Shown here: one piece after another, positions 1 through 64,000 of the stretch | How the letters are laid out: the number at the start of each line of letters is the position of its first letter | How positions within the stretch are numbered: position 1 is the first letter of the stretch | Source of the DNA: a virus | Reading direction: 5' to 3' (one strand) | Virus record (IMG/VR): IMGVR_UViG_3300038465_000158 | Location: 32,686 to 96,685 of that record | DNA length: 64,000 nucleotides | The notes under the pieces: model-generated | What the model was told of the DNA's origin: nothing | Seen by the model: only the letters and a program-made list of their open reading frames with translations | Databases searched by the model: none | Program-made: the position numbers and the translations under genes

Positions 1-1566
1 ACTTCTCAGTTTGGTCTTTTCCTCACTGAAGGTGCCAACCCCGGCTACAGCGCCCTCGTCGGCGAACTCAACTCCTTGCTGTCTTCCGAACTTGGAAAGA
101 ACATCACGTTGTCGAGTCCGTTGTCGTCCGGCTTTGTTCCGTTCGACCTCGTTGCGCCGTCGCGACTCATCTACCCGGTGTACTCGCCTCTCCGCAACAA
201 GGTTCCGCGTGTCGCTGGTCAGGGTACTTCGCACCGTGCGAAGCTGGTCACCGGCGTTTCCGGTTCGCAGACTGGTGTTGCGACCCAACGTATCTCGATT
301 TCTGAGATTCCGAACGGTCAAAGCATCAACGGCAACTGGCCGCTGAACCTTCCGGCTGCTGGCGCTCAGCAAGCCGTCGACATGAACATTCCTTACAAGT
401 TCTTCGGTCTGAGTGAGTCGCTGTCTTGGCTCGCGCAGTTTGCCGGTCAGGGCTTCGAGGACATCTCTGCACTCGCCAACTTGGTGTTGCTGCAGGAGTT
501 CATGCTCGGCGAGGAGTACACCTTGCTGTCGGGTACGAGCGCCGCTTTGACGGCGCCTGCCACACCGACGCTTGCCAAGCGAACTGCAACTTCGGGTGAG
601 GTCGCGCTTTCCGGCCTCGGTTCGAATGACCTGTTCGTTCTTGTCACCGCTCTCAACTACTTTGGTGAGACCACGGTGACCGGTACGGCTGCGTTGGTCG
701 CCTCTGCCAATGGTGACGTCGTTGACGTTACCATTGCTCCAGTCAACGGCGCGTACAACTACAACATCTACATCGGTCAAGCTGCTTCAGTGCAGCCCGC
801 GAACACGGCCTTCTGGCTGATGGCCGCCGGTGTCGGTGCCACGACGTTTACGCTTCAGGGTGCAGTTCCGACTTCTGGAACCAACCCTCCCGTTGCTGAC
901 ACGGGCACCTCTTCGGCCAACGACTACGAGGGCTGGCTCTCGATTGTTGACGGTCACGCAGGTGGTAAGGCTGGTGGCGCAAGCGTTTACCCAACCGGTT
1001 TCACTGGTTCGTACATCAACAAGTCCGTTGGCGCGACCCTTTCTCACACTGTTCTCTTCAACGCGTTGTCTGCGATGTGGAACGGTAAGGGAACTGGTAA
1101 CTCGTCGACGACTGGTGGATTCCGTGCGGACCCAGCGGAATTGGTCGTGGAAGGTTCGGACAGCTCACGTCTGGCTGAGGAAGTCATCGCAGCCGGTGGA
1201 GCAACGAACTACCGCTTGTTCCTGACTCAGAATGACATCGGTAGCATCACGACCGGTGGCGCAGTTTCTGAGATTCAGAACCCCATCACCCGCAGCATCG
1301 TCCGCATCGTCGTTCACCCCTGGTTGACTCAGGGCACGGCGTTCCTGAACTCCTACACGCTCCCGATGTCTTGGTCGAATGTGACCAACGTCTGGGAGAA
1401 CGTGATGGTTCAGGACTACCTGTCCATCAACTGGCCGGTGATTGACGCGTCGTTCCGTTACAGCATCTACATGTACGGAGCGCTCGTCAACTACGCCCCG
1501 CAGTACAACGGCGTTCTTCAGGGTCTTCAGCAGACTGTTGCTGGTACCACGGGGACGAACTCCTAG
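1..1566 (+). CDS. Major capsid protein, 5'-truncated, with an inserted Ig/FN3-like domain
   Basis: Frame is open from base 1 (TSQFGLFLTEGANPG...ELGKNITLSSP). HK97-like N-terminal features (FVPFDL..P..LIYP..SPLRN.VPR; EE..LL.G), IVVHPWL near the C-terminus, and a central T/A-rich beta insertion. Followed by a strong terminator and head-tail genes. Confidence 0.85.
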   Translation, partial: TSQFGLFLTEGANPGYSALVGELNSLLSSELGKNITLSSPLSSGFVPFDLVAPSRLIYPVYSPLRNKVPRVAGQGTSHRAKLVTGVSGSQTGVATQRISISEIPNGQSINGNWPLNLPAAGAQQAVDMNIPYKFFGLSESLSWLAQFAGQGFEDISALANLVLLQEFMLGEEYTLLSGTSAALTAPATPTLAKRTATSGEVALSGLGSNDLFVLVTALNYFGETTVTGTAALVASANGDVVDVTIAPVNGAYNYNIYIGQAASVQPANTAFWLMAAGVGATTFTLQGAVPTSGTNPPVADTGTSSANDYEGWLSIVDGHAGGKAGGASVYPTGFTGSYINKSVGATLSHTVLFNALSAMWNGKGTGNSSTTGGFRADPAELVVEGSDSSRLAEEVIAAGGATNYRLFLTQNDIGSITTGGAVSEIQNPITRSIVRIVVHPWLTQGTAFLNSYTLPMSWSNVTNVWENVMVQDYLSINWPVIDASFRYSIYMYGALVNYAPQYNGVLQGLQQTVAGTTGTNS

Positions 1567-1586
1567 TACCCCCTAGGAAACAATGG

Positions 1587-1620
1587 AATGGCGCTGACGA
1601 AAGTCAGCGCCATTTCCTTT
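1587..1620 (+). terminator. Intrinsic terminator after the capsid gene
   Basis: 12-bp stem AATGGCGCTGAC-GAAA-GTCAGCGCCATT followed by TCCTTT. Confidence 0.8.
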
Positions 1621-1633
1621 GTATAATTGCACT

Positions 1634-1918
1634 ATGAGTTCCATCACTGTCCCACCGGGTTGCATGGGAGTCGAACTTCCTAACGGCAAAAAGTTGGACG
1701 CGACGAGAAGCGGTACTGTCGTATTGGACAGTCCTGCAGAGGAACGAGCAGCGATGAAGTCGTCTCTAGCGACGGCAGGAGTCATCACTCGCCAAACGCT
1801 TGGCTTCAGCCACATTAAAGAAGGGACCGCAATTTGCACCAAATGTCCTTTTACTGGCTGGTCATGGCAAAAGGTCTGCCCTAAATGCGGCGGAAAAATG
1901 ACAACGGAGACACAATGA
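1634..1918 (+). CDS. Small protein with C-terminal Zn ribbon
   Basis: CTKC...CPKC motif; ATG at 1634 lies just downstream of TATAAT (possible leaderless start). Confidence 0.65.
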   Translation: MSSITVPPGCMGVELPNGKKLDATRSGTVVLDSPAEERAAMKSSLATAGVITRQTLGFSHIKEGTAICTKCPFTGWSWQKVCPKCGGKMTTETQ

Positions 1919-2238
1919 CGGTATACGGACAGAGTGACGTAAACGAAGTGACAGTTGGTGGCGCTGGCCATTCGCATGTCAGGGCGAAGAACGAAGCTCA
2001 CATGAAGGTCGATTGCGCGGTTTGTGAACCCAAACTTCGCGAGATGGGTTGGGTCGGTGACCCACGGCAAATTCCTCTCACGTACGATGAAAGACTCGAT
2101 GCTGAAAACGCGGAACGCGAGATGAATCAGTACACGCGAGAAGAAGTTGTAGCACGAGCACGCGAAGCTGCTGCGGCAGTTCGTTCACCAGGACGTCCGG
2201 CTAGGGGCAAGGGCGCGCAAGGTGGGGCAGCCGGGTAA
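1915..2238 (+). CDS. Hypothetical protein (H-x-H...CxxC)
   Basis: ATGA overlap with the upstream gene. Confidence 0.65.
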   Translation: MTVYGQSDVNEVTVGGAGHSHVRAKNEAHMKVDCAVCEPKLREMGWVGDPRQIPLTYDERLDAENAEREMNQYTREEVVARAREAAAAVRSPGRPARGKGAQGGAAG

Positions 2239-2434
2239 GAAGTGCACGGCTTGTTCCAAGCCGGGCAGATTTGTTACAGGATACTGCGGTTCCTGCAACG
2301 CTGCATGTTGTGAAAAGCATTTGAAATGGTCGACTGAAGAAGCAGAGTGGCGTTGTCCACGGTGCTTACGAGATGAGAAGACGCGAAAGAAGCAAGTGAG
2401 CACAGGGATAGGTTTATCGCCACACCTTACGTAA
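2222..2434 (+). CDS. Cys-rich zinc-finger protein
   Basis: CTAC..CGSC..CCEKH..CPRC; fills the gap in the operon. Confidence 0.55.
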   Translation: MGQPGKKCTACSKPGRFVTGYCGSCNAACCEKHLKWSTEEAEWRCPRCLRDEKTRKKQVSTGIGLSPHLT

Positions 2435-3330
2435 CTCCAGAGATTCTCATCAATGCTCCAACTGGAATCTCCTGGAGCACAATCCCTGATTTCGATTCGG
2501 ACCCTGATGCGCAACTAGCAGAACAAACAAATATGTGTTGGCGTGCATCGATGTGGATTGACGGTTATTGCAACCAACCGTTGAGGTCGACAATTGATAC
2601 TGAGGAATTTCTTGCTCCGAACTATCGAGTGACAATCGACAATAACGGTCTCGTTCGAGTACTTGTCTCGCGGTGGCCAGTCACGCAAATCATCGGAGCG
2701 CAGTACACTTCGTCACTCTCTGCTGGGCCGACTTGGTCGCCTATTCCTCTCAATGCAATGTACATAGAAGAGGGACTGACAATCTCTGGTGGCATCTCAA
2801 TCGAGTCCGCGGCTGGTTCTGCCGCAATTGACATCACTCCTGGTTACATTTCGTGGTTCAATGGGCGTCGCGGCATTCGACTTCAACTCACGTACGTCAA
2901 CGGTTGGAGTCATGCTGGTATCGTCAACTCGGTTGACATCGGAGCGACGTCGTTACTTGTCGATGACTGCACTGGCATGACGTCTGCTGACGCTGGTCGA
3001 GGCATGTGGATTTATGACGGCAACGCAACTGAATTCGTTGCTGTCACCGCAGTGAGTGAAACATCTGGGCCTGGAACTGCGACACTCGCTTCTCCAGGAA
3101 CTGTCTATCCGCACAATGGAAATGCATCTCAGCCAATTGTCATCTCTGCTCTCCCCGCTTCAATTCAGCAGGCAGCAATTCTCCATTGCTCGATGCAAGC
3201 ACTTGTTCGTGGAGCTACAGCGACGACCGTTCAGAATCAACCTGGTTCGACGCAAAACACTGGTGACCCTGGTACAGGAATTCTCAAAGACATCAAAGAC
3301 ATTTTGATGCCGTACCGTCGAGTCATCTAG
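2416..3330 (+). CDS. Head-to-tail adaptor (probable ATC start at 2416; first ATG at 2533)
   Basis: Frame open upstream of 2533 encodes ATPYVTPEILINAPTGISW; C-terminal LPASIQQAAI...ILMPYRRV is typical of adaptors. Confidence 0.7.
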   Translation: MATPYVTPEILINAPTGISWSTIPDFDSDPDAQLAEQTNMCWRASMWIDGYCNQPLRSTIDTEEFLAPNYRVTIDNNGLVRVLVSRWPVTQIIGAQYTSSLSAGPTWSPIPLNAMYIEEGLTISGGISIESAAGSAAIDITPGYISWFNGRRGIRLQLTYVNGWSHAGIVNSVDIGATSLLVDDCTGMTSADAGRGMWIYDGNATEFVAVTAVSETSGPGTATLASPGTVYPHNGNASQPIVISALPASIQQAAILHCSMQALVRGATATTVQNQPGSTQNTGDPGTGILKDIKDILMPYRRVI

Positions 3331-3809
3331 TGGGAGTCAATACTGTCCAACTGAAGGCACAAAGTCTTATTGACGGACTTGAAGCACCGTTGAACAAATC
3401 GCCGCTAGTAGTCTACATCTCTCCGCCGAATCCAGGTGAACTCAAAGGGCCAGCAGCGTACATTTGGGCGACTATCGGTGATAACCAACGGCGGACTGCT
3501 TCACGAGGCCCAGGATTCCGCAAGACGATATGGACAGTGTCCACATGGTTGATGTCACCAGGAAGCGCGACGAGTAAAGACCGCGACCAAGCATTTGCTT
3601 GTCTTATTGATGCTGTCATCGAAGCATGGGTGACCGCAGAGATGCCAGTGACTGTGATTGATCCGCAGACTGGTAGAAAAATTCAGCAAGTGGCTATCGG
3701 TGAGAAGTTCACCGTCAATCAGTCGCCTGTCCATGCGCTTCAAGACCAACGACTTTTTCTTTACGAATGTCTTCTTGAATTTCAAATCGAAGAATCGTCG
3801 ACACCATAA
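3330..3809 (+). CDS. Head-tail joining / tail terminator-like protein
   Basis: Size and position between adaptor and tail tube; coupled start/stop. Confidence 0.55.
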   Translation: MGVNTVQLKAQSLIDGLEAPLNKSPLVVYISPPNPGELKGPAAYIWATIGDNQRRTASRGPGFRKTIWTVSTWLMSPGSATSKDRDQAFACLIDAVIEAWVTAEMPVTVIDPQTGRKIQQVAIGEKFTVNQSPVHALQDQRLFLYECLLEFQIEESSTP

Positions 3810-4273
3810 TGGCGAATGTCGGCGACACGTTCAATACTCGTGTCGAGGGGGTCGAACGTATACGGTTCGAGTGGCAAGTTACTCAACGACGCGCTGCCGC
3901 AAAAATCATTCCGATTGCGCTACTCGAACTGAAGCGAGCAGCGCCAGTTAGCAGCACAAAACCTGACGCTGGACGGTTCAAGCACTCAATTGGATTTCGA
4001 GTGATGTCCCTTGGTGGATTGTTCAGTCTCAATTTCGTCTCTACAGCCCCGTACGCAAAGTATGTTCTCGAACCAACAGCAGGAGGCGCGAACATCGAAC
4101 CGCAGAATACTTTAGCATTGCGCTGGAAGAATGGAGTCGGCGATTACGTTTTTGCTAGTTCTGTCATTCGCGGCTCGACTCGAGGGAATGATTTCAATAA
4201 GCGAGTCGCGGCAAAATTGGAACCAGTGATTATGGAAGCTTTCAAAAGTTCAATCACAATCATCACAACCTAA
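3809..4273 (+). CDS. HK97 gp10-like neck protein
   Basis: APV...GRFKHSI...STAPYAKYVLE...LALRW pattern; position. Confidence 0.6.
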   Translation: MANVGDTFNTRVEGVERIRFEWQVTQRRAAAKIIPIALLELKRAAPVSSTKPDAGRFKHSIGFRVMSLGGLFSLNFVSTAPYAKYVLEPTAGGANIEPQNTLALRWKNGVGDYVFASSVIRGSTRGNDFNKRVAAKLEPVIMEAFKSSITIITT

Positions 4274-4290
4274 TGAGGTAATATCTACAC

Positions 4291-4575
4291 ATGGCTCAAC
4301 TTCGCTACATAGGGAGTGTCGATAAGACACTGATTGATGTTGCGGCACTCACGAACGGAAAAGTCTTTGAAATTGACGATGCAACAGCAGCACGTCTTCT
4401 CAATGCTTTTCCAAATGAGTACGAAACAGTTGATGGAACCTCGGTCAAAACCAAGGCGCCGCAAAAAGAAGAAGCAACTACGCCGCCTCCTGCCAACACT
4501 TCACCAGAGGACAACGCTTCAAAGTCAACCAACGAGGATTCTGCGGATGCAACCGTCGAATCTCCAACAACGTAA
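4291..4575 (+). CDS. Hypothetical virion-module protein with disordered acidic tail
   Basis: ORF with GAGGT RBS, upstream of the tail tube gene. Confidence 0.65.
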   Translation: MAQLRYIGSVDKTLIDVAALTNGKVFEIDDATAARLLNAFPNEYETVDGTSVKTKAPQKEEATTPPPANTSPEDNASKSTNEDSADATVESPTT

Positions 4576-4588
4576 CTAAGAGAGGTTT

Positions 4589-5563
4589 CTGCCCACAACC
4601 ATCGTTGAACAGTACGGTTCGCTATCTGCAGTAGGTGTAGCAACGGAGGCCACGTTTGGCACTCCAGTCGTTCCTACATCATTTGTCCCGTTCACCGATG
4701 TCACCCTGGAAAGGGATCCTGGTGTCTTCTTTCCTCAAATCATCATGGGTGTTCGAGACGTCAATGTCTTCTCCCTTCGCGGTGAGTTTAAGAACGCAGG
4801 CGACGTCAGTGCTCCGTTCTTTCCAACCAATGGTCTGGAAATCTTGGCCGCGGCTATCGGCACAGATGTTGTCACTGGAACGAGTCCGCATTACCACCAC
4901 ACGTTCAGTCCAGCGAACGTTCTCAATTCGCTGACGGTTGAGAAAAACCTCGGTGGTTACCAGTCGCTCCAGTTCACTGGAACACGAGTCGGTAAGTACA
5001 GCATCAAGGCAACGACTGGCGACACGGAAACTGAGTTCACTGCTTCGTTCATCGGCAAGGATGCCAACGTCCTCGATACTCCTTCTTCGCCAATTACAAT
5101 CGTCAACGAGAATCCATTCGTTTTTGCTGAGGCCTCGATTACGTTATTCGGCAACCTCACGGCGCAAGTCACTGCAATCAACATCGACATCGATAACGGT
5201 TTGAAGCCGACGTATACGTTCAACCAGTCGCATGACCTTGAATTTCTGTCGCCTCTCACAAGGCACATCACTGGTTCGTTGACCGTGGTCTTTGACAGTT
5301 TGGATGATACCGACTGGGGCTACTACACCAAGATGATTGACGGTACGTACGGTGCTCTTGTCGCAGATTGGACGCATGCTGATACTGGTGCTGAGTTGAC
5401 CGTCACATTGCCAAAGATTTTCCTGACGAAGTACGCCGATGACGTGAAGATGGACAGTATCATTATGTCGACACTGGACTTTGAAGCGGTGTACGACTTG
5501 ACTGCATCTCCGCCTCACTCGATTTCGGTCCTCGTCATCAACGCAATTGCAACTGCTTACTAG
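4589..5563 (+). CDS. Major tail (tube) protein (probable CTG start at 4589; first ATG at 4745)
   Basis: In-frame upstream segment encodes GSLSAVGVATEATFGTPVVPT, a typical tail-tube N-terminus; SLTVEK and RHITGSLT motifs; precedes chaperones and tape measure. Confidence 0.8.
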   Translation: MPTTIVEQYGSLSAVGVATEATFGTPVVPTSFVPFTDVTLERDPGVFFPQIIMGVRDVNVFSLRGEFKNAGDVSAPFFPTNGLEILAAAIGTDVVTGTSPHYHHTFSPANVLNSLTVEKNLGGYQSLQFTGTRVGKYSIKATTGDTETEFTASFIGKDANVLDTPSSPITIVNENPFVFAEASITLFGNLTAQVTAINIDIDNGLKPTYTFNQSHDLEFLSPLTRHITGSLTVVFDSLDDTDWGYYTKMIDGTYGALVADWTHADTGAELTVTLPKIFLTKYADDVKMDSIIMSTLDFEAVYDLTASPPHSISVLVINAIATAY

Positions 5564-5595
5564 GACGCAAACGATATAAAGACAGAGGAAGAATC

Positions 5596-6060
5596 ATGGC
5601 AGGAAAAGGTTTCTTAGCACTATTTAACACGCCTGACCGCATTGAGGTCACGGATGACGGTGCTTTTTGGATTGACATCAAAACATCACTTACCGCGGAT
5701 GACTACGAGCATGCTCAGCGAGTTCTTTTCGGCAAGATGGCAATGAAAGGCGGCGACCTTTCAGCGACGCCAGACACAATTTCATATCAGCATGAACTCG
5801 TGTTCCGTGCGGTTGTTGACTGGAACTTGACCGACGAGGACGGCGACTTGCTTCCGCTCGAACCAGAAAAGGCCAAGCATGATTCAATCCGTCGAATCCC
5901 ACAATCGATTTTCATCGACTTGTACAACCGAGTCAATAAAGCGTCTTCGGCGCGCTCAAGTGGTGATGAGCTCCAGTTTCGTGATGACGGTTCAACAGAG
6001 TCTCCGGGGGACGAAAGTTCAACTGGAGAAGTACCCGTCGCTCCAGAAGTTTCTGATTGA
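5596..6060 (+). CDS. Tail assembly chaperone (G-like)
   Basis: Between tube and tape measure; VVDWNLTDEDG..LP motif. Confidence 0.8.
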   Translation: MAGKGFLALFNTPDRIEVTDDGAFWIDIKTSLTADDYEHAQRVLFGKMAMKGGDLSATPDTISYQHELVFRAVVDWNLTDEDGDLLPLEPEKAKHDSIRRIPQSIFIDLYNRVNKASSARSSGDELQFRDDGSTESPGDESSTGEVPVAPEVSD

Positions 6061-6217
6061 GAGCGCTCTCTACGAGCACGTCGGCTTAAACTTTGAGACT
6101 CTCAAATCTAGGCCTTTCACAGAGGTTCTTGACTACGTCACAATTGCTGATCTGATCGCGAAAGAACGAATCTATCAACAGAAGAAGCATGCTGCTGAGG
6201 CGGCGCGGAAGAAATAA
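5978..6217 (+). CDS. Tail assembly chaperone extension (T-like), +1 frame relative to the upstream chaperone
   Basis: Overlapping ORF whose stop overlaps the tape-measure ATG; candidate shift site CAG TTT CGT at 5974-5982. Confidence 0.65.
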   Translation, partial: FVMTVQQSLRGTKVQLEKYPSLQKFLIESALYEHVGLNFETLKSRPFTEVLDYVTIADLIAKERIYQQKKHAAEAARKK

Positions 6218-9200
6218 TGGCACTTCAAGACCTTACTCTTCTTATGGGTATCGAAGCCCGGGAAAATGTTGTTGGCGTTTGCCAGAGAATTTCTGATGAG
6301 GTCGAACGTGTAACTGGCCTGTTTAAGGACATGGGAGGCACCGCATCTGAGGCTGGTGACCTTATGACGACAGCCATGAGCGATCCAGAGACAACCGCTG
6401 GCATTCTCCAAGCAAGAATGACTGAACTCGCTGGAGCAACTGAACGTCTAACAATCGCAGAGAAAGAGTTTAGAGACGCGACACTCGCGGCGTCGGATAT
6501 GAGTGATGTCGACGCCACTGCACTCGATCGCCAAGCAGCCGCAACAAAAGAGTACGAGGGTGCACTTGTTGTAGCGACAAAAGCGCAACATGATGCTCGA
6601 GATGCGACTGAAAAGAATATGGCGGCGCAAGATCTTGCGAACAAGTCAACTGATGAGTCCGCCGGTTTTCTTGCAGCGGCAGGAACTAAGTTAGACAAGA
6701 TCGGTCCCGCAGCCGCTGTGGCCACTGCCGGAATCATTGGAATTGCGTATGAATCAGCTAAAGCTGCTTCTAAATTCAATGATGACATCATCACGGTTGC
6801 GAATAGCGCAAACATCTCAATGAAGGCTGCAAATAACATTGGTCAAGCATTTCTTGACATGTCGACAAAATCAATATTCACGGCGAGTGACATCACGCAG
6901 TCGTTCGGAAAAGTAGCCGGCCAACTCACCCAAGTTGCTGGTCATGCTTTGACGGTAAAGCAATCAGTTGCGTTCATGAATGTCGCAATGCAAGCGGCTG
7001 CTGCATCTGGGCAACCGCTCTCGACTATCACATCAAACCTCGCAAAGATCATGCAGCAGTACCACATCAGTTTGAAGCAAGCAGCCGCTGGCGAAACCGC
7101 GCTCTACAACGAAGGTCGACTCACTGGCCAAAACATGAATATGGTAACCCAGCAAATCACTCGTTTGAAGGGTCAGTTGGGCATTCTTGCTCCGAACATT
7201 GAGCAAACTGCCTCGTTCATGCTTGACTTGACAGATCACGGTATGAATGCTCGCCGAGCATCTCAAGCCTTGAGCAGTTCGCTGAACACGCTTTTGAAGA
7301 CGAGCCACTTGACAGTGCCGACGATGAGTGAGATGGACGCAGCGCTGAAGAAGCTTCCGCCAGATTTGCAGCAGTACGGTAAAGCACTTCTTGACGGCAA
7401 AGAGAAAGTTTCCGCATTTGACCAACAAATGAAGAATTTTGGCAAAGGTGAACTTCATGGCACCGTCATGGCGAGTTATTTGAAGTCGTTCGAGGGTCTT
7501 GCTACTCAAGCAAAGTCAAGCATCGGCACAATCAACGCGCTGAAACTCTCGCCTGTTCAAGAGGAGTTGTCGCATCTCGGAGTAAGTGTCTTCAACAGTA
7601 AGGGCAACTTCATTGGTTTGGCTGGCGTGCTCGCGAAGGTTGGTCCGAAGCTTAATGATATGCATAACAAGTCGAAAGAACTGACTGCTGCTACGATTCT
7701 GTTTGGCACTCAAGCCAAAGCACTTCTCCCGACTATTCTCGCCGGTGGAGTTGGTTACGAAAAAGCAGCAAAGGCGATCAACGATCAACGAGCAATGACA
7801 GAAGCATCACGGCGAGCGCAGAATAACTATGAAGCCGACATGAAGAAAGTCGACCATGCAATCGAGATGGTCCGCATCGAACTCGGCCAAGCATTCCTGC
7901 CTATTCTCGAAAAAGTCATGAAAGAGTTCGTCAAGATCGTCACACCGATTGCTGACTGGATTCAGAAGAACAAGAAGCTTACAGCCGAAATTCTGGTTGT
8001 CGTTGGCGGAATCACTGGTCTTATTACCGTACTTTGGGCGACGCACAAAGTGATGAGCGTCGTGAGCAACACGTTCGTTAACTTTGGAAAAGATGTTCAG
8101 AAGGCATGGACTGCCGGAGGAAAACTCGTCTCTGGCATCAAGGACATAATCACGAAGATGACCGGTCTGAAGGCGGCAAACGAAGAAGCTGCCGGAACAC
8201 AGGATGCCTTGGCTGGCTCAACTGAAGGTCTTGCTGTCGCACAAGGAGAGGGCGCCGCTGCAACAGAAGCACTCGGCGATGCATCGCTTGCCGCTGCTCC
8301 AGAAATTGATGCCGCTGGCGCTCCAGTTCTCGCAATCGTTGCTGCCATCGCACTTCTTGCGATCGCCATCTATGAGCTGGTGAAGCACTGGAAGACGGTT
8401 TGGGGCGCGATTAAAGATGTCGCAACAGCAGTATGGGATGCATTGAAGACGGCATGGAATGACTTCTGGGGCTTTCTCAAAGCAGCATGGGATACGCTCC
8501 TTAGCGTCGGTAAAGACATCTTTCATACGTTGGGTATCGGCATACTCGTCGTTCTCGGACCCATTGGCCTTATCATCATTGCAGTCAAAGAACTCGTCAC
8601 TCACTGGACGACGATCTGGCATACAGTTCTTTCAGTCTTTGACACGGTCGCATCTGGCATTTCGAAAGGCGTTCACGACATCATCAGCTTCTTCACTGGT
8701 ATGCCGTCGAAGATACTCGGTTCAATTAGCAAACTTGGGAGCATGCTTCTCAACTTTGGCGAAACGTCTGTCAAGGATATGGGCAAAGGCATTGTCGCTG
8801 GCGCAAAAGCAATTTGGGACTTCTTCACAGCACTTCCTGGCAAAATTCTCTCGCTCGCTGACGGCGTGCTCGATGATATGCTTCACTTTGGTGAGAACAT
8901 CGTGAAGCGAATTATCAGCGGCATCGAGAACCTGGCGAGCGGAATTGGTAAGGCAGTCATGGATGCCATCAAACACATTCCTGGCATTGGTGGACTTCTC
9001 GCTAAGGGACTTGGTTATGCAGGTGATGTCGTGCACGGAGCGGGTGTAGTTATCGGCGGTATAGGGCACGGAATCTCTAGTTTGTTTCATCATGACGGTG
9101 GAATCATCAACGGAACTCCTGGGTCTGACGTTCCAGCGATTCTACAAGCTGGAGAAGGGGTCTTTACACGAGGGCAGATGCGAGCGCTTGGTGGCATGGT

Positions 9201-9366
9201 GAATGCACCGAGATTCGTTATGGGCACGAGCGGAGGCGGTGACACTCACGTTCATGTTCACGTTCAAGGTGCCGTTTATGGTTCACTTGACAAGTTCGCT
9301 GGAGAACTCGGTCGGCATATCACTGGAACACTGTTGCCGCAGGCCGGCGTCAAACTGGATCACTAA
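6217..9366 (+). CDS. Tape measure protein
   Basis: 1049 aa, Ala-rich and helical; LGVSVFNSKGNFIGL (TP901-type core), W-spaced repeats, C-terminal HDGGII..PAILQAGEGV. Confidence 0.93.
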   Translation: MALQDLTLLMGIEARENVVGVCQRISDEVERVTGLFKDMGGTASEAGDLMTTAMSDPETTAGILQARMTELAGATERLTIAEKEFRDATLAASDMSDVDATALDRQAAATKEYEGALVVATKAQHDARDATEKNMAAQDLANKSTDESAGFLAAAGTKLDKIGPAAAVATAGIIGIAYESAKAASKFNDDIITVANSANISMKAANNIGQAFLDMSTKSIFTASDITQSFGKVAGQLTQVAGHALTVKQSVAFMNVAMQAAAASGQPLSTITSNLAKIMQQYHISLKQAAAGETALYNEGRLTGQNMNMVTQQITRLKGQLGILAPNIEQTASFMLDLTDHGMNARRASQALSSSLNTLLKTSHLTVPTMSEMDAALKKLPPDLQQYGKALLDGKEKVSAFDQQMKNFGKGELHGTVMASYLKSFEGLATQAKSSIGTINALKLSPVQEELSHLGVSVFNSKGNFIGLAGVLAKVGPKLNDMHNKSKELTAATILFGTQAKALLPTILAGGVGYEKAAKAINDQRAMTEASRRAQNNYEADMKKVDHAIEMVRIELGQAFLPILEKVMKEFVKIVTPIADWIQKNKKLTAEILVVVGGITGLITVLWATHKVMSVVSNTFVNFGKDVQKAWTAGGKLVSGIKDIITKMTGLKAANEEAAGTQDALAGSTEGLAVAQGEGAAATEALGDASLAAAPEIDAAGAPVLAIVAAIALLAIAIYELVKHWKTVWGAIKDVATAVWDALKTAWNDFWGFLKAAWDTLLSVGKDIFHTLGIGILVVLGPIGLIIIAVKELVTHWTTIWHTVLSVFDTVASGISKGVHDIISFFTGMPSKILGSISKLGSMLLNFGETSVKDMGKGIVAGAKAIWDFFTALPGKILSLADGVLDDMLHFGENIVKRIISGIENLASGIGKAVMDAIKHIPGIGGLLAKGLGYAGDVVHGAGVVIGGIGHGISSLFHHDGGIINGTPGSDVPAILQAGEGVFTRGQMRALGGMVNAPRFVMGTSGGGDTHVHVHVQGAVYGSLDKFAGELGRHITGTLLPQAGVKLDH

Positions 9367-10871
9367 TGCCTGTTACACCAGATCTCGCCCCGCAAATAGC
9401 ATGTTACATTACGCCGCCACATAAGCCGACAGTAAACTACGGAAACAAACTCGCATACAGTGGAGGAAACAACCAGATCTCAGTGACGCAAAACTTTGGT
9501 CGGCAAGGCGATACGGCGACGTTTGACTTGATTGACGGCAATTACGCAAGTGGCGAACCGCCAAACTTGGTTGTGCACCCGACATTCGTTATCCCCGCGT
9601 TCTCTGTTGTGAAACTCATCGACACGGCAGCATTAACGTACTATGGAGACGATGACCGAGCATCCATTTTTTACGGATATGTCGCTCACCCTCAGTTGTC
9701 TTTGAACGGTGTGAGTGAGATGGACTGGTATCTGTCATGCGTTGACCCTGGCGGCTACGCGAATGCATCAGTCGTGCAAGCAGTGTATGAAGGTATTCCT
9801 ATGGGAGACGCGATTGTTGACGTTGTTCGGAAATCGAATTGCGGCGTGCAAGCCAACACGATCGTCAATGGTGGTTTCGTCGAAAAGGGACCGACACTTA
9901 ATAGAACCGTCATTCACTACACAAATCTGACAAAAGCACTTCAGAAGATTTCGAAGATGGCATCATCTCAAAGTGCATACGGTTGGTACATCGATTCGAC
10001 AATGAATCTTCATTTCTATGATCAGCAGCAAGCACCAGATTCTGGCGTAACGGTCACTGATACACCGACTGCTGCTGGACTTCTTTCGTACACGGAATGC
10101 CACATGGACCTAAACCAGAAGATTACGTACGACTTTGACGGTTCATCTCTCTACAATCGAGCACTTGTTGTTGGAGCTTCTAAGACGATCACGACGACTG
10201 TGAAAGAGAAGCCGCTAGACACTTTTGTTGGAGACGGTAGCACGACTGAGTTCAAGATGTCATACGTGCCAGATACAACGGTCCAGTCTGCTTCGACAGC
10301 AAAAGCGACAAAGACAACGCTACCAGTCGTCACTGTCAATGGCGTACAACAGACTATCACAATCTACGACGGCACGACCGCAGTTACTAACCAGTGGACA
10401 ATACAACAAAATCCGAATGGTTCATGGGTTCTTGCAGTCACTCCAAACTTTGGAGTGACCCCAGGGGCTGGAGCAAAAATCTCCTTGTGGTATAGGTACA
10501 AATTGACGATAACTGCCCAGGTGGACCTCAAGCAGTCACAGAATGCAATCGGTGGGCCAAACCGTGGTGTATTTGCGACAGTAGTGAGCGCAACATCTCT
10601 TGACTCAACGGCTGCGGCTCATCAACGCGGCGCAAGAGAACTTGCTGAGTACGGACATCCGCAAGAAAAGATCCAATTTTACACGTCGCCAGAATGGATT
10701 GGCGTTTGGCGAGCTGGTATGACGTTCATTCTTGATAGCCAATTTCTTCTTGATTCGCAACGAGGATTTGCTCCTGGTCTTCATGCAAAGTTCATGATCA
10801 CTCAACAGACGGTGACGTTCACTCAGGGTGGATTCCGTCAATGGCAAGTAACGGCGGTGCGAGTCCAATGA
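9366..10871 (+). CDS. Minor tail / hub protein
   Basis: Directly after the tape measure; WYID...LHFY and YNRALVVG hub-like motifs. Confidence 0.75.
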   Translation: MPVTPDLAPQIACYITPPHKPTVNYGNKLAYSGGNNQISVTQNFGRQGDTATFDLIDGNYASGEPPNLVVHPTFVIPAFSVVKLIDTAALTYYGDDDRASIFYGYVAHPQLSLNGVSEMDWYLSCVDPGGYANASVVQAVYEGIPMGDAIVDVVRKSNCGVQANTIVNGGFVEKGPTLNRTVIHYTNLTKALQKISKMASSQSAYGWYIDSTMNLHFYDQQQAPDSGVTVTDTPTAAGLLSYTECHMDLNQKITYDFDGSSLYNRALVVGASKTITTTVKEKPLDTFVGDGSTTEFKMSYVPDTTVQSASTAKATKTTLPVVTVNGVQQTITIYDGTTAVTNQWTIQQNPNGSWVLAVTPNFGVTPGAGAKISLWYRYKLTITAQVDLKQSQNAIGGPNRGVFATVVSATSLDSTAAAHQRGARELAEYGHPQEKIQFYTSPEWIGVWRAGMTFILDSQFLLDSQRGFAPGLHAKFMITQQTVTFTQGGFRQWQVTAVRVQ

Positions 10872-11191
10872 CCGACATCAATGCAACACTGTCAATCACA
10901 TTTTCAACCACTGGATTCAATGCAGTTCAACCGTCGTCTCCTCAACAGTACTACAGTCCAGCAACTGGGCAACGAGCGTACACCGTTCAAGATGCTCTTG
11001 GAGCGCTAAACGATGCCATATTTTCAAACACTGATCCGACGTCTACTGGTGGAGATACTCCTGACGTTCTCTATAACTTCGTCACTTCTTCCGATGGTAT
11101 GATTCTCGTAGATAATGCGTTCACTGCATTTGATTTGAATGATTTAATCTACGACGGCGGATTCATTTATGCGCAAGGTGCTTGGCAATGA
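10868..11191 (+). CDS. Minor tail protein
   Basis: ATGA overlap within the tail operon. Confidence 0.6.
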   Translation: MTDINATLSITFSTTGFNAVQPSSPQQYYSPATGQRAYTVQDALGALNDAIFSNTDPTSTGGDTPDVLYNFVTSSDGMILVDNAFTAFDLNDLIYDGGFIYAQGAWQ

Positions 11192-11721
11192 GGGTAGGAC
11201 TTGACATCAAAGGTAGGTTCACTCTTGAGACCTTCGACGGCAACAATCGTACTGCTAGATGGGAAACCGATAACACAGTTTGCATCGCTGGACTCACTGA
11301 CGTTGCTGGAGCTCTTTCGTACCTTGGAGTGCAGGATATTGCAGACGAAATTGGGACCTCTCCTTACGTCATCACACCGATTTACGGAGCTCTAGGCACA
11401 GGTGATGTCACGACAAATCCTCCTTCAGTCTCAGATATTCAATTAGTCAACGAGATCACTCGAACAACGGCAACAGCATCTGGATTCGTTCCTGCTCTTG
11501 GAGCTAATCCCGGTCAAGCAGTATGGCAATTCCAATTTCCTATCAACAATTCTGGCGCGGATTACGTTCTAACAGAAGCTGGAGTTTTCACATTAGCTGA
11601 AGACATCACGAATAACGGTGATCTGCTTGATCATGCTGCGTTCAACCCGCTAGCGACGTGGCCAGCCGGTCAAAGTCTTATTCTCTCGCTGCAACTTTCT
11701 CTTTATGCGGTGTCCTGGTAA
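11188..11721 (+). CDS. Minor tail / fibre-attachment protein
   Basis: NTVC..G, ALGTG...L.NE..R and LTEAGVF motifs typical of baseplate-fibre proteins. Confidence 0.65.
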   Translation: MRVGLDIKGRFTLETFDGNNRTARWETDNTVCIAGLTDVAGALSYLGVQDIADEIGTSPYVITPIYGALGTGDVTTNPPSVSDIQLVNEITRTTATASGFVPALGANPGQAVWQFQFPINNSGADYVLTEAGVFTLAEDITNNGDLLDHAAFNPLATWPAGQSLILSLQLSLYAVSW

Positions 11722-13061
11722 TGACGACTCCAAAATGGTCCGCGGCTACTCCAGGTCAACCGATGCTGGCTGGTCAAGTCAATCAGTTTCTTGCTCTTCA
11801 TTCTGCTGATTTTACATACCAAGGCACACAGTTCAACACAGTGACCCCGGCTGGGTCTGTAGATGGTATTGGAGATAACGGGCAATTAGCATTTCGATTT
11901 GAATCACCAAGTAGTCCAACAACTTTGGGTTGGATAGCACCTGCCGCAGGAATAGACAATGCAGGATGCGATGTTTTTCTCACGTTGCAGACTGACAGTG
12001 GAGCTGGTCCAACTGGAAATATTCTTGCTTCATGCTACATTCCAGCAGAATGGATGCCAGGAAGTTATCCTACGGATGTTTCAACATGGGGATTTCCTCT
12101 TCCATATGACATGACTGCATCAACGTTTTACAATATCGTGTTCTCTCCGCTATCTGTTATTAGTGGAGGTCCTCCAGGATCTCTTTTTCCGAGTATAAAT
12201 GATTTCAAGCTGTTGCATTCAACTGATGTGACTGGCGCGTACACATTTAATGGGACAGCATGGGTTGGGCAATCATATGGCTACGCAATTGCGCTCTACT
12301 CAGCGGCACAAACTTCGTCAGCTAGCACACAAAATCTTGTGAACGTCACTGAAGATGTCTTCAATGCAGGAAATCTTCTCGGCCCTCAGTTGCACAAAAA
12401 CTACCAGTACAATTTTGACAATCTCATTGTCTACGCGCAAGAATGGGCGCAAAAAGCAGCATCTGGACCGTTCAATATGCTTTGTCGAGACGACGCAAGT
12501 TTTGGCGCTTCACTTGGTTCATTTTCGCTTGGCCCTCCAGTGAATTGCACAGTCATTCAAGCAACTGGAATCGCTCTTGTCGGCGGCCATTCGATGCAAA
12601 TGCAAGCAACTGGCTCTGTTTCATCAATGTCAGTTTCAACACTAGCGTTGCCTGACCCTGCAGGATTGAACGAGTACATTGCAGTAAATTACAGCAGTAG
12701 TTATTCGGCTGTTATTGCGATAGCACCTGCATCATCTTTGCAAGAAATCAGTGTTGACATTTCATGGTACACAGGCACACCGACTTTTATTTCGACTACA
12801 GTTGGAGTTCCTGTTGTGCAAACCGCAATTGATGAGTTCACGTTTGCGTACAACGTGAACGCGATCGCGCCGATTAACGCCGCAATAGCTCAATTGACGA
12901 TAAATGTCACAGGAAGTCTTACTGGTGGAGACAACCATTACGTCGGTCTCGTCGGCATGTTCGCAAATTCCAACACGATTTGGTCGCCGCCTGCGCTTGG
13001 TATTTCATCTGCGAGAACACTCTCGTATAACCCAGCGGATGCGCCAGTCTATGTCTACTAG
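11721..13061 (+). CDS. Minor tail protein with carbohydrate-binding-like beta domains
   Basis: S/T/G-rich; N-terminal W...GQ...AGQVNQFL..H motif also seen in the 14145 protein. Confidence 0.7.
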   Translation: MTTPKWSAATPGQPMLAGQVNQFLALHSADFTYQGTQFNTVTPAGSVDGIGDNGQLAFRFESPSSPTTLGWIAPAAGIDNAGCDVFLTLQTDSGAGPTGNILASCYIPAEWMPGSYPTDVSTWGFPLPYDMTASTFYNIVFSPLSVISGGPPGSLFPSINDFKLLHSTDVTGAYTFNGTAWVGQSYGYAIALYSAAQTSSASTQNLVNVTEDVFNAGNLLGPQLHKNYQYNFDNLIVYAQEWAQKAASGPFNMLCRDDASFGASLGSFSLGPPVNCTVIQATGIALVGGHSMQMQATGSVSSMSVSTLALPDPAGLNEYIAVNYSSSYSAVIAIAPASSLQEISVDISWYTGTPTFISTTVGVPVVQTAIDEFTFAYNVNAIAPINAAIAQLTINVTGSLTGGDNHYVGLVGMFANSNTIWSPPALGISSARTLSYNPADAPVYVY

Positions 13062-13070
13062 GAAGGAATT

Positions 13071-14144
13071 ATGGTTGATGATTTAGCAGACTTCGCTGCC
13101 TCTACCGTCGCGGTTGCGCCATCGCCACAAATAACGGGTAGGTCACTTGTTGTGCAAAGTGGAGAAGGTGCATACTATCCTACGCCTCCGTTTGACGTGA
13201 CAATGTCGCCCCCTGGCGTCAAGTCCACATGGTCGAATTCGGAACTCGGCGTATGCACGAACGTGTCTGGTGACACATTAACGATTACTCGAGGGGCATA
13301 CGGTTCAAATCTACAAGTAATAGCAGTTGGTTGGACCGTGGAGAACAACATCACAAAGAATTTGCTTATGCAGATTCTCGCAGCTGTTGCTCCGCTTGCT
13401 ACAAGTGTTGTTGGACCAGATTCGTTTGGGGCTTCACCAGTTGTCGGCACTTCTTCATCAGTTGCTCGTGAAGACCACAACCACGGTCTTCCTGATGCAG
13501 CACTTCCACCATGGTATCAAATCGGGACTGGAAGTCCAGTCGGTGTCGTCGTTCCTTATGCGATCTATGCTCTTTATCGTGATGATGCAACTGACGGTAC
13601 TTTCATCGCAACTGGAACCACTGATGCTGATTGGCTAAGTCTCGGCGGCAATAATGGTGCCAACGGCGGTTTGTCATTTATCACTGGCGGTGCTGGATTT
13701 GCTTCAGTCATATTAGCAGCTCTTGGCGCAGGCGAACAAGCACAATTGCTTTCTGGCGTTGCTAGCGGGTTTACTGTGACAGATAACTACATCACTGTGA
13801 CTATTACTGGGATGGGTTCATTCAATCTTTTCATTTCTGCTGGTGATCCGAACACGACATCTATTTCCGCGATCGCGGCTGGTGACTGGTGTGTCGATGT
13901 GACAAACTTTGCACAGTGGGTCGCGCAATCTTCGGGGACTGGCGACTGGTCTCTTGCATCCGGTTGGAAAGGATTGAATGCGTTCTACGCAGGTAGTACT
14001 GGTGCCGCAGGAGTCTTTTTACCGATGCAGCATGCAACATCTGGCGCCCCAGCATACGTAGAGGGCGGTATGTACTACGACACCACTTTGCATAAACTTC
14101 GTATCGGTGGTCTGTCTGCCTGGGAAACTGTCACGAGCGTCTAA
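13071..14144 (+). CDS. Tail fibre / appendage protein
   Basis: N-terminal ~100 aa homologous to the 26665 protein (STVA.APSP..G..LVV..G.GA..P...DTLTI.R..YG); AREDHNH fibre knot motif. Confidence 0.7.
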   Translation: MVDDLADFAASTVAVAPSPQITGRSLVVQSGEGAYYPTPPFDVTMSPPGVKSTWSNSELGVCTNVSGDTLTITRGAYGSNLQVIAVGWTVENNITKNLLMQILAAVAPLATSVVGPDSFGASPVVGTSSSVAREDHNHGLPDAALPPWYQIGTGSPVGVVVPYAIYALYRDDATDGTFIATGTTDADWLSLGGNNGANGGLSFITGGAGFASVILAALGAGEQAQLLSGVASGFTVTDNYITVTITGMGSFNLFISAGDPNTTSISAIAAGDWCVDVTNFAQWVAQSSGTGDWSLASGWKGLNAFYAGSTGAAGVFLPMQHATSGAPAYVEGGMYYDTTLHKLRIGGLSAWETVTSV

Positions 14145-16499
14145 ATGCCATTAGGAACCGACTATCTTGGAGATTCCTATCTCGGCAGCAGCGATCCAGA
14201 TTCATTTCCTGCTCCTCCAATTCCAGACAGCGGTGCAATCGAAAATTCGACGTGGCATTCGATTTCTCAAGGGAATGAAGTAAGTTCCGCGGACATCGAT
14301 CAGCATCTTGTTGTCCATGCTTCGAGTGCGTCTTATGCTGACGGTACTCTCGCTGGATTTGATGTTGGAGCGACAAACGCACTTCCAATGACATTCGGTG
14401 GGCCATACGGTTCATCGGCATCTATGGGATGGATCGGTGTTGACGGCACGAACGTATTTGCTGTGGCTCAAGCTTTGACAGACGGCACAACTTCATTTGG
14501 CGGTGGAACTCGTCTTCGTCTTCCAATTTCGTATTCGCAACTCACGCAGAACAGTAATGTTGATATGCAACAATATTCGTCAGCATGTGATCTTGTTGTC
14601 TCATTCCAGGGTTATGAACCTCTTTTTGGTACTTCTACATATGCGCCAGACGGCAATGACTCTTTTTCAATTTTGATCCCGAAAGAGTTCATCAATTCGT
14701 TGCAATCTAGTGCGTGGCCAGACGCAAATGAATTCATGCCGAGTGACTTCTATACTCTTCCAACGTCGTTCGTTCCTGTGACAACTCTCACTACTGCTAC
14801 GACGACTGATGTCACACTTTCTTCTAGTTTTGTAGACCAACTAATTGGTGTGATGGACAACACTAGTTTTCCAGTAAGTGGTGGAACTATCGTTCTCACA
14901 TCGGGAATTTCTATCGCTACATTGTCGTATACTGGAGTTGATTTGAGCAACAACTTGCTTGGATGCAGTGTTGAGTTTGGTGATATCGCTGACCCGTCTG
15001 GAACACTGTATTCTGCCGGTGCGACCGTGGCAATCTCTGCATCGCTCCAAACTCAATACATCAGCGCTGGTATTTATGTTGTCGCGCAGAACACTCTTAC
15101 ATCAGACACAACAACGGCGATAAATGCGGCTTCAGTGAATGGTGCCGCAACAAGTCTTAACACGACGTATTACGCGACGTACTTGGCTGGAAGCATCGGT
15201 CCTTGGACGACTGGAGATTCACTTCCTGAATATAACTGTGCTCTTGTCTACGCTCCAGCCAGTGAAACTCTCTACGCAATAGGACCGTCTGGCACATTGT
15301 ATTCCGCATCGCTTCCGCAAGACGGAACAGTCATGGGCACTTGGGGGATTGTCCAACCGACTGTGCCGACTGATGTGACGTTCAATTTTCCAGCATACAA
15401 TCTACTACCGCAAGATGCGCTACCGTCGCTTGCTGTTTGCACACTTGACTCAATTGACTATGTTTTCATCATTGGTGGAATTTCAAACGGTGTTCAGCAA
15501 TTCACTTGCTATTACACATACATCGCGACAACAACAGGAGCACTTGTCGATTTCGTCCAGACAGCACCGATTCCATTTGCTACGAGCCAAGGTACCGCAA
15601 ACACATCGGCAGGGATGTACAGTTTCTGCCAGAATAGTTGCATCTATGCTCGAGACACGACAAATCTTACGTACTTGACGCTTTATAGCATTCCAGTGTG
15701 GATTGATAGCGCTGGCGATATCAATACTGGTAACTGGACATGTGTAATTTCGCAATATCACAATCCAGTTTTCTCTTCTGTCGGCAACCAATTGATTCTC
15801 GGTGTTGGCTACAACAATGTCGTGACGAATACGTCAGTTATTGGACTTACACCGGATGGATTCGGTATCAGTGACAACATCAATTCACTTCCTACGTTCT
15901 ACAGTGGTATTCTTGCGTATGATGCTCTAGTGAACGCAGCAGTATTTGAAAATGATGACGGCACGTGCTCAGTTCTCTCAAGTTATGGATTTGCAGCATG
16001 GCTCTATCCGACAACGTGGCTCGACATTCCTATGCCACCGATTGCGTCAAATACGTTTCTCGTCATCACAGCAGCGGGAACTCCACGAACGAATTTCGGT
16101 GTGAACATTGGTCTTCAAAACATCAATATGTACACGCCAGACACCGATTTAGCGCCGATTCTCAACTACCAATTTCCACCGATGGTTGTTAAAACTCCGA
16201 ACGGATGGTCAAACATATTTAAGAGTGGCGACGCAATGCTAGACTTCACATATTATGCATCGTCTCACATTGCATATCCGAGTTTCATCGGTCTATTTGA
16301 AGATGGCACCGATACTCAGTGGACAATTGCGAAGTACAGTTCACCGAATGACTTGCTTCTTTACGTTGCTGATGTCACGTATGATCCACTCGGAATCAAC
16401 AATACAGTTTCTGTCGCTGCGCTGGAATACGACGGTTTGAGCGGATTCAATAATCAACCACAAGCAATTGTCTCATCGATACAAGAGTTGGCATCATGA
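14145..16499 (+). CDS. Large minor tail protein with probable beta-propeller region
   Basis: 784 aa, S/T-rich; Kelch-like YVFIIGG and LYAIG motifs; N-terminus MPLG..YLG..YLG. Confidence 0.7.
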   Translation: MPLGTDYLGDSYLGSSDPDSFPAPPIPDSGAIENSTWHSISQGNEVSSADIDQHLVVHASSASYADGTLAGFDVGATNALPMTFGGPYGSSASMGWIGVDGTNVFAVAQALTDGTTSFGGGTRLRLPISYSQLTQNSNVDMQQYSSACDLVVSFQGYEPLFGTSTYAPDGNDSFSILIPKEFINSLQSSAWPDANEFMPSDFYTLPTSFVPVTTLTTATTTDVTLSSSFVDQLIGVMDNTSFPVSGGTIVLTSGISIATLSYTGVDLSNNLLGCSVEFGDIADPSGTLYSAGATVAISASLQTQYISAGIYVVAQNTLTSDTTTAINAASVNGAATSLNTTYYATYLAGSIGPWTTGDSLPEYNCALVYAPASETLYAIGPSGTLYSASLPQDGTVMGTWGIVQPTVPTDVTFNFPAYNLLPQDALPSLAVCTLDSIDYVFIIGGISNGVQQFTCYYTYIATTTGALVDFVQTAPIPFATSQGTANTSAGMYSFCQNSCIYARDTTNLTYLTLYSIPVWIDSAGDINTGNWTCVISQYHNPVFSSVGNQLILGVGYNNVVTNTSVIGLTPDGFGISDNINSLPTFYSGILAYDALVNAAVFENDDGTCSVLSSYGFAAWLYPTTWLDIPMPPIASNTFLVITAAGTPRTNFGVNIGLQNINMYTPDTDLAPILNYQFPPMVVKTPNGWSNIFKSGDAMLDFTYYASSHIAYPSFIGLFEDGTDTQWTIAKYSSPNDLLLYVADVTYDPLGINNTVSVAALEYDGLSGFNNQPQAIVSSIQELAS

Positions 16500-16996
16500 A
16501 TTCAAAACTTCTCTACTTAATTTCGCAGACGACTGTAGTAGGGAATCCGATTGGACGTATATCGCAGAATGTCACTAACCAACTCGTTACGACAGCATCC
16601 TCAACCGTGCCAGTCATTTGGGACACATTTGATTTCGCAATCAACAACATGGTCTCCGGACCGGCAGGTTTCACTGTGCCGTTGCAAGGGTACTACTTAG
16701 TGAATGCGACTATGACGTTTGGAAGTGCTAGTACTGGGTACACCGACCCACTTGCAAACACAATGGGAATTATTAGTGTCTTAGTCGACGGTATTTTGAC
16801 AAGTCGCGGCAGTGAAATGTACTACGTTGACACAACAAGTGCCGGCCCGTATGCTAGTGTGGTATCTGACGTTCTCTACATTGATCAAGGTGGAACTGTC
16901 AGTGCAGAGGCATTCGGTAGCATTCCATCTGGTTCACTTTATTCATATGCAAATGATCATGAGACGTTCTTCTCTTTGGCGTACATATGTGCTTAG
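16496..16996 (+). CDS. C1q/BclA-like beta-sandwich tail protein (paralog 1)
   Basis: FTVPLQGYYLVNATMTF...VSDVLYIDQGGTVS. Confidence 0.65.
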   Translation: MNSKLLYLISQTTVVGNPIGRISQNVTNQLVTTASSTVPVIWDTFDFAINNMVSGPAGFTVPLQGYYLVNATMTFGSASTGYTDPLANTMGIISVLVDGILTSRGSEMYYVDTTSAGPYASVVSDVLYIDQGGTVSAEAFGSIPSGSLYSYANDHETFFSLAYICA

Positions 16997-17008
16997 AATG
17001 GATTTCAA

Positions 17009-19234
17009 ATGGACGCTGAACTCGAATATTTTCTTGCAATAGCGAATCGAAAGAGAATTCCAGTTGCTCGTATCGGAATCAGTGGCGAGTTTCTTGTCAC
17101 TGAAAGCCAAACTAATATTGGAATAGCAAACATAGATGCAGCTCTCGGCTCTTCAACAGCGCTCGTGACAACAGTTGCTCCGCATGGAATCGCAGTTGGT
17201 GAGATTATGACTATTGAGAACAATCTCACTGAGTCTGCAATCACGACGATCACTGGTGATGGAACGACGGCAACAGTTGCATGCGCTCAACCGCATGCTC
17301 TTGTCGACCAAGGAACTGTTGTCATCGCGAACAACACTGCAGTATTCACTGATGCTGACGCAACTGGCGACGGTTCAACTGCGACAATTGTCACAACTGA
17401 ACCGCATGGATTCGCGGATAGTGCGAGTATCGACATCGGATACACTGTTGCTGGTGTGCCTTCTTCCATCACTGTTGGTATCTCGTCTGTCACTGCTGAC
17501 GGCACAACTGCGACCGTTGTGACGACTTCTCCGCATACGTTCATCGATGGTCAAAATGTAACTATCAGTGTTCCGGCTGGTGACGGTTCGATTGCTCAAA
17601 TTTACTCGAATTCGCCGACGAGCGGAAACTCTGAAGTGTACTCTCCGAACTTGCCGAACATCGGAGATTCAGTCACGATTACTGGCAATGGATTCGATGC
17701 AAGTCTTCTTTCGCCGACGTTGCATGCCGCAATAGTTACTGGTAACGGAACAACCGCGACAGCTATTACTTCATACGGAACGCTTCCTCCAGAGTTTACT
17801 TCTGGAACAAACATTGAACTCACTGGACTTCGCGCGCACGGCACGATGGTTCAAATTGCTTCGTCTGGGACAACAGTTTCAGTTCTTACATTTACAGCGC
17901 ATAGTCTTGCTGTCGGCAGCAGCGTCACACTTCATGGAATCACTGGCCCAACATCGCAGACACGATTCAACGGCACGTGGACTGTTGCTTCAGTTCCGAA
18001 TCCTGGCGAATTTACGTTCACTGCGCCATTCAGTTCATCAATCACGTTCAATCCTTCGCCAGCGACATGGAACGGGGTTTCTGGTTTTAATGGTTCGTGG
18101 GTGATTTCTAGCATTGGGTCAATCACTGTTAGTTCACACGTCTATAAAACAGTTTCATTCGCAAATAGCGTCAATGTGACTACAGCTGGAACGCCAACGT
18201 ATGGGACTGGCGGTGTTATTACCGCAGTTTCTTCCTACAATACGTCATTTACCGTTAGTGCTCTCGGTGCCGGTTACTTTGTCATTCCGTACGCGTCAGG
18301 CGCTGGAGTATCGATCTTTTATGGTGGCCAGTGGGAGACTGGGGCAGGTCTTGGAGGAGTTCAAGTCATCACTGCAATCGACGATAGTTTGACATTTGAA
18401 TATGCCACTATCGTCACGTCTTCGTCTACGAGCGGCTACGCAACAGGAACGTCAGGTTTTGACCAGACTGGTGTGACAATCACGTATCAAGATGCGAACA
18501 CGTTCACGTACTCATGTGCTTCAGATACTGCCGGTGTCGCTGTTGCTGGCTACAACGGCTCTGGTCTTTCTGGATTCAATGGCACTCAGATTCCAATTAC
18601 TTACATTGACGGTCTAACTTTCTCGTTTCTTAGCGGAACGCAAGCAGTCATCACAGGCGGAAATCTCAATGGCACAAGTGGATTCAATGCATCACCAGTA
18701 ACTGTGTTGACGGTGCCATCATCGACGACCTTCACGTACAAGAATCAACTTGCTGGAGTCGGAGGAACAGCACTTCCGTACGTCTATGGACTTACTTCTG
18801 CATCTGGTACCATCATCACATTTGACTTGTCGTACGCTGGAGTGACTAAAACGCAATTGTACTGGGACCAACCTGCAGTTTTTTCAACAAACGGCATGGT
18901 GGCAAGTTCTAGCGGAATCACTGTCCCAATTGCTGGGTACTACAGAATCATCTGTCGTGTTGAACTAAGTGGCGCCGTAAATACGGCATACGCATTCGCA
19001 GACATCCTTGTAGATGGCGTTCTTACTGCAAGAAGTACGTGCATCAACATGCAAAACCCACCGTCTGAATATTGGAGTGTTCTTGTCTCTGACCTCGTGT
19101 ACTTAACAGCAAATCAGACCATTAGCATCTTGGTTACCGCGTTCGCGCCATTGAATAGCGGTCAAATTTATGCATTCGGCTCGGGGTACAGTTTTACGTA
19201 TTTGGCCGCAATTTACATGAGCGCAGGAGCGTAG
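17009..19234 (+). CDS. Tail fibre with nested A-T-V-T-T-x-x-P-H beta repeats and C-terminal C1q-like domain (paralog 2)
   Basis: Repeated GDGTTATV.T..PH and SGFNG...IT...TF.Y motifs; C-terminal ITVPIAGYYRI...VSDLVYLTANQTISI. Confidence 0.75.
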   Translation: MDAELEYFLAIANRKRIPVARIGISGEFLVTESQTNIGIANIDAALGSSTALVTTVAPHGIAVGEIMTIENNLTESAITTITGDGTTATVACAQPHALVDQGTVVIANNTAVFTDADATGDGSTATIVTTEPHGFADSASIDIGYTVAGVPSSITVGISSVTADGTTATVVTTSPHTFIDGQNVTISVPAGDGSIAQIYSNSPTSGNSEVYSPNLPNIGDSVTITGNGFDASLLSPTLHAAIVTGNGTTATAITSYGTLPPEFTSGTNIELTGLRAHGTMVQIASSGTTVSVLTFTAHSLAVGSSVTLHGITGPTSQTRFNGTWTVASVPNPGEFTFTAPFSSSITFNPSPATWNGVSGFNGSWVISSIGSITVSSHVYKTVSFANSVNVTTAGTPTYGTGGVITAVSSYNTSFTVSALGAGYFVIPYASGAGVSIFYGGQWETGAGLGGVQVITAIDDSLTFEYATIVTSSSTSGYATGTSGFDQTGVTITYQDANTFTYSCASDTAGVAVAGYNGSGLSGFNGTQIPITYIDGLTFSFLSGTQAVITGGNLNGTSGFNASPVTVLTVPSSTTFTYKNQLAGVGGTALPYVYGLTSASGTIITFDLSYAGVTKTQLYWDQPAVFSTNGMVASSSGITVPIAGYYRIICRVELSGAVNTAYAFADILVDGVLTARSTCINMQNPPSEYWSVLVSDLVYLTANQTISILVTAFAPLNSGQIYAFGSGYSFTYLAAIYMSAGA

Positions 19235-19734
19235 TGGATAGCGAACTTCTCTATCTTTTTTCTAAAGTACCGAAGGGACCGCAAACTCTTGCACACCTTT
19301 CATGCACGACAGGTTCGACTCTAGCAAATACTTTCGTTCCATGGGACAATTTCCAAACGCAAAATGTTATCAGCGTAGGATCATATGGAGTAGCAGTAGA
19401 AGCTAGTGGCTACTATGAAATTAGTAGCATCGTAACATTCAGCGAATCGTTAACTGCCCCGTATGTAAGTCCAACACCACCGACAAATGTACGCCTTTCA
19501 ATCGCTGTCAATAGCACCGTCGTCTCATCTGGACTTGCTGTGACAGCGACTGAAGCGCAATACACTTTAGCTGCAATTGTGACAGACATCATCTATTTGA
19601 ACTCTGGTGACATCGTCACGATCAAAGCTGCATATGCAAGCCCTGGCAATGTCTATATCTGGGGAATTCAAGATCCAACAGCAATCACAGGTCTTTTCAT
19701 GACTTATATGTCAGTTGTCTATCTAGGAACGTAA
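19234..19734 (+). CDS. C1q/BclA-like tail protein (paralog 3)
   Basis: MDSELLYL N-terminus; VAVEASGYYEISSIVTF...VTDIIYLNSGDIVTI. Confidence 0.65.
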   Translation: MDSELLYLFSKVPKGPQTLAHLSCTTGSTLANTFVPWDNFQTQNVISVGSYGVAVEASGYYEISSIVTFSESLTAPYVSPTPPTNVRLSIAVNSTVVSSGLAVTATEAQYTLAAIVTDIIYLNSGDIVTIKAAYASPGNVYIWGIQDPTAITGLFMTYMSVVYLGT

Positions 19735-20222
19735 TGACCACGACATCACTCAGCAAGATTCCGAAGACCGAGCAACGCGGCTTGTTCGCTTCATCTAGCG
19801 GAAACGATGACGAGGTTGTCTGGCAACCTGCAGGAATTGGCGTTGGCGGATTCACTTTGGCTCTTCCTTTGCTGTGGGCAGACACAGGAGATCCGCCACG
19901 ATACTTACTCTCGTTGTTTGGACCAGCGCCAGTTTCCGTGCCAGTCGGGCCAGGAACTCATGTCCAACTCAGTGAAGTTGTTGCTTGGTCGAAAGATGGC
20001 GGAACGCCAGAGTACACGATTAACATCACCCAGAATGGCATCGCAGTGCCCGGTCTTACAAGTATCATTGTTGCGTCTTACAACTCACCAGTTTTCGTAC
20101 CAATTACACCTGTCAATGTCGACAATAATGATGAATTCAATATTGAAATGCTGTACAACAGCAGCGGTGGTTCTCATCATTCGATTATCGTCACTCTCTA
20201 TCTGACAGTGAGTACGGCATGA
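19734..20222 (+). CDS. Virion-module beta protein, tandem paralog A
   Basis: SKIPKTEQRG...GNDDEV...INITQNG...NNDEFNIE. Confidence 0.7.
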   Translation: MTTTSLSKIPKTEQRGLFASSSGNDDEVVWQPAGIGVGGFTLALPLLWADTGDPPRYLLSLFGPAPVSVPVGPGTHVQLSEVVAWSKDGGTPEYTINITQNGIAVPGLTSIIVASYNSPVFVPITPVNVDNNDEFNIEMLYNSSGGSHHSIIVTLYLTVSTA

Positions 20223-20725
20223 GCGAAAGCAAAATCCCGAAAACTGGCCAACGTGGCTATCTTGCGATGACGACTGGAAATGATGATGAAGTTGCGTGGG
20301 TGCCAGCAAGTCTTCCTAGCAGCGGATTCATAACCCCACTTCCTGTCATATGGGCTGAACTGGATAGTAGCGTCGGAACTGGTGGCCCAGTTTCAGCCTT
20401 TGGATACACACCAAGTTTCATGCCCGTTGGCGCGCAAACTACAGCGCAACTAGTCGAAGCAGTTTGTTGGGCAAAAGATACAGCCACTGACTACTACAAT
20501 TCGTATGAACTTAACATCACGCAGAATGGTACTGCGATTCCAGCACTGACTAATCTTTGGGTTAGTTACAGCACATCACCAGTTATTACTATTCTTTCGC
20601 CGCCAGTAGATGTAGCAAATAATGATGAATTCAATATTGAAGTGACTCGTAACTGGTTCGGTGGAGGATCGCCGTACACTCCAATTATAGCAACTCTGTA
20701 CATCAAACTATCGGCAGTGACATGA
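20219..20725 (+). CDS. Virion-module beta protein, tandem paralog B
   Basis: SKIPKTGQRG...GNDDEV...LNITQNG...NNDEFNIE. Confidence 0.7.
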   Translation: MSESKIPKTGQRGYLAMTTGNDDEVAWVPASLPSSGFITPLPVIWAELDSSVGTGGPVSAFGYTPSFMPVGAQTTAQLVEAVCWAKDTATDYYNSYELNITQNGTAIPALTNLWVSYSTSPVITILSPPVDVANNDEFNIEVTRNWFGGGSPYTPIIATLYIKLSAVT

Positions 20726-21234
20726 GCAGAAGCAATATCCCAAAAACTACTCAACGTGGTCTTTTTGTGATGTCCACTGGCAATGACAATGAGGTTGCGC
20801 TTGTCCCTGGCAGTCCAGTTGCTGGCGGAGCGACAATAGCAGTGCCAATTACGTGGGTGCATCCACCAAAATTCGGTGCAGGTCCGTATTCGAACTTTGG
20901 ACCAACACCAATTTTCATGCCAGTTGACCCAACAACGAATGTGCAACTTATTGGCGGAATGTTTTGGGCATTAGAGACACTTAGCAGCGGCATTGGAATT
21001 CTTGGAACTGAATACAATCTCAACATTGATAAAAATGGTAGCGCAATAGCAGGTATGACAAATATTTACGTCACGTATTCAACATCTCCAGTTTTTGCAT
21101 CAATCGCTCCAATTGATACTGCAAATGATGATCAATTTGATATTGAACTAATTGACATGAATGCGCCTGGCACCAACCTGTACGGTGCAACAGTTTCTTG
21201 CACTCTTTTCTTCGCTGTGACAGCATTGACGTAA
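20722..21234 (+). CDS. Virion-module beta protein, tandem paralog C
   Basis: SNIPKTTQRG...GNDNEV...LNIDKNG...NDDQFDIE. Confidence 0.7.
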   Translation: MSRSNIPKTTQRGLFVMSTGNDNEVALVPGSPVAGGATIAVPITWVHPPKFGAGPYSNFGPTPIFMPVDPTTNVQLIGGMFWALETLSSGIGILGTEYNLNIDKNGSAIAGMTNIYVTYSTSPVFASIAPIDTANDDQFDIELIDMNAPGTNLYGATVSCTLFFAVTALT

Positions 21235-21983
21235 TGGAAATTATCGACACCTTTCATTTCAACAATGAAATTGAACTTCTGGATTTGAGAGTTCACATTC
21301 TAGAAGACATCGTCGATAAATTCATTGTCAAAGAGGCAGATGAAACGTTCACGAGAAACCCTAAGAAGTGTTTGGCGGCTCTTTACGATCATCCAAAGGT
21401 ATTCACACATAAAGTCGAATTACCGGATGGCACACCGTGGGAGAGAGACACGTATCAGAAAACAGCAAAAGTCAATCTCGATGAGTTCGGCATTTCGTCT
21501 GACGCTCTCATCATGATGAGCGATGTCGATGAGATGCCGAGTGTCGAAGCAATTCATCGAATGACAACGGAACTTAAATATGGAATGCTCTGCAGATTTA
21601 TGCAGCGACCATTTCAACGGTTTCTCAATGTCGAACAAATTGGGCAACCGTGGAGTGGCACACGAGTTTGTCTCGCTTCCACATATCATTTGCTCAATGA
21701 CGGTAATTTCTCGCATCATATGCCGGCGTATTCAATCGGTAAGGGCGGTTGGCATTGGTCATTTCTCGGCGATACTGAAATGATTATTGACAAGATCAAG
21801 TCATATGGCCACACTCAATTCAATACACCAGAGACAATTCGACTTATCGACGAACGAGTAGCGAACAGTCAAGATGTTCTCGGTCGCACATTCCGATTTC
21901 GTACAGTTGACATTGATGAAACCTACCCAGTGTATATACGTGAAAACCAGGATAAATTGCGCCACTTGATCAAGTTAAAATGA
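21234..21983 (+). CDS. GT17-like glycosyltransferase (GnT-III/MGAT3-like)
   Basis: IIDTFHFNNEIELLDLR..L...VD.F...E...TF, SDVDEMP, and GGWHWSFLG....I..KIKSYGH motifs. Confidence 0.85.
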   Translation: MEIIDTFHFNNEIELLDLRVHILEDIVDKFIVKEADETFTRNPKKCLAALYDHPKVFTHKVELPDGTPWERDTYQKTAKVNLDEFGISSDALIMMSDVDEMPSVEAIHRMTTELKYGMLCRFMQRPFQRFLNVEQIGQPWSGTRVCLASTYHLLNDGNFSHHMPAYSIGKGGWHWSFLGDTEMIIDKIKSYGHTQFNTPETIRLIDERVANSQDVLGRTFRFRTVDIDETYPVYIRENQDKLRHLIKLK

Positions 21984-22004
21984 TTCCATGACCTGAGGAG
22001 GTTT

Positions 22005-23411
22005 ATAGCGACATTCGATCGGAAGACGGCAGGTGTAGGTGCATTAAATTGGGCAAAACTTCAGAACGGCAAACCGTACATCTGGGGAGGCACCGGACCA
22101 GAAGGTTTTGATTGCTCTGGTCTTACGGAAGAGGCATATCTTCATGTAAATGTCCAACTTCCTCGCACCACGTACGAACAATGCAAATTGTACGTTCTTC
22201 CGAAGGACGCAAAGCTCGAACCTGGAGATTTGCTCTTCATTGCGGGCTCTGACGGCACGGTGGCTGAACCTGGCCATGTAATGATTTTCATCGAAGACGG
22301 TTGGGTCTTCCAAGCGCCGTTTACCGGCGAAGATGTTGGTAAGTACGCGTACGACACGACTCAGTACGACGTCGCAACACGACCAGCTCTTGCGCTGCCT
22401 CTACCAGTTGTTCCACCAACGGTTGAGCAATTGGCCGCGGCAAAAATGGTGCTTCTTCCAAATCAAGCTGCCGCATTTCTCGCACGGCGAAATGGATGGA
22501 CTGTTCGCTACTGGATTCATCAACAGTTCCTTGCGGCGCCTCCAGGATTTCCAACTACTGGTCTGGCGGAATATGCGAACATTCACTATGAGAGTCCTCG
22601 TCCGGCACGGCAAGCTGGGAAGCGCGGAGTTCGCATCAATGAACTTCATCTTCCGGACCTCGAACTTCACAAATTCAAATCGACTGCACCACTCCCGCCA
22701 TTACCAACAAGCGGCGATGTCCGTTGCAGTCTCGAAAACATCGGGATGCTCGGCAATGATGAGTTTGGCGACTGTGGTCCAGCCGCTACCGAGCACATTC
22801 GCATGATGCAAGCAGCAATTTCGACTATTAACGGTCAAACGACGTGGGTTCCTGGGTTCCGAATTCCTCACACCGCGTACACTGAAGGCCTCTATTTTGC
22901 GTACGGTCGAGCGATGGGAGAAGGCGGTCTTCATCCCGACCAGGGAGTTGCAAATGCAACTTGGTTGCTTTGGCTGTACCAGCACAAAATCATCGAAGGA
23001 TTTGCTGAAGTCAACGTCAATGCATCGTCTGGTCTCATCAATGGCGACAATGCTGCTGCTCGAGCTCATCGTGCGATGATTGAGTTCCAAGGATGTCTCG
23101 TTGCCGTCAGTCTCACCGATGACGCTGAACAACTGTTCCAGGAAGGTCTTCCTTGGACGACGGCAAACGGCGAAACTCCAGATCCGCAAGAAGGTCATGA
23201 CATTGCTCTCGGTGCGTACAGTCCGACAGGAGATACGTTCGGGACTTGGGGCGCATGGGAAGAGTCAACTATTGACTGGGACAACGAATGCATCGGCGAA
23301 TGCTGGGTCATCGTCACCAAGGAACTTGCTGAGCGAAGTGGTTACAATTTCGCTGCTATGACTGCTGTGCTGGATACTCTCGTGGACGCGCATCTTCCGG
23401 CTGCGGCGTAA
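22005..23411 (+). CDS. Endolysin-like protein: N-terminal NlpC/P60 plus C-terminal papain-like cysteine peptidase (probable ATA start at 22005)
   Basis: GKPYIWGGTGPEGFDCSGL lies in frame upstream of the TTG at 22188, then PGDLLF...GHV; second domain MLGNDEFGDC...GHDI...TWG; GAGGAGGT RBS at 21995-22002. Confidence 0.8.
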   Translation: MATFDRKTAGVGALNWAKLQNGKPYIWGGTGPEGFDCSGLTEEAYLHVNVQLPRTTYEQCKLYVLPKDAKLEPGDLLFIAGSDGTVAEPGHVMIFIEDGWVFQAPFTGEDVGKYAYDTTQYDVATRPALALPLPVVPPTVEQLAAAKMVLLPNQAAAFLARRNGWTVRYWIHQQFLAAPPGFPTTGLAEYANIHYESPRPARQAGKRGVRINELHLPDLELHKFKSTAPLPPLPTSGDVRCSLENIGMLGNDEFGDCGPAATEHIRMMQAAISTINGQTTWVPGFRIPHTAYTEGLYFAYGRAMGEGGLHPDQGVANATWLLWLYQHKIIEGFAEVNVNASSGLINGDNAAARAHRAMIEFQGCLVAVSLTDDAEQLFQEGLPWTTANGETPDPQEGHDIALGAYSPTGDTFGTWGAWEESTIDWDNECIGECWVIVTKELAERSGYNFAAMTAVLDTLVDAHLPAAA

Positions 23412-23420
23412 GGCGCATCC

Positions 23421-23735
23421 ATGCTCTCAGTTGTCGGACATAATCCTTTCACCAATTGGATTACGTATCTTTCAGCCGTCGTCGGTCTCCTTCTCGGCGT
23501 CGGTACACTTTACATTCGTGTCATTTACCCAAGAGCTCTAGCGCACAAAGAGCACGAGGCTGAACGTGAAGGCATGCGGAAAGAACTTGATGCGAAGGAC
23601 GAATTTCATAACGGATTTCTAGATGGTGTAGACGAAGTGCCGGGTATGACACTTGCTGTGCCGCCTGCCGCAGTACGAATCAAAGCGCTTGAAGACATGA
23701 TGCAAACCCTACTCAAACCCGGACAGGAGATTTAG
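23421..23735 (+). CDS. Single-TM membrane protein (holin/lysis-associated)
   Basis: N-terminal TM helix; FLDG..V.G....PPA..R shared with the next gene. Confidence 0.6.
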   Translation: MLSVVGHNPFTNWITYLSAVVGLLLGVGTLYIRVIYPRALAHKEHEAEREGMRKELDAKDEFHNGFLDGVDEVPGMTLAVPPAAVRIKALEDMMQTLLKPGQEI

Positions 23736-24229
23736 TGCTTTTGCATTTAGCGCTTCAAAACAGCAAGATACCAGTTTTCAACTCGGTCCATTTCTGGCAA
23801 GGTGTAGTCGGAACAGTCGCTGTGTTAACTTTCATTGCAGCGTTCCTCGCCAAGCCAATTAAAAGGTGGTACGATAAGAGAAGTCTCGAACGGCAAAGAC
23901 ATGAACTGTTCCTAGACGGCATGCCTGGTGTAGAAGGATTCACAAAGCCTATTCCACCGGCGTATGAGCGAATGGGGAATCTCGAAACTGGAATGACAAA
24001 AGCGAATTCAACACTCGAGAATCACGGTGAAATTCTCGAGACTATCGTCAACACACTCATTGGTGTCGCAAGAGCTATTGAAGATGTTGACAGCAAAGTC
24101 ACGCCGAACGGTGGAGATACGAACAATCCTGGCGACGTGTTGCAGCGACTCGCAAAAGCAACTGGCGTCTGGGTTGAAGAAAAGAAGATCCCAATAACAC
24201 GTATCAAAAATGAAAACAAAAAATCGTGA
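23735..24229 (+). CDS. Single-TM membrane protein with coiled coil (lysis-associated)
   Basis: TM helix, FLDGMPGVEG, and the TPNGG motif common after actinophage lysins. Confidence 0.6.
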   Translation: MLLHLALQNSKIPVFNSVHFWQGVVGTVAVLTFIAAFLAKPIKRWYDKRSLERQRHELFLDGMPGVEGFTKPIPPAYERMGNLETGMTKANSTLENHGEILETIVNTLIGVARAIEDVDSKVTPNGGDTNNPGDVLQRLAKATGVWVEEKKIPITRIKNENKKS

Positions 24230-24822
24230 GAAAGCAAGCTGTAGTCCCTGAAGCGACCGTTGCAATTTATGACTTTGGCGAGCATTGTGAAACAACTGAA
24301 GCCGGGGACATGATTCTTGTCAAGCATGCGCATATCTCCGCGAAATTGATTCGCTTCGGACAACGAATCAAATATTGGATGCTTCGTGTCATCATGCGGC
24401 GAAAGGAGTACGACAAAGCGTACTGCGAAACGAATCATGCGATGATTGTCGTCGTTGGCGGGAAGGACGCTCTCGTCTCCCAGATGCAACCGTCTGGCGG
24501 CGGAGTCATCGTTGGTCTTCGTCGCTATGCTGATTTGCGATACGCCGTCGTACACCCGACAAAAGCGAATGTTGAACAGCGAGCAAATGCGGCAGCATTC
24601 GGTAGATGGGCAGTTGGTAACAAATATGGCTGGCTCTCAATCGCAACTATGATTGTCGGTGTGTTCATCCCATTTTTCGAAGTCGCGATGAGTATCGGCA
24701 ACAGCATGGTTTGTTCGACTGCGTCAACCCTCGCGCACCGCTGCATGGGGTTGATTCCTGACGAGGCAGACACTGGAGTGTTTCCTGCAGATGATGCTCG
24801 CTACTACGATGTAAGGTTGTAA
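24226..24822 (+). CDS. Permuted papain-like (YiiX/YaeF-type NlpC/P60) enzyme
   Basis: AGDMILV...NHAMIV...GNKYGW...MVCST: His precedes Cys. Confidence 0.7.
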   Translation: MRKQAVVPEATVAIYDFGEHCETTEAGDMILVKHAHISAKLIRFGQRIKYWMLRVIMRRKEYDKAYCETNHAMIVVVGGKDALVSQMQPSGGGVIVGLRRYADLRYAVVHPTKANVEQRANAAAFGRWAVGNKYGWLSIATMIVGVFIPFFEVAMSIGNSMVCSTASTLAHRCMGLIPDEADTGVFPADDARYYDVRL

Positions 24823-24825
24823 TCG

Positions 24826-25467
24826 ATGTCACCACTCACTTACGAAGGCGAGACTGCAGTCGCCTATCCAGCAGTATTCGGTGGAGTCGCTGCTCCAGCA
24901 ATATACTACGTCGGGCTGCAGACAAGTGAGATCTATCCTGGAGCAAGTCAAAGCATCGCGAATGGCGCAGTAATTATCCCAACAGCATTTGACACATTTA
25001 GCGAACCAGGAACTGGCACTAATAGAATTTTTGTCTGTTCAACAGCAGGGACAACCGATGTAGCTGAGCCAAATTGGGACGCTGTCGTATCTGGTGGAAC
25101 GATACTTGACGGCAGTGTCATCTGGCAAGATGTTGCGTCAACAACATCACCGTTTTGGCTGAGTTCTACGCCAGTCTTTAACGAAGTTTCTGCATCAGAA
25201 TATGCACGAGTTGAGTATGACAACAATCAAACAAATTTTCCTTCGCCAAGCGGTTCAAACCCGACCGTAGGCACAAATGCGAATATCATCGGGTTTGCGA
25301 CATCATATGTTGCATGGGGTACTCTTGCCGCAGTCACATTTCATGACGCGTACAGCGGCGGCAATGTAATCTCATTTGCGTACCTTTCAAAGCATTTGAC
25401 AATTAGCGGCGCTGGAATCACACCAAGTATCCCAGCGCTAACGGGACTTACGCTTACTGTCTCATAA
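24826..25467 (+). CDS. Virion structural / fibre-associated protein
   Basis: YYVGL...EVS..EYARV...N...I.F..A..WGT...HDA.SGGN pattern, with an inserted CSTAGTT..EP.W..DGSVIW module. Confidence 0.65.
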   Translation: MSPLTYEGETAVAYPAVFGGVAAPAIYYVGLQTSEIYPGASQSIANGAVIIPTAFDTFSEPGTGTNRIFVCSTAGTTDVAEPNWDAVVSGGTILDGSVIWQDVASTTSPFWLSSTPVFNEVSASEYARVEYDNNQTNFPSPSGSNPTVGTNANIIGFATSYVAWGTLAAVTFHDAYSGGNVISFAYLSKHLTISGAGITPSIPALTGLTLTVS

Positions 25468-25530
25468 AAATACAGTGCTTCGGATGTTAATATTCAAAGT
25501 AATGGTTGTTGTCCACCGCATAGGAGATTT

Positions 25531-26661
25531 ATTTTCGTAGAACTCGGTAACAAGTCCGCAGCCTTCCGGGATGAGAAGACTGGAGAAATGGTTTCGCATC
25601 TTGACCGGCTTGGTGGAGCACCTACGGTCACGTATGCCACTGTTGGCCATGTGAATGCTGGACTCCATGACAGTGGCATTGAAATTCCGAAGTTCAAGAC
25701 ACACTTGTACGAATCTGTCATTATGAACAAGGGCGTCACGAACTTTGACGGTGCTGGCGTTACTGAAGGAGCTGGCGCTGCCGCCCTTTGCGACTTGGTG
25801 CACCCAGACGGTTCGTGGATGGCGAACTCAACGGACGCACGTCCGACGTGGGTATGGTCCGACGATCCAGACTTCGGTAAGTTGCTTTCTGCTTACTACG
25901 AAGTTCCTTACGGTCGACCAGATGACTTGTTCTTAACGCATCACACGCAGTTTGGCCCTCCTGGGTCGACTCCTCCTTCAGTTTCGCCAGCAGTCGCTCT
26001 TATCAAGGACATCACGAATCTCTTGGTCAACACTGGCCGAGACATGTGGGCCCAGGGCCAGGGTCGTTCGCAAGTAGTTCTTGCGCAGCAAACAGCAACT
26101 GCGGCTGGTACAACGTCGATTACTGGAACGGGCACACCGTTCACCGCATCTGCGTACATCGGAATGATCGTGGTGGACAACTCGACTGGAGTTTGGGGAA
26201 ACATCCAGTCGAACACAACTTCAGTCTTGACTGTCGACCGTTGGTACAACCCCGCCACTCCTGGTGGTGCTGCTGCCACCACACCTGGCGCAACTGACAA
26301 GTTTACGATTGTTCAGGCTGTCTCACCGGCGCAGTTCATGGGAATCACCGCGAACGCGACAGCGGCAGGAGCCACAGACACTCAGTTGCCATCAGAAATC
26401 GTTACTGGTGGCGGTGGACTTGTTCGAGCCGTCACCACGTACGCGCACTCGGCCGGCACGAACACGTACACGTCGGCCAACACATTTACTGCGAACGGTT
26501 CTGACTCACTTCCAGTCACCATTGCGAAGATGGGTCTGTTCAACTCAATGGTGGTCGCTTCGACGATCAATATGTGGTTTGAGACGTTGCTGAATGCAAC
26601 AGCGACTCTTACCATTTCCGGCGACGCACTCACGATCACGGACACCGTCACAGGGTCTTAG
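25531..26661 (+). CDS. Virion structural protein (probable ATT start at 25531; first ATG at 25588)
   Basis: AGGAGA-TTT-ATT then FVELGNK in frame; T/A-rich C-terminal half with capsid-like codon usage. Confidence 0.65.
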   Translation: MFVELGNKSAAFRDEKTGEMVSHLDRLGGAPTVTYATVGHVNAGLHDSGIEIPKFKTHLYESVIMNKGVTNFDGAGVTEGAGAAALCDLVHPDGSWMANSTDARPTWVWSDDPDFGKLLSAYYEVPYGRPDDLFLTHHTQFGPPGSTPPSVSPAVALIKDITNLLVNTGRDMWAQGQGRSQVVLAQQTATAAGTTSITGTGTPFTASAYIGMIVVDNSTGVWGNIQSNTTSVLTVDRWYNPATPGGAAATTPGATDKFTIVQAVSPAQFMGITANATAAGATDTQLPSEIVTGGGGLVRAVTTYAHSAGTNTYTSANTFTANGSDSLPVTIAKMGLFNSMVVASTINMWFETLLNATATLTISGDALTITDTVTGS

Positions 26662-26664
26662 TCG

Positions 26665-27981
26665 ATGGACACCCTCGTCAATGGGGGCTATTCGACGGTA
26701 GCCACGGCACCTTCACCAGCGACGTCAGGACTTACGTTGGTAGTTGCAGCGGGTGACGGCGCGAAGTTCCCGGCGACTGGTTCATTCGACGTCGTACTCT
26801 GCCCGGTCGGTCAATTGCCGTTATTCTTCGGTACGAATAAGAATGCGGAGATTGCTCGTTGTACGCTCGTCTCGACTGACACGCTAACGATTGTTCGCGC
26901 GCAGTACGGGACGACCGCGCAGACAGTTGCTGTCGGTTGGGCAGTGGACAATGCGGTCACGGCGAACCTACTATCCCAACTAGTCGCTGTCTCCAACGCC
27001 TCCTACGCGGGCAAGAACGCCATCATCAATGGCGGGATGGAGATAGCCCAGCGCGGGACTTCGTTCTCGGGTTCAGGTTCAACGACCTACGGACTCGACC
27101 GCTGGTGCTTCCAGTCCTCGGGGAGCAACACGACATTCGCTCAATCGTCGTCGTCACCGCCTGCGCAATTCCGTTACTTTCAGTCGGTGACAGAAACGAG
27201 TGCCACCAGTTCGACGTGGTATCTCGCCCAGTCGATTGAGACCAATAACGTCATTCCATTTCAGAATCAGGTCGTCACGCTCTCATTCCTGTATAAGATG
27301 CCAGTGAACTTCACGAATGCCGTCACGGTGTCACTTCGCTACTCCACTGGGACCGACGCAAATCTCTTGAACGCCGGGACTGCCATCACGATCACCGCAG
27401 GGTTGAACGTCAATACTTCGACTGGTGCCATAACGAACGAATCCGCCTGGACGCAAGGAACCGCTACCTTCACCGTCCCCTCCACCGCGACGTCGTTGGC
27501 CGTTCAATTCTCATCGGCAACGGACATAGTCAGCACCGGACAGTTCAACGTGACCGGAGTACAACTCGAACTCGGTTCCGTCATGACACCGTTTTCCAGG
27601 TCCGGGGGAAGCATCGAGGGAGAGTTGGCGTTGTGCCAACGTTACTATTATGAAGCCAATAGTGCGCAGGCCAGTGACGTTTATAACGTCTATGGAGCGG
27701 GTCAGTGCATAGCCGTTACAAATGCAGTCTGTTATATCAATTTCCCGGTGACTATGAGAGCCGCACCAGCGACGTTCACCTCATCAACTGCATCGGGGTT
27801 TGCGATTGATTCAGCGAACGGAACTGGTACGTCGGTGACTGCTATTGCTATGAATAGAAGTACACCCGCTAATGCAGACATTGCAATCACCGTTGCTTCC
27901 GGAATGGTTGCAGGTAACGCAACTACTTTGCATTCAAATGCAAACCAAACTTCATGGCTTGGGCTTAGCGCGGAGTTGTAA
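26665..27981 (+). CDS. Tail fibre / receptor-binding protein
   Basis: N-terminus homologous to the 13071 protein; KNAIINGGMEIAQRG...DRW and VQLELGS..TPF....ELALCQRYY fibre motifs. Confidence 0.8.
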   Translation: MDTLVNGGYSTVATAPSPATSGLTLVVAAGDGAKFPATGSFDVVLCPVGQLPLFFGTNKNAEIARCTLVSTDTLTIVRAQYGTTAQTVAVGWAVDNAVTANLLSQLVAVSNASYAGKNAIINGGMEIAQRGTSFSGSGSTTYGLDRWCFQSSGSNTTFAQSSSSPPAQFRYFQSVTETSATSSTWYLAQSIETNNVIPFQNQVVTLSFLYKMPVNFTNAVTVSLRYSTGTDANLLNAGTAITITAGLNVNTSTGAITNESAWTQGTATFTVPSTATSLAVQFSSATDIVSTGQFNVTGVQLELGSVMTPFSRSGGSIEGELALCQRYYYEANSAQASDVYNVYGAGQCIAVTNAVCYINFPVTMRAAPATFTSSTASGFAIDSANGTGTSVTAIAMNRSTPANADIAITVASGMVAGNATTLHSNANQTSWLGLSAEL

Positions 27982-27984
27982 TAC

Positions 27985-30900
27985 ATGCCCCTCGGCTCCA
28001 ATTACCTAGGGCAGGCGTATCTCGGGCAAGGTCGCGCGCCGCAGCGATTCACTAGGACCGCGACCGATTCGAGTGTCAACACTGATGCGGTAGTCCGCAC
28101 CTACGGTCCGACAAGATTTGCTACTGATTTTTCACTTAACACTGATGCTGCAACTCGTACATTTGCTCAAATTCGTACAACTACGGACAGTTCCGTCAAT
28201 ACTGATGCTACTACTCGAACTACTCAAACACTTATTCGTACGACCACGGACAATTCCGTCAACACCGATGCCATTATTCGCGCAATTCAAGTCTTCACTA
28301 GAACAGCAACGGATTCTAGCATCAATACTGATGCAGTAACTCGCATCCAAGGACGAACACGTTCGGCAACTGATGCTTCAGTGAATACAGATGCAATCAT
28401 TAGATCAGTTCAAACATTAGTCAGAGCCGCGTCAGATTCGAGTGCCAATACTGATGTCGTAACGGCTACCAAAGTCTTTATTCGTGCTGCTAGTGATTCA
28501 AGTATCAACACGGATGCAGTCGTACGAGCAGTTCAAATTTTCATCCGCGTAGCGACAGATAGTTCCGTCAATACAGATGTAGCTGCAAGAACGATTTCGC
28601 GTGTCAGAACTACTACTGATTCGTCAATAAACACGGATTCTGTATCGCGCAACGTTCAAATATTTAGTCGCGCCACAACGGATACCTCAACTAACACGGA
28701 TTCTGTCACTAGAGGGCCTCTGATATTTACTAGAACGGCTACAGACACTTCTCTCAACGCAGATGCTGCAGTTCGAATTGTCGCGATTACTCAAACGGCA
28801 ACTGATTCATCAATCAACACTGATGCAGCCGTTAGAAGTGTTCAAATCTTCATCCGCACCGCAACAGACGCAAGTTTGAATACTGATTCCGTAGTTCGTT
28901 CGTTCGTCAAACTTCGAACTACTACTGATTCATCAATCAATACGGATGTCGTTACTCGAGCAACAATTATCTTCATTCGCACAACAGCCGATTCATCAGT
29001 GAACACGGACAATGCTGCACATTCGTTCATAATAGCAAGGACTGCAACTGATTCATCGGTCAATACCGATGTAGTCGTCCGTTCGGTCTTAGCACTTGCC
29101 AGAAGCGCAAGCGATTCGAGTATCAACACAGACATCGTTATTCGTACGATGCAGATATTTGTACGCACAGTAACGGATGCAAGCATCAATACCGATGCTG
29201 TTGCACGTACTTTCATTTTTGCTCGGTCTGTAGCAGATTCTTCAGTCAACGCAGATGTTGCAACAACACCGCTGGTAAACCGAACAGCATCAGACGCATC
29301 TGTCAATACGGATACTGTGCTTCGTACGTTCATCTGGATTCGAGTTGCTAGTGACAGTTCTGTCAATACGGATGCAGCTATACGAGCGGCGCAAACGCTC
29401 GTTCGTACGGCGACGGACAACTCAATCAACACAGATTCTGCTGCGCGGTCGAGTCAAATCTTTGCAAGAAGTGCAACTGACGCATCTGTCAACACTGACA
29501 ATGCTATACGATCTTTGACCGTAATCCGCGTCGCAACCGATACATCAATCAATACGGATGCAGTTATTAGAAGTGTTCAAACGTTCATCAGAACGATAAG
29601 TGATTCTAGCACCAACACTGATGTAGCAGTAAGAATTCGTTCCGCTGTCCGTGCAGCGATTGATTCGAGCATCAACACGGACGCGATAGTTCGTGCCGTG
29701 CAAACGTTCATTCGAAGTGCCACAGATGCAGCACTGAACACTGATGCTGTGGTTCGATCGTTCGTTGAGATTCGAACGATAACTGATACGTCTCTTACTG
29801 CCGACACGGTTATTCGAACTCAAACGTTCGTCAGAACAGTAACTGACGCGTCAGTCAATACAGATAGTGTCATTCGGCAACTGACGTTTGCACGAACATG
29901 CTCTGATGTATCTATCAATACTGATTCTGCTTCTCGCACAAGATTGATCATTCGGACTACTGCTGATGCATCAATCAACACGGATGCTGTTGTTCGATCA
30001 ATTCAAGTTTTCGTACGATCAACGAATGATTCTTCTGTTAACACAGATTCAGTAGTCAGTACATTGACAATTGTTCGAAGTAGTGCAGATTCATCGCTCA
30101 ATACGGATATGATATCCAGAGCGATTCAAGCATTTATTCGTTCCGCGGTAGACGCAAGTATCAACACTGACAGCGCATCACAAAGTCAAATAGCAATTCG
30201 AATAGCGGCAGACTCATCAGTCAATACTGATGTTACGACTCGCGGGACCCAAGTTTTTGCTAGAACTGCTGGCGATAACTCAATCAATACAGACACTGCT
30301 ATTCGAGCAAGAACAATAAGTAGAACTGCTGCTGATGCTTCAGTAAACACCGATGCTGTAGCACGAACTATTCAAATATTCATTCGAAGTAACACAGATT
30401 CGTCACTTAATACTGATGCGACGGTAAGGTCGACGCATATATTCGTCAGAAGCGCCGCGGAATCAAGTCTCAATACAGATGCAGTCACTCGGTCAATCAT
30501 CATCTTTATTCGCAACGCAGTTGACTCATCAGTGAACGCAGATGCTATTACTCGAACTCAAGCAATTTCTCGTTCAACTTCTGACACGAGCCTCAACACT
30601 GATACGGTCGTACGAACGTTCATACGAATTCGAACGACGAATGATTCTAGTCTCAACACAGATTCTGTTCAACGGTCATTCATGCAAATTCGAACAAGCA
30701 CGGATGCTTCTGTCAATACTGATATCGCAACTCAATCAGAATCTCTACACAGAGTTGTCACTGATTCATCGCTTAACACTGATGTGACAATTCGAGCGGC
30801 GCAGTTGTTTATTCGAGGCATAACGGATTCGAGTCTCAATACTGATAATGCTGGCATCTCCAACGCAATTCTTCGTTTTGCTTCAGACACCTCAATTGAC

Positions 30901-31971
30901 ACAGATGCAGTAGCAAGAACGCAAGCAGTATTTATTCGTTCTACTACTGATTCTTCTACAAACGTAGATGCAGTTACACGAGTAGAGACTGAAAATCGAA
31001 ATGCAATAGACAACAGCAATAACGCTGACACAACAACTCGTTCTGCCGCGTTCGTTCGCTCTGTTTCAGACACTTCACTCAACTCTGACATTGCTACTAG
31101 ATCAACAACCGCGGTTCGTGCAGCGGCAGATTCTTCAATCAACAATGACAATGCTACAAAATCAACAATGTACTTCAGAATTTGCGCGGATGCAAGTACA
31201 AATGCAGATTCTGCTTCACGGTCGGCGACGTTCGCTAGCCGAAATGCGATTGACTCATCGCTCAATGTAGACGCTACCATTCGCAGTCAAGTCTTCGTAC
31301 GATCTATTGCTGATGCGTCAACAAATACTGATGTTGCTGTCAATTCCAGCGGTCTTCCAACTAGATTTGCGAATGATTCTTCAGTCGACAATGACAACGC
31401 CACGAGAACGCATTCTGCAACACGGTCAACATCCGATTCGAGCATCAATACGGATAATGCTTCTGGCTCGCGGTCAACAAGCCATTCCGCAACAGATTCT
31501 TCTCTCAATACAGATACTGTCGCTGCGTTGACAATAATGACTCGAACGATAACCGATGCAAGTCATAATGCGGATTCCATCAACCAGTACATTACGTTCA
31601 CTCGAACTACTACAGATCTTTCGATAAATGTAGATGTCGCTACACGCGCAACTGGACTTTACCGAGGAATTGCTGACCAGTCATTCAATACTGACATCAC
31701 AACTCGCCGATTCATTGTTACCCGAAGCACCGTCGATACTTCTCTTAACACAGACGTTGCAGTCGGTACCTCCACGTCAAAGAGCAACATTGTCATCACA
31801 TCTGCGACTGTAGGCATTCTCACTAGCGTCACAAATGCACTCGGAATCTCAACTTCAACAAGTAATTCAACAACAATAGAAGCTTCGGTAGACGTTTCAA
31901 TCGATGTTGCGACTACTGTTGATAGTGATATTCAAGATGCAGACACAGTCTCAACGAATGTACGAGTGTAA
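27985..31971 (+). CDS. 1328-aa tandem-repeat protein, probably a virion fibre
   Basis: Roughly 60 repeats of 20-21 aa, consensus R-T-A-T-D-S-S-[IVL]-N-T-D-A-x-x-R; N-terminus MPLG..YLG..YLG. Confidence 0.8.
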   Translation: MPLGSNYLGQAYLGQGRAPQRFTRTATDSSVNTDAVVRTYGPTRFATDFSLNTDAATRTFAQIRTTTDSSVNTDATTRTTQTLIRTTTDNSVNTDAIIRAIQVFTRTATDSSINTDAVTRIQGRTRSATDASVNTDAIIRSVQTLVRAASDSSANTDVVTATKVFIRAASDSSINTDAVVRAVQIFIRVATDSSVNTDVAARTISRVRTTTDSSINTDSVSRNVQIFSRATTDTSTNTDSVTRGPLIFTRTATDTSLNADAAVRIVAITQTATDSSINTDAAVRSVQIFIRTATDASLNTDSVVRSFVKLRTTTDSSINTDVVTRATIIFIRTTADSSVNTDNAAHSFIIARTATDSSVNTDVVVRSVLALARSASDSSINTDIVIRTMQIFVRTVTDASINTDAVARTFIFARSVADSSVNADVATTPLVNRTASDASVNTDTVLRTFIWIRVASDSSVNTDAAIRAAQTLVRTATDNSINTDSAARSSQIFARSATDASVNTDNAIRSLTVIRVATDTSINTDAVIRSVQTFIRTISDSSTNTDVAVRIRSAVRAAIDSSINTDAIVRAVQTFIRSATDAALNTDAVVRSFVEIRTITDTSLTADTVIRTQTFVRTVTDASVNTDSVIRQLTFARTCSDVSINTDSASRTRLIIRTTADASINTDAVVRSIQVFVRSTNDSSVNTDSVVSTLTIVRSSADSSLNTDMISRAIQAFIRSAVDASINTDSASQSQIAIRIAADSSVNTDVTTRGTQVFARTAGDNSINTDTAIRARTISRTAADASVNTDAVARTIQIFIRSNTDSSLNTDATVRSTHIFVRSAAESSLNTDAVTRSIIIFIRNAVDSSVNADAITRTQAISRSTSDTSLNTDTVVRTFIRIRTTNDSSLNTDSVQRSFMQIRTSTDASVNTDIATQSESLHRVVTDSSLNTDVTIRAAQLFIRGITDSSLNTDNAGISNAILRFASDTSIDTDAVARTQAVFIRSTTDSSTNVDAVTRVETENRNAIDNSNNADTTTRSAAFVRSVSDTSLNSDIATRSTTAVRAAADSSINNDNATKSTMYFRICADASTNADSASRSATFASRNAIDSSLNVDATIRSQVFVRSIADASTNTDVAVNSSGLPTRFANDSSVDNDNATRTHSATRSTSDSSINTDNASGSRSTSHSATDSSLNTDTVAALTIMTRTITDASHNADSINQYITFTRTTTDLSINVDVATRATGLYRGIADQSFNTDITTRRFIVTRSTVDTSLNTDVAVGTSTSKSNIVITSATVGILTSVTNALGISTSTSNSTTIEASVDVSIDVATTVDSDIQDADTVSTNVRV
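28050..31765 (+). repeat. Coding tandem repeat of 60/63-nt units, degenerate at DNA level
   Basis: Recurrent GATTC...TCAAYACNGAY with heavy synonymous divergence. Confidence 0.85.
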
Positions 31972-32001
31972 TTAAATAGAATTGAATCGAGCAAGGAGTT
32001 G

Positions 32002-32325
32002 ATGGCAGCGACGTTAACGCAACCAGATACATTTGATGAAGGTAATGTACTCGTCTTCACATCAACATGGGTTGATGAATTAACGCAAGAACCCACGAAT
32101 CCAGGAGCAGTTGCGTTCGGCTATCGAGTGAACGGTGGCATAGTACAACCGTTTATTTTTGGCTCAAGTAGCATGACAAATCCAATTACTGGCACGTTCA
32201 CAATTAGTATTCCTTCGCGCGGATTTCCTGGAGTGTGGAAATGGCAATGGGAATCTACTGGTAGCGGTGAAGGCCAGAAGAACGGCGCAATCACGGTTGT
32301 GCCGATGCCGATGTCACTATTATGA
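32002..32325 (+). CDS. Small Ig-like virion-module protein
   Basis: AAGGAG RBS; TGTFTISI...PGVWKWQW.STG. Confidence 0.6.
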   Translation: MAATLTQPDTFDEGNVLVFTSTWVDELTQEPTNPGAVAFGYRVNGGIVQPFIFGSSSMTNPITGTFTISIPSRGFPGVWKWQWESTGSGEGQKNGAITVVPMPMSLL

Positions 32326-32960
32326 CCGACGATTCTCGTCTCGAATCACTTGGACAATTCACGCCAGAAGGAGTTCTCACTCCTGGCTACGGCGACCATT
32401 ACTTATTCCTGGTCGGTCGAGATGATTGCCACGGTATTCTTCACTACCTCATCCCGAAAGAGCGGTTATTCTTCAAATTCAACATGTTCGGATTTGACGA
32501 TGACATCTTGAATGCCGACATCATGGCGCTTTTCCAAGACCCTGGAGTTCGAGTCCAGGCATCGCTTGACCGTTCTCAAGCTGGCGGAGTTCACGAAAAG
32601 AAAATCATCGCCTTGGATGAGCAGAATGACGCGACGGACTTCAGCAACAGTTTTGTAATCTTGGAATCAGCAACTCATCAAATCAGTCATACGAAGGGCG
32701 GTGTGCTGGTCGGCCAAGGTCTCGGCTTTGAAGGGTCGATGAACTGGAGCAACTCTGGAGAAGGAACTGGCATCAGCCTCAAAGCAGATGTAAAGAATCC
32801 TTCAGGTTTCAAAGCACAGAACAATACTCTTCTTGTCTCGGTGAATCCAATTTTCCTGGCGCGATTCTCTGCCCAACTCGATGCTGAACATCAGATTGGA
32901 ATTGCTCAAAATGCAGCGAAGAGTACGGCGGTGAAAGACAATTTCACGCCAGGAACGTAG
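32322..32960 (+). CDS. Phospholipase D-superfamily protein (single HxK motif)
   Basis: MFGFDD, LDRSQ, and SHTKGGVLVG...EGSMNWS...QNN; the Asp of HKD is absent. Confidence 0.7.
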   Translation: MTDDSRLESLGQFTPEGVLTPGYGDHYLFLVGRDDCHGILHYLIPKERLFFKFNMFGFDDDILNADIMALFQDPGVRVQASLDRSQAGGVHEKKIIALDEQNDATDFSNSFVILESATHQISHTKGGVLVGQGLGFEGSMNWSNSGEGTGISLKADVKNPSGFKAQNNTLLVSVNPIFLARFSAQLDAEHQIGIAQNAAKSTAVKDNFTPGT

Positions 32961-32988
32961 TGTAAGATTTACCTAGCGCGGTACGAGG

Positions 32989-33483
32989 ATGCAAGATGAG
33001 CCAACTATGATGGACCCCCAGTTTTACAGCCTCTTTGACAAAGGGCGTCAACTTGACTTCGAAGGCTACCTTCTTGCGAGCGCGACCTCGTACACGAATA
33101 AAAAGCCTCGATGGTTCGTTGTCAGCATCTACAAGACTCTCGGCGGAAAGTACATCGTTTCTGGAATGGGTCGAAGTGACATTGTTCACCGCCCGGACTG
33201 CTCCCAAATGAAGGACAATAATCCCCTTCTTCGACTACCGGAGACTCGGTCGGTGCAATGCGACACGTGTAGACCGAATCTTCATGAGAAAGTCGTCCAT
33301 GAAGTCAACCGTGAATGGGCTCAAGTCTCTGATGACCCGAAAGCAATTATTGAACGTCTTCGACTCAAAGACAGCGACGGCGTCTGGTACATACCGACAA
33401 CATCTTTGACGGCGCTTCTTGAGGCAGCCGAAAAAGATGAAGGAATTAAGTTCGCGTTCTACACACCGCAACACATTGAATGA
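32989..33483 (+). CDS. Hypothetical protein (His/Cys motif)
   Basis: RWF..SIYKT..G.Y, H..DC...C.TC.P; GAGG RBS. Confidence 0.6.
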   Translation: MQDEPTMMDPQFYSLFDKGRQLDFEGYLLASATSYTNKKPRWFVVSIYKTLGGKYIVSGMGRSDIVHRPDCSQMKDNNPLLRLPETRSVQCDTCRPNLHEKVVHEVNREWAQVSDDPKAIIERLRLKDSDGVWYIPTTSLTALLEAAEKDEGIKFAFYTPQHIE

Positions 33484-33512
33484 TATAGTTATAACACGAG
33501 TAGTCAAGGACG
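33481..33512 (+). promoter_or_regulatory. Extended -10 promoter plus AAGGACG start-associated motif
   Basis: TGATATAGT at 33481-33489; AAGGACG at 33506-33512. Confidence 0.55.
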
Positions 33513-33519
33513 GTAAGAT

Positions 33520-34356
33520 GTGCTGATATTTTTGGAAGGCGCTGACGGAACGGGGAAGACCACCCTCGCAAATGAGTTGCTAGAATTTTTGGGTGGACCG
33601 GAACATGCTGAAATCCTTCATCGAGGCGTGCCAGTCAGTCACATTCTTGACGAGTACGAACTTCCTCTTTATAACTACCACACGTTCGAGACAAAGTCAA
33701 TCATCTGCGACCGCTGGCATATCGGTGCTGATGTGTACGGACCACTCAAACGAAATGACGGTGGCATCGACCCAGTCATTGGCTGGCACATGGACTCGTT
33801 TTTCAAAGCCAAAGGCGCGTATCTTGTCTACACCGAGATGCCGTTGACCGAACTCGCTGCTCGAGTCATTGAACGCGGTGATGACTACATTGACCCAATT
33901 GAGATTCCAGCCATTATCGCTCGATATCGAGAAGCAATTTCGATGACGACACTTCCTCTCTATGGTTCGACAACTGGATTTCATAATGCTGAAGCCGTGG
34001 CAATTCTTGCTAGTTCCATGGAAATTGGAGCAGCTCAAATCGGCATGTTCAAATCGTACGTCGGTCCACGTCGACCAGTGAAGTTATATGTCGGCAAATC
34101 TCCGACTCCTATCGCGTTCATGCCGTATGAGAATACACCGTCGTATGACATCATCAAGACTCTCGGTGCTCTAAATCCAGTTCATGCCGGATTTATTGAT
34201 TGCCGAGAAGATTTAGCGAGAGCATGGGACGCTCTCTACAACCCGTTCGTCATTGCACTCGATGAAGATGCAGACGCCGCATGTCACAGTGCCCAGATAC
34301 CATTTAACAAGTCAAAGGACGAAGACCCATGGAAATTCACAACAACCATCTCCTAA
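33520..34356 (+). CDS. Thymidylate/dNMP kinase with C-terminal extension
   Basis: LIFLEGADGTGKTT P-loop, ICDRW, RGDDY. Confidence 0.85.
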   Translation: MLIFLEGADGTGKTTLANELLEFLGGPEHAEILHRGVPVSHILDEYELPLYNYHTFETKSIICDRWHIGADVYGPLKRNDGGIDPVIGWHMDSFFKAKGAYLVYTEMPLTELAARVIERGDDYIDPIEIPAIIARYREAISMTTLPLYGSTTGFHNAEAVAILASSMEIGAAQIGMFKSYVGPRRPVKLYVGKSPTPIAFMPYENTPSYDIIKTLGALNPVHAGFIDCREDLARAWDALYNPFVIALDEDADAACHSAQIPFNKSKDEDPWKFTTTIS

Positions 34357-35204
34357 TTGAAGATGTTCGCTGGGACTATCCTGAGCTATTGAAGATGCTT
34401 CGGGACCACGGAGAGGAGACAAGTCCTCGCGGCCAACCGACTCGAGAAATCATCGACGTAGTCATGAAACTTGACCCTCACTCTGCTATCGTCCATGGAA
34501 TCAATCGTCGACTGAGCATGAAACTCATCAGCATGGAATCACTCACTCTTATCACTGGCACCTCATATCCACAACGGCTCATCAAAGCTGCTCCTAACAT
34601 GGCACGATACTTGGACGGTGAAGTGTTTCACGGACATTATGGAGTACGAATTGGCGCTCAACTTGCTGGAGTCATCAATCGTCTAAAGGCGGACAAAGAT
34701 ACTCGCCAAGCACTCATCACAATTTGGGACCCAATTCTTGACTTGTTCAACGGAGTCCAACCAAAGGACGTTCCATGCACCACAATTCTTCAGTTCTTGA
34801 TTCGCAAAGACCAACTCGTACTTCATGTCACGATGCGAAGCAATGACGTATGGTGGGGCACTCCCCATGACTGGGGTCAATTCTCGCAACTCCAACTCGC
34901 AATCGCCAATGTTCTCGGTATCGAGGCTGGACCGTACTACCACCACGCTGTCTCGTTTCATCTCTACGAAAAAGACTTCGACAAAATTGATTTACTCACG
35001 CAACCGATTCAAGTACTTGAACGACATGACGGTCTTGGTTGGGAGAACATCAGTCTCGAAGATTTGAAGACGGTTGCAGAGACACTCATTGAATGTCCGA
35101 TAGTCGTATCCCCCAATGGATTCACAGAAGAGTGGCATAAAAAGCAACAAATAGCAATCGATGTAATGGATGAGAGGTCTGATGCAACGCATATCTTGGG
35201 ATGA
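34329..35204 (+). CDS. Thymidylate synthase-family enzyme with cytosine-type Asp (dCMP methylase/hydroxymethylase-like)
   Basis: SPRG..TRE, YG.RI, DTRQA, KDVPCT, MRSNDVWWGTPHD, SFHLY. Confidence 0.85.
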   Translation: MEIHNNHLLIEDVRWDYPELLKMLRDHGEETSPRGQPTREIIDVVMKLDPHSAIVHGINRRLSMKLISMESLTLITGTSYPQRLIKAAPNMARYLDGEVFHGHYGVRIGAQLAGVINRLKADKDTRQALITIWDPILDLFNGVQPKDVPCTTILQFLIRKDQLVLHVTMRSNDVWWGTPHDWGQFSQLQLAIANVLGIEAGPYYHHAVSFHLYEKDFDKIDLLTQPIQVLERHDGLGWENISLEDLKTVAETLIECPIVVSPNGFTEEWHKKQQIAIDVMDERSDATHILG

Positions 35205-35670
35205 GCTCTGGATGGGAACGGCGAAGTTGGTCGGTCAACGAAGTCTTTGCTCTCGTGCTCAATACGGCGCCGTCATCGTTTCCGAAGACAACAGGATTCT
35301 GTCAGTCGGCTACAACGGTCCACCAGCAAATGCTGGTTACATCTCTGGATGCGAGAATTGGTGCGTTCGAGCAATGAATGCAAGAGAACTTGGTGAAGAC
35401 CATGTCGATCCACATCACGGTGATTGTCATGCTATTCACGCTGAGATGAACTCAGTTCTTCGAGCAGGAAATCTTTGGCTTGAAAAGGCACCGACACTCT
35501 ACGTCAATGCAGTCACGTGCCTTCGCTGCGCTCTCATGACATCGAATTCTGGCGTTCGTCGCATCGTCATGCTTGTCACGCCGTATGAGGAAAAGCGTGA
35601 CCCGATAGCAACGGAAGCGCTGTTCAAGCAGTACGACATCAAGGTCACCGTCATCAAGGAGCAAGATTGA
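35182..35670 (+). CDS. dCMP deaminase
   Basis: RSLCSRAQYGAVIV, GYNGPP, HAEMN, TCLRC. Confidence 0.9.
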   Translation: MQRISWDELWMGTAKLVGQRSLCSRAQYGAVIVSEDNRILSVGYNGPPANAGYISGCENWCVRAMNARELGEDHVDPHHGDCHAIHAEMNSVLRAGNLWLEKAPTLYVNAVTCLRCALMTSNSGVRRIVMLVTPYEEKRDPIATEALFKQYDIKVTVIKEQD

Positions 35671-37451
35671 GTCTCGGAAACCCCAACCTAGAAATTGTCA
35701 ACTCAGTAGAGTCCGCCGGTAAATTCATGACATGGTTAGGAGAACGGCGAGACGTTCTAGGATTTGACACAGAAACCACCGGACTTGACCCTAACATTGA
35801 CAAACTTCGTCTTGTGCAATTCGGCGACCTCGGCACCGGCTGGGCGATTCCTTGGAGCCAATGGGGCGGAGTTTCATTAGAAGCAATTTCTAAGTACCGA
35901 GACAAGCCTATGGTCGGTCACAACGCGAAATTCGATGTGAGATTCCTCGAGTTCCACGGTAATATTCGTATGCCCCGTGAGAACATCCATGACACTCGAT
36001 TGATGTGCCATATTCTTAATCCCGCTGGTTCGACGGCATTGAAGAGCAACGCGGCACGATTGGTCGACCCGACGGCGGCATACGCCAGCAAGCAACTTGA
36101 TGAGGTCATGAGTCAGCAGCACTGGACGTGGGCGACTGTCCCGGTCGACTTCCAGCTTTACTGGTGCTACGGTGCGCTTGATACTGTGTTGACGGCGCAT
36201 CTTTACGACAAACTCAAGCCGCAAATTGACCAAGGTTACAAGGACGTCTACGACCTCGAACAGGCAGTCCAATGGGTTCTTGCCGATATGGAGGCCAGGG
36301 GCTCTAGAATCGATCTGGAGTACACTCGTGACAAATCAGCACAACTCGCCGCATATGCAGATTCAATTGAAGATTGGTGCAAAACTACGTACGGCTTTGG
36401 GCCTGGTCAAAACACGAAAGTCGCGCAGCAACTCAATGCTCTCGGCGCGGACCTCGGCCGTCGTACGACGACTGGTGCATTCAAGTTAGACGAGTCAGTT
36501 CTTGAAGAAGTTCTCGGTTGCGAGTTCGAAGACGCAAAAACGAGGACCGACTTCACAGAAGCGCAGGAATTGGCGTATCGAGTACTCGGTCGACGAAAAG
36601 CTGAGAAGATTCGGTCGACGTATCTCGACCCATTCCTCGATTTTGTCGATGCAGACGGCTTTGTCCATCCTCGTATGAATCAAGTCGGGGCGCGTACGGG
36701 CCGCATGTCAATGGAACGACCAGCACTTCAAACTCTTCCGCGAGGACGAGTCGTTCGTGACTGCTTCATTCCTCGAGATGGGAACGGTCTTCTCAGCGCA
36801 GACTTCGACGGCATTGAGATGCGATGCCTTGCTCATTACGCTCAAGACCCCGCTCTCATTGACGCTATCAACTCCGGTGATATTCACCTTGCCACCGCTC
36901 GTCAAGTCTACAAAGACAACACGATTGAAAAGAAAGACATTCGACGGCAAATCGCAAAGAGCGTCGGGTTCGCCAAGATTTACGGCGCAGGCCCTGAGAA
37001 AATTGCGTGGACGGCTGGAATCTCACTTGACGATGCAAAACGCTTTCTTGCTCAGTACGACGTAATGTTTCCTGGAGTCAAGACGTTCCAGAATACCGTC
37101 GCTCAAGTTGTCAAGCAGCGCAAACAAGAGACAGGAATCGCGTCGGTCCATACACCGATTGGTCGACTTGAACTCGCGCCAGATGACCGTGACTATGCTC
37201 TCGTCAACGCTCTCATTCAGGGTATGGCAGCAGACGTCTTCAAGGAAGCGCTTGTCCGACTTGACAATTCAGAGGCTGGGCAATTTCTCATGCTGCCGGT
37301 CCATGACGAAATCATTGCTGATGTACCATTGGAACTAATGGATGACGTTAAAGTCACAATTCAACGAACCATGTCGGACGACAGATGGGCAGTGCCATTG
37401 ACAGTTGGCATTGATGGTCCGCTCGAACGCTGGGGTGCAAAATATCATTAA
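35667..37451 (+). CDS. polA: DNA polymerase family A with 3'-5' exonuclease
   Basis: DTETTG, HNAKFD, YGALD exonuclease motifs; RTGRMS, ADFDGIEMR, R..AK...F..IYG and VHDE polymerase motifs. Confidence 0.95.
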   Translation: MSLGNPNLEIVNSVESAGKFMTWLGERRDVLGFDTETTGLDPNIDKLRLVQFGDLGTGWAIPWSQWGGVSLEAISKYRDKPMVGHNAKFDVRFLEFHGNIRMPRENIHDTRLMCHILNPAGSTALKSNAARLVDPTAAYASKQLDEVMSQQHWTWATVPVDFQLYWCYGALDTVLTAHLYDKLKPQIDQGYKDVYDLEQAVQWVLADMEARGSRIDLEYTRDKSAQLAAYADSIEDWCKTTYGFGPGQNTKVAQQLNALGADLGRRTTTGAFKLDESVLEEVLGCEFEDAKTRTDFTEAQELAYRVLGRRKAEKIRSTYLDPFLDFVDADGFVHPRMNQVGARTGRMSMERPALQTLPRGRVVRDCFIPRDGNGLLSADFDGIEMRCLAHYAQDPALIDAINSGDIHLATARQVYKDNTIEKKDIRRQIAKSVGFAKIYGAGPEKIAWTAGISLDDAKRFLAQYDVMFPGVKTFQNTVAQVVKQRKQETGIASVHTPIGRLELAPDDRDYALVNALIQGMAADVFKEALVRLDNSEAGQFLMLPVHDEIIADVPLELMDDVKVTIQRTMSDDRWAVPLTVGIDGPLERWGAKYH

Positions 37452-38004
37452 GAAATACGTTGTTTACGGTCTAGTTGACCCAAGGACAAACGAAATTCGC
37501 TACGTCGGCAAAACTCGACAGTTGCTTAAAAATCGGCTTAAGAAGCATTATGAAGACGCAAGTAATCCTCAAAATATTCGTCATAAGGCACAATGGTTTA
37601 GAGTTTTAAAGCAAAATGGGTTAAGACCCTCTGTAAAAATTCTACAAAAATGCGCAGATAACGAAAAAGCATGCGCTGCAGAAATTTGGTGGATTAGTCA
37701 CTTAAAATCAACTGGTGTGGATTTAACTAATCTCACGTCTGGCGGAGACGCAGGCGACGGTTGGCATCACACAGAAGAAGTAAAAAAGAAAATGAGTTTG
37801 CTAAGCACTGGTAGAAAACGTTCTCAAAAGTCTATTGAAGCAACTGCCGCAGCACATCGCGGTAGAAAACGTTCTGAAGAAACGCGGCAAAAAATTAGTG
37901 TAGCACTTCGTGGCAAAAATTTATCGCAACAAACTCGGCAAAAAATGAGCGAAACACATCTAGCAAGAAATCAAAAACTTCGTGAAAATGGTTTATCAAA
38001 GTAG
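37435..38004 (+). mobile_element. Free-standing GIY-YIG homing endonuclease with NUMOD3-like repeats
   Basis: VYGLVDPRTNEIRYVGKT, E..WI, LTN..SGGD, HTEEVKKKMS and GRKRSEETRQKIS repeats; AT-rich; exact start uncertain (37405-37435). Confidence 0.85.
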
Positions 38005-38417
38005 TGGCTGTTGACCCTGGTGGCATCACTGGTTATGTTATTTGGACAGACGGTGAACGCGTAGAAAATGAGCTTAAAGCGAATGAGTTTGTGCAATTTA
38101 TCGCTGATTTAGTTGAGCAAAATAAAATTGATTGCATTGTATGCGAACGTTTTATAGTAACTTCTCAAACTGGCAAGTTTTCACAAGCAAATTGGTCACT
38201 CGAACAAATTGGTGTTCTTAAATTTTTAAGTGCACGATTTCATATTTCGTTTGTTCTTCAAAATGTAAGTGATGCGAAACGGTTTGCGTCAGACGAACGA
38301 TTGAATAGTGTCGGATGGACAAAACCAAAAGGAGCAGGGCACGCAAGAGATGCGCAACGGCATTTACTTTTATATCTAGTCAATCAAAAACTTTTGGATT
38401 TGAAATTACTCATATGA
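37995..38417 (+). CDS. RuvC-like Holliday junction resolvase (probable ATC start at 37995; GTG at 38004)
   Basis: KVVAVDPGGITG, IVCERF, HARDAQRH. Confidence 0.8.
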   Translation: MKVVAVDPGGITGYVIWTDGERVENELKANEFVQFIADLVEQNKIDCIVCERFIVTSQTGKFSQANWSLEQIGVLKFLSARFHISFVLQNVSDAKRFASDERLNSVGWTKPKGAGHARDAQRHLLLYLVNQKLLDLKLLI

Positions 38418-38428
38418 ATGCATAAATA

Positions 38429-38457
38429 TGTTATAATGTCTGTAGAGCACAAGGACG
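38429..38457 (+). promoter_or_regulatory. Extended -10 promoter plus AAGGACG motif
   Basis: TGTTATAAT at 38429-38437; AAGGACG at 38451-38457. Confidence 0.65.
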
Positions 38458-38463
38458 GAGAAG

Positions 38464-40245
38464 ATGCCACTCGCAGAAGTTATTGATGGTGTGATTGATG
38501 TTCACACTGAGTATCGCGACCGATATGCAATCAAAAGTATTCCTGGCTCTCGCTATGACACTCCTGGTCATGCAGAACACTGGACACTTCCGCTAAGTTG
38601 GGCAAGTTGCGTTGCGCTTCGTGGCATTTTCCAGGAACGACTTGAAATCGGAATGCAACTCTGGGAATGGGCTGCGAAAGAAAAAGCAGAGCGCGTTGAC
38701 CTCTCAATGAAACTTCGAGATGCAATTACACCAATTGAAGGCGGATTTGCCGCTAACGACGATAGGTTGTTTCCTCCGCAGCGCGCTGGAGTCCAGTGGC
38801 TTCAAACCACGAAACGAGGTCTTCTCGGTGACCCGATGGGAACTGGTAAGACTCGCCAACTTCTTCTTGCTATTCCTGATGACGGATGGCCGGCTTTGGT
38901 AGTCACACCCAACGGAGTTCGTTCTGCTTGGCGAGACGAAGCCGCGGCGTTGAATCTGCATTGCGACGTTGTCATTCTAGACGGCGGGACAGCGAACCGC
39001 AAGAAACAACTCGAAGGAATCGAAGACGGTCAACGAGTACTCGTTGTCGTCAACTGGGAAGGTCTTCGCTCACTTTCTCGTCTAGCGCCGTACGGCTCAG
39101 TCGCGCTGACGAAATGTGTCGAGCACGGCGGAGAAAATCCAGGTGTCTCAGATACTCGTTGTGAAGTTCATATTAAGCCGCTCAACATGATTACGTGGCG
39201 AACAGTTATTCGTGACGAAGCTCACCGTGGCAAAGACCCGATGAGCAAACAAACTCGAGCGTCGTGGTATCTTCAACATGCTGACGGCGTCCGCTACTGC
39301 TGGGACGCCTCTGGTACTCCAGTTGCTACTCACCTCGGTGACCTTTGGGCTATCATGCACGGCAACTCACCAGATGAGTTTCCTCGCAAAGGTCAGTTCA
39401 TTGAACGCTATGCTCTGTCTCAATGGAACACGTGGGGCGGACTCGACATCGGTGGAGTGAATCCACTCACGTCTGCTGAACTTTTCTCATTCCTGGACCC
39501 AAGATTCCGTCGTGTACCCAAGGAAATTTTGCTTCCATTCTTGCCAGCCAAGGTCTTCGAAGAACGAGTCTGCACGATGTCGAAGAAGCAGAAGGACGCG
39601 TACAACGACATGGCGATGACGATGATTGCCGAATTGGAAACTGGCGTCGTCGTCACAACGAATCCTCTAGCACAGTACACTAGAATGCTTCAGTTCGCTG
39701 GCGCGTACGCTGAAGTTCGTGACGACGGTGAAGTCGGTCTTCTCATGCCGTCATGCAAAGTCGACGCAATGTCAGAAGTTCTCGGAGACATTGGCGGAGA
39801 CCCATGTGCTGTAAGTATGATTTCACGTCAACTTCTTAGCCTCTGTGAAGAGCGACTCACCAAGGACGGTATTTCGTTCACAAGCATTCACGGTGGTCAA
39901 ACTCTTGACCAGCGAGCAGCCATCGTTCGAGACTTTCAAGAACGACGAGTTCAAGTCATCTTGTTGATGGCTCAATCTGGTGGAATTGGAATTACGCTCA
40001 CAACCAGTCCGTACCTCGTTCGTCTTCAACGGTCGTGGTCAATCATCGACAATCAGCAGACAGAAGACCGAGTCCACCGTATCGGCTCCGAACAGCACAA
40101 GCAAGTCACAATCATTGACATTTTCACTGAAGGCACGCTTGAAATGGCGCGCCAGAATGAAAGACTCCGCGAAAAAGAAGGTAATCTTGCCGACATTCTT
40201 CGAGACAAAGAAGCTCTAAAAAAGTTCCTCTTCGGCAAGGTCTAG
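38464..40245 (+). CDS. SNF2-family helicase
   Basis: DPMGTGKT, DEAH, SGTP, GIGITLT, QTEDRVHRIG. Confidence 0.92.
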   Translation: MPLAEVIDGVIDVHTEYRDRYAIKSIPGSRYDTPGHAEHWTLPLSWASCVALRGIFQERLEIGMQLWEWAAKEKAERVDLSMKLRDAITPIEGGFAANDDRLFPPQRAGVQWLQTTKRGLLGDPMGTGKTRQLLLAIPDDGWPALVVTPNGVRSAWRDEAAALNLHCDVVILDGGTANRKKQLEGIEDGQRVLVVVNWEGLRSLSRLAPYGSVALTKCVEHGGENPGVSDTRCEVHIKPLNMITWRTVIRDEAHRGKDPMSKQTRASWYLQHADGVRYCWDASGTPVATHLGDLWAIMHGNSPDEFPRKGQFIERYALSQWNTWGGLDIGGVNPLTSAELFSFLDPRFRRVPKEILLPFLPAKVFEERVCTMSKKQKDAYNDMAMTMIAELETGVVVTTNPLAQYTRMLQFAGAYAEVRDDGEVGLLMPSCKVDAMSEVLGDIGGDPCAVSMISRQLLSLCEERLTKDGISFTSIHGGQTLDQRAAIVRDFQERRVQVILLMAQSGGIGITLTTSPYLVRLQRSWSIIDNQQTEDRVHRIGSEQHKQVTIIDIFTEGTLEMARQNERLREKEGNLADILRDKEALKKFLFGKV

Positions 40246-40288
40246 TCTGCTAAACGTGTTATTATCGTCTTTATGACGAAGGGACGAA

Positions 40289-41212
40289 ATGCACATTAGC
40301 AACTCTGAAATTTCAACTTTCAGACGCTGTCGCCGCAAATGGTGGCTGGGCAACTATCGCAAACTTCGTAAGAAGGAAGAGCGGATAACAGGTCCGCTTA
40401 AGCTCGGTACTAGGATTCACAAAGCCCTTGAAGTTAAATACTCTCTTACGCCAGGAGACCCGGTTGCAGCAATTCGAGCAGAGTATGAGAAGGCTCGAAA
40501 TGAGGTCGGTCAAGACGACGCGACAACTCGAGATGAACTCAACAAAGAAGCAGACTTAGCTCTCATCATGATTGAAGGCTACGTCGAATGGGTCTACGAT
40601 ACTGGAATTGACGACGATATTGAAGTCATCGCCGTCGAGCAAGAACTTGCGGCGGATTTTGAGGGTCTTCGCGTTCCAGTCCAAATCATCGGCAAACTCG
40701 ACACTCGCGTTCGCAGGAAGACTGACGGACGATTGTTCTCGATGGACCACAAAACGTGCGCTTCATTTGACGGTCTCACGAAGACGTTAGAAATCAATGA
40801 GCAGCCAAAGATGTACCAATTGCTCGAACGTTTGACTCTTCCGGAAGACCAGTATGTGACTGGCGGCATGCTCAACATGCTTCGCAAAGTCAAGCGAACT
40901 GCTTCTGCCAAGCCTCCGTTCTACTCACGAGAAGCAATTCACCATACCGATGTCGGACTCCGCAACTACTGGTACCGTCTTCTCGGTATTCTTTCTGACA
41001 TGATTGATGTTGTTGAAGCGCTCGACAACGGCACCGACCCAAACATCGTTGCATATCCGAATCCGACTCGAGACTGCGCATGGGATTGCGAGTTCCGCGC
41101 CGTGTGCCCGATGTTTGATGACGGTTCGCACGCTGAAGGAGTTTTGGAATCAGCGTACGTGATTCACAATCCACTCGCGCGATACTCATCGGAAGCAGAG
41201 GTCTCCCTCTAA
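40289..41212 (+). CDS. PD-(D/E)XK RecB/Cas4-like exonuclease
   Basis: SNSE...F.RCRRKW, GTRIH, GKLD...DHKT, Q..MY, C.WDC.F..VC. Confidence 0.85.
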   Translation: MHISNSEISTFRRCRRKWWLGNYRKLRKKEERITGPLKLGTRIHKALEVKYSLTPGDPVAAIRAEYEKARNEVGQDDATTRDELNKEADLALIMIEGYVEWVYDTGIDDDIEVIAVEQELAADFEGLRVPVQIIGKLDTRVRRKTDGRLFSMDHKTCASFDGLTKTLEINEQPKMYQLLERLTLPEDQYVTGGMLNMLRKVKRTASAKPPFYSREAIHHTDVGLRNYWYRLLGILSDMIDVVEALDNGTDPNIVAYPNPTRDCAWDCEFRAVCPMFDDGSHAEGVLESAYVIHNPLARYSSEAEVSL

Positions 41213-41916
41213 TGCAGCAAGGTGTAAGTTTTCTCATTCACGGCCACAGTAAGACAGGAAAGTCAACTCTTTCCGACACGAGTCCAGCACCACGACTCGT
41301 TCTCGATGCTGAAGGCGGCGCAAGCACCAGATTCACTAAATCTCGCAAGGTGCAATGGAATCCTATGATGGAAGCGCCTCCTGTCCCAGACGGGACCTGG
41401 GAGACCGCTGTTGTCCATGTGAGGTCCTTCCAAGACGTTCAACGAGCGTATGACTGGCTGAACTCCGGCCAGCATCACTTCAAGTCTGTCTCCGTTGACT
41501 CGCTTTCAGAGACGCAGCAACGATGCGTTGACGCCATCGCCGGAACAGAGGCAATGCGAACGCAAGACTGGGGTGAACTTCTCCGCAAGATGTCGTCACT
41601 CGTTCGTCAATACCGCGACCTCATCATTCACCCAACGAACCCTCTTGAAGTAGTCACGTTCATCGCCATGACACGTGACTACGAAGGCACGAAGCGACCG
41701 TATGTTCAAGGCGCTCTTGCCAGCACTCTCCCGTATTACGTCGACGTCTGTGGCTACATGTGGACAGAAGCTGATGCGACATCGGGAGAAATTCGGCACC
41801 GCCTCTTGTGTGGTCAGGTTGGACCATTTGAAGCAGGTGACCGAACCGGAAAACTCGGCACGGTAGTAGAGAACCCGAACATCATGGAGATGCTCGCGAA
41901 AATCTACGCCGACTGA
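41212..41916 (+). CDS. AAA ATPase (Sak4/AAA_24-like)
   Basis: HGHSKTGKST, LDAEGG, VDSLSE, QDWG. Confidence 0.8.
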   Translation: MQQGVSFLIHGHSKTGKSTLSDTSPAPRLVLDAEGGASTRFTKSRKVQWNPMMEAPPVPDGTWETAVVHVRSFQDVQRAYDWLNSGQHHFKSVSVDSLSETQQRCVDAIAGTEAMRTQDWGELLRKMSSLVRQYRDLIIHPTNPLEVVTFIAMTRDYEGTKRPYVQGALASTLPYYVDVCGYMWTEADATSGEIRHRLLCGQVGPFEAGDRTGKLGTVVENPNIMEMLAKIYAD

Positions 41917-41936
41917 GTCTAGAGAAAAGAGAAGAA

Positions 41937-42650
41937 GTGGCTCCATCCTGGAATGACTTAATCGAAGAAGCAAAGAATTCTGGTACTGGTTTTGACCCGT
42001 TGCCAGTTGGAAGGTACGACGTCAAGATTGCGAAGTCGGCTCACAAGACGTCGCAAACTGGCAAGTCGATGTACGAAGTTGAGATGACCATCATCAACGG
42101 TCCGCATGCGAACCGGAAGTGCTGGGACCGATACGTCGTTACTCCCGACAACGGAAAGGCTCTTGCATTCTTCTTTCAGAAGATGAAGATTCTCGGCCTT
42201 GGACCAGAATACTTTGCTGGAAATCCTTCAGACGATGCAGTAGCAGCCGCTCTCGTCGACCGGATATGCACCGTCGAACTTGGACAAACCGAATACAACG
42301 GTGCCACACGCAATGAAGTACGGAAGCTTCTGCCTTTGACAGGAGCAGCAACTGGTGCTCCTCCAGTTCCGGCAGCAACTGCAGCAGGCGCTCCGCCTGT
42401 TCCAGCTGCTCCACCTGTGGCAGCAGCAGTCGTTCCACCAGTGACAACACCTCCGGTTGCAGCAGCGCCAGTCGTACCAGCGCCCGCAGTAGCGGCAGAA
42501 GTCCCTGTCGTTCCTGTAGTTCCTGCGCCAGTCGTGGCAACTCCGGAAGTCGTTGTCGTCGAAGTTGTGCCAGTCGCTGTCGAGACAGCGGTAGTCGCAG
42601 AAGTTGCAGCGGTTCCTGCCGCTCCAGTCCCTCCGGCACCACCGTTCTAA
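41937..42650 (+). CDS. DUF669-like ssDNA-binding protein with Pro/Ala/Val-rich tail
   Basis: FDPLPVGRYDVKI, S.TGK.M, G..ANRK.W, YNG..RNEV; ends in PPF; follows the exonuclease-ATPase pair. Confidence 0.75.
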   Translation: MAPSWNDLIEEAKNSGTGFDPLPVGRYDVKIAKSAHKTSQTGKSMYEVEMTIINGPHANRKCWDRYVVTPDNGKALAFFFQKMKILGLGPEYFAGNPSDDAVAAALVDRICTVELGQTEYNGATRNEVRKLLPLTGAATGAPPVPAATAAGAPPVPAAPPVAAAVVPPVTTPPVAAAPVVPAPAVAAEVPVVPVVPAPVVATPEVVVVEVVPVAVETAVVAEVAAVPAAPVPPAPPF

Positions 42651-43259
42651 ATGCGAATCGTCTTCGACTTTGATGGCGGAGTGGCGAACACCATGCCTCT
42701 TATTGCCGATGCTGCTTCTGGCATCGTCAATAAGAGGTTTGGCACGCCAATAGAAATCGCTGAAGAGTGGTACTGGCGGACTGCTGGTCTTCCATTCGCG
42801 GAACAACTCGCCGTGCTCGATAATCAAATGAATTACGACATGACGACAAAGCAACTCATGGAGAGCACAATTGAACTTCATGGATTCGTGAACATGATTT
42901 ATGACGTCGCTGAACCATGGCCCGACGCACATCCAGCGTTTGAAGCACTCGATTACGGCATGCATCTTGTGAGTGCGACTAGTTCACAACTCGTGAGCAG
43001 ATTCGTCTATAAATGGTTTCCAGAAGCTTTAGAGTCTGTCGAACCAGAAAGCAAACTCTACGCGCTGCAGCGGATTGTCTCGACATCAAAAAGCACAAAG
43101 AAGGTGTTGTACATCGGGGACATGCCGAATGACAAGAAGGTTGCTGACATTGTCGGCGCTGATTTCATCGGAATCGACAGAGGCAGAGATTTGCCTTGGA
43201 CGGAATCGACGAAAGTCGCCGCAGGATTGATGGAAGCATTGGAGATGGCAAGTGTCTAA
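42651..43259 (+). CDS. HAD-family phosphatase
   Basis: VFDFDG motif I; YIGDMPND motif IV. Confidence 0.8.
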   Translation: MRIVFDFDGGVANTMPLIADAASGIVNKRFGTPIEIAEEWYWRTAGLPFAEQLAVLDNQMNYDMTTKQLMESTIELHGFVNMIYDVAEPWPDAHPAFEALDYGMHLVSATSSQLVSRFVYKWFPEALESVEPESKLYALQRIVSTSKSTKKVLYIGDMPNDKKVADIVGADFIGIDRGRDLPWTESTKVAAGLMEALEMASV

Positions 43260-44172
43260 ACCTCGCTACACACTCGCTAAAGATGAAGACCAAGCACGAG
43301 AATATCGTCGTCAATTCATCGAATTTTCAAAGGCTGAACTTCTTACAGGTGGACCAGACCAGTCAATCACTGTCATAGGAGAACTTGCTCGACGGTACGT
43401 CACTCGTCCTGACTGGCTCGTTGGATGCTTTATGGCACCGTACACGACGCCAGGAGCTCTCGCAATCTACGATGCATGGTCAGACGCTGAGCACGCTCTC
43501 GATATTGCCGATGAACAGGATATTGCAGTCTGGTTCCAAGACAATTGGGAAGGACTGCCTGTCCGCAAAGAACGTCGTCCCTGCCGAAGTCCGAAGAAGA
43601 TGGCAGAGTATCTTGCATCATATGCTCGATGGTCAACGAACTTCTTGCCAAAAGCGAAGGACGCAGACTATGAAACGCTCTGGCGCTCGTTGGATGGCAT
43701 CAAGTACATCGGACGATATGCTGGCATGAAGTTGCTTGAGTCTCTTCGACGTGGTGGAATCATCACCGCTGAGATGCCAGACATTCGTGCTGGTAAAGGC
43801 GGTGACTGGTCACCTCGACTTGCGTTCTCCTATCTCTATCCTGAATTCGACTTGATGCTGAACCGAGATTCGTCACAAGCGACAGCCGCATCTATCAATC
43901 GTATTGCAGGTGACATCTACCCAATGTACAAGACAGCCGCTGGAATCCCAGACATGTACACATTTGAAGTTCTGCTTTGCGATTTTGCTCAGCATCTTAA
44001 AGGAACGTATCCGCCTGGAAAACCATTGAATTCAGAATGGAATCACTTGCAAAAAGTTGAATCCTGGTTAGGATTTTCATTAGTTGATACCGACCCAATT
44101 TGGCGCCTACGTAGTGAACTTTTTCCTCACGAATATCTTCGTGAGATTAGCGGATGGGTACCACCAGAATGA
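43252..44172 (+). CDS. Amino acid:DNA transferase-like protein (aGPT-Pplase2 / HhH fold)
   Basis: RKERR, IKYIGRYAGMKLLESL helix-hairpin-helix, FEVLLCDF...G.YPPG, W.LR.E.FP..YL.E; modification-gene context. Confidence 0.65.
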   Translation: MSKPRYTLAKDEDQAREYRRQFIEFSKAELLTGGPDQSITVIGELARRYVTRPDWLVGCFMAPYTTPGALAIYDAWSDAEHALDIADEQDIAVWFQDNWEGLPVRKERRPCRSPKKMAEYLASYARWSTNFLPKAKDADYETLWRSLDGIKYIGRYAGMKLLESLRRGGIITAEMPDIRAGKGGDWSPRLAFSYLYPEFDLMLNRDSSQATAASINRIAGDIYPMYKTAAGIPDMYTFEVLLCDFAQHLKGTYPPGKPLNSEWNHLQKVESWLGFSLVDTDPIWRLRSELFPHEYLREISGWVPPE

Positions 44173-44606
44173 TTGAAGTTTCACCGGGACTCTGGATTCG
44201 TGGGCAATTGAATGAAAAACGAGGCCAAGGGGAAGCAATTGCATATTTGCAACAACTCGGTATTCATTCAGTTATGTCAGTTCATCCGCGAGGAGAACCG
44301 ATGCTAATTGGCCAAAGTGCGATTGCGTATCGTCATGAGTCATTGTCGGACGGTAAAAAGATTTCATCTCGAGTGCAAGACATTGCGGACTGGGTATGGG
44401 AGCACGTTCTCGGCGGAGTACTTGTGACGTGTCATGCTGGAAGAAATCGAAGTGGTCTCATCGTTGCTCTTACGCTAATGCGTCTCTACACTCTTAGCGG
44501 CGAAGAAGCATTACTAATGCTTCGAAGCCAACGACCTCGAGCAGTAGCAAATCCTGCATTTGAAGAGTACTTGAAAGGACTCCCAAAGTATGACTATCGA
44601 AGTTGA
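44169..44606 (+). CDS. Dual-specificity (PTP-fold) phosphatase
   Basis: VLVTCHAGRNRSG CX5R motif; R..RP.A..NPAF. Confidence 0.88.
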   Translation: MIEVSPGLWIRGQLNEKRGQGEAIAYLQQLGIHSVMSVHPRGEPMLIGQSAIAYRHESLSDGKKISSRVQDIADWVWEHVLGGVLVTCHAGRNRSGLIVALTLMRLYTLSGEEALLMLRSQRPRAVANPAFEEYLKGLPKYDYRS

Positions 44607-45249
44607 CGAAAAGACAGGATTGTTCTACCGTACTCATGCGGACGATTCCATGATTATCGGAGAACGTCGGCTCTATAAGAAGTTGCTTGAAGTTGCGCGA
44701 CCAACTGACAGATTTCTTGACCTCGGTGCGCACATCGGAGTCGTTGCGACGATGTTCGGACCGCACGTTGCGCAAGTTATCGCACTTGAGCCAGACGAAG
44801 ACAATCTCACTCTTCTTCGCAAAAACGTCGAAAAATTCAATCTTCAGGGTAAGGTATCTATCATCCCCGAAGCAGTCGCTGACGAGACGGGCACCAGAAG
44901 TTTCTACTTGAACACCAAAAGGGGCATGTGCTCGCATACACTTGTCAAGAAGCGTGGACGAGTTGAAGTGCAAGTTCCAGTGGTTGCGTTCCACGAACTT
45001 CTCGACACATACAATCCTGACCTCATCAAGATGGACATTGAAGGCGGCGAGTACGAACTCATTGGTGACCTTCGCTATCTCCCGCTCAGCGTGAGAGGAA
45101 TCTCCATCGAACTTCACATGAATCGGAAGGAATGGCGAGAGGATTTGGCGCCGAAGATTCATCGAATTCTGAGCGAGCAATTCACTGTAGTTCTTCCACC
45201 AAAATTTGGACCAGGAGGTTGGGGAACTACTCCTCTTTATCTACGATGA
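44590..45249 (+). CDS. FkbM-family SAM methyltransferase
   Basis: FLDLGAHIG, ALEP...N..LL..N, IKMDIEGGE. Confidence 0.88.
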   Translation: MTIEVDEKTGLFYRTHADDSMIIGERRLYKKLLEVARPTDRFLDLGAHIGVVATMFGPHVAQVIALEPDEDNLTLLRKNVEKFNLQGKVSIIPEAVADETGTRSFYLNTKRGMCSHTLVKKRGRVEVQVPVVAFHELLDTYNPDLIKMDIEGGEYELIGDLRYLPLSVRGISIELHMNRKEWREDLAPKIHRILSEQFTVVLPPKFGPGGWGTTPLYLR

Positions 45250-45812
45250 CAGTACTCAATCTTCGAGGGGGCAACGGAAGTGGAAAGACCTTCGTTCACC
45301 ATTGGCTCATCGACAATCATGAGTCGGTGCCGCTTTTCACACCCAATTTCTTCTCTGACACGGAGAAGAAACCAAATGCATGGATGCTCCCTGGTGGTCT
45401 CTTCATCATCGGCAAATACACTGGTGGAGCAGACAGCATTTTGTTCCAAGACCTTTATGCTCAAGTACAAGCGTTTGCTCAAGAAGGCCACGTGTTCTTT
45501 GAGAACATTCTCGTCTCTGGGTCGAAGCAAGCTTGGTTGAGTAAACGACGGACGATTTCCAGTGATTGGATTTGGGCGACACTTGACACTCCGCCTGAGC
45601 TTTGTCTTGAACGAATCTACGAGCGCAACGGTGGTAAGCCAATCCAAGAGAACACGATTCGAGATTTTAACCAACGGATTCGTACTCTCGCAACGTGGCT
45701 TTACAATCAAGGCGAGACATCAGTCCGCGTTGACCACACAGATTCGGTACGGATAGTTCATCAACTTCTAACGGACGGGGGGTGGGAGTGTGGAACTACA
45801 CATGAGTACTGA
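45246..45812 (+). CDS. P-loop nucleotide kinase of the type linked to phage base hypermodification
   Basis: LNLRGGNGSGKT, IGKY.GGAD.I, VFFE.ILVS, LDTP.E.CL.RI..RNGGK. Confidence 0.75.
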   Translation: MTVLNLRGGNGSGKTFVHHWLIDNHESVPLFTPNFFSDTEKKPNAWMLPGGLFIIGKYTGGADSILFQDLYAQVQAFAQEGHVFFENILVSGSKQAWLSKRRTISSDWIWATLDTPPELCLERIYERNGGKPIQENTIRDFNQRIRTLATWLYNQGETSVRVDHTDSVRIVHQLLTDGGWECGTTHEY

Positions 45813-46227
45813 GCTTCGCTACCGCGCTGAGGATTTTGCTATTCGTACCGACCTTATGCGATGTGCGCATCTGAAAAAAGCAAAACAGCAGTTTTGGGCT
45901 ACGTTGCATGGACCGGCTGAAATCACATGTCGAGACTGCGCAGTACCGAAGCTGCAATTCTGCACTCAATGTGGTGAACCAGCGACGTTCTTCTACGTGC
46001 TTGACTATCTTCGTGGCGAAAGTGGAAATGACCCGAATTACTTCATTGCTGCATCATGCGGTAAATGCAATTATGACACAGGTTTTATGAACTTCGGTGT
46101 AAAGTTGCTCAAGATGAAGGATGCGGACAACAAGAAGTACTTCATGGCAGTGCGATTGAGCACATGCAATGACATTCCAGTCGCAGGAATACCGAAGGTC
46201 AAAAAGACGAAGGAGACGGATGAGTAA
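45802..46227 (+). CDS. Cys-rich hypothetical protein
   Basis: C.H, CRDC, CTQC and CGKC motifs. Confidence 0.6.
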   Translation: MSTELRYRAEDFAIRTDLMRCAHLKKAKQQFWATLHGPAEITCRDCAVPKLQFCTQCGEPATFFYVLDYLRGESGNDPNYFIAASCGKCNYDTGFMNFGVKLLKMKDADNKKYFMAVRLSTCNDIPVAGIPKVKKTKETDE

Positions 46228-46645
46228 TTGGAACTGGCTTGAAGAAACGCTCGACCTTCAACGGACAGCATTTAAGATTGACCCTCCAGCGTTGGAAGGC
46301 GATGAGTTCGCTGACTACGTCATTTGGAATCACACTGCTGCTGTCGCTGAACTCACTGAGTTTCTCGAAGAAAATAATTGGAAACCATGGAGTTCGATTC
46401 GTGGTCGAGGCGACCGAGATGCTGCAATTGGTGAACTCATCGATGTGCAGCATTTCATCGCGAATCTTCTCGTTGCTCTCGATTGCACTGATGAAGAGTA
46501 CGAGGTCCGCTACCAGATGAAAATGCAAGTGAATCGCAACCGACAAAAAGACGGATATGACGGCCAAAATAAGTGTCCACGATGCCGAAGAGCATTAGAC
46601 GATGCTGGTGTGCTTTGCACACCGACAAATTGCTATGGAGGTTAA
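46220..46645 (+). CDS. All-alpha dimeric dUTPase/dCTPase (MazG-like)
   Basis: EL.E..E...WKPW, ELIDV.HF, Y..K..VN..RQ..GY. Confidence 0.85.
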   Translation: MSNWNWLEETLDLQRTAFKIDPPALEGDEFADYVIWNHTAAVAELTEFLEENNWKPWSSIRGRGDRDAAIGELIDVQHFIANLLVALDCTDEEYEVRYQMKMQVNRNRQKDGYDGQNKCPRCRRALDDAGVLCTPTNCYGG

Positions 46646-47865
46646 TGTCAATCCGTTTCGTTGATGCTCATTGTTTTGCGGGAGGACTCGCTTTAGGAAT
46701 CAAGCAAAGCGGTGATTTCGAGTTGGTTGGCAAGAAAGAATCTCAAGGCGGCTTCGGTTCACTGAACATGGAAGCAAATCGTCATATCATGGGCGAAAAT
46801 TGGGAGACGCAAAGCGCAGCATACCAAGATTGGGAACCAATTGATGCTCAACTCGTAGCGGCAAATCCTCCTTGCTCTGCATTCTCACTTCTCTCGTCGC
46901 GTTCAGTTCGCGGTATGGACTCGAAAATCAATGCATGCATGTGGGGAGTCGCCGAATACGCCGCTCGCGTGAAGCCAGACATTTTCATGATGGAGTCTGT
47001 TCAAGGCGCGTACACTCAAGGCAAAGATTTAATGGTGCGATTACGCGCTCGTCTTGAAGAACTGAGCGGCGAGCAATACGAGCTCACTCACGTTCTTCAC
47101 TCTGCTCGCTCGATGGGCTCTCCTCAACTACGCCGTCGCTATATGATGGTCTGCCATAAAATTCCGTTCGGCGTCGAACCTCCAGACCCGCAGGAATTGC
47201 CAACTGTGCGAGACTGTATTGATGACCTTCGTGATTTGAAGATTCAATGGGGACCACAGCCGTACAAGCGGATGCCTCTCTCGATGTGGGCAGCGACCAA
47301 GAGGAGTTTTGACGGCCTTATAGATGGTCATGTCTACATGCAGAATCTCAGTCAGAAGCGCATGGAGTTCCTGATGAAGACTGGCAAGTGGACACCGGGC
47401 AAGCAATACAGCGATTTGATGAGGGAGCTCTATGAGAGCAATATCGAATTGGACAGAGACATGTTCAAGCCATATTCATCGATGGTCGAACAAGATTTCC
47501 AATTTGGATGGCGTAGTCCGTACGTCATTCGTCCTGATTGGACTTGTCCTGTTATTACTGGCAACGGTGGCGGTGGAATTGGTCATTATGCTGAACATCG
47601 CATCTTGACCCAGCGAGAAGTTGCTCGTCTCATGGGTTTTCCTGACAACTGGCTAATTGAGCCAAACCAGCGCTACAAGTACCTCAACTCTGGTTGGGGA
47701 AAGGGAGTCACTGTCGATGTTGGCCGTTATTTTGGCACTTGGGCTGGCCGTTCAATCAATGGAGAACCAGGGTCAGTAACTGGTGAGCTCATTGGTGAGC
47801 GCGAACGTCTCATCAACTACACCCAGCACTTCCGAAACTTCGCTGGAGCGCAAAAAGCCGCATAA
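46645..47865 (+). CDS. C5-cytosine DNA methyltransferase-like protein with atypical motifs
   Basis: PPC, PQ.R.R and R.LT.RE.ARLMGFPD present; motif I DAHCFAGG, motif VI MESV and motif X GKGV are non-canonical. Confidence 0.8.
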   Translation: MSIRFVDAHCFAGGLALGIKQSGDFELVGKKESQGGFGSLNMEANRHIMGENWETQSAAYQDWEPIDAQLVAANPPCSAFSLLSSRSVRGMDSKINACMWGVAEYAARVKPDIFMMESVQGAYTQGKDLMVRLRARLEELSGEQYELTHVLHSARSMGSPQLRRRYMMVCHKIPFGVEPPDPQELPTVRDCIDDLRDLKIQWGPQPYKRMPLSMWAATKRSFDGLIDGHVYMQNLSQKRMEFLMKTGKWTPGKQYSDLMRELYESNIELDRDMFKPYSSMVEQDFQFGWRSPYVIRPDWTCPVITGNGGGGIGHYAEHRILTQREVARLMGFPDNWLIEPNQRYKYLNSGWGKGVTVDVGRYFGTWAGRSINGEPGSVTGELIGERERLINYTQHFRNFAGAQKAA

Positions 47866-47895
47866 AGTTTTTCAAGTATTGTACTCATCTTGTAA

Positions 47896-47948
47896 AAAGA
47901 TGATATAATCTATATGTGGAAGTTTTCCAAGGACAAAGGACAGAGGAG
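47896..47948 (+). promoter_or_regulatory. Extended -10 promoter, tandem AAGGACA and RBS
   Basis: TGATATAAT at 47901-47909; AAGGACA twice at 47929-47942; GAGGAG. Confidence 0.7.
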
Positions 47949-47953
47949 TTAAA

Positions 47954-48781
47954 GTGACCATATTCTATGGTGGCCGGACCTCGTATGCTGCGTCTCCACG
48001 GCAACTGAACTACGCGAGAAAATTGGCATTTGCCAAGACACTTGACGGAGTTGAGTGGGTGGAAGAAGTGCGCTTGAAGTTCAACACGAACTGCGCTCAC
48101 TTCGATGCAGACATCGTCGACCGCTTGCTTCAAGCGCAAAGAGACGGAGCTCGCGCTCGTCGTCTTGCCGAACCTGCAACAGACAACCAAGTCGACTACG
48201 CTACCAAGCTTCTTGCAGAGCGAGTCGAGGCTGGCATGCTGCCTCAGGAGATGGTCGTCTCGGCCGGAATCACCAAGGGTGAAGTTTCCGAGCTCATAGA
48301 CGGCTTGCTCAAGATGAAGGTTCCTTACAAGGTCGTGGACAAGGACACAGGTGAGGTCACTCGCACTGTCTCCATACCTCTTGGGACGTACACTGTGGTC
48401 CTTGGTGATGAGAGTGATTACGTCACTCTTCGCGTGGAGAACGCCTCGTTCATAAAGGACGCAAAGAAAGTCATGGTCTCGTACCTCTGTGGCTCGGACA
48501 ATGACTACTCGTACAAGGGATTCGCGTTCGTCAATCCTTCTGGCTTGGCGGTCTGGAAGAAGTTCAAGGAGAATTCTCGGGTGACCAAGGCCGCTCAAGT
48601 TCTCTGGGCACTGGCTCAGACGGACGCCGGACTTGGTGAGGCTCATGAGGAGTTTCTCAAGCAAGCAGAAGCGTACGCTCTTCGAAGCGGAAACTGCATG
48701 CGGTGTCACAAGACACTCACAGTTCCTGCTTCACTTCACCGCGGACTCGGGCCTGTTTGCGCCGGTTTGGAGGCATGGTGA
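47954..48781 (+). CDS. DUF6011-like Zn-binding protein
   Basis: C-terminal CMRCHKTLTVPASLHRGLGPVC; N-terminal ASPRQ/ATDNQ helical repeats. Confidence 0.75.
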   Translation: MTIFYGGRTSYAASPRQLNYARKLAFAKTLDGVEWVEEVRLKFNTNCAHFDADIVDRLLQAQRDGARARRLAEPATDNQVDYATKLLAERVEAGMLPQEMVVSAGITKGEVSELIDGLLKMKVPYKVVDKDTGEVTRTVSIPLGTYTVVLGDESDYVTLRVENASFIKDAKKVMVSYLCGSDNDYSYKGFAFVNPSGLAVWKKFKENSRVTKAAQVLWALAQTDAGLGEAHEEFLKQAEAYALRSGNCMRCHKTLTVPASLHRGLGPVCAGLEAW

Positions 48782-48873
48782 TTGAATTCGTCATTGGAAT
48801 GGTTGGAGGTTCGTTGTTTGTACTATTCGCGCTGATTCCTTGGCTTGAACGACACGGATGGTGGCCAAAGTGA
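48775..48873 (+). CDS. 32-aa membrane peptide
   Basis: MVIEFVIGMVGGSLFVLFALIPWLERHGWWPK; coupled to neighbours; below the ORF-track cutoff. Confidence 0.5.
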   Translation: MVIEFVIGMVGGSLFVLFALIPWLERHGWWPK

Positions 48874-49037
48874 TGGTTCACGTCGCGTCTGTGCTTATTG
48901 GAGACGTCACTCCGTTCGGAGTTGTTGAGTCTGTAGTGAGTACACGTAACAACATCAAGACAACGATCACGTTCGTCGGAGGCAAGAAAAAGCGATTTCC
49001 TCGCTTTGCAGAAATAGAAGTTGAAGTTTCAGAGTAA
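48873..49037 (+). CDS. 54-aa hypothetical protein
   Basis: TGATG coupling; MVHVASVLIGDVTPFGVVESV... Confidence 0.5.
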   Translation: MVHVASVLIGDVTPFGVVESVVSTRNNIKTTITFVGGKKKRFPRFAEIEVEVSE

Positions 49038-49073
49038 TGCACATTTGTGTTATTATTGACTTATGAGGACGGA

Positions 49074-49340
49074 ATGATGATTGAAGTTTGGAAGTGCTGG
49101 AAGGGTCTCCAACCGGGAGATGTTTTCAAAGTCCAAGAGACTCGTGGAGATTTCGAGTTTATTGAAGCTAAAGTGGAGGACCACAAAGTTACTGGAATTC
49201 TTGCTCGTGGCGGTCGTAAAGGTTATGAGAAGATGCGAATCCTCTGGCCAGATCGGGTGATTATTCCGACGGAAAAAGAACTGCAAAAGCAGCGAAAAGC
49301 AAAAAAGATAAAGGACAAGGAAAATGCTAGCAACGCTTGA
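49074..49340 (+). CDS. Hypothetical protein (SH3/KOW-like beta)
   Basis: Preceded by TGTTATTAT (49048-49056) and GAGGACG. Confidence 0.6.
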   Translation: MMIEVWKCWKGLQPGDVFKVQETRGDFEFIEAKVEDHKVTGILARGGRKGYEKMRILWPDRVIIPTEKELQKQRKAKKIKDKENASNA

Positions 49341-50223
49341 AAAGCTTGGCAATGATGCCAAGAACATCAATTCTGTCGAGGATGCACTTCGACAGTTCAA
49401 CATGGACTGGGCTGTTGAAGTCCGTCCGACGTACTTCACTCGAAACGACGGAAGCAAGGCCGAAATGCCTCGCTGCTTCGCCACGGTGCGGTCCGACAAC
49501 GAGACAATGCTTGGTCGAGTCGGCGCAGACTATGTACCGATGAGCAACGCCAAGTCATTGAGTCACGTCGACAGCTTGATTCAGTCAGGCGCGGCGACCT
49601 TGGACTCTGTCTTCGAATTGAAGAACGGACGCCAAGTCGGAGCATCACTTCGGCTCAACGACAAAATCTCAATCGCGGGTGAAGACCCCATTGAGATGTA
49701 CATCGTTGTCGCGACCAGTCACGACGGTACTCGGGCGGACAAGACGGCAATTGTTCCAATTCGAATGTGGTGCTTGAACCAGATGGCACTCATCAGTCGA
49801 AAAGCTGTCCAGTCGTGGTCTGTTCGCCACTTGTCAACCATGGAAGCGAACTTGAAGTTCGTCGAAGAGGAGCTCAAGATGGTGGCCAATTACAGCGAGT
49901 GGTTTCAGAAGACTTGCGACGACTTGGTTGCTCAAGCTCTTAACGAGATTGAGTTGAGTGCCATGGTCCTCGACGCGCTGAAGGACTTCCGTGCTGAAGA
50001 CAAGGCGAAGAAGATGACGGAGGAAATCGTCGACTTGTTCAAGTACAGTAACCTCATTGGAGACGACTTCCACGGCACTGCTTGGGGCGGACTCAACGCA
50101 GTCACGGAGTACTTCGACCACCACAAGACGTACCGCACGCCGCAGGCACGGTACAACTCAATCACCAACGGATTCGGCGCTCATATGCGGAATTCGGTGG
50201 CAAGCCGGCTCATTAACGCGTGA
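49324..50223 (+). CDS. DUF932/DUF945-family protein
   Basis: DW.V, RSD....LG.VG..Y.P..N, SHDG, R.WC.N, RH, GTAWG.LNAVTEY.DH. Confidence 0.88.
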   Translation: MLATLEKLGNDAKNINSVEDALRQFNMDWAVEVRPTYFTRNDGSKAEMPRCFATVRSDNETMLGRVGADYVPMSNAKSLSHVDSLIQSGAATLDSVFELKNGRQVGASLRLNDKISIAGEDPIEMYIVVATSHDGTRADKTAIVPIRMWCLNQMALISRKAVQSWSVRHLSTMEANLKFVEEELKMVANYSEWFQKTCDDLVAQALNEIELSAMVLDALKDFRAEDKAKKMTEEIVDLFKYSNLIGDDFHGTAWGGLNAVTEYFDHHKTYRTPQARYNSITNGFGAHMRNSVASRLINA

Positions 50224-50657
50224 GCACACCGCTTGACTTTTTGTTTGAGGGCTCTCCAGAGGGCCCTCAAACATTAGTTGAAATCAAACGAGCGTACGAC
50301 GACACGGGAAAACCGTTTGGGGAATTCGTCAAATGGAGACAACTTCGTGCTGGCATTTGGGCGATGACCGTCGAGGCTCTTGCGCACAATCGTCCAAAAA
50401 TCGTCTTCATTCTTGCGACGCAACAAACTGGAGACAATGACGTACTTGACACAATTAAAGACGTCTCAATAAACTCGCTACCGTTGTATATTGACCATCG
50501 CTCACCAGATGCGCGACAAGCGCAGATGCAACGCAGTTGCGTTGACGTTTGCGACAGAGTATTCGTCATCAACATCGGCGAAATTGACAATCAAACACAA
50601 CTCATCATCGATTATGCAGAACAAATTGGGAGACAAGTCGTCTACCTTCGCTATTAG
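50220..50657 (+). CDS. Hypothetical protein (Rossmann-like C-terminus); start uncertain
   Basis: VD.CDRVFVIN.G.ID..T...I.YA...G..V.Y resembles deoxyribosyltransferase-like folds. Confidence 0.5.
   Translation: MSTPLDFLFEGSPEGPQTLVEIKRAYDDTGKPFGEFVKWRQLRAGIWAMTVEALAHNRPKIVFILATQQTGDNDVLDTIKDVSINSLPLYIDHRSPDARQAQMQRSCVDVCDRVFVINIGEIDNQTQLIIDYAEQIGRQVVYLRY
50242..50273 (+). terminator. Long hairpin just after the DUF932 gene
   Basis: TGTTTGAGGGCTCTC-CA-GAGGGCCCTCAAACA, one G-U pair. Confidence 0.55.
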
Positions 50658-50665
50658 GGAGAGAA

Positions 50666-51019
50666 ATGCCAGCCGCAAAGAAGCCAGTAAAGAAAGCAGC
50701 AGTCAAAAAAGAAGCAAGTCCGCAAGTGAAGAGTGCATTGGAAAAAGCACTTGAACGAGCGAACGAAAATCCTGCTGTCAAGCAAGACGAAACATCGATT
50801 CCTGAAGAACATCAGATGACGTGGCCTCTCCCGGTGTATCCACTTGTCGCAAAATTCGATGTTCAAGTTGTAGAATTAGAGGATACTCAAGCAATTGTCC
50901 TCGCGATTTACACTGGAGCAGGAGCGACGTTCGGGCTTCTGTCTCGAGAAGGAACCATTGCTCTTGCGCAAAAGCTCAAGAAAGCTGGCAATACGATGAC
51001 ACCTGGTCCGGTGAAATGA
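50666..51019 (+). CDS. Hypothetical protein with Lys/Ala-rich N-terminus
   Basis: GGGAGAG RBS; MPAAKKPVKKAAVKK. Confidence 0.65.
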   Translation: MPAAKKPVKKAAVKKEASPQVKSALEKALERANENPAVKQDETSIPEEHQMTWPLPVYPLVAKFDVQVVELEDTQAIVLAIYTGAGATFGLLSREGTIALAQKLKKAGNTMTPGPVK

Positions 51020-51204
51020 GCGGCGAGAACGAGCCAGAGAATCCTCTTAGTGAACAAACCGCAGGTGCAATCTATTTGCACGAGCTCTATCGAAGTTACA
51101 TTCAAGTCGGATTCACAAATGAGCAAGCATTTGCTCTCGTTACGACGACATTGACGACAATGCTTCAACTAGGGATTGCTAGAGGAGGTGGTGCTGATGA
51201 ATAA
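51016..51204 (+). CDS. Small hypothetical protein
   Basis: ATGA overlap; LHELYRSY..VGFT.EQAF.L motif familiar from actinophage small proteins. Confidence 0.6.
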   Translation: MSGENEPENPLSEQTAGAIYLHELYRSYIQVGFTNEQAFALVTTTLTTMLQLGIARGGGADE

Positions 51205-51246
51205 CACGCAGTGCAATGCGTAACATCCCTCGAAAATCGGAGTCTC

Positions 51247-51744
51247 ATGAAAAGAAGTTTCCTCGTTCTTACCATATGTTTGTCGGTGGTGTTTGGTGCT
51301 GTAGCAGCGACTGCGACCAACGCAACCACAACAACGACCTCAACGTCAGTAGTGCGTATCACAACGACTACGTTCAAACTCATTCCGCCACCGAGGGTGA
51401 AAGCACCTCCCTGGTATAAACCGCTTCTGGCGCTTCCGTCGTCGTGGCAAACTCCAATTCAGTGCATGATGCGAGTCGAGTCACGTTCGACTGAAACGCA
51501 GCCGAATTTAGGTGACGACAACGGCAATGGTGTCAACACAAATCATGGTGAAGGTGAACAGTCTGGTCTGTTTCAAATGAGCAATGGACCGCGTGGCATC
51601 TGGGACATTTACGTATTACCGCGTCTTCATGTTGTCATATGGAAAGCGACTGCGTTTCAGCAAGCTGAGGGACTCGTTTTAGTGCTTAAACTTGATGGTG
51701 GTTTTCACCCTTGGCATGGTGATGGCTGCATCTATCCAAACTAA
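51247..51744 (+). CDS. Secreted lysozyme-like (Rpf/SLT-type) transglycosylase
   Basis: Signal peptide, Thr-rich linker, C.MRVES (catalytic Glu), SGLFQM, W...Q, PW..DGC. Confidence 0.7.
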   Translation: MKRSFLVLTICLSVVFGAVAATATNATTTTTSTSVVRITTTTFKLIPPPRVKAPPWYKPLLALPSSWQTPIQCMMRVESRSTETQPNLGDDNGNGVNTNHGEGEQSGLFQMSNGPRGIWDIYVLPRLHVVIWKATAFQQAEGLVLVLKLDGGFHPWHGDGCIYPN

Positions 51745-51778
51745 AACGTAGTTAGAATGAAACCGACAATAGGAGTTA

Positions 51779-52159
51779 ATGACCGACGAATTCGAAGAAG
51801 TTGAAAAGAAATACGGTCATCTTCTTGTTGTTGGAACATGCTTTCTTCTCATAGTTGCTACTGTCATCGGTGGTCTCTTTTCGCACTGGTTTGCGATTCG
51901 ATTGCAGCAAGATTTCTGGCCGATTGACGCATCTCGCATCTCTCCTAACATCGTTGCCAGTCTCATCCAAGCAGTGTTCGTCGTTCTCATCATGGCGTTG
52001 TTCTACCCGCCATTTAAGAAAGCACTCGATAAAGCAGCGGCGAAACGAGCACTTGAGATTAAGCAACACGTTACTGCTGGCCTCAATGAACTGCACGGCA
52101 AACTCGATCACATCATCTATCACAGTAAAGACATTCCTGAGTACGAGGAGCCAAAATGA
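51779..52159 (+). CDS. Two-TM membrane protein
   Basis: AGGAG RBS; two hydrophobic helices. Confidence 0.65.
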   Translation: MTDEFEEVEKKYGHLLVVGTCFLLIVATVIGGLFSHWFAIRLQQDFWPIDASRISPNIVASLIQAVFVVLIMALFYPPFKKALDKAAAKRALEIKQHVTAGLNELHGKLDHIIYHSKDIPEYEEPK

Positions 52160-52473
52160 CCGACAAAGAATACATACAACATCTTCGACATCACTCAATG
52201 ATGGGAGGTTCACAAGGAGTTGCTGCGCAACAAGAATTGCGAAAATATTCTGACAATGAAGAACGCGATGACCAAGGCAAATGGACCGGTGGAGGTGATG
52301 TCGGTCCGACTGTAACAAATGTTTCAACAGGGCAGCAAATCGGCCGCGCAGACGCCGCAGCTAGAATGTTTGGTGCTGGTAGTAAACAGCATCTTCAAAT
52401 GATTAAAGAATATGGCGTTGGAGAAATCCATCCAGACGGTACACTTGCACCTGGAAGTCAATTTGCTCGATGA
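52156..52473 (+). CDS. KYS..RDDxGRF-motif family protein 1
   Basis: ELRKYSDNEERDDQGKWTGG. Confidence 0.7.
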   Translation: MTDKEYIQHLRHHSMMGGSQGVAAQQELRKYSDNEERDDQGKWTGGGDVGPTVTNVSTGQQIGRADAAARMFGAGSKQHLQMIKEYGVGEIHPDGTLAPGSQFAR

Positions 52474-52865
52474 CAAAGATTGAAGAGTTACCTAAAGATT
52501 TGCTAGGTCGTCCGAACATGTCGTACCTGGGTCACACCAGCGACATCGTCCCAACTCCCTGGCCGTATGAAGGTCGCCGTACCGCTCCAGGAATGCCTCG
52601 CCGTTTCACACGACGCAAAGATGGTCGGACAAAAGCGGAAGACAATGAGCTCAAGCGACTCGCGAAAATCGAGAACCCAGGGAAATGCCAAGGGAGACGC
52701 AATCAATTTGACGGTTGGTGCACATGGCCTTGCTATCCCGGACTCACTGTTTGTTGGCGTCACGGCGGTCGCATTAAGCATATTCGTGCTGTGGGCGACA
52801 AGCGTATGGCTGAGAAGCGAATGATGGAGAAAGCGGGCAAAATCGCTGCCAGAGCGAAGAAGTGA
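52470..52865 (+). CDS. HGG-type Zn-binding protein (terminase small subunit-like domain)
   Basis: CQGRR...C...C.PG.TVCWRHGG. Confidence 0.55.
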   Translation: MTKIEELPKDLLGRPNMSYLGHTSDIVPTPWPYEGRRTAPGMPRRFTRRKDGRTKAEDNELKRLAKIENPGKCQGRRNQFDGWCTWPCYPGLTVCWRHGGRIKHIRAVGDKRMAEKRMMEKAGKIAARAKK

Positions 52866-53083
52866 GAACTCGCGAGAATTCTGTCGTTGTGTCCATTCGC
52901 ATTGCAAAAGAGTTGAACAAAGAGTTTCATGCTTTGTGCGCAGAACTAGGAGTACAATCATCTCGTATGCTTCTTTCTGCAATGACCTCTCAAGTCCAGC
53001 GAATGCGTGAAGATGCGAACAAACGACGACAACTTCGAGATTACTCGACATGGGAAGACCACTGGCGTGCTAACAAAGATTAA
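52862..53083 (+). CDS. Ribbon-helix-helix DNA-binding protein
   Basis: VVVSIRIAKELNKEFHALCAELGVQSSRML. Confidence 0.65.
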   Translation: MRTRENSVVVSIRIAKELNKEFHALCAELGVQSSRMLLSAMTSQVQRMREDANKRRQLRDYSTWEDHWRANKD

Positions 53084-54584
53084 GTCACTCTCCTCATTCG
53101 CCAAGATTGGTGTCGTCAAATACTCTGCTGATGAGGCGCGAGATGACGATGGTCGATTCGCGTCTGGTGATGCGCCAAAGGCAGACGATTCAACATACGT
53201 CAAAGCGAATTCGAAAGACGATCCTGAGAAATGGTCAAAGCAAATCCTCAAGCAATTGGCAAACGGCGAACATCCATACGTAAAACCGAGTGAAGTCGCG
53301 ACATTGCTCAAGCAAGTCTCGAAATCTGGAGACAAGCGAGCAGCAACTGCCGATATTACGAATCTTCGAGTGAATGGGACTCGACTTATGGGACATGACG
53401 GACTTGGCTACAAACGAAGTGAAATGCCACAAATCAGTGGAGATATGAGACATCAGTATTTCGCTGATTTGCGCGCTCAAGGAATCACTGTAACTCCTTC
53501 AACAGCAAATCCTCTCTTACTTCAGCCATCGCAAAGCGAAATTGGAGTCGGCCGCGCAGCAGAAGTGTACAAAGAACTCAACGGCAAAATTGACGACCAA
53601 AAGCAAATTCTCGTTTCGCGAGACAACTACATCATCGATGGTCATCATCACTGGGCGAGTGCTGTCGCAACTGCACTAAGAGCGAACGGTCCGCAAGAAA
53701 TACCGATTGTTCGACTTGGTGCTTCAGGTGAAGATATGGTACGAATCTCAAAGCAATGGGCAGACGACCATGGATTGAAGTCACGAGCTCTCGGTAAATT
53801 TTTCGCGCCGCGACGATACGAGTACCAAGTCGCAAATCCGCTTGCAAAGTACAACGAAGACCAAGCACGAGATGATGATGGGCGATTTGCTTCTGGAAGC
53901 AATTTGCACGGATATGCTCTTAATGTCGCGCAACGAGTTGTTGCTGAAGCGCAAATGCACGTGGCGAAAATCACAGCAGATGTCACCGCTGCAATCAAAG
54001 CAGGCGACGGAGAACGTGCACGAATGACGTCACCACAAGGCAAAGACACGACAGTGAAGAGTCCAGAACGTCTCGCGCAGAAGCTCGTAGAGCCACTCAA
54101 TTCAACGAATAGATTGAGTAAAGCGGGGATTGCGATGCAAACTCTCCATGCTGGTGATGTAGTTCGTTACACTGGAGTCTACAATCCCTCAACGATGACT
54201 GAGGGCATAGGCAGAACCATCTCGTCTCTTCAAGCAACAGGGTACGAGCCTGTCAAAATCAAGAACTATTTCAACTCTGACCCGCAAAACGGATTCCGTG
54301 GCATCAATTCCGTGTGGGAAGACAAGACAAGTGGTGTCAAGTTTGAATTTCAGTTCCACACTCAAGACAGCATCGATGCTGCTGATAAGTGGCACGGAAT
54401 CTATGAAGAGATTCGCCAACTTCCAATGACATCTGAAGCGTACCAGTCAACGAGAACAGCGATGCTCGCTGGATTCGCTCAAGTGCCGATGCCTCCAGGA
54501 ATTGAAAGCGTTGGAACTCGTTCAGTGAAGAAGCGAATAAAGATTGGACGGCTTGCGCACAAAGATGATATAATCAATATATGA
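53007..54584 (+). CDS. Polyvalent protein: motif + ParB/Srx-like domain + motif + RelA/SpoT-like synthetase
   Basis: R.EMPQI, L.PSQSEI, ILVS.DNYIIDGHHHW (ParB-like); KSPERL..K, DVVRYT, KNYF, FRGIN, FEFQFHT (small alarmone synthetase-like); two KY..D.ARDDDGRFASG motifs. Confidence 0.8.
   Translation: MKMRTNDDNFEITRHGKTTGVLTKIKSLSSFAKIGVVKYSADEARDDDGRFASGDAPKADDSTYVKANSKDDPEKWSKQILKQLANGEHPYVKPSEVATLLKQVSKSGDKRAATADITNLRVNGTRLMGHDGLGYKRSEMPQISGDMRHQYFADLRAQGITVTPSTANPLLLQPSQSEIGVGRAAEVYKELNGKIDDQKQILVSRDNYIIDGHHHWASAVATALRANGPQEIPIVRLGASGEDMVRISKQWADDHGLKSRALGKFFAPRRYEYQVANPLAKYNEDQARDDDGRFASGSNLHGYALNVAQRVVAEAQMHVAKITADVTAAIKAGDGERARMTSPQGKDTTVKSPERLAQKLVEPLNSTNRLSKAGIAMQTLHAGDVVRYTGVYNPSTMTEGIGRTISSLQATGYEPVKIKNYFNSDPQNGFRGINSVWEDKTSGVKFEFQFHTQDSIDAADKWHGIYEEIRQLPMTSEAYQSTRTAMLAGFAQVPMPPGIESVGTRSVKKRIKIGRLAHKDDIINI
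54561..54580 (+). promoter_or_regulatory. Extended -10 promoter for a probable leaderless transcript
   Basis: TGATATAAT at 54566-54574, 6 nt before ATG 54581; AAAGATGATATAATC is identical to 47896-47910. Confidence 0.65.
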
Positions 54585-54796
54585 CAGCGTACAAGTACTA
54601 CCAACTAGTGACGCTCGACGGAAAAGAAACACCTCGTTTCTACTATCGACAGGGAGATTCAGGTGACGACATCTGGAATCCGACATCGAATCAATGGGTG
54701 CCTACTCACGATCTTTTGGGAATGATCACAAAGAACGAGACTGCATTAGATAGGATTGATTACGATCCGACAAGTGATCAACAGGAGGTATCATGA
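54581..54796 (+). CDS. Candidate immunity protein for the upstream RelA/SpoT-like domain
   Basis: Small, acidic and aromatic (KYY...YR...W....W); overlaps the toxin stop; has its own promoter. Confidence 0.5.
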   Translation: MTAYKYYQLVTLDGKETPRFYYRQGDSGDDIWNPTSNQWVPTHDLLGMITKNETALDRIDYDPTSDQQEVS

Positions 54797-54972
54797 AGAT
54801 TCCATGGGCATTTATTCTCGCAGTTGTCTTCATCGTTTTTGCCGCAATCGCAGCAGGAGTTCCGCGTCTCATTTTCACAATGAACTGGAATTTCTGGGTA
54901 TGCGTCGCGCTTCTCGCATACTGGATTAGTAAGACGCGCTTCGGCACCGTTGATCTAGCGCAAAAGGAGTAA
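54793..54972 (+). CDS. 59-aa two-TM membrane protein
   Basis: AGGAGGT RBS; MKIPWAFILAVVFIVFAAIAAGVPRLIFTMNWNFWVCVALLAYWISK... Confidence 0.65.
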   Translation: MKIPWAFILAVVFIVFAAIAAGVPRLIFTMNWNFWVCVALLAYWISKTRFGTVDLAQKE

Positions 54973-54974
54973 CC

Positions 54975-55181
54975 TTGAGCAAAGTACGTGAAAAGGATAC
55001 TGGTCGTTTTGCGGCGCAATCGCGAATAGAAGCGCATCCGAATCTTGACAAATTGGATTTGTCAAAAGAACCGAAGAAACAAATCACTCAGAATTTTCAG
55101 CGAGGCGCACTCGGCGCTGATAAAGGCCGCGCTCGCACTAACGCTCAAATTCGTGATTCAGGACCGACGATACCTCAATGA
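54975..55181 (+). CDS. Small basic protein with partial R..TGRF motif
   Basis: AAGGAG RBS; MSKVREKDTGRFAAQ. Confidence 0.55.
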   Translation: MSKVREKDTGRFAAQSRIEAHPNLDKLDLSKEPKKQITQNFQRGALGADKGRARTNAQIRDSGPTIPQ

Positions 55182-55657
55182 GCGAAACAATTGCTGACGA
55201 ACTTTCGTACTTGAATCGACGAGCAGAAGAAGGCGGATACGTTGGAGAATCTGCTCGGCAAGCGTTGTTGAAGTACAGCGAAGATGAAGAACGCGATGAC
55301 CATGGAAGATTTGCTGGAGGCGGTGGAACAGCAAATTCATCACGCGAAGATGTGAGTAGCAGACTTGAAGGAACTGCGCGTCTTTTTGCAACACGACAGA
55401 GCGGCAACGGCGCGCAACGTATTGCAATGAGCGGCAAGGCTGATGGTCTTCGCCAAGCTGCGGATATGATTCGCGGAGGTGCACAACAAAGTCATCTTGA
55501 AGAAGAGCGACAAGCGTCGCTTAGTGAAATGACTCGTATCGGAAGCAAACGAAGTGGTGACCTCACAGATGAATGGGCATATCACAACGGTCGTCAATCT
55601 GGTTTTCAAGATGCGCAAACGGCAATGAGTGAAGCTGGACTTTCAGAATATGCCTAA
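55178..55657 (+). CDS. KYS..RDDxGRF-motif family protein
   Basis: ALLKYSEDEERDDHGRFAGG. Confidence 0.7.
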   Translation: MSETIADELSYLNRRAEEGGYVGESARQALLKYSEDEERDDHGRFAGGGGTANSSREDVSSRLEGTARLFATRQSGNGAQRIAMSGKADGLRQAADMIRGGAQQSHLEEERQASLSEMTRIGSKRSGDLTDEWAYHNGRQSGFQDAQTAMSEAGLSEYA

Positions 55658-56282
55658 AATAATTGACCCAGAATTTCGTGCATATCTTCAAGCGCAAATT
55701 GCTAAAGGTGGACAAATAGGAGCATCTGCGCAATCTGAACTCTTGAAATATTCAGAAGACCAAGCACGCGACGACAATGGTCGATTTGCTTCTGGTGGAG
55801 GCGGAGGTTCAAGCGGTGGAAGTAAAGACGGAGGAAACGTGAGTGACGAAGGTCGTGGAGGCGACGGCGCGAGAGTGCGTGCTGCTTGTCTCGAAGCAGA
55901 AGCAAAGACAAAAGGCGGAAGTACTGCCGCGTATGCTGCTCTGAAAGATGGAGTGAAAGAGACACTGAGCGACTACATATACCGCGGCAAGCAGTACGGC
56001 GAAGAAGACCCCAAAGGACCTGACAATCCAGGACGTTGGGGTGCTTCTATTCAAGCAGTCACTTCAGGTTCAGGCGCTGGAACTGACTGGCTGAATATTA
56101 CGCAACGGGACAATGCTGAAGACAACGTCGGGGACAAAGGCGTCGTGAGTGACATGATTGACACACTGAAAGAGTCTGGTTACGGTTCGTTCACGGACAT
56201 CATTCCGAACAACAGTGGCACGAGTTTCAGCATGAAGTTCAATGATGCGATGAACACGGACCGATACGCGACGCATTCATGA
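55650..56282 (+). CDS. KYS..RDDxGRF-motif family protein
   Basis: ELLKYSEDQARDDNGRFASGG followed by a Gly linker. Confidence 0.7.
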   Translation: MPKIIDPEFRAYLQAQIAKGGQIGASAQSELLKYSEDQARDDNGRFASGGGGGSSGGSKDGGNVSDEGRGGDGARVRAACLEAEAKTKGGSTAAYAALKDGVKETLSDYIYRGKQYGEEDPKGPDNPGRWGASIQAVTSGSGAGTDWLNITQRDNAEDNVGDKGVVSDMIDTLKESGYGSFTDIIPNNSGTSFSMKFNDAMNTDRYATHS

Positions 56283-56422
56283 AGAAAATCGACCCAGAAT
56301 TTCGTGCGTATCTTCAAGCGCAAGTTGCTAAAGGTGGGCAGTCTGGCGCATCTGCGCAATCTGAACTCTTGAAATTTTCAGAAGACCAAGCGCGAGATTC
56401 AAATGGTGAATTTGCTTCTGGC
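55665..56422 (+). repeat. ~130-bp direct repeat encoding the shared leader (55665-55796 and 56291-56422)
   Basis: GACCCAGAATTTCGTGCRTATCTTCAAGCGCAARTTGCTAAAGGTGG...GCATCTGCGCAATCTGAACTCTTGAAATWTTCAGAAGACCAAGC in both copies. Confidence 0.9.
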
Positions 56423-56734
56423 GCCGAGAACTCTGCGTACGCTTCTGCTGCAACCGAAGCGCGAAGTGCGTCCGATGCTGCATCTCGAGAAGTCCAAGGA
56501 TACGGTGAAGGCGCTGACCACGAGCATCTTGCTCAAGCGCACGCAGACGCCGCGAATGCTCACGACATCATAGGACGACTTTACACAGGTTCTGGCAAAA
56601 CTGAATCAGCAACTGCGCATTTCGATGCGGCAGGAGCGCATCGAGACGCTGCCGCTGCTCATCTCTCTGGAAGCGAAGATTCGTACGACAAAACGTACGC
56701 CGCGGCAGACATGACGGATGCGCTGCTAAACTAA
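56279..56734 (+). CDS. KYS..RDDxGRF-motif family protein with His/Ala helical repeats
   Basis: ELLKFSEDQARDSNGEFASG; AH.DAA.AH repeats. Confidence 0.7.
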   Translation: MKKIDPEFRAYLQAQVAKGGQSGASAQSELLKFSEDQARDSNGEFASGAENSAYASAATEARSASDAASREVQGYGEGADHEHLAQAHADAANAHDIIGRLYTGSGKTESATAHFDAAGAHRDAAAAHLSGSEDSYDKTYAAADMTDALLN

Positions 56735-57184
56735 ATGGAATGTGCTGCTGGATGTGGCTCTAGGTCGGAGAGCGATCCTCTGGATGGCAATCTAGCACTT
56801 ATACCGCCAGTTCAATGGATTACTGTTGGTGTCGACATTGCGCTTCAAGAACCGCCTTTCCAGCAACGTGATGAACGCTACAGCGGCGTTTGCTGTTCGA
56901 TGGATTGTGTGATCACTTTTCTTCGTCGCAAAAAGCAAAGTATGGAGCTCTCGAAGATTCCAGTCATCGTTGAACATTCGTGGGATTGGACGCCAGAGAC
57001 ACGAAGCGATGTCGCAAAGCGAATCGGATTTCTCGTTCTTGAAGCGGTCACTGATATGGACGACACTGGCAAGATTGTCGTGCTTCCACTCTCTGAAGAT
57101 GTAGAACTTCTCGGTCGAGAAGTCTGCGTAGCGTTATTTCCTGGAATCCCAGAGCTCGAGCCAACGTCGAATCCACTCGATTAG
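56735..57184 (+). CDS. Hypothetical protein (Cys motifs)
   Basis: CAAGC...CCSMDC; last gene before strand convergence. Confidence 0.5.
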   Translation: MECAAGCGSRSESDPLDGNLALIPPVQWITVGVDIALQEPPFQQRDERYSGVCCSMDCVITFLRRKKQSMELSKIPVIVEHSWDWTPETRSDVAKRIGFLVLEAVTDMDDTGKIVVLPLSEDVELLGREVCVALFPGIPELEPTSNPLD

Positions 57185-57631
57185 GAATGGGTCTCGTCGC
57201 CGCGGCGTAGGGTTGGGAATCGCTTTGATTCCTTCATATTGCACATCAGGTTCTGGACCGAACATCTCGCGAATGTGCTCGTAGCTCACGATTTCGGCTT
57301 CGAGCGCTGGCTTGTCAACCATGTCAACAGCGATGGCTGGTACGATTGACGTCTCTGCTCCAATTGGAGTGTACTGTCCTTGGCGATAGATTGTGAAAAT
57401 CGCGCCAAGAGCAAATGCCTTGAGCTGGTTCACATTGCGAGGATCGCACTCAACTCCAGCCAAGTGGTCACGAATCGATGAGCGCATCTGCTCGACAGTT
57501 GCTACCGCGATGATGGGCGGATAGTCGTTGAGGGCAGCAGTGAACATCTCTTTCGCAATTGTCGAGATGTGGTCAAAATCCGGAAACGGATACTCTTCGC
57601 CGTGCTCATCATTCATGATTTCATCATACAC
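57134..57631 (-). CDS. Hypothetical protein
   Basis: End of the minus-strand operon. Confidence 0.6.
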   Translation of the reverse strand: MYDEIMNDEHGEEYPFPDFDHISTIAKEMFTAALNDYPPIIAVATVEQMRSSIRDHLAGVECDPRNVNQLKAFALGAIFTIYRQGQYTPIGAETSIVPAIAVDMVDKPALEAEIVSYEHIREMFGPEPDVQYEGIKAIPNPTPRRRDPFLIEWIRRWLELWDSRK

Positions 57632-57837
57632 CCTTCTTTTAGCATATCCATCATGTGATTATAGCGAGGATAAGGAAGCCCATGATTTCCGTACATAAGA
57701 AGATTCCATTCAAACTCTGCGAGTCCCTGCATCATTTGCTTGTGCGCGTACTCACGAATGTTGAAGAAGCCGAGCGAATACCAGTCAAATGGAAGTGGAA
57801 CGTCAGGCGTCATAGACATATCGAAGAATATTGCCAT
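57613..57837 (-). CDS. Hypothetical protein
   Basis: Fills the gap between primase and the 57134 gene. Confidence 0.4.
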   Translation of the reverse strand: MAIFFDMSMTPDVPLPFDWYSLGFFNIREYAHKQMMQGLAEFEWNLLMYGNHGLPYPRYNHMMDMLKEGCMMKS

Positions 57838-59965
57838 CGGCGTCAGTCACTGTCGTGAATTTTCCGTTGTTGACGAGACGTTCAAGACCTTCATCAATCT
57901 CTCTAGCAGAAAGTCCTTTGGCCTCAACCTTGAGTTCTTTCCGCGTGAATCCTTCTGCTCCACCTCGACTGAGCGCAACGATGAGTTTGTCATCAATGAC
58001 TTTGTGTCGATTCTCGTTGACGTGAGTGAGCATCGAATAGTCAACAGAGTCTGGCGTGTCAATGACGATGTCGAGTTTCTCACCAGCCATTGACGGGTAG
58101 AACTTCACAATCGATGCGGTTTCACCTTCACGCCCGATTTCTCCTGCCCTGTCTTTTGCTACGGTGAGTTTGATGAACCCAGGTGTTTGTCGGTCGAATG
58201 GAGCACTTGACTCGACGCCATATGCTGCGTGTAGTCGACCAAGTTTGTCTCCCGCTCCTCTTGCCCATCTACCTCGTCCTTCGCCAGATTTTACGACGTG
58301 GTCGATGATGACCAGAGCTGCTTGTGGTCTCAACCCACGTAATAACCATCGTGCGTGAGCATACCAGGCACCCACTTCCGAGTTGTCCTTCTCGTTCAAT
58401 CCCAACTCCACTAACGCTGGCGCCATTGTATCGACAACAACGAGTGTCGGCTTCCACTGCTTGAGTTGTTGCTTTAGTTTTGCCCATTGTTCTTGGTTCC
58501 TCCCCATGCCTTGCGGGTTGAGATAGCGAAGTCCATGTCGAACCAGAGGAGGAGCGATACCAAGCGAACGTAGACGAAGTGCAATAGACTTGCCCGCGTC
58601 GTCTTCGTCGTAGTCGAGGTACGCGACTGTGTGGCCGAGTTGCAGTTGTTCTCGTACCAAGTGCAACGCGACCCACGTCTTGCCGTGTCCTGGCTCTCCG
58701 TAGATCGAGTGGAATCTTCCGGGGTAGATGAGGAACTTGCCGTCCGTCCTTTCCAGCATCGTTGGTGACTCGCGCTCAAGAATGACGCCCTCCATGAGGT
58801 CGGCAATGTCGAATGGGTCTGTGGGGTCTCTATCGGGTTCATCATCTTCCTCATTTTCTTCTTCGTCTTGAGAGGGTTCGTTCGTTGCCCTCTCAGGCCC
58901 CGAAATACCAGTAATGATAGGATTTACACCACGAGAGGGTACGTTTTTGACTGTTAGAGGTCCAGCGACAGCATTTCGTTCTGCAGTGATTGATGCTCGC
59001 GCGTCAGAACGAAGTGCCCATTGCAACTCGGCTTGAGACAATTCGTCGGGTGCTTCCCACGTCTTGTAGCCTCGTTCAACTTTCTCGTATGCTGTCTCTA
59101 GACGATAGAAGTCTTTGTCAGTCTGGTCAGTTTTCTCCCAGACTGCTTTGGTAATTGCCTTTGCGGTTTCGAGTGAGTCGCCTCTTCCGCGCAGAATTCC
59201 AGCCAGTCTGATGAATCCGTCGTCACGTTCGCCAAAACGAAATCCCTCCTCCATAAGCTGTTGAACTGAGCCTATGGAGGAGGGACCGAGTGAACTTCCT
59301 GGTGTATTTCTCTTCTCTGACAGAACTGCGAGAATGTCATTTGAGACTACACTTAAAACATGTCCGCTTTGCCAATGGTAGAATTTACCTGAGACGTGCT
59401 GTGACGGAGCAGCAACGATGTAGCCTCCGTCTGCTCGAATGTCTACGCCAGGTAGCCAATTTGCTCGAGATGCGATGACTGGCCTTGGGCCAGAAATTGC
59501 TGGAAACGAAAGTAAGATGTGACTTCCGCCTCCACCTGTTTCTTGAACAAGTGAGTCTGGAAAGTCAATTCCTTTTCCAGCGAGCCAATTCTTAAGCTCA
59601 TATTCTCCGTCGATGATGTCATCATCTGTCTCCTTCACATCGAGGTCGAGCACAATCAAGTTTGAGACAGCACCAGTGGCGATTGCCAGATTCATCTTCG
59701 GTGCTTGCGAATACCATTGTGTAATTACGTCTGGGTCATTTGATGCGGATTTCAATCCGTGCGGCGCGAGGTGACCGGCAGGATGCTTGCCTTGACTACG
59801 ACATTCAGCATCTCCGCATGCGCATCGTCCGTTTTCTATCCACCAGATTGGGAGAACTGACCATCCTTTTGAAACGTAGAACAATGCCCAATCTAGGGTA
59901 GTTTCCAACATCGCATTAACCGACTCTCGAGGTGTTTCGTCGGAATGCAAAGGCATCATGCTCAT
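57803..59965 (-). CDS. Bifunctional primase-polymerase (AEP) fused to AAA/RepA-like helicase
   Basis: GWSVLP, CAC...C...GKHP, NLAIATG...VLDLD, TGGGG.H, DIRADGGY.VAAPS.H.SG..Y.W; YGEPGHGKTW, YLDYDE, VVVDT. Confidence 0.9.
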   Translation of the reverse strand: MSMMPLHSDETPRESVNAMLETTLDWALFYVSKGWSVLPIWWIENGRCACGDAECRSQGKHPAGHLAPHGLKSASNDPDVITQWYSQAPKMNLAIATGAVSNLIVLDLDVKETDDDIIDGEYELKNWLAGKGIDFPDSLVQETGGGGSHILLSFPAISGPRPVIASRANWLPGVDIRADGGYIVAAPSQHVSGKFYHWQSGHVLSVVSNDILAVLSEKRNTPGSSLGPSSIGSVQQLMEEGFRFGERDDGFIRLAGILRGRGDSLETAKAITKAVWEKTDQTDKDFYRLETAYEKVERGYKTWEAPDELSQAELQWALRSDARASITAERNAVAGPLTVKNVPSRGVNPIITGISGPERATNEPSQDEEENEEDDEPDRDPTDPFDIADLMEGVILERESPTMLERTDGKFLIYPGRFHSIYGEPGHGKTWVALHLVREQLQLGHTVAYLDYDEDDAGKSIALRLRSLGIAPPLVRHGLRYLNPQGMGRNQEQWAKLKQQLKQWKPTLVVVDTMAPALVELGLNEKDNSEVGAWYAHARWLLRGLRPQAALVIIDHVVKSGEGRGRWARGAGDKLGRLHAAYGVESSAPFDRQTPGFIKLTVAKDRAGEIGREGETASIVKFYPSMAGEKLDIVIDTPDSVDYSMLTHVNENRHKVIDDKLIVALSRGGAEGFTRKELKVEAKGLSAREIDEGLERLVNNGKFTTVTDADGNILRYVYDA

Positions 59966-59990
59966 CTTTCTTCATGATGGTTGGGGTATC

Positions 59991-59999
59991 ATTTTATCA
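59991..59999 (-). promoter_or_regulatory. Extended -10 promoter for the primase gene
   Basis: TGATAAAAT on the minus strand, ~25 nt upstream of the start. Confidence 0.5.
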
Positions 60000-60320
60000 C
60001 CTGTCAATACCCTTCAGGCGGTTGCGAACTGTTCGAGCGATGCGTCGTTTCAGCATGATGCGATCGTGAATCATCTTGGCTCGTTGTCGCTCGTTAACTC
60101 CTCCAAAAATTCCGTCAGTGCTTTGAATGCTGAGAGCGTAGTCGAGGCATTCTCGTCGAACGACGCAATTGAAGCAGTAATGTCCTGGATTCCCTGGTTC
60201 ATCCTTGACGAGAAATCCTGGGCTGCCTTCAGGAAAGAACACATCGCGATTGACATCTCGACACTTGGCTTGCTCTCGCCAACTTTGGTCAAGTTCGTCA
60301 TCCTCTCCTTGGTAGCTCAC
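59997..60320 (-). CDS. whiB: WhiB-family transcription factor
   Basis: W..QAKC....DVFFP...C..C.VR.ECLDYAL...GIFGG. Confidence 0.9.
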   Translation of the reverse strand: MSYQGEDDELDQSWREQAKCRDVNRDVFFPEGSPGFLVKDEPGNPGHYCFNCVVRRECLDYALSIQSTDGIFGGVNERQRAKMIHDRIMLKRRIARTVRNRLKGIDR

Positions 60321-60466
60321 GAATCCTTGTTGGGTACTTTGAGTAATTCACCACAGAATCGACACACCATCCATCGACTGTTGCGTCCCATTCCGATGTT
60401 CATGTCGTGTCCGACAATCATGCACCAGAGTTTCTTGATTCTAGAGTGTAATACTCTTTTCATCGT
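60317..60466 (-). CDS. Small Cys/His protein
   Basis: WCMIVGH...CRFCG; coupled to WhiB. Confidence 0.5.
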   Translation of the reverse strand, partial: TMKRVLHSRIKKLWCMIVGHDMNIGMGRNSRWMVCRFCGELLKVPNKDS

Positions 60467-60726
60467 TGACCCTCTCGATTTGCCACATATTCGATACACT
60501 CACGTGTGACATCAAGATAGTGTTGAGTCGGGTCTTTGCGAATTTCTTGCCCTGGAGTGTACGCGTTCCACACAGCATCACGCATCTTCTTCGGAAGCAT
60601 ATACCAGTGAGGACGACACATGAACATCTTTTCAGGAACGACGGTCTTGCATTGCTCTGCGTGGCAATGATGCACTTCAAAAAGCAAAGTATGCAATTTG
60701 TCGATTTCTTCTTCAGTGAATTTCAT
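60460..60726 (-). CDS. Zn-binding hypothetical protein
   Basis: H.CHA..C...VP..MFMC..HW..LP...R..VW. Confidence 0.7.
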   Translation of the reverse strand: MKFTEEEIDKLHTLLFEVHHCHAEQCKTVVPEKMFMCRPHWYMLPKKMRDAVWNAYTPGQEIRKDPTQHYLDVTRECIEYVANREGQR

Positions 60727-60949
60727 CTAGCCCTCTATCATCCACACCATGCAAAGCATACATGCCGCTCATTTCAATTGGCACAAGCGGAAGAGCAAAC
60801 AACCACCATCCATGCCACGCGATGATGAATGCGAGCATCACGACACCAAATCCCACACCGCCGAGACAGACGAGAAAAAGTGGCATCCCAAGGATTGTGA
60901 GAAGCAAGTCGACAAACAGCGAATGTTTGCTAGGCGCTTGGTATGACAC
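60713..60949 (-). CDS. Membrane protein
   Basis: Hydrophobic helices. Confidence 0.55.
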   Translation of the reverse strand: MSYQAPSKHSLFVDLLLTILGMPLFLVCLGGVGFGVVMLAFIIAWHGWWLFALPLVPIEMSGMYALHGVDDRGLDEIH

Positions 60950-61121
60950 TAGTGTGCTCTTTCTCGTGTTTTAGTGCGTATCTATTGGCAATTTGTGCAC
61001 TTTTATGCGCAGAAGTGTAATGAATTGCACCTCCGTGCAATCCGCACGTCACGACGTATTTGTGTCTACCCTCACCAGCACGGACACGTTTGATGTTGAG
61101 AAATCCCCACGGCTTCCTCAT
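60930..61121 (-). CDS. Hypothetical protein
   Basis: Coupled small ORF. Confidence 0.5.
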   Translation of the reverse strand: MRKPWGFLNIKRVRAGEGRHKYVVTCGLHGGAIHYTSAHKSAQIANRYALKHEKEHTSVIPSA

Positions 61122-61324
61122 GCTTGCATCACATCTAACTTGTCAAATGTGACTTCATATTCAGGGTCGATATTTCCGTACGCAGCGCGAGCAGAGTGCA
61201 TGTTGGCGAACACACCGAAGATGAATCCCTTGTCGTGATGAGAGCCCTTTTTACGTTCTCGTACGACGACGACTGTATTGACTTTTTTCAACTTCACTTC
61301 GCCGAGTATCAAATCCATCACCAT
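61118..61324 (-). CDS. Hypothetical protein
   Basis: AAGGA RBS; coupled to the next gene. Confidence 0.55.
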   Translation of the reverse strand: MVMDLILGEVKLKKVNTVVVVRERKKGSHHDKGFIFGVFANMHSARAAYGNIDPEYEVTFDKLDVMQA

Positions 61325-61337
61325 TGTTGAGTTCCTT

Positions 61338-61655
61338 TCATCGGAGGTTCACTGAGTAGACATTGAGAAGCGGAATTCGTCGTTTGCGTCGTTCTTTGAC
61401 GCGTTCACGTTCTGTCATCCCACCCCAGATGCCGTAACTTTCATATCTCAACGCGTAGTCAAGACACTCTTGTTCGAGCGGACAGGAATGACAGAATTGC
61501 TTGCAGAGGTGAACGTCACCCATCGAGGGAGAGTAGAAATTAAGACCAGAGTTGAAGCAGAGTCCGACAAGTTTGATTTTGTGGAGCATCGCGATTGCGT
61601 GAGAGACTGCTGCTCGCTTTTTGACTGGGAACAATACTTCTAGCGCGTCAGACAC
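61338..61655 (-). CDS. whiB: Second WhiB-family protein (start approximate)
   Basis: GLC...CKQFCHSCPLEQECLDYAL..E.YGIWGGMTERER. Confidence 0.8.
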   Translation of the reverse strand: MSDALEVLFPVKKRAAVSHAIAMLHKIKLVGLCFNSGLNFYSPSMGDVHLCKQFCHSCPLEQECLDYALRYESYGIWGGMTERERVKERRKRRIPLLNVYSVNLR

Positions 61656-61791
61656 TGTTCTCCCATTCTTCTTTGAGCATGAACTCAAGTTCGAACATGT
61701 GTTGCGCATGTTTAATGGCGATAACGGCCTCGTCTACTTGATTGATTGCGGATTCGTACATCTGCTCGAAGAACGGGTCATTCGCGTTCAT
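61648..61791 (-). CDS. Small acidic helical protein
   Basis: MNANDPFFEQMYESAINQVDEA... fits between neighbours. Confidence 0.45.
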   Translation of the reverse strand: MNANDPFFEQMYESAINQVDEAVIAIKHAQHMFELEFMLKEEWENSV

Positions 61792-62278
61792 ATTGCATCG
61801 CCATCCATGTTGATATTCGACTGCAATAGTCAAAAGCGTCCTTCGTCCAACGAGCATCGTAGAGAGCATGGTGCTCAGTCGTTGTTTGCTCTGGAAGTGC
61901 AAGGTTGCCAAGTGAGAAAGCATATTGCTTCACGTCAAGACAGAATTTTGGCCAGCCAAGTGGTAAATCCATCATCGTCCCAAACAACTGGCACATGACC
62001 ACCCAGCCATAGTCTGAGTAGTACGCCCAGAATTCTGGATACTCACCAACGAATTCACGAATGTCTCGCGCAATCATCTGTTTGTGCATAAGATCTTCGT
62101 CAGTTGCTTTCATCAGTTCAGGGAACACGTTCTCGATGACCCAGTCGTTTGCTTTGTCTAAATCAGCGTCAGCGTTCACTCGATAGAATTCACGACCGTC
62201 TTCCGCAACAATTGCGATAGACAAGAGTTCAATAGTGACACCGTCTTCCATGAATTCTGTATCGAAGAAATACCTCAT
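61778..62278 (-). CDS. DEDDh 3'-5' exoribonuclease (Rv2179c/RNase AS-like)
   Basis: MRYFFDTEF.EDG.TI.L.SI.IV.EDGRE.Y, WAYY, LFG.M.DLP, HHAL.DARW. Confidence 0.88.
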   Translation of the reverse strand: MRYFFDTEFMEDGVTIELLSIAIVAEDGREFYRVNADADLDKANDWVIENVFPELMKATDEDLMHKQMIARDIREFVGEYPEFWAYYSDYGWVVMCQLFGTMMDLPLGWPKFCLDVKQYAFSLGNLALPEQTTTEHHALYDARWTKDAFDYCSRISTWMAMQYERE

Positions 62279-62433
62279 GCTGTGACTACAAGAGCAACGA
62301 GTAGAAGATTGACAATGATTGTCACAATTGCGACCCCATGTGTGAGTGGCTCTCGCTTCTTGCCTATCATGCTGATTGTCGCAAATGTTGAAAATGTGCA
62401 AAATGCAACGAATACCCACTTGTGCCAGTTCAT
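62275..62433 (-). CDS. 52-aa two-TM membrane protein
   Basis: MNWHKWVFVAFCTFSTFATISMIGKKREPLTHGVAIVTIIVNLLLVALVVTA; ATGA overlaps on both sides. Confidence 0.6.
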   Translation of the reverse strand: MNWHKWVFVAFCTFSTFATISMIGKKREPLTHGVAIVTIIVNLLLVALVVTA

Positions 62434-62708
62434 ACTTCGTCCTCTTTCTTGATGTCATTGAGCATGCCGAGAGCTTCGGCAACTTCCTCTGTTGTGATTC
62501 CGCAATTCGTTGTGTCAACCTTGAGAGTAGGGTCAAAACGACCTGGCCGGTACTCCGCTATTACGTTGAATTTCGTGTTGTTGACATTTTTGAACGCTTT
62601 GACAAGACGACGTTCAAGTCTACGAAGTTTGAAATTCCACCAATGTGACTTCCTGTAGTTGAAGTAGAAATGCGGGTCTTCGTTGATGTTGAATTTGAGT
62701 TCAGCCAT
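62430..62708 (-). CDS. Hypothetical protein
   Basis: Coupled ORF. Confidence 0.55.
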   Translation of the reverse strand: MAELKFNINEDPHFYFNYRKSHWWNFKLRRLERRLVKAFKNVNNTKFNVIAEYRPGRFDPTLKVDTTNCGITTEEVAEALGMLNDIKKEDEV

Positions 62709-63243
62709 ATTTCACTGTCCCGACAGGAATGTGAGCATTGCACAAGACACGTATTTCATGATTGACGATTGCTTCGTCACCGTTACGCCCGCAAATCTCA
62801 CACACGCAGCGACTCCGGCCAGCAGTGACGCGGATAAGCCCGACCATGTGAGGGAGTCGATTCTCGTCTTTCAGCGGAACACGAATCGAGTAGTGGAGAG
62901 CGCCGTTCTCACGTTTGATGTTGAGGATGCGGTAGTCGTAACAGTGTTCACGGAGTTCTTGGTTGAGAAGGGCAATCAGGCCGTACCAGCCTCTCCCTAT
63001 ATTTGTCGCTGGCCAGTACCCGCAGTCCATTCGCGAGAGGATGTCGAGGAAGTCCTCACGGAATTCATTTGCATCTGCGGGGATGAATTGATGCAAGTCA
63101 GTAGCGGAGCGGACGTCGAGTATTTTGCGGTTCGTGATTGTGCGGTCGAAAGCAACAGGAGCATCGGCGGAATTCGTCGGTGTGGGTGTTGATGGAATAG
63201 ACTTCGGGCGATTCTTGCTACCCTTTGGGCGGCCTCGAGGCAT
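62701..63243 (-). CDS. AT-hook-containing protein with C-terminal Zn motif
   Basis: MPRGRPKGSKNRPK; GW..LI, CEICG...LC..H. Confidence 0.7.
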   Translation of the reverse strand: MPRGRPKGSKNRPKSIPSTPTPTNSADAPVAFDRTITNRKILDVRSATDLHQFIPADANEFREDFLDILSRMDCGYWPATNIGRGWYGLIALLNQELREHCYDYRILNIKRENGALHYSIRVPLKDENRLPHMVGLIRVTAGRSRCVCEICGRNGDEAIVNHEIRVLCNAHIPVGTVKYG

Positions 63244-63321
63244 CTTTCACTACTCTTTTCGTCGTCGGGGTCTAGAACGGCATGTCACCACATGTTTCAT
63301 CTTTTTTGTGCAACGGATTCA

Positions 63322-63330
63322 AGTATATCA
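63322..63330 (-). promoter_or_regulatory. Extended -10 promoter for the minus-strand operon
   Basis: TGATATACT on the minus strand. Confidence 0.5.
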
Positions 63331-63401
63331 TCTCAGGTATAGGAAAGACGGTATTGCCTGTTCATTTCATTGTTCAAAACATGTTCATCTAGTCAGGAGT
63401 A

Positions 63402-63540
63402 CAAGGAGAGCCTCCCCATTGGGCTCTCCTTGCGCTTGCGAGGCATTGAATCTCTATAACAAGTTGGTGACACATGACTTCGTTTGTTAAGATTTTGCTG
63501 CGCGCAAGCGACTGGCGAAATCTTAACAAACGAAAAGTCA
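63402..63540. repeat. Two inverted repeats in the non-coding region
   Basis: CAAGGAGAGCC/GGCTCTCCTTG (63402-63432); TTCGTTTGTTAAGATTT/AAATCTTAACAAACGAA (63479-63534). Confidence 0.85.
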
Positions 63541-64000
63541 CGTTTGTGTTTGCTGTTAAAAATAAAGCTTTATTTCTCCAGAAATAAATATCCTGATGAG
63601 GTCTTTTAAAGTTTTTGAAGTTTTTGAAGATGTGAAAAGTGAATAATTTGAGAGTTAATTTCTAAGAAGTGATGAGAAATAAAGGTTTTTCTAATGTAGC
63701 AAAGGGTTTCAGGCTTTATTTCTTGCTTTATTTCTAAGCAAATGATGAAAAATAAAGGCTCTAAGAGAAACAAAGTAGGTCATCATGAAAGAAATAAAGC
63801 CTAGAGTGATATAGTGATTTCCATGATTGATGACGCGCTCTTTCATCGGCAATTGCTCATTCTTGATGTTGTGAGGAGTGCTGAAGAGCCTGTTCGCAAG
63901 AGTGATGTCTTGAAAAGTGTGAATGGAAGCACTCAAAGTCTCGTCTCTGCAATGTCTGAGTGTGTTGCCGAAGGCTGGCTTATTTGCGAGCAAATGAAAG

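Follow-up and report, generated by a model that had tools for sequence, protein, structure and literature searches.

In the 96.7-kb genome of an uncultured phage, a single ORF (53007-54584) joins a small alarmone synthetase (SAS) domain to a ParB/sulfiredoxin-like domain that precedes it, and a 71-aa ORF lies directly behind. What would such a two-module protein do, how might it reach its target, and what would keep its synthetase in check? The whole stretch of this phage's DNA that was analysed, 64,000 nucleotides in length, is referred to below as the window. Our joint reading, which we consider probable, is that a ParB/Srx carrier is coupled to an exchangeable SAS toxin of the Apk/EAS type, that each module is headed by a short motif, and that the 71-aa protein is the cognate immunity protein. 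The sequence-level statements of a preliminary description of this DNA could all be located, and the argument uses the following features.

53007..54584, + strand: two-module effector ORF, 525 aa (ORF list; PHROG 2859, E = 8.6e-45; homologues P0002-P0006)
53112-53168, + strand: junction motif 1, VVKYSADEARDDDGRFASG, aa 36-54, with KYSADEARDDDGRFASG at 53118..53168 (HMM E = 7e-13)
53202..53780, + strand: ParB/sulfiredoxin-like domain, aa ~66-258 (fold, ESM Atlas, tblastn)
53841-53897, + strand: junction motif 2, LAKYNEDQARDDDGRFASG, aa 279-297, with KYNEDQARDDDGRFASG at 53847..53897 (HMM E = 8e-13)
53901..54536, + strand: small alarmone synthetase (RelA/SpoT SYNTH) of toxin type, aa ~299-510 (sequence and fold matches)
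54556..54574, + strand: predicted extended -10 promoter, CGCACAAAGA-TGATATAAT, inside the toxin 3' end (nine-site family; promoter scan 10/12 with TG)
54581..54796, + strand: 71-aa protein, here the founding member of fam71 and a candidate SAS immunity protein (ORF, family search)

The start of the 525-aa ORF is uncertain (GTG 53007, ATG 53013 or GTG 53067), and on its upstream side it overlaps an RHH ORF (52862-53083). This RHH ORF was considered as an antitoxin and set aside: it is not conserved upstream of the homologues and shows no covariation. The DNA of the locus matched no GenBank phage, and viral contigs queried with single sequences (the 525-aa protein, P0003, P0010 and P0011) returned no related locus.

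The C-terminal domain matches toxin-type alarmone synthetases

An hmmscan search of Pfam at E <= 0.1 gave no match in the 525-aa protein, and RelA_SpoT (PF04607) scored 14.5 bits on the SAS domain, below its cut-off of 27 (E = 0.0026). The domain was detected instead via SaEAS, the exported synthetase of S. albidoflavus (8vx3; phmmer E = 1.3e-14, profile E = 1.5e-24, 27-29% identity), and via the XopAD C-terminus in NCBIfam (E = 9e-22); by these matches it is a divergent SYNTH member. A tblastn search added ~30% identity to Apk2, at the C-termini of prophage-encoded MuF 'head morphogenesis' proteins (S. pneumoniae, Mannheimia). Foldseek placed 8vx3 first (E = 5.4e-9), followed by RelP, SAS1, CapRel, Tas1, Rel and SpoT, and VIA aligned 154 residues with Z = 9.9 on a model whose pLDDT in this region is only 50-78. 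The four motifs on which the preliminary description had based its call of this domain, KSPERLAQK, DVVRYT, FRGIN and EFQFHT, are all intact, and the call holds. K351, S352, K359, D384, R387, Y388, T389, E447, Q449, H451 and T452 are invariant in the SAS-bearing homologues, as are H463 and Y466 of an HxxYE motif. SaEAS is the best match in both sequence and structure and shares with this domain the active-site Asp and ExQxHT; D384 aligns with that Asp, which was mutated as D121A in the crystallised SaEAS (PMC12691689).

A toxin of this Apk/EAS type would most likely use ATP as the pyrophosphate donor and adenine and/or guanine nucleotides, at their 3'-OH, as acceptors, with (p)ppApp and/or (p)ppGpp as the predicted products. 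SaEAS makes (p)ppGpp plus (p)ppApp (PMC12691689), and Apk2 makes only (p)ppApp (PMC12226406). The substrate cannot be read from sequence, and the structural matches include CapRel (VIA Z = 8.0, Foldseek E = 3e-3), as would be expected if the domain were a CapRel/PhRel/FaRel2-like tRNA 3'-pyrophosphokinase that blocks translation and synthesises neither (p)ppApp nor (p)ppGpp. However, SaEAS and Apk2 are the only characterised relatives that sequence detects, and we regard modification of tRNA as very unlikely.

The 71-aa protein covaries with the toxin domain

The preliminary description had proposed the small downstream ORF as an immunity gene. Its partnership with the toxin is strongly supported by strict co-occurrence and by cassette covariation in a sample of 80 related viral loci that bear the ParB-like domain, the SAS loci being assessable where downstream sequence was available. 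A fam71 domain lies directly downstream of SAS, on the same strand, in 46/46 assessable loci and in 0/31 loci without SAS, raw counts that overstate independence since related loci share phylogeny. The pairing holds over three architectures and 6 fam71 clusters at 50% identity. Against it, two fam71 loci, L011 and L012 (the latter from an Acidimicrobiaceae MAG), are without a SAS gene in the flank available. In nine sister loci the ParB-like domain is joined to a Zeta toxin (Pfam E = 6.5e-25); what comes next there is the same XkdF protease with a different N-terminal extension, and toxin-less loci (n = 8) have no extension. Across the SAS/Zeta swap the flanks keep 77% (ParB) and 87% (XkdF) identity. 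The domain that follows the ParB-like domain, whether SAS, Zeta toxin or others, is thus exchangeable, and because a downstream partner covaries with it, the locus behaves as a polymorphic toxin-immunity cassette.

Family searches recovered fam71 as a real family, with 11 clusters at E <= 1e-3 among 1.84 billion proteins, and the AF2 model of the 71-aa protein is a confident small beta fold (pLDDT 88). Nothing was returned for the protein by Pfam, PHROGs or NCBIfam, Foldseek against the PDB gave no match at E <= 0.001, and the fam71 profile against PDB sequences gave chance nanobody matches only. Similarity to the Apk2 immunity protein IapK was not significant (hhalign probability 0.2%; with the expanded profile E = 0.012, probability 3.5%). 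The model matched Tis1, the immunity protein of Tas1, weakly and collinearly in VIA (Z = 3.3, 56 residues, rank 12/48,161), and the ESM Atlas score in the comparison of fam71 with IapK/Tis1 was 0.79. Because a profile of IapK likewise fails to pick up Tis1 by sequence, missing sequence similarity among these tiny immunity proteins is uninformative. Against the N-terminus of the protease in locus L006, the 71-aa ORF gave a non-significant BLASTP match (E = 0.1), and significance was reached only when profiles were used (E = 1.5e-5). The 71-aa protein is, as judged from its sequence family and position, very probably the antidote of the SAS toxin, a cognate immunity protein that would act by binding inhibition.

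Where the antidote domain is found bears on a different role for it. It is fused to the N-terminus of an XkdF-type prohead protease in ~42 related loci, and in P0016 it stands ahead of a GHPFRGNRW junction, as a cargo module would. Such placements, and the undetectable homology to Tis1 or IapK, are what one would expect of an adaptor or chaperone whose task is to dock SAS, for packaging, onto the prohead protease or the procapsid; on that view the covariation with toxin type would stem from specific binding and not from immunity. Against this, the protein of this phage, like those of L062, L063 and L067, is free-standing and unlinked to any protease, and its position, its size class (69-76 aa) and the always-downstream rule fit the Tis1/IapK immunity genes (PMC10083569). 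A highly active, ATP-consuming toxin must moreover be neutralised in the producer cell, and the two roles are mutually compatible. We consider docking in place of inhibition quite unlikely and retain the immunity reading.

A candidate promoter directly precedes the 71-aa gene

The ATG of the 71-aa gene (54581) and the TGA stop of the toxin ORF share bases (ATGA), and the gene could be translated by coupling at this overlap or, probably on a leaderless mRNA, from an early-type extended -10 promoter of its own. The latter would uncouple antidote expression from toxin expression. As the preliminary description had noted, TGATATAAT stands 6 nt before this ATG inside the toxin 3' end; we find it at 54566-54574, followed by CAATAT. 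Equally confirmed were the 15 nt (AAAGATGATATAATC) that this promoter shares with the one at 47896-47910. In the window TGNTATAAT occurs 4 times against 0.72 expected, a number reached in 1 of 100 shuffles. The site belongs to a 19-nt promoter family, TG[CT]A[TA]AAA[GT]A-TG[TA]TATAAT, with 9 + strand sites in the genome and none in its structural region. The layout of -10 hexamer, 6 nt and ATG recurs in the distant relatives L062 (TATAAT) and L067 (TATACT), where the surrounding sequence differs. Membership of the nine-site family and this recurrence sustain the earlier proposal of an independent promoter; that two distant relatives keep the layout also supports a leaderless mRNA, and the transcription start is predicted at or next to 54581.

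The other eight family promoters all precede a conserved AAGGACAAAGGA leader, an indication that the phage normally uses leadered mRNAs. No terminator-like site is found on the + strand between 54796 and 57838, so that TGATATAAT may drive all seven downstream genes. Together with the ATGA overlap, these observations make it possible, though we doubt it, that TGATATAAT is a general internal promoter of the downstream block 54581-57184 and that translation of the 71-aa ORF depends mostly on termination-reinitiation. Against this, the spacing between hexamer and ATG is exactly 6 nt and is kept in L062 and L067, and the 54566 site is without the usual leader. We continue with a promoter dedicated to the antidote as the preferred reading.

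A ParB-like candidate carrier and a motif that heads each module

The N-terminal module had been called ParB-like in the preliminary description, and fold comparison and the ESM Atlas lend it support. Pfam gave no match to this domain. ESM Atlas placed it in a cluster with ParBc_2 on 57% of its members (score 0.94). VIA matches over aa 159-260 were modest, to sulfiredoxin (6ky4, Z = 6.9) and to the ParB-like PadC (6ryk, Z = 6.6), and tblastn matched the domain to giant virion proteins of F116/H66 (E = 2e-10 to 2e-12). DGHHHW, KRSEMPQ and PSQSEI are invariant; the first of these corresponds to the DGxHR-type pocket motif, whose usual Arg is not in place here. The module may serve as a conserved carrier or as an NTP-binding domain. 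Neither Pfam nor PHROGs found MuF in the 525-aa protein, and the MuF-like CxxC...CRC region of this phage sits in a portal fusion.

A short motif with the consensus K[YF]xxD[EQ]xRDxxG[RKE][FW] precedes each of the two domains, an arrangement that the preliminary description had reported; both copies were found and are supported by an HMM. Motif 1 lies within a disordered N-terminal leader (pLDDT <50, aa 1-62) and motif 2 within a disordered inter-domain linker (pLDDT <50, aa 258-298). The position of motif 2 corresponds in homologues to the boundary between ParB and the SAS, Zeta toxin or other domains. When the motif HMM was run on the 96.7-kb genome, exactly 8 copies were found in 6 proteins, all in frame and on the + strand (E = 1e-12 to 1e-15); the next best match has E > 1. 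Besides the 525-aa ORF, the carriers are four small neighbouring proteins and a zincin (HExxH) protein, encoded at genome positions 27529-29685, that adjoins the portal-MuF-ParB gene and has 2 copies. Two further candidates for a degenerate motif were rejected: the N-terminus of the capsid protein (FAKIGGNEPLRDDGEIF), to which the HMM gives no match, and ORF 54975 (VREKDTGRFA), with E of only 13. An additional ALGKF site behind the ParB-like domain, likewise taken in the preliminary description as a sign of processing, is present as a string (aa 268-272), but homologues do not conserve it, and a role in cleavage found no support. For the K|Y cut that the same description placed in the motifs, evidence pointed neither way.

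Because the motif is shared by the four small neighbours and by the portal-adjacent zincin protein, we infer that it labels head-associated cargo and acts as a signal for packaging, as a target for a protease, or in both ways. Were it a protease target, cleavage at the junction motifs would release the modules. In phage T4, short N-terminal capsid-targeting sequences on Alt and the internal proteins load the procapsid and are removed by the prohead protease gp21. The concept is similar; there is no sequence relation, and here the motif also stands between domains.

Head association of the relatives and the early-type context of this gene

Is the 525-aa protein a virion component? Homologues sit in head modules, adjoining or fused with the prohead protease: the gene order in L006 is ART, polyvalent protein, ParB-SAS, protease, scaffold and capsid, and ParB and prohead protease are directly fused in 8 loci. 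The protease-scaffold of this phage, of the S78 type, is encoded at genome positions 30225-32411. The record of H66 gp60, which has a homologous ParB-like domain, notes a virion protein verified by mass spectrometry. In this phage, the gene lies outside the head module, 58 kb off the portal; its neighbours are replication genes and early-type promoters precede it, an unusual position for virion cargo. The earlier proposal of virion delivery is thus backed by the head-module context of the relatives and by H66 gp60, and not by the early, replication-side surroundings of the gene itself.

These surroundings would suit an intracellular early enzyme of host takeover that is never packaged. The cluster 52156-56734 is far from the head module and downstream of early-type sigma-70 extended -10 promoters (47901, 54566), a type that is missing from the structural region. 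The motif would then serve another purpose, for instance as the edge of a recombination cassette or as a target of the phage's zincin peptidase; the motif/leader copies are alike at the DNA level (57 nt form a family with 61-74% identity, and a stretch of 140 nt reaches 86%), which fits recombination. We nevertheless find this explanation unlikely, given that homologues elsewhere are inside head modules or fused to the prohead protease, that the same motif occurs in the portal-adjacent protein of this phage, and that the record of H66 reports a homologous domain in the virion. The effector would, in the reading that we prefer, be packaged in the head and injected.

Comparison with known toxin-immunity systems

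Phage toxins that make (p)ppApp/(p)ppGpp are known from Apk2; their packaging and injection, and the protection of the producer and at the next infection, are open questions (PMC10083569, PMC5576092). Apk2 occurs in MuF polymorphic toxins of temperate phages (S. pneumoniae SPNA45, B. caccae, M. haemolytica; PMC10083569, PMC12226406), and in its prophage loci a 69-72-aa immunity gene (IapK) lies directly downstream (PMC12226406, PMC10083569). Apk2-IapK(-Aph1) resembles the present locus in being phage-encoded, with a C-terminal SAS toxin (~30% identical) behind a head-associated carrier domain and an ORF of roughly 70 aa directly after the toxin. The carrier of Apk2, however, is MuF, whereas here it is ParB/Srx-like and MuF is fused to the portal. 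The present gene also differs in lying outside the head module and in having no Aph1-type HD hydrolase, none having been found in a search of the phage genome. Its small protein is without significant IapK similarity, and junction motifs flank each module.

SaEAS is a chromosomally encoded protein with a Sec signal peptide and without an immunity gene (PMC12691689), whereas in this phage a dedicated partner accompanies the SAS, which forms the C-terminal part of a phage protein. Tas1/Apk1-Tis1 of the P. aeruginosa T6SS (6ox6) has the same toxin fold and a 76-aa immunity protein directly downstream; it differs in PAAR/T6SS delivery, and there is no detectable sequence similarity in either toxin (phmmer) or immunity protein. 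The polyvalent proteins of Iyer et al. (2017; PMC5512222) likewise combine several unrelated effector domains in one phage polypeptide. That paper lists both DdrB-like ParB/Srx and RelA/SpoT domains, and predicts that such proteins are injected together with the DNA and processed by a zincin peptidase; text searches of it found no junction motif, dedicated immunity family or cassette swap beside a prohead protease. The protein described here has only two modules, both effector domains, and an HExxH protein of the same phage shares its junction motif; its relatives have a virion-gene context, and the head module is not its context here.

A possible timing device

How would toxin and antidote be kept apart until needed? 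We tentatively suggest a timing device, which is possible though less likely than not. In most relatives the putative immunity domain, specific to SAS or Zeta, is fused to the prohead protease; it would enter the procapsid together with the toxin and be destroyed at protease self-digestion, so that the toxin becomes armed only in the sealed head. In this phage and the group of L062 and L067, the freed, leaderless antidote would stop the pulse of injected toxin. Injected toxin would shut down the new host, fresh antidote from a promoter read by the host RNAP would end the pulse within minutes, and the RDxxGRF junction motif would be a common tag that loads and releases such cargo.

In the ~97-kb phage such toxins have a second type of carrier, with a ParB-like domain in the place of MuF. 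Its 71-aa protein defines a new family of partners, apparently undescribed, whose covariation signal is very clean and which adds to the catalogue of immunity proteins. The relatives form a natural series, from a free partner with its own, probably leaderless, promoter to one fused to a prohead protease, and show a direct swap of SAS and Zeta toxin cassettes between conserved flanks. Carrier, partner family, natural series and cassette swap together make the questions of delivery and timing testable with simple constructs. Finally, orphan fam71 copies in bacterial MAGs could give anti-phage protection.

The C-terminal module is a divergent alarmone synthetase

The four small alarmone synthetase (SAS) motifs listed in the preliminary description are present in the 525-aa ORF (window 53007–54584, +). 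Residues ~306–502 matched SaEAS, an exported Streptomyces alarmone synthetase (PDB 8vx3), with E = 1.3e-14 (1.5e-24 with a five-sequence profile), and NCBIfam aligned the SAS region to the Rel-like domain at the C-terminus of XopAD effectors (E = 9e-22). The Pfam RelA_SpoT model scored 14.5 bits on this domain, below threshold, which places it in a divergent clade. In tblastn searches, MuF 'head morphogenesis' proteins from prophages of S. pneumoniae, S. dysgalactiae and Mannheimia, which are Apk2 toxins (PMC12226406), showed ~30% identity in their C-termini. The AlphaFold model of the 525-aa protein (mean pLDDT 59) is mediocre in the SAS part (50–78), and its top structural match was 8vx3 (Foldseek E = 5.4e-9; VIA Z = 9.9), followed by RelP, SAS1, CapRel, Tas1 and Rel/SpoT. 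The syn motifs are intact and invariant among homologues, and D384 aligned to the position of D121A, the inactivating mutation in the SaEAS crystal (PMC12691689). By sequence and modelled fold, these comparisons showed the C-terminal module to be a predicted catalytically competent SAS of the toxin/exported clade. Of the two characterised relatives, Apk2 produces (p)ppApp alone (PMC12226406) and SaEAS produces (p)ppApp plus (p)ppGpp (PMC12691689).

The 71-aa protein family accompanies the SAS module

The 71-aa ORF (window 54581–54796, +) had no match in any family library. An exhaustive phmmer search gathered 11 clusters at E ≤ 1e-3, referred to here as fam71. The family model is a small beta-rich domain (pLDDT 88) with no convincing relative among solved structures; Tis1, the immunity protein of the T6SS toxin Tas1 (6ox6_B), ranked 12 of 48,161 (Z = 3.3, 56 collinear residues), a resemblance between model and structure that we treat as a lead, not a match. 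According to the Apk2 literature, a small Tis1-like immunity gene always comes directly after such toxins (PMC10083569), and in three phage records the gene at the position of IapK, the Apk2 immunity protein, encodes 68–72 aa and abuts the toxin gene. Comparing the fam71 and IapK profiles gave a result between negative (probability 0.2%) and marginal (E = 0.012, probability 3.5% after the profile was enlarged), and the true IapK profile likewise misses Tis1.

An IMG/VR search with the ParB-SAS alignment yielded 80 loci, in which HMMs were used to locate ParB, SAS, fam71 and the XkdF-type protease. SAS was found in 50 loci, four of which stop right behind it. Every one of the remaining SAS loci (46/46; 44 calls at E ≤ 1e-3 after one iteration, L062 and L063 at ~1e-3) has a fam71 domain immediately downstream of SAS and in the same orientation; none of the 31 loci without SAS has one. 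The raw Fisher p for this association (3e-22) overstates independence, the loci being related. Three architectures were observed:

Architecture 1 (source phage): ParB-SAS, then a free 71-aa gene
Architecture 2 (~42 loci): ParB-SAS, then fam71 fused at the N-terminus of an XkdF-type prohead protease, in the head module
Architecture 3 (L062, L063, L067): large protein with GHEFRGNQW-type junctions and C-terminal SAS, then a free 70–75-aa fam71 gene, then a separate ParB protein

Across the related phages (L016–L084; examples are L006:10292–11026, L053:5482–6270 and L068:3137–5101), the N-terminal extension of the protease goes with the toxin gene just ahead of it: fam71 with SAS, another domain with Zeta toxin, and none where ParB is joined straight to the protease. 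Genes in L006 run in the order ART, polyvalent protein, ParB-SAS, protease, Tudor-motif protein, scaffold, capsid. Two sets of loci served as controls. In nine, ParB, junction and a Zeta toxin (Pfam E = 6.5e-25) precede the same protease carrying a different, helical N-terminal extension (the ADLANKIF...VNEWVGDEYDD domain). In eight, 20–30 residues link ParB straight to the protease, with neither toxin nor extension. The SAS locus L042 and the Zeta locus L075 are 77% identical in ParB and 87% in the protease, and the toxin and extension between these are unrelated. Together with the controls, this swap indicates that toxin and partner are exchanged as one cassette, the hallmark of polymorphic toxin-immunity systems. 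Copies of fam71 form six clusters at 50% identity, so that the rule does not reflect one recent lineage. We regard the locus comparison as the decisive sequence evidence for the proposed SAS/71-aa partnership; with the predicted folds, it showed the 71-aa protein to be the putative specific partner of the SAS module. Prohead proteases with such immunity-like domains attached seem not to have been described before.

Some fam71 copies occur without a nearby SAS, as judged from the short available flanks: two paralogues on a lake metagenome contig (L011:583–894 and 1741–2037), one of which abuts an endonuclease/exonuclease/phosphatase-family ORF, and one in an Acidimicrobiaceae MAG (L012:5001–5276). 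These may be orphan immunity genes or point to a wider role, and the MAG copy may hint at the host group. In protein P0016 (286 aa), a fam71 domain comes first, then a junction-type motif (GHPFRGNRW), then a helical domain; fam71 itself can thus precede a cargo-type junction.

A predicted internal promoter and leaderless transcript

The described ATGA stop/start overlap, the TGATATAAT 6 nt ahead of the ATG and the 15 nt in common with 47896 were all located. TGNTATAAT occurs 4 times in the window, above the 0.72 expected, and nine sites genome-wide, all on the + strand, carry TG[CT]A[TA]AAA[GT]A-TG[TA]TATAAT:

Whole-record (G000) 8547, 9358, 12484, 14311, 17775 and 19151, +: six sites in the left-hand small-gene block
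Window 38429, +: site before the helicase gene
Window 47901, +: promoter-family site
Window 54566, +: promoter-family site ahead of the 71-aa ORF

None of the nine lies in the structural gene block, and the family is probably the host-RNAP (early/middle) promoter set of this phage. A conserved AAGGACAAAGGA-like leader follows at least five of the eight other sites and is missing at 54566. At this site the −10 element ends 6 nt before ATG 54581, so that a start 7 nt downstream of the −10 would fall on the A of the ATG. The same geometry was seen in different surrounding sequence in the two relatives with free fam71 genes (L062, TATAAT-ttaggt-ATG; L067, TATACT-atagtt-ATG). Where fam71 is fused to the protease, the gene has a normal Shine-Dalgarno sequence. 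These features support a putative internal promoter and a probably leaderless transcript for the 71-aa ORF. Since no terminator-like site was found behind the 54566 promoter until 57838, it may also drive six genes further downstream.

The ParB-like module, junction motif and head genes

The N-terminal module (aa ~66–258, pLDDT 75–88) gave modest fold matches to sulfiredoxin (Z = 6.9) and ParB-like PadC (Z = 6.6), lies beside ParBc_2 clusters of viral origin in the ESM Atlas (score 0.94), and has DGHHHW, not DGxHR, as its pocket motif. One segment of the giant PLxRFG proteins encoded by F116-like Pseudomonas phages shares 28% identity with the module; the record of one of these, H66 gp60, notes a virion protein verified by mass spectrometry. 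Among the few homologues retrieved by word search (P0002–P0006), the ParB-like domain and junction motif are followed by SAS (P0004–P0006), a Zeta toxin (P0003, Pfam E = 8e-13) or unknown domains (P0002). Polyvalent proteins with DdrB-like ParB and RelA/SpoT domains were described by Iyer et al. (PMC5512222) and are predicted to enter the cell together with the phage DNA.

Both KY..RDDDGRFASG motifs and the ALGKF string are in the 525-aa ORF as claimed. A motif HMM (K[YF]xxD[EQ]xRDxxG[RKE][FW]) found exactly eight genomic copies in six proteins, all + strand and in frame (E = 1e-12 to 1e-15), with no ninth below E = 1; the motif is far beyond chance. Two copies are in the zincin protein, two in the 525-aa protein, where the stretches bearing them (aa 1–62 and 258–298) are predicted by AlphaFold to be disordered, and one each in ORFs 52156, 55178, 55629 and 56279. 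These four ORFs (window 52156–56734) have a common leader ending in the motif, after which their short C-terminal parts are unrelated; between 55629 and 56279, the leaders share 86% DNA identity across 140 nt.

The source record (96,685 bp, judged complete in IMG/VR; the window is its final 64 kb) represents a tailed phage. It encodes a tape-measure protein (window 6217–9366), then tail fibres, then a replication block (DNA polymerase, helicase, exonuclease, methyltransferase). Its head genes lie upstream of the window:

G000 21200: terminase
G000:C1:23894–27529 (L004:3894–7529): portal, 1211 aa
G000:C1:27529–29685 (L004:7529–9685): zincin protein, 718 aa, adjoining the portal, HELMH motif near its C-terminus
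Among the head genes: HK97-type prohead protease fused to an acidic scaffold
G000:C1:32497–34251 (window 1–1566): capsid protein, 584 aa

The portal protein is a portal-MuF-ParB fusion: its portal part is followed by a MuF-like region (CxxC...CRC) and a ParB domain of the classical DGNHR kind. The zincin protein, recognised by no family library, has its junction motifs at the N-terminus and is a candidate for the peptidase that processes the proteins with this motif. Capsid residues 14–31, FAKIGGNEPLRDDGEIF, resemble the 525-aa protein leader FAKIGVVKYSADEARDDDGRF; the motif HMM did not detect the capsid N-terminus, so this may be chance.

Proposed role and surrounding small ORFs

The 71-aa partner would neutralise the SAS enzyme by binding, like Tis1 and IapK, and so spare the producing cell a loss of ATP or an excess of alarmone. 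Judging from its relatives, the ParB-SAS protein may be head cargo, with the junction motifs as putative loading and/or cleavage signals that either the prohead protease or the zincin protein, itself a carrier of the motif, would use. More speculatively, given the host-type early promoter, the antidote could also stop injected toxin from acting soon after the next infection begins. Precedents exist for phage SAS toxins that have a small immunity gene downstream, and for head cargo of the polyvalent or polymorphic kind. Unlike known phage SAS toxins, the present system has a ParB-like carrier, a partner family that matches no library and that we did not find in the literature, a predicted leaderless promoter arrangement and, in relatives, immunity-like domains that are fused to the prohead protease and swap along with the toxin.

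The locus lies ~58 kb downstream of the portal in a + strand block (47954–57184), with a methyltransferase on one side and a convergent primase gene on the other. A 73-aa ribbon-helix-helix (Arc/RelB-like) ORF (window 52862–53083; weak matches to RHH_10, RelB and PHROG 582) shares 17–77 nt, depending on the true start, with the 5' end of the 525-aa ORF and is not conserved upstream of 525-aa ORF homologues. Behind the 71-aa gene, a 59-aa ORF (window 54793–54972) has two membrane helices predicted by eye and a strong AGGAGG site, and the 68-aa ORF after it (window 54975–55181) starts with MSKVREKDTGRFA.
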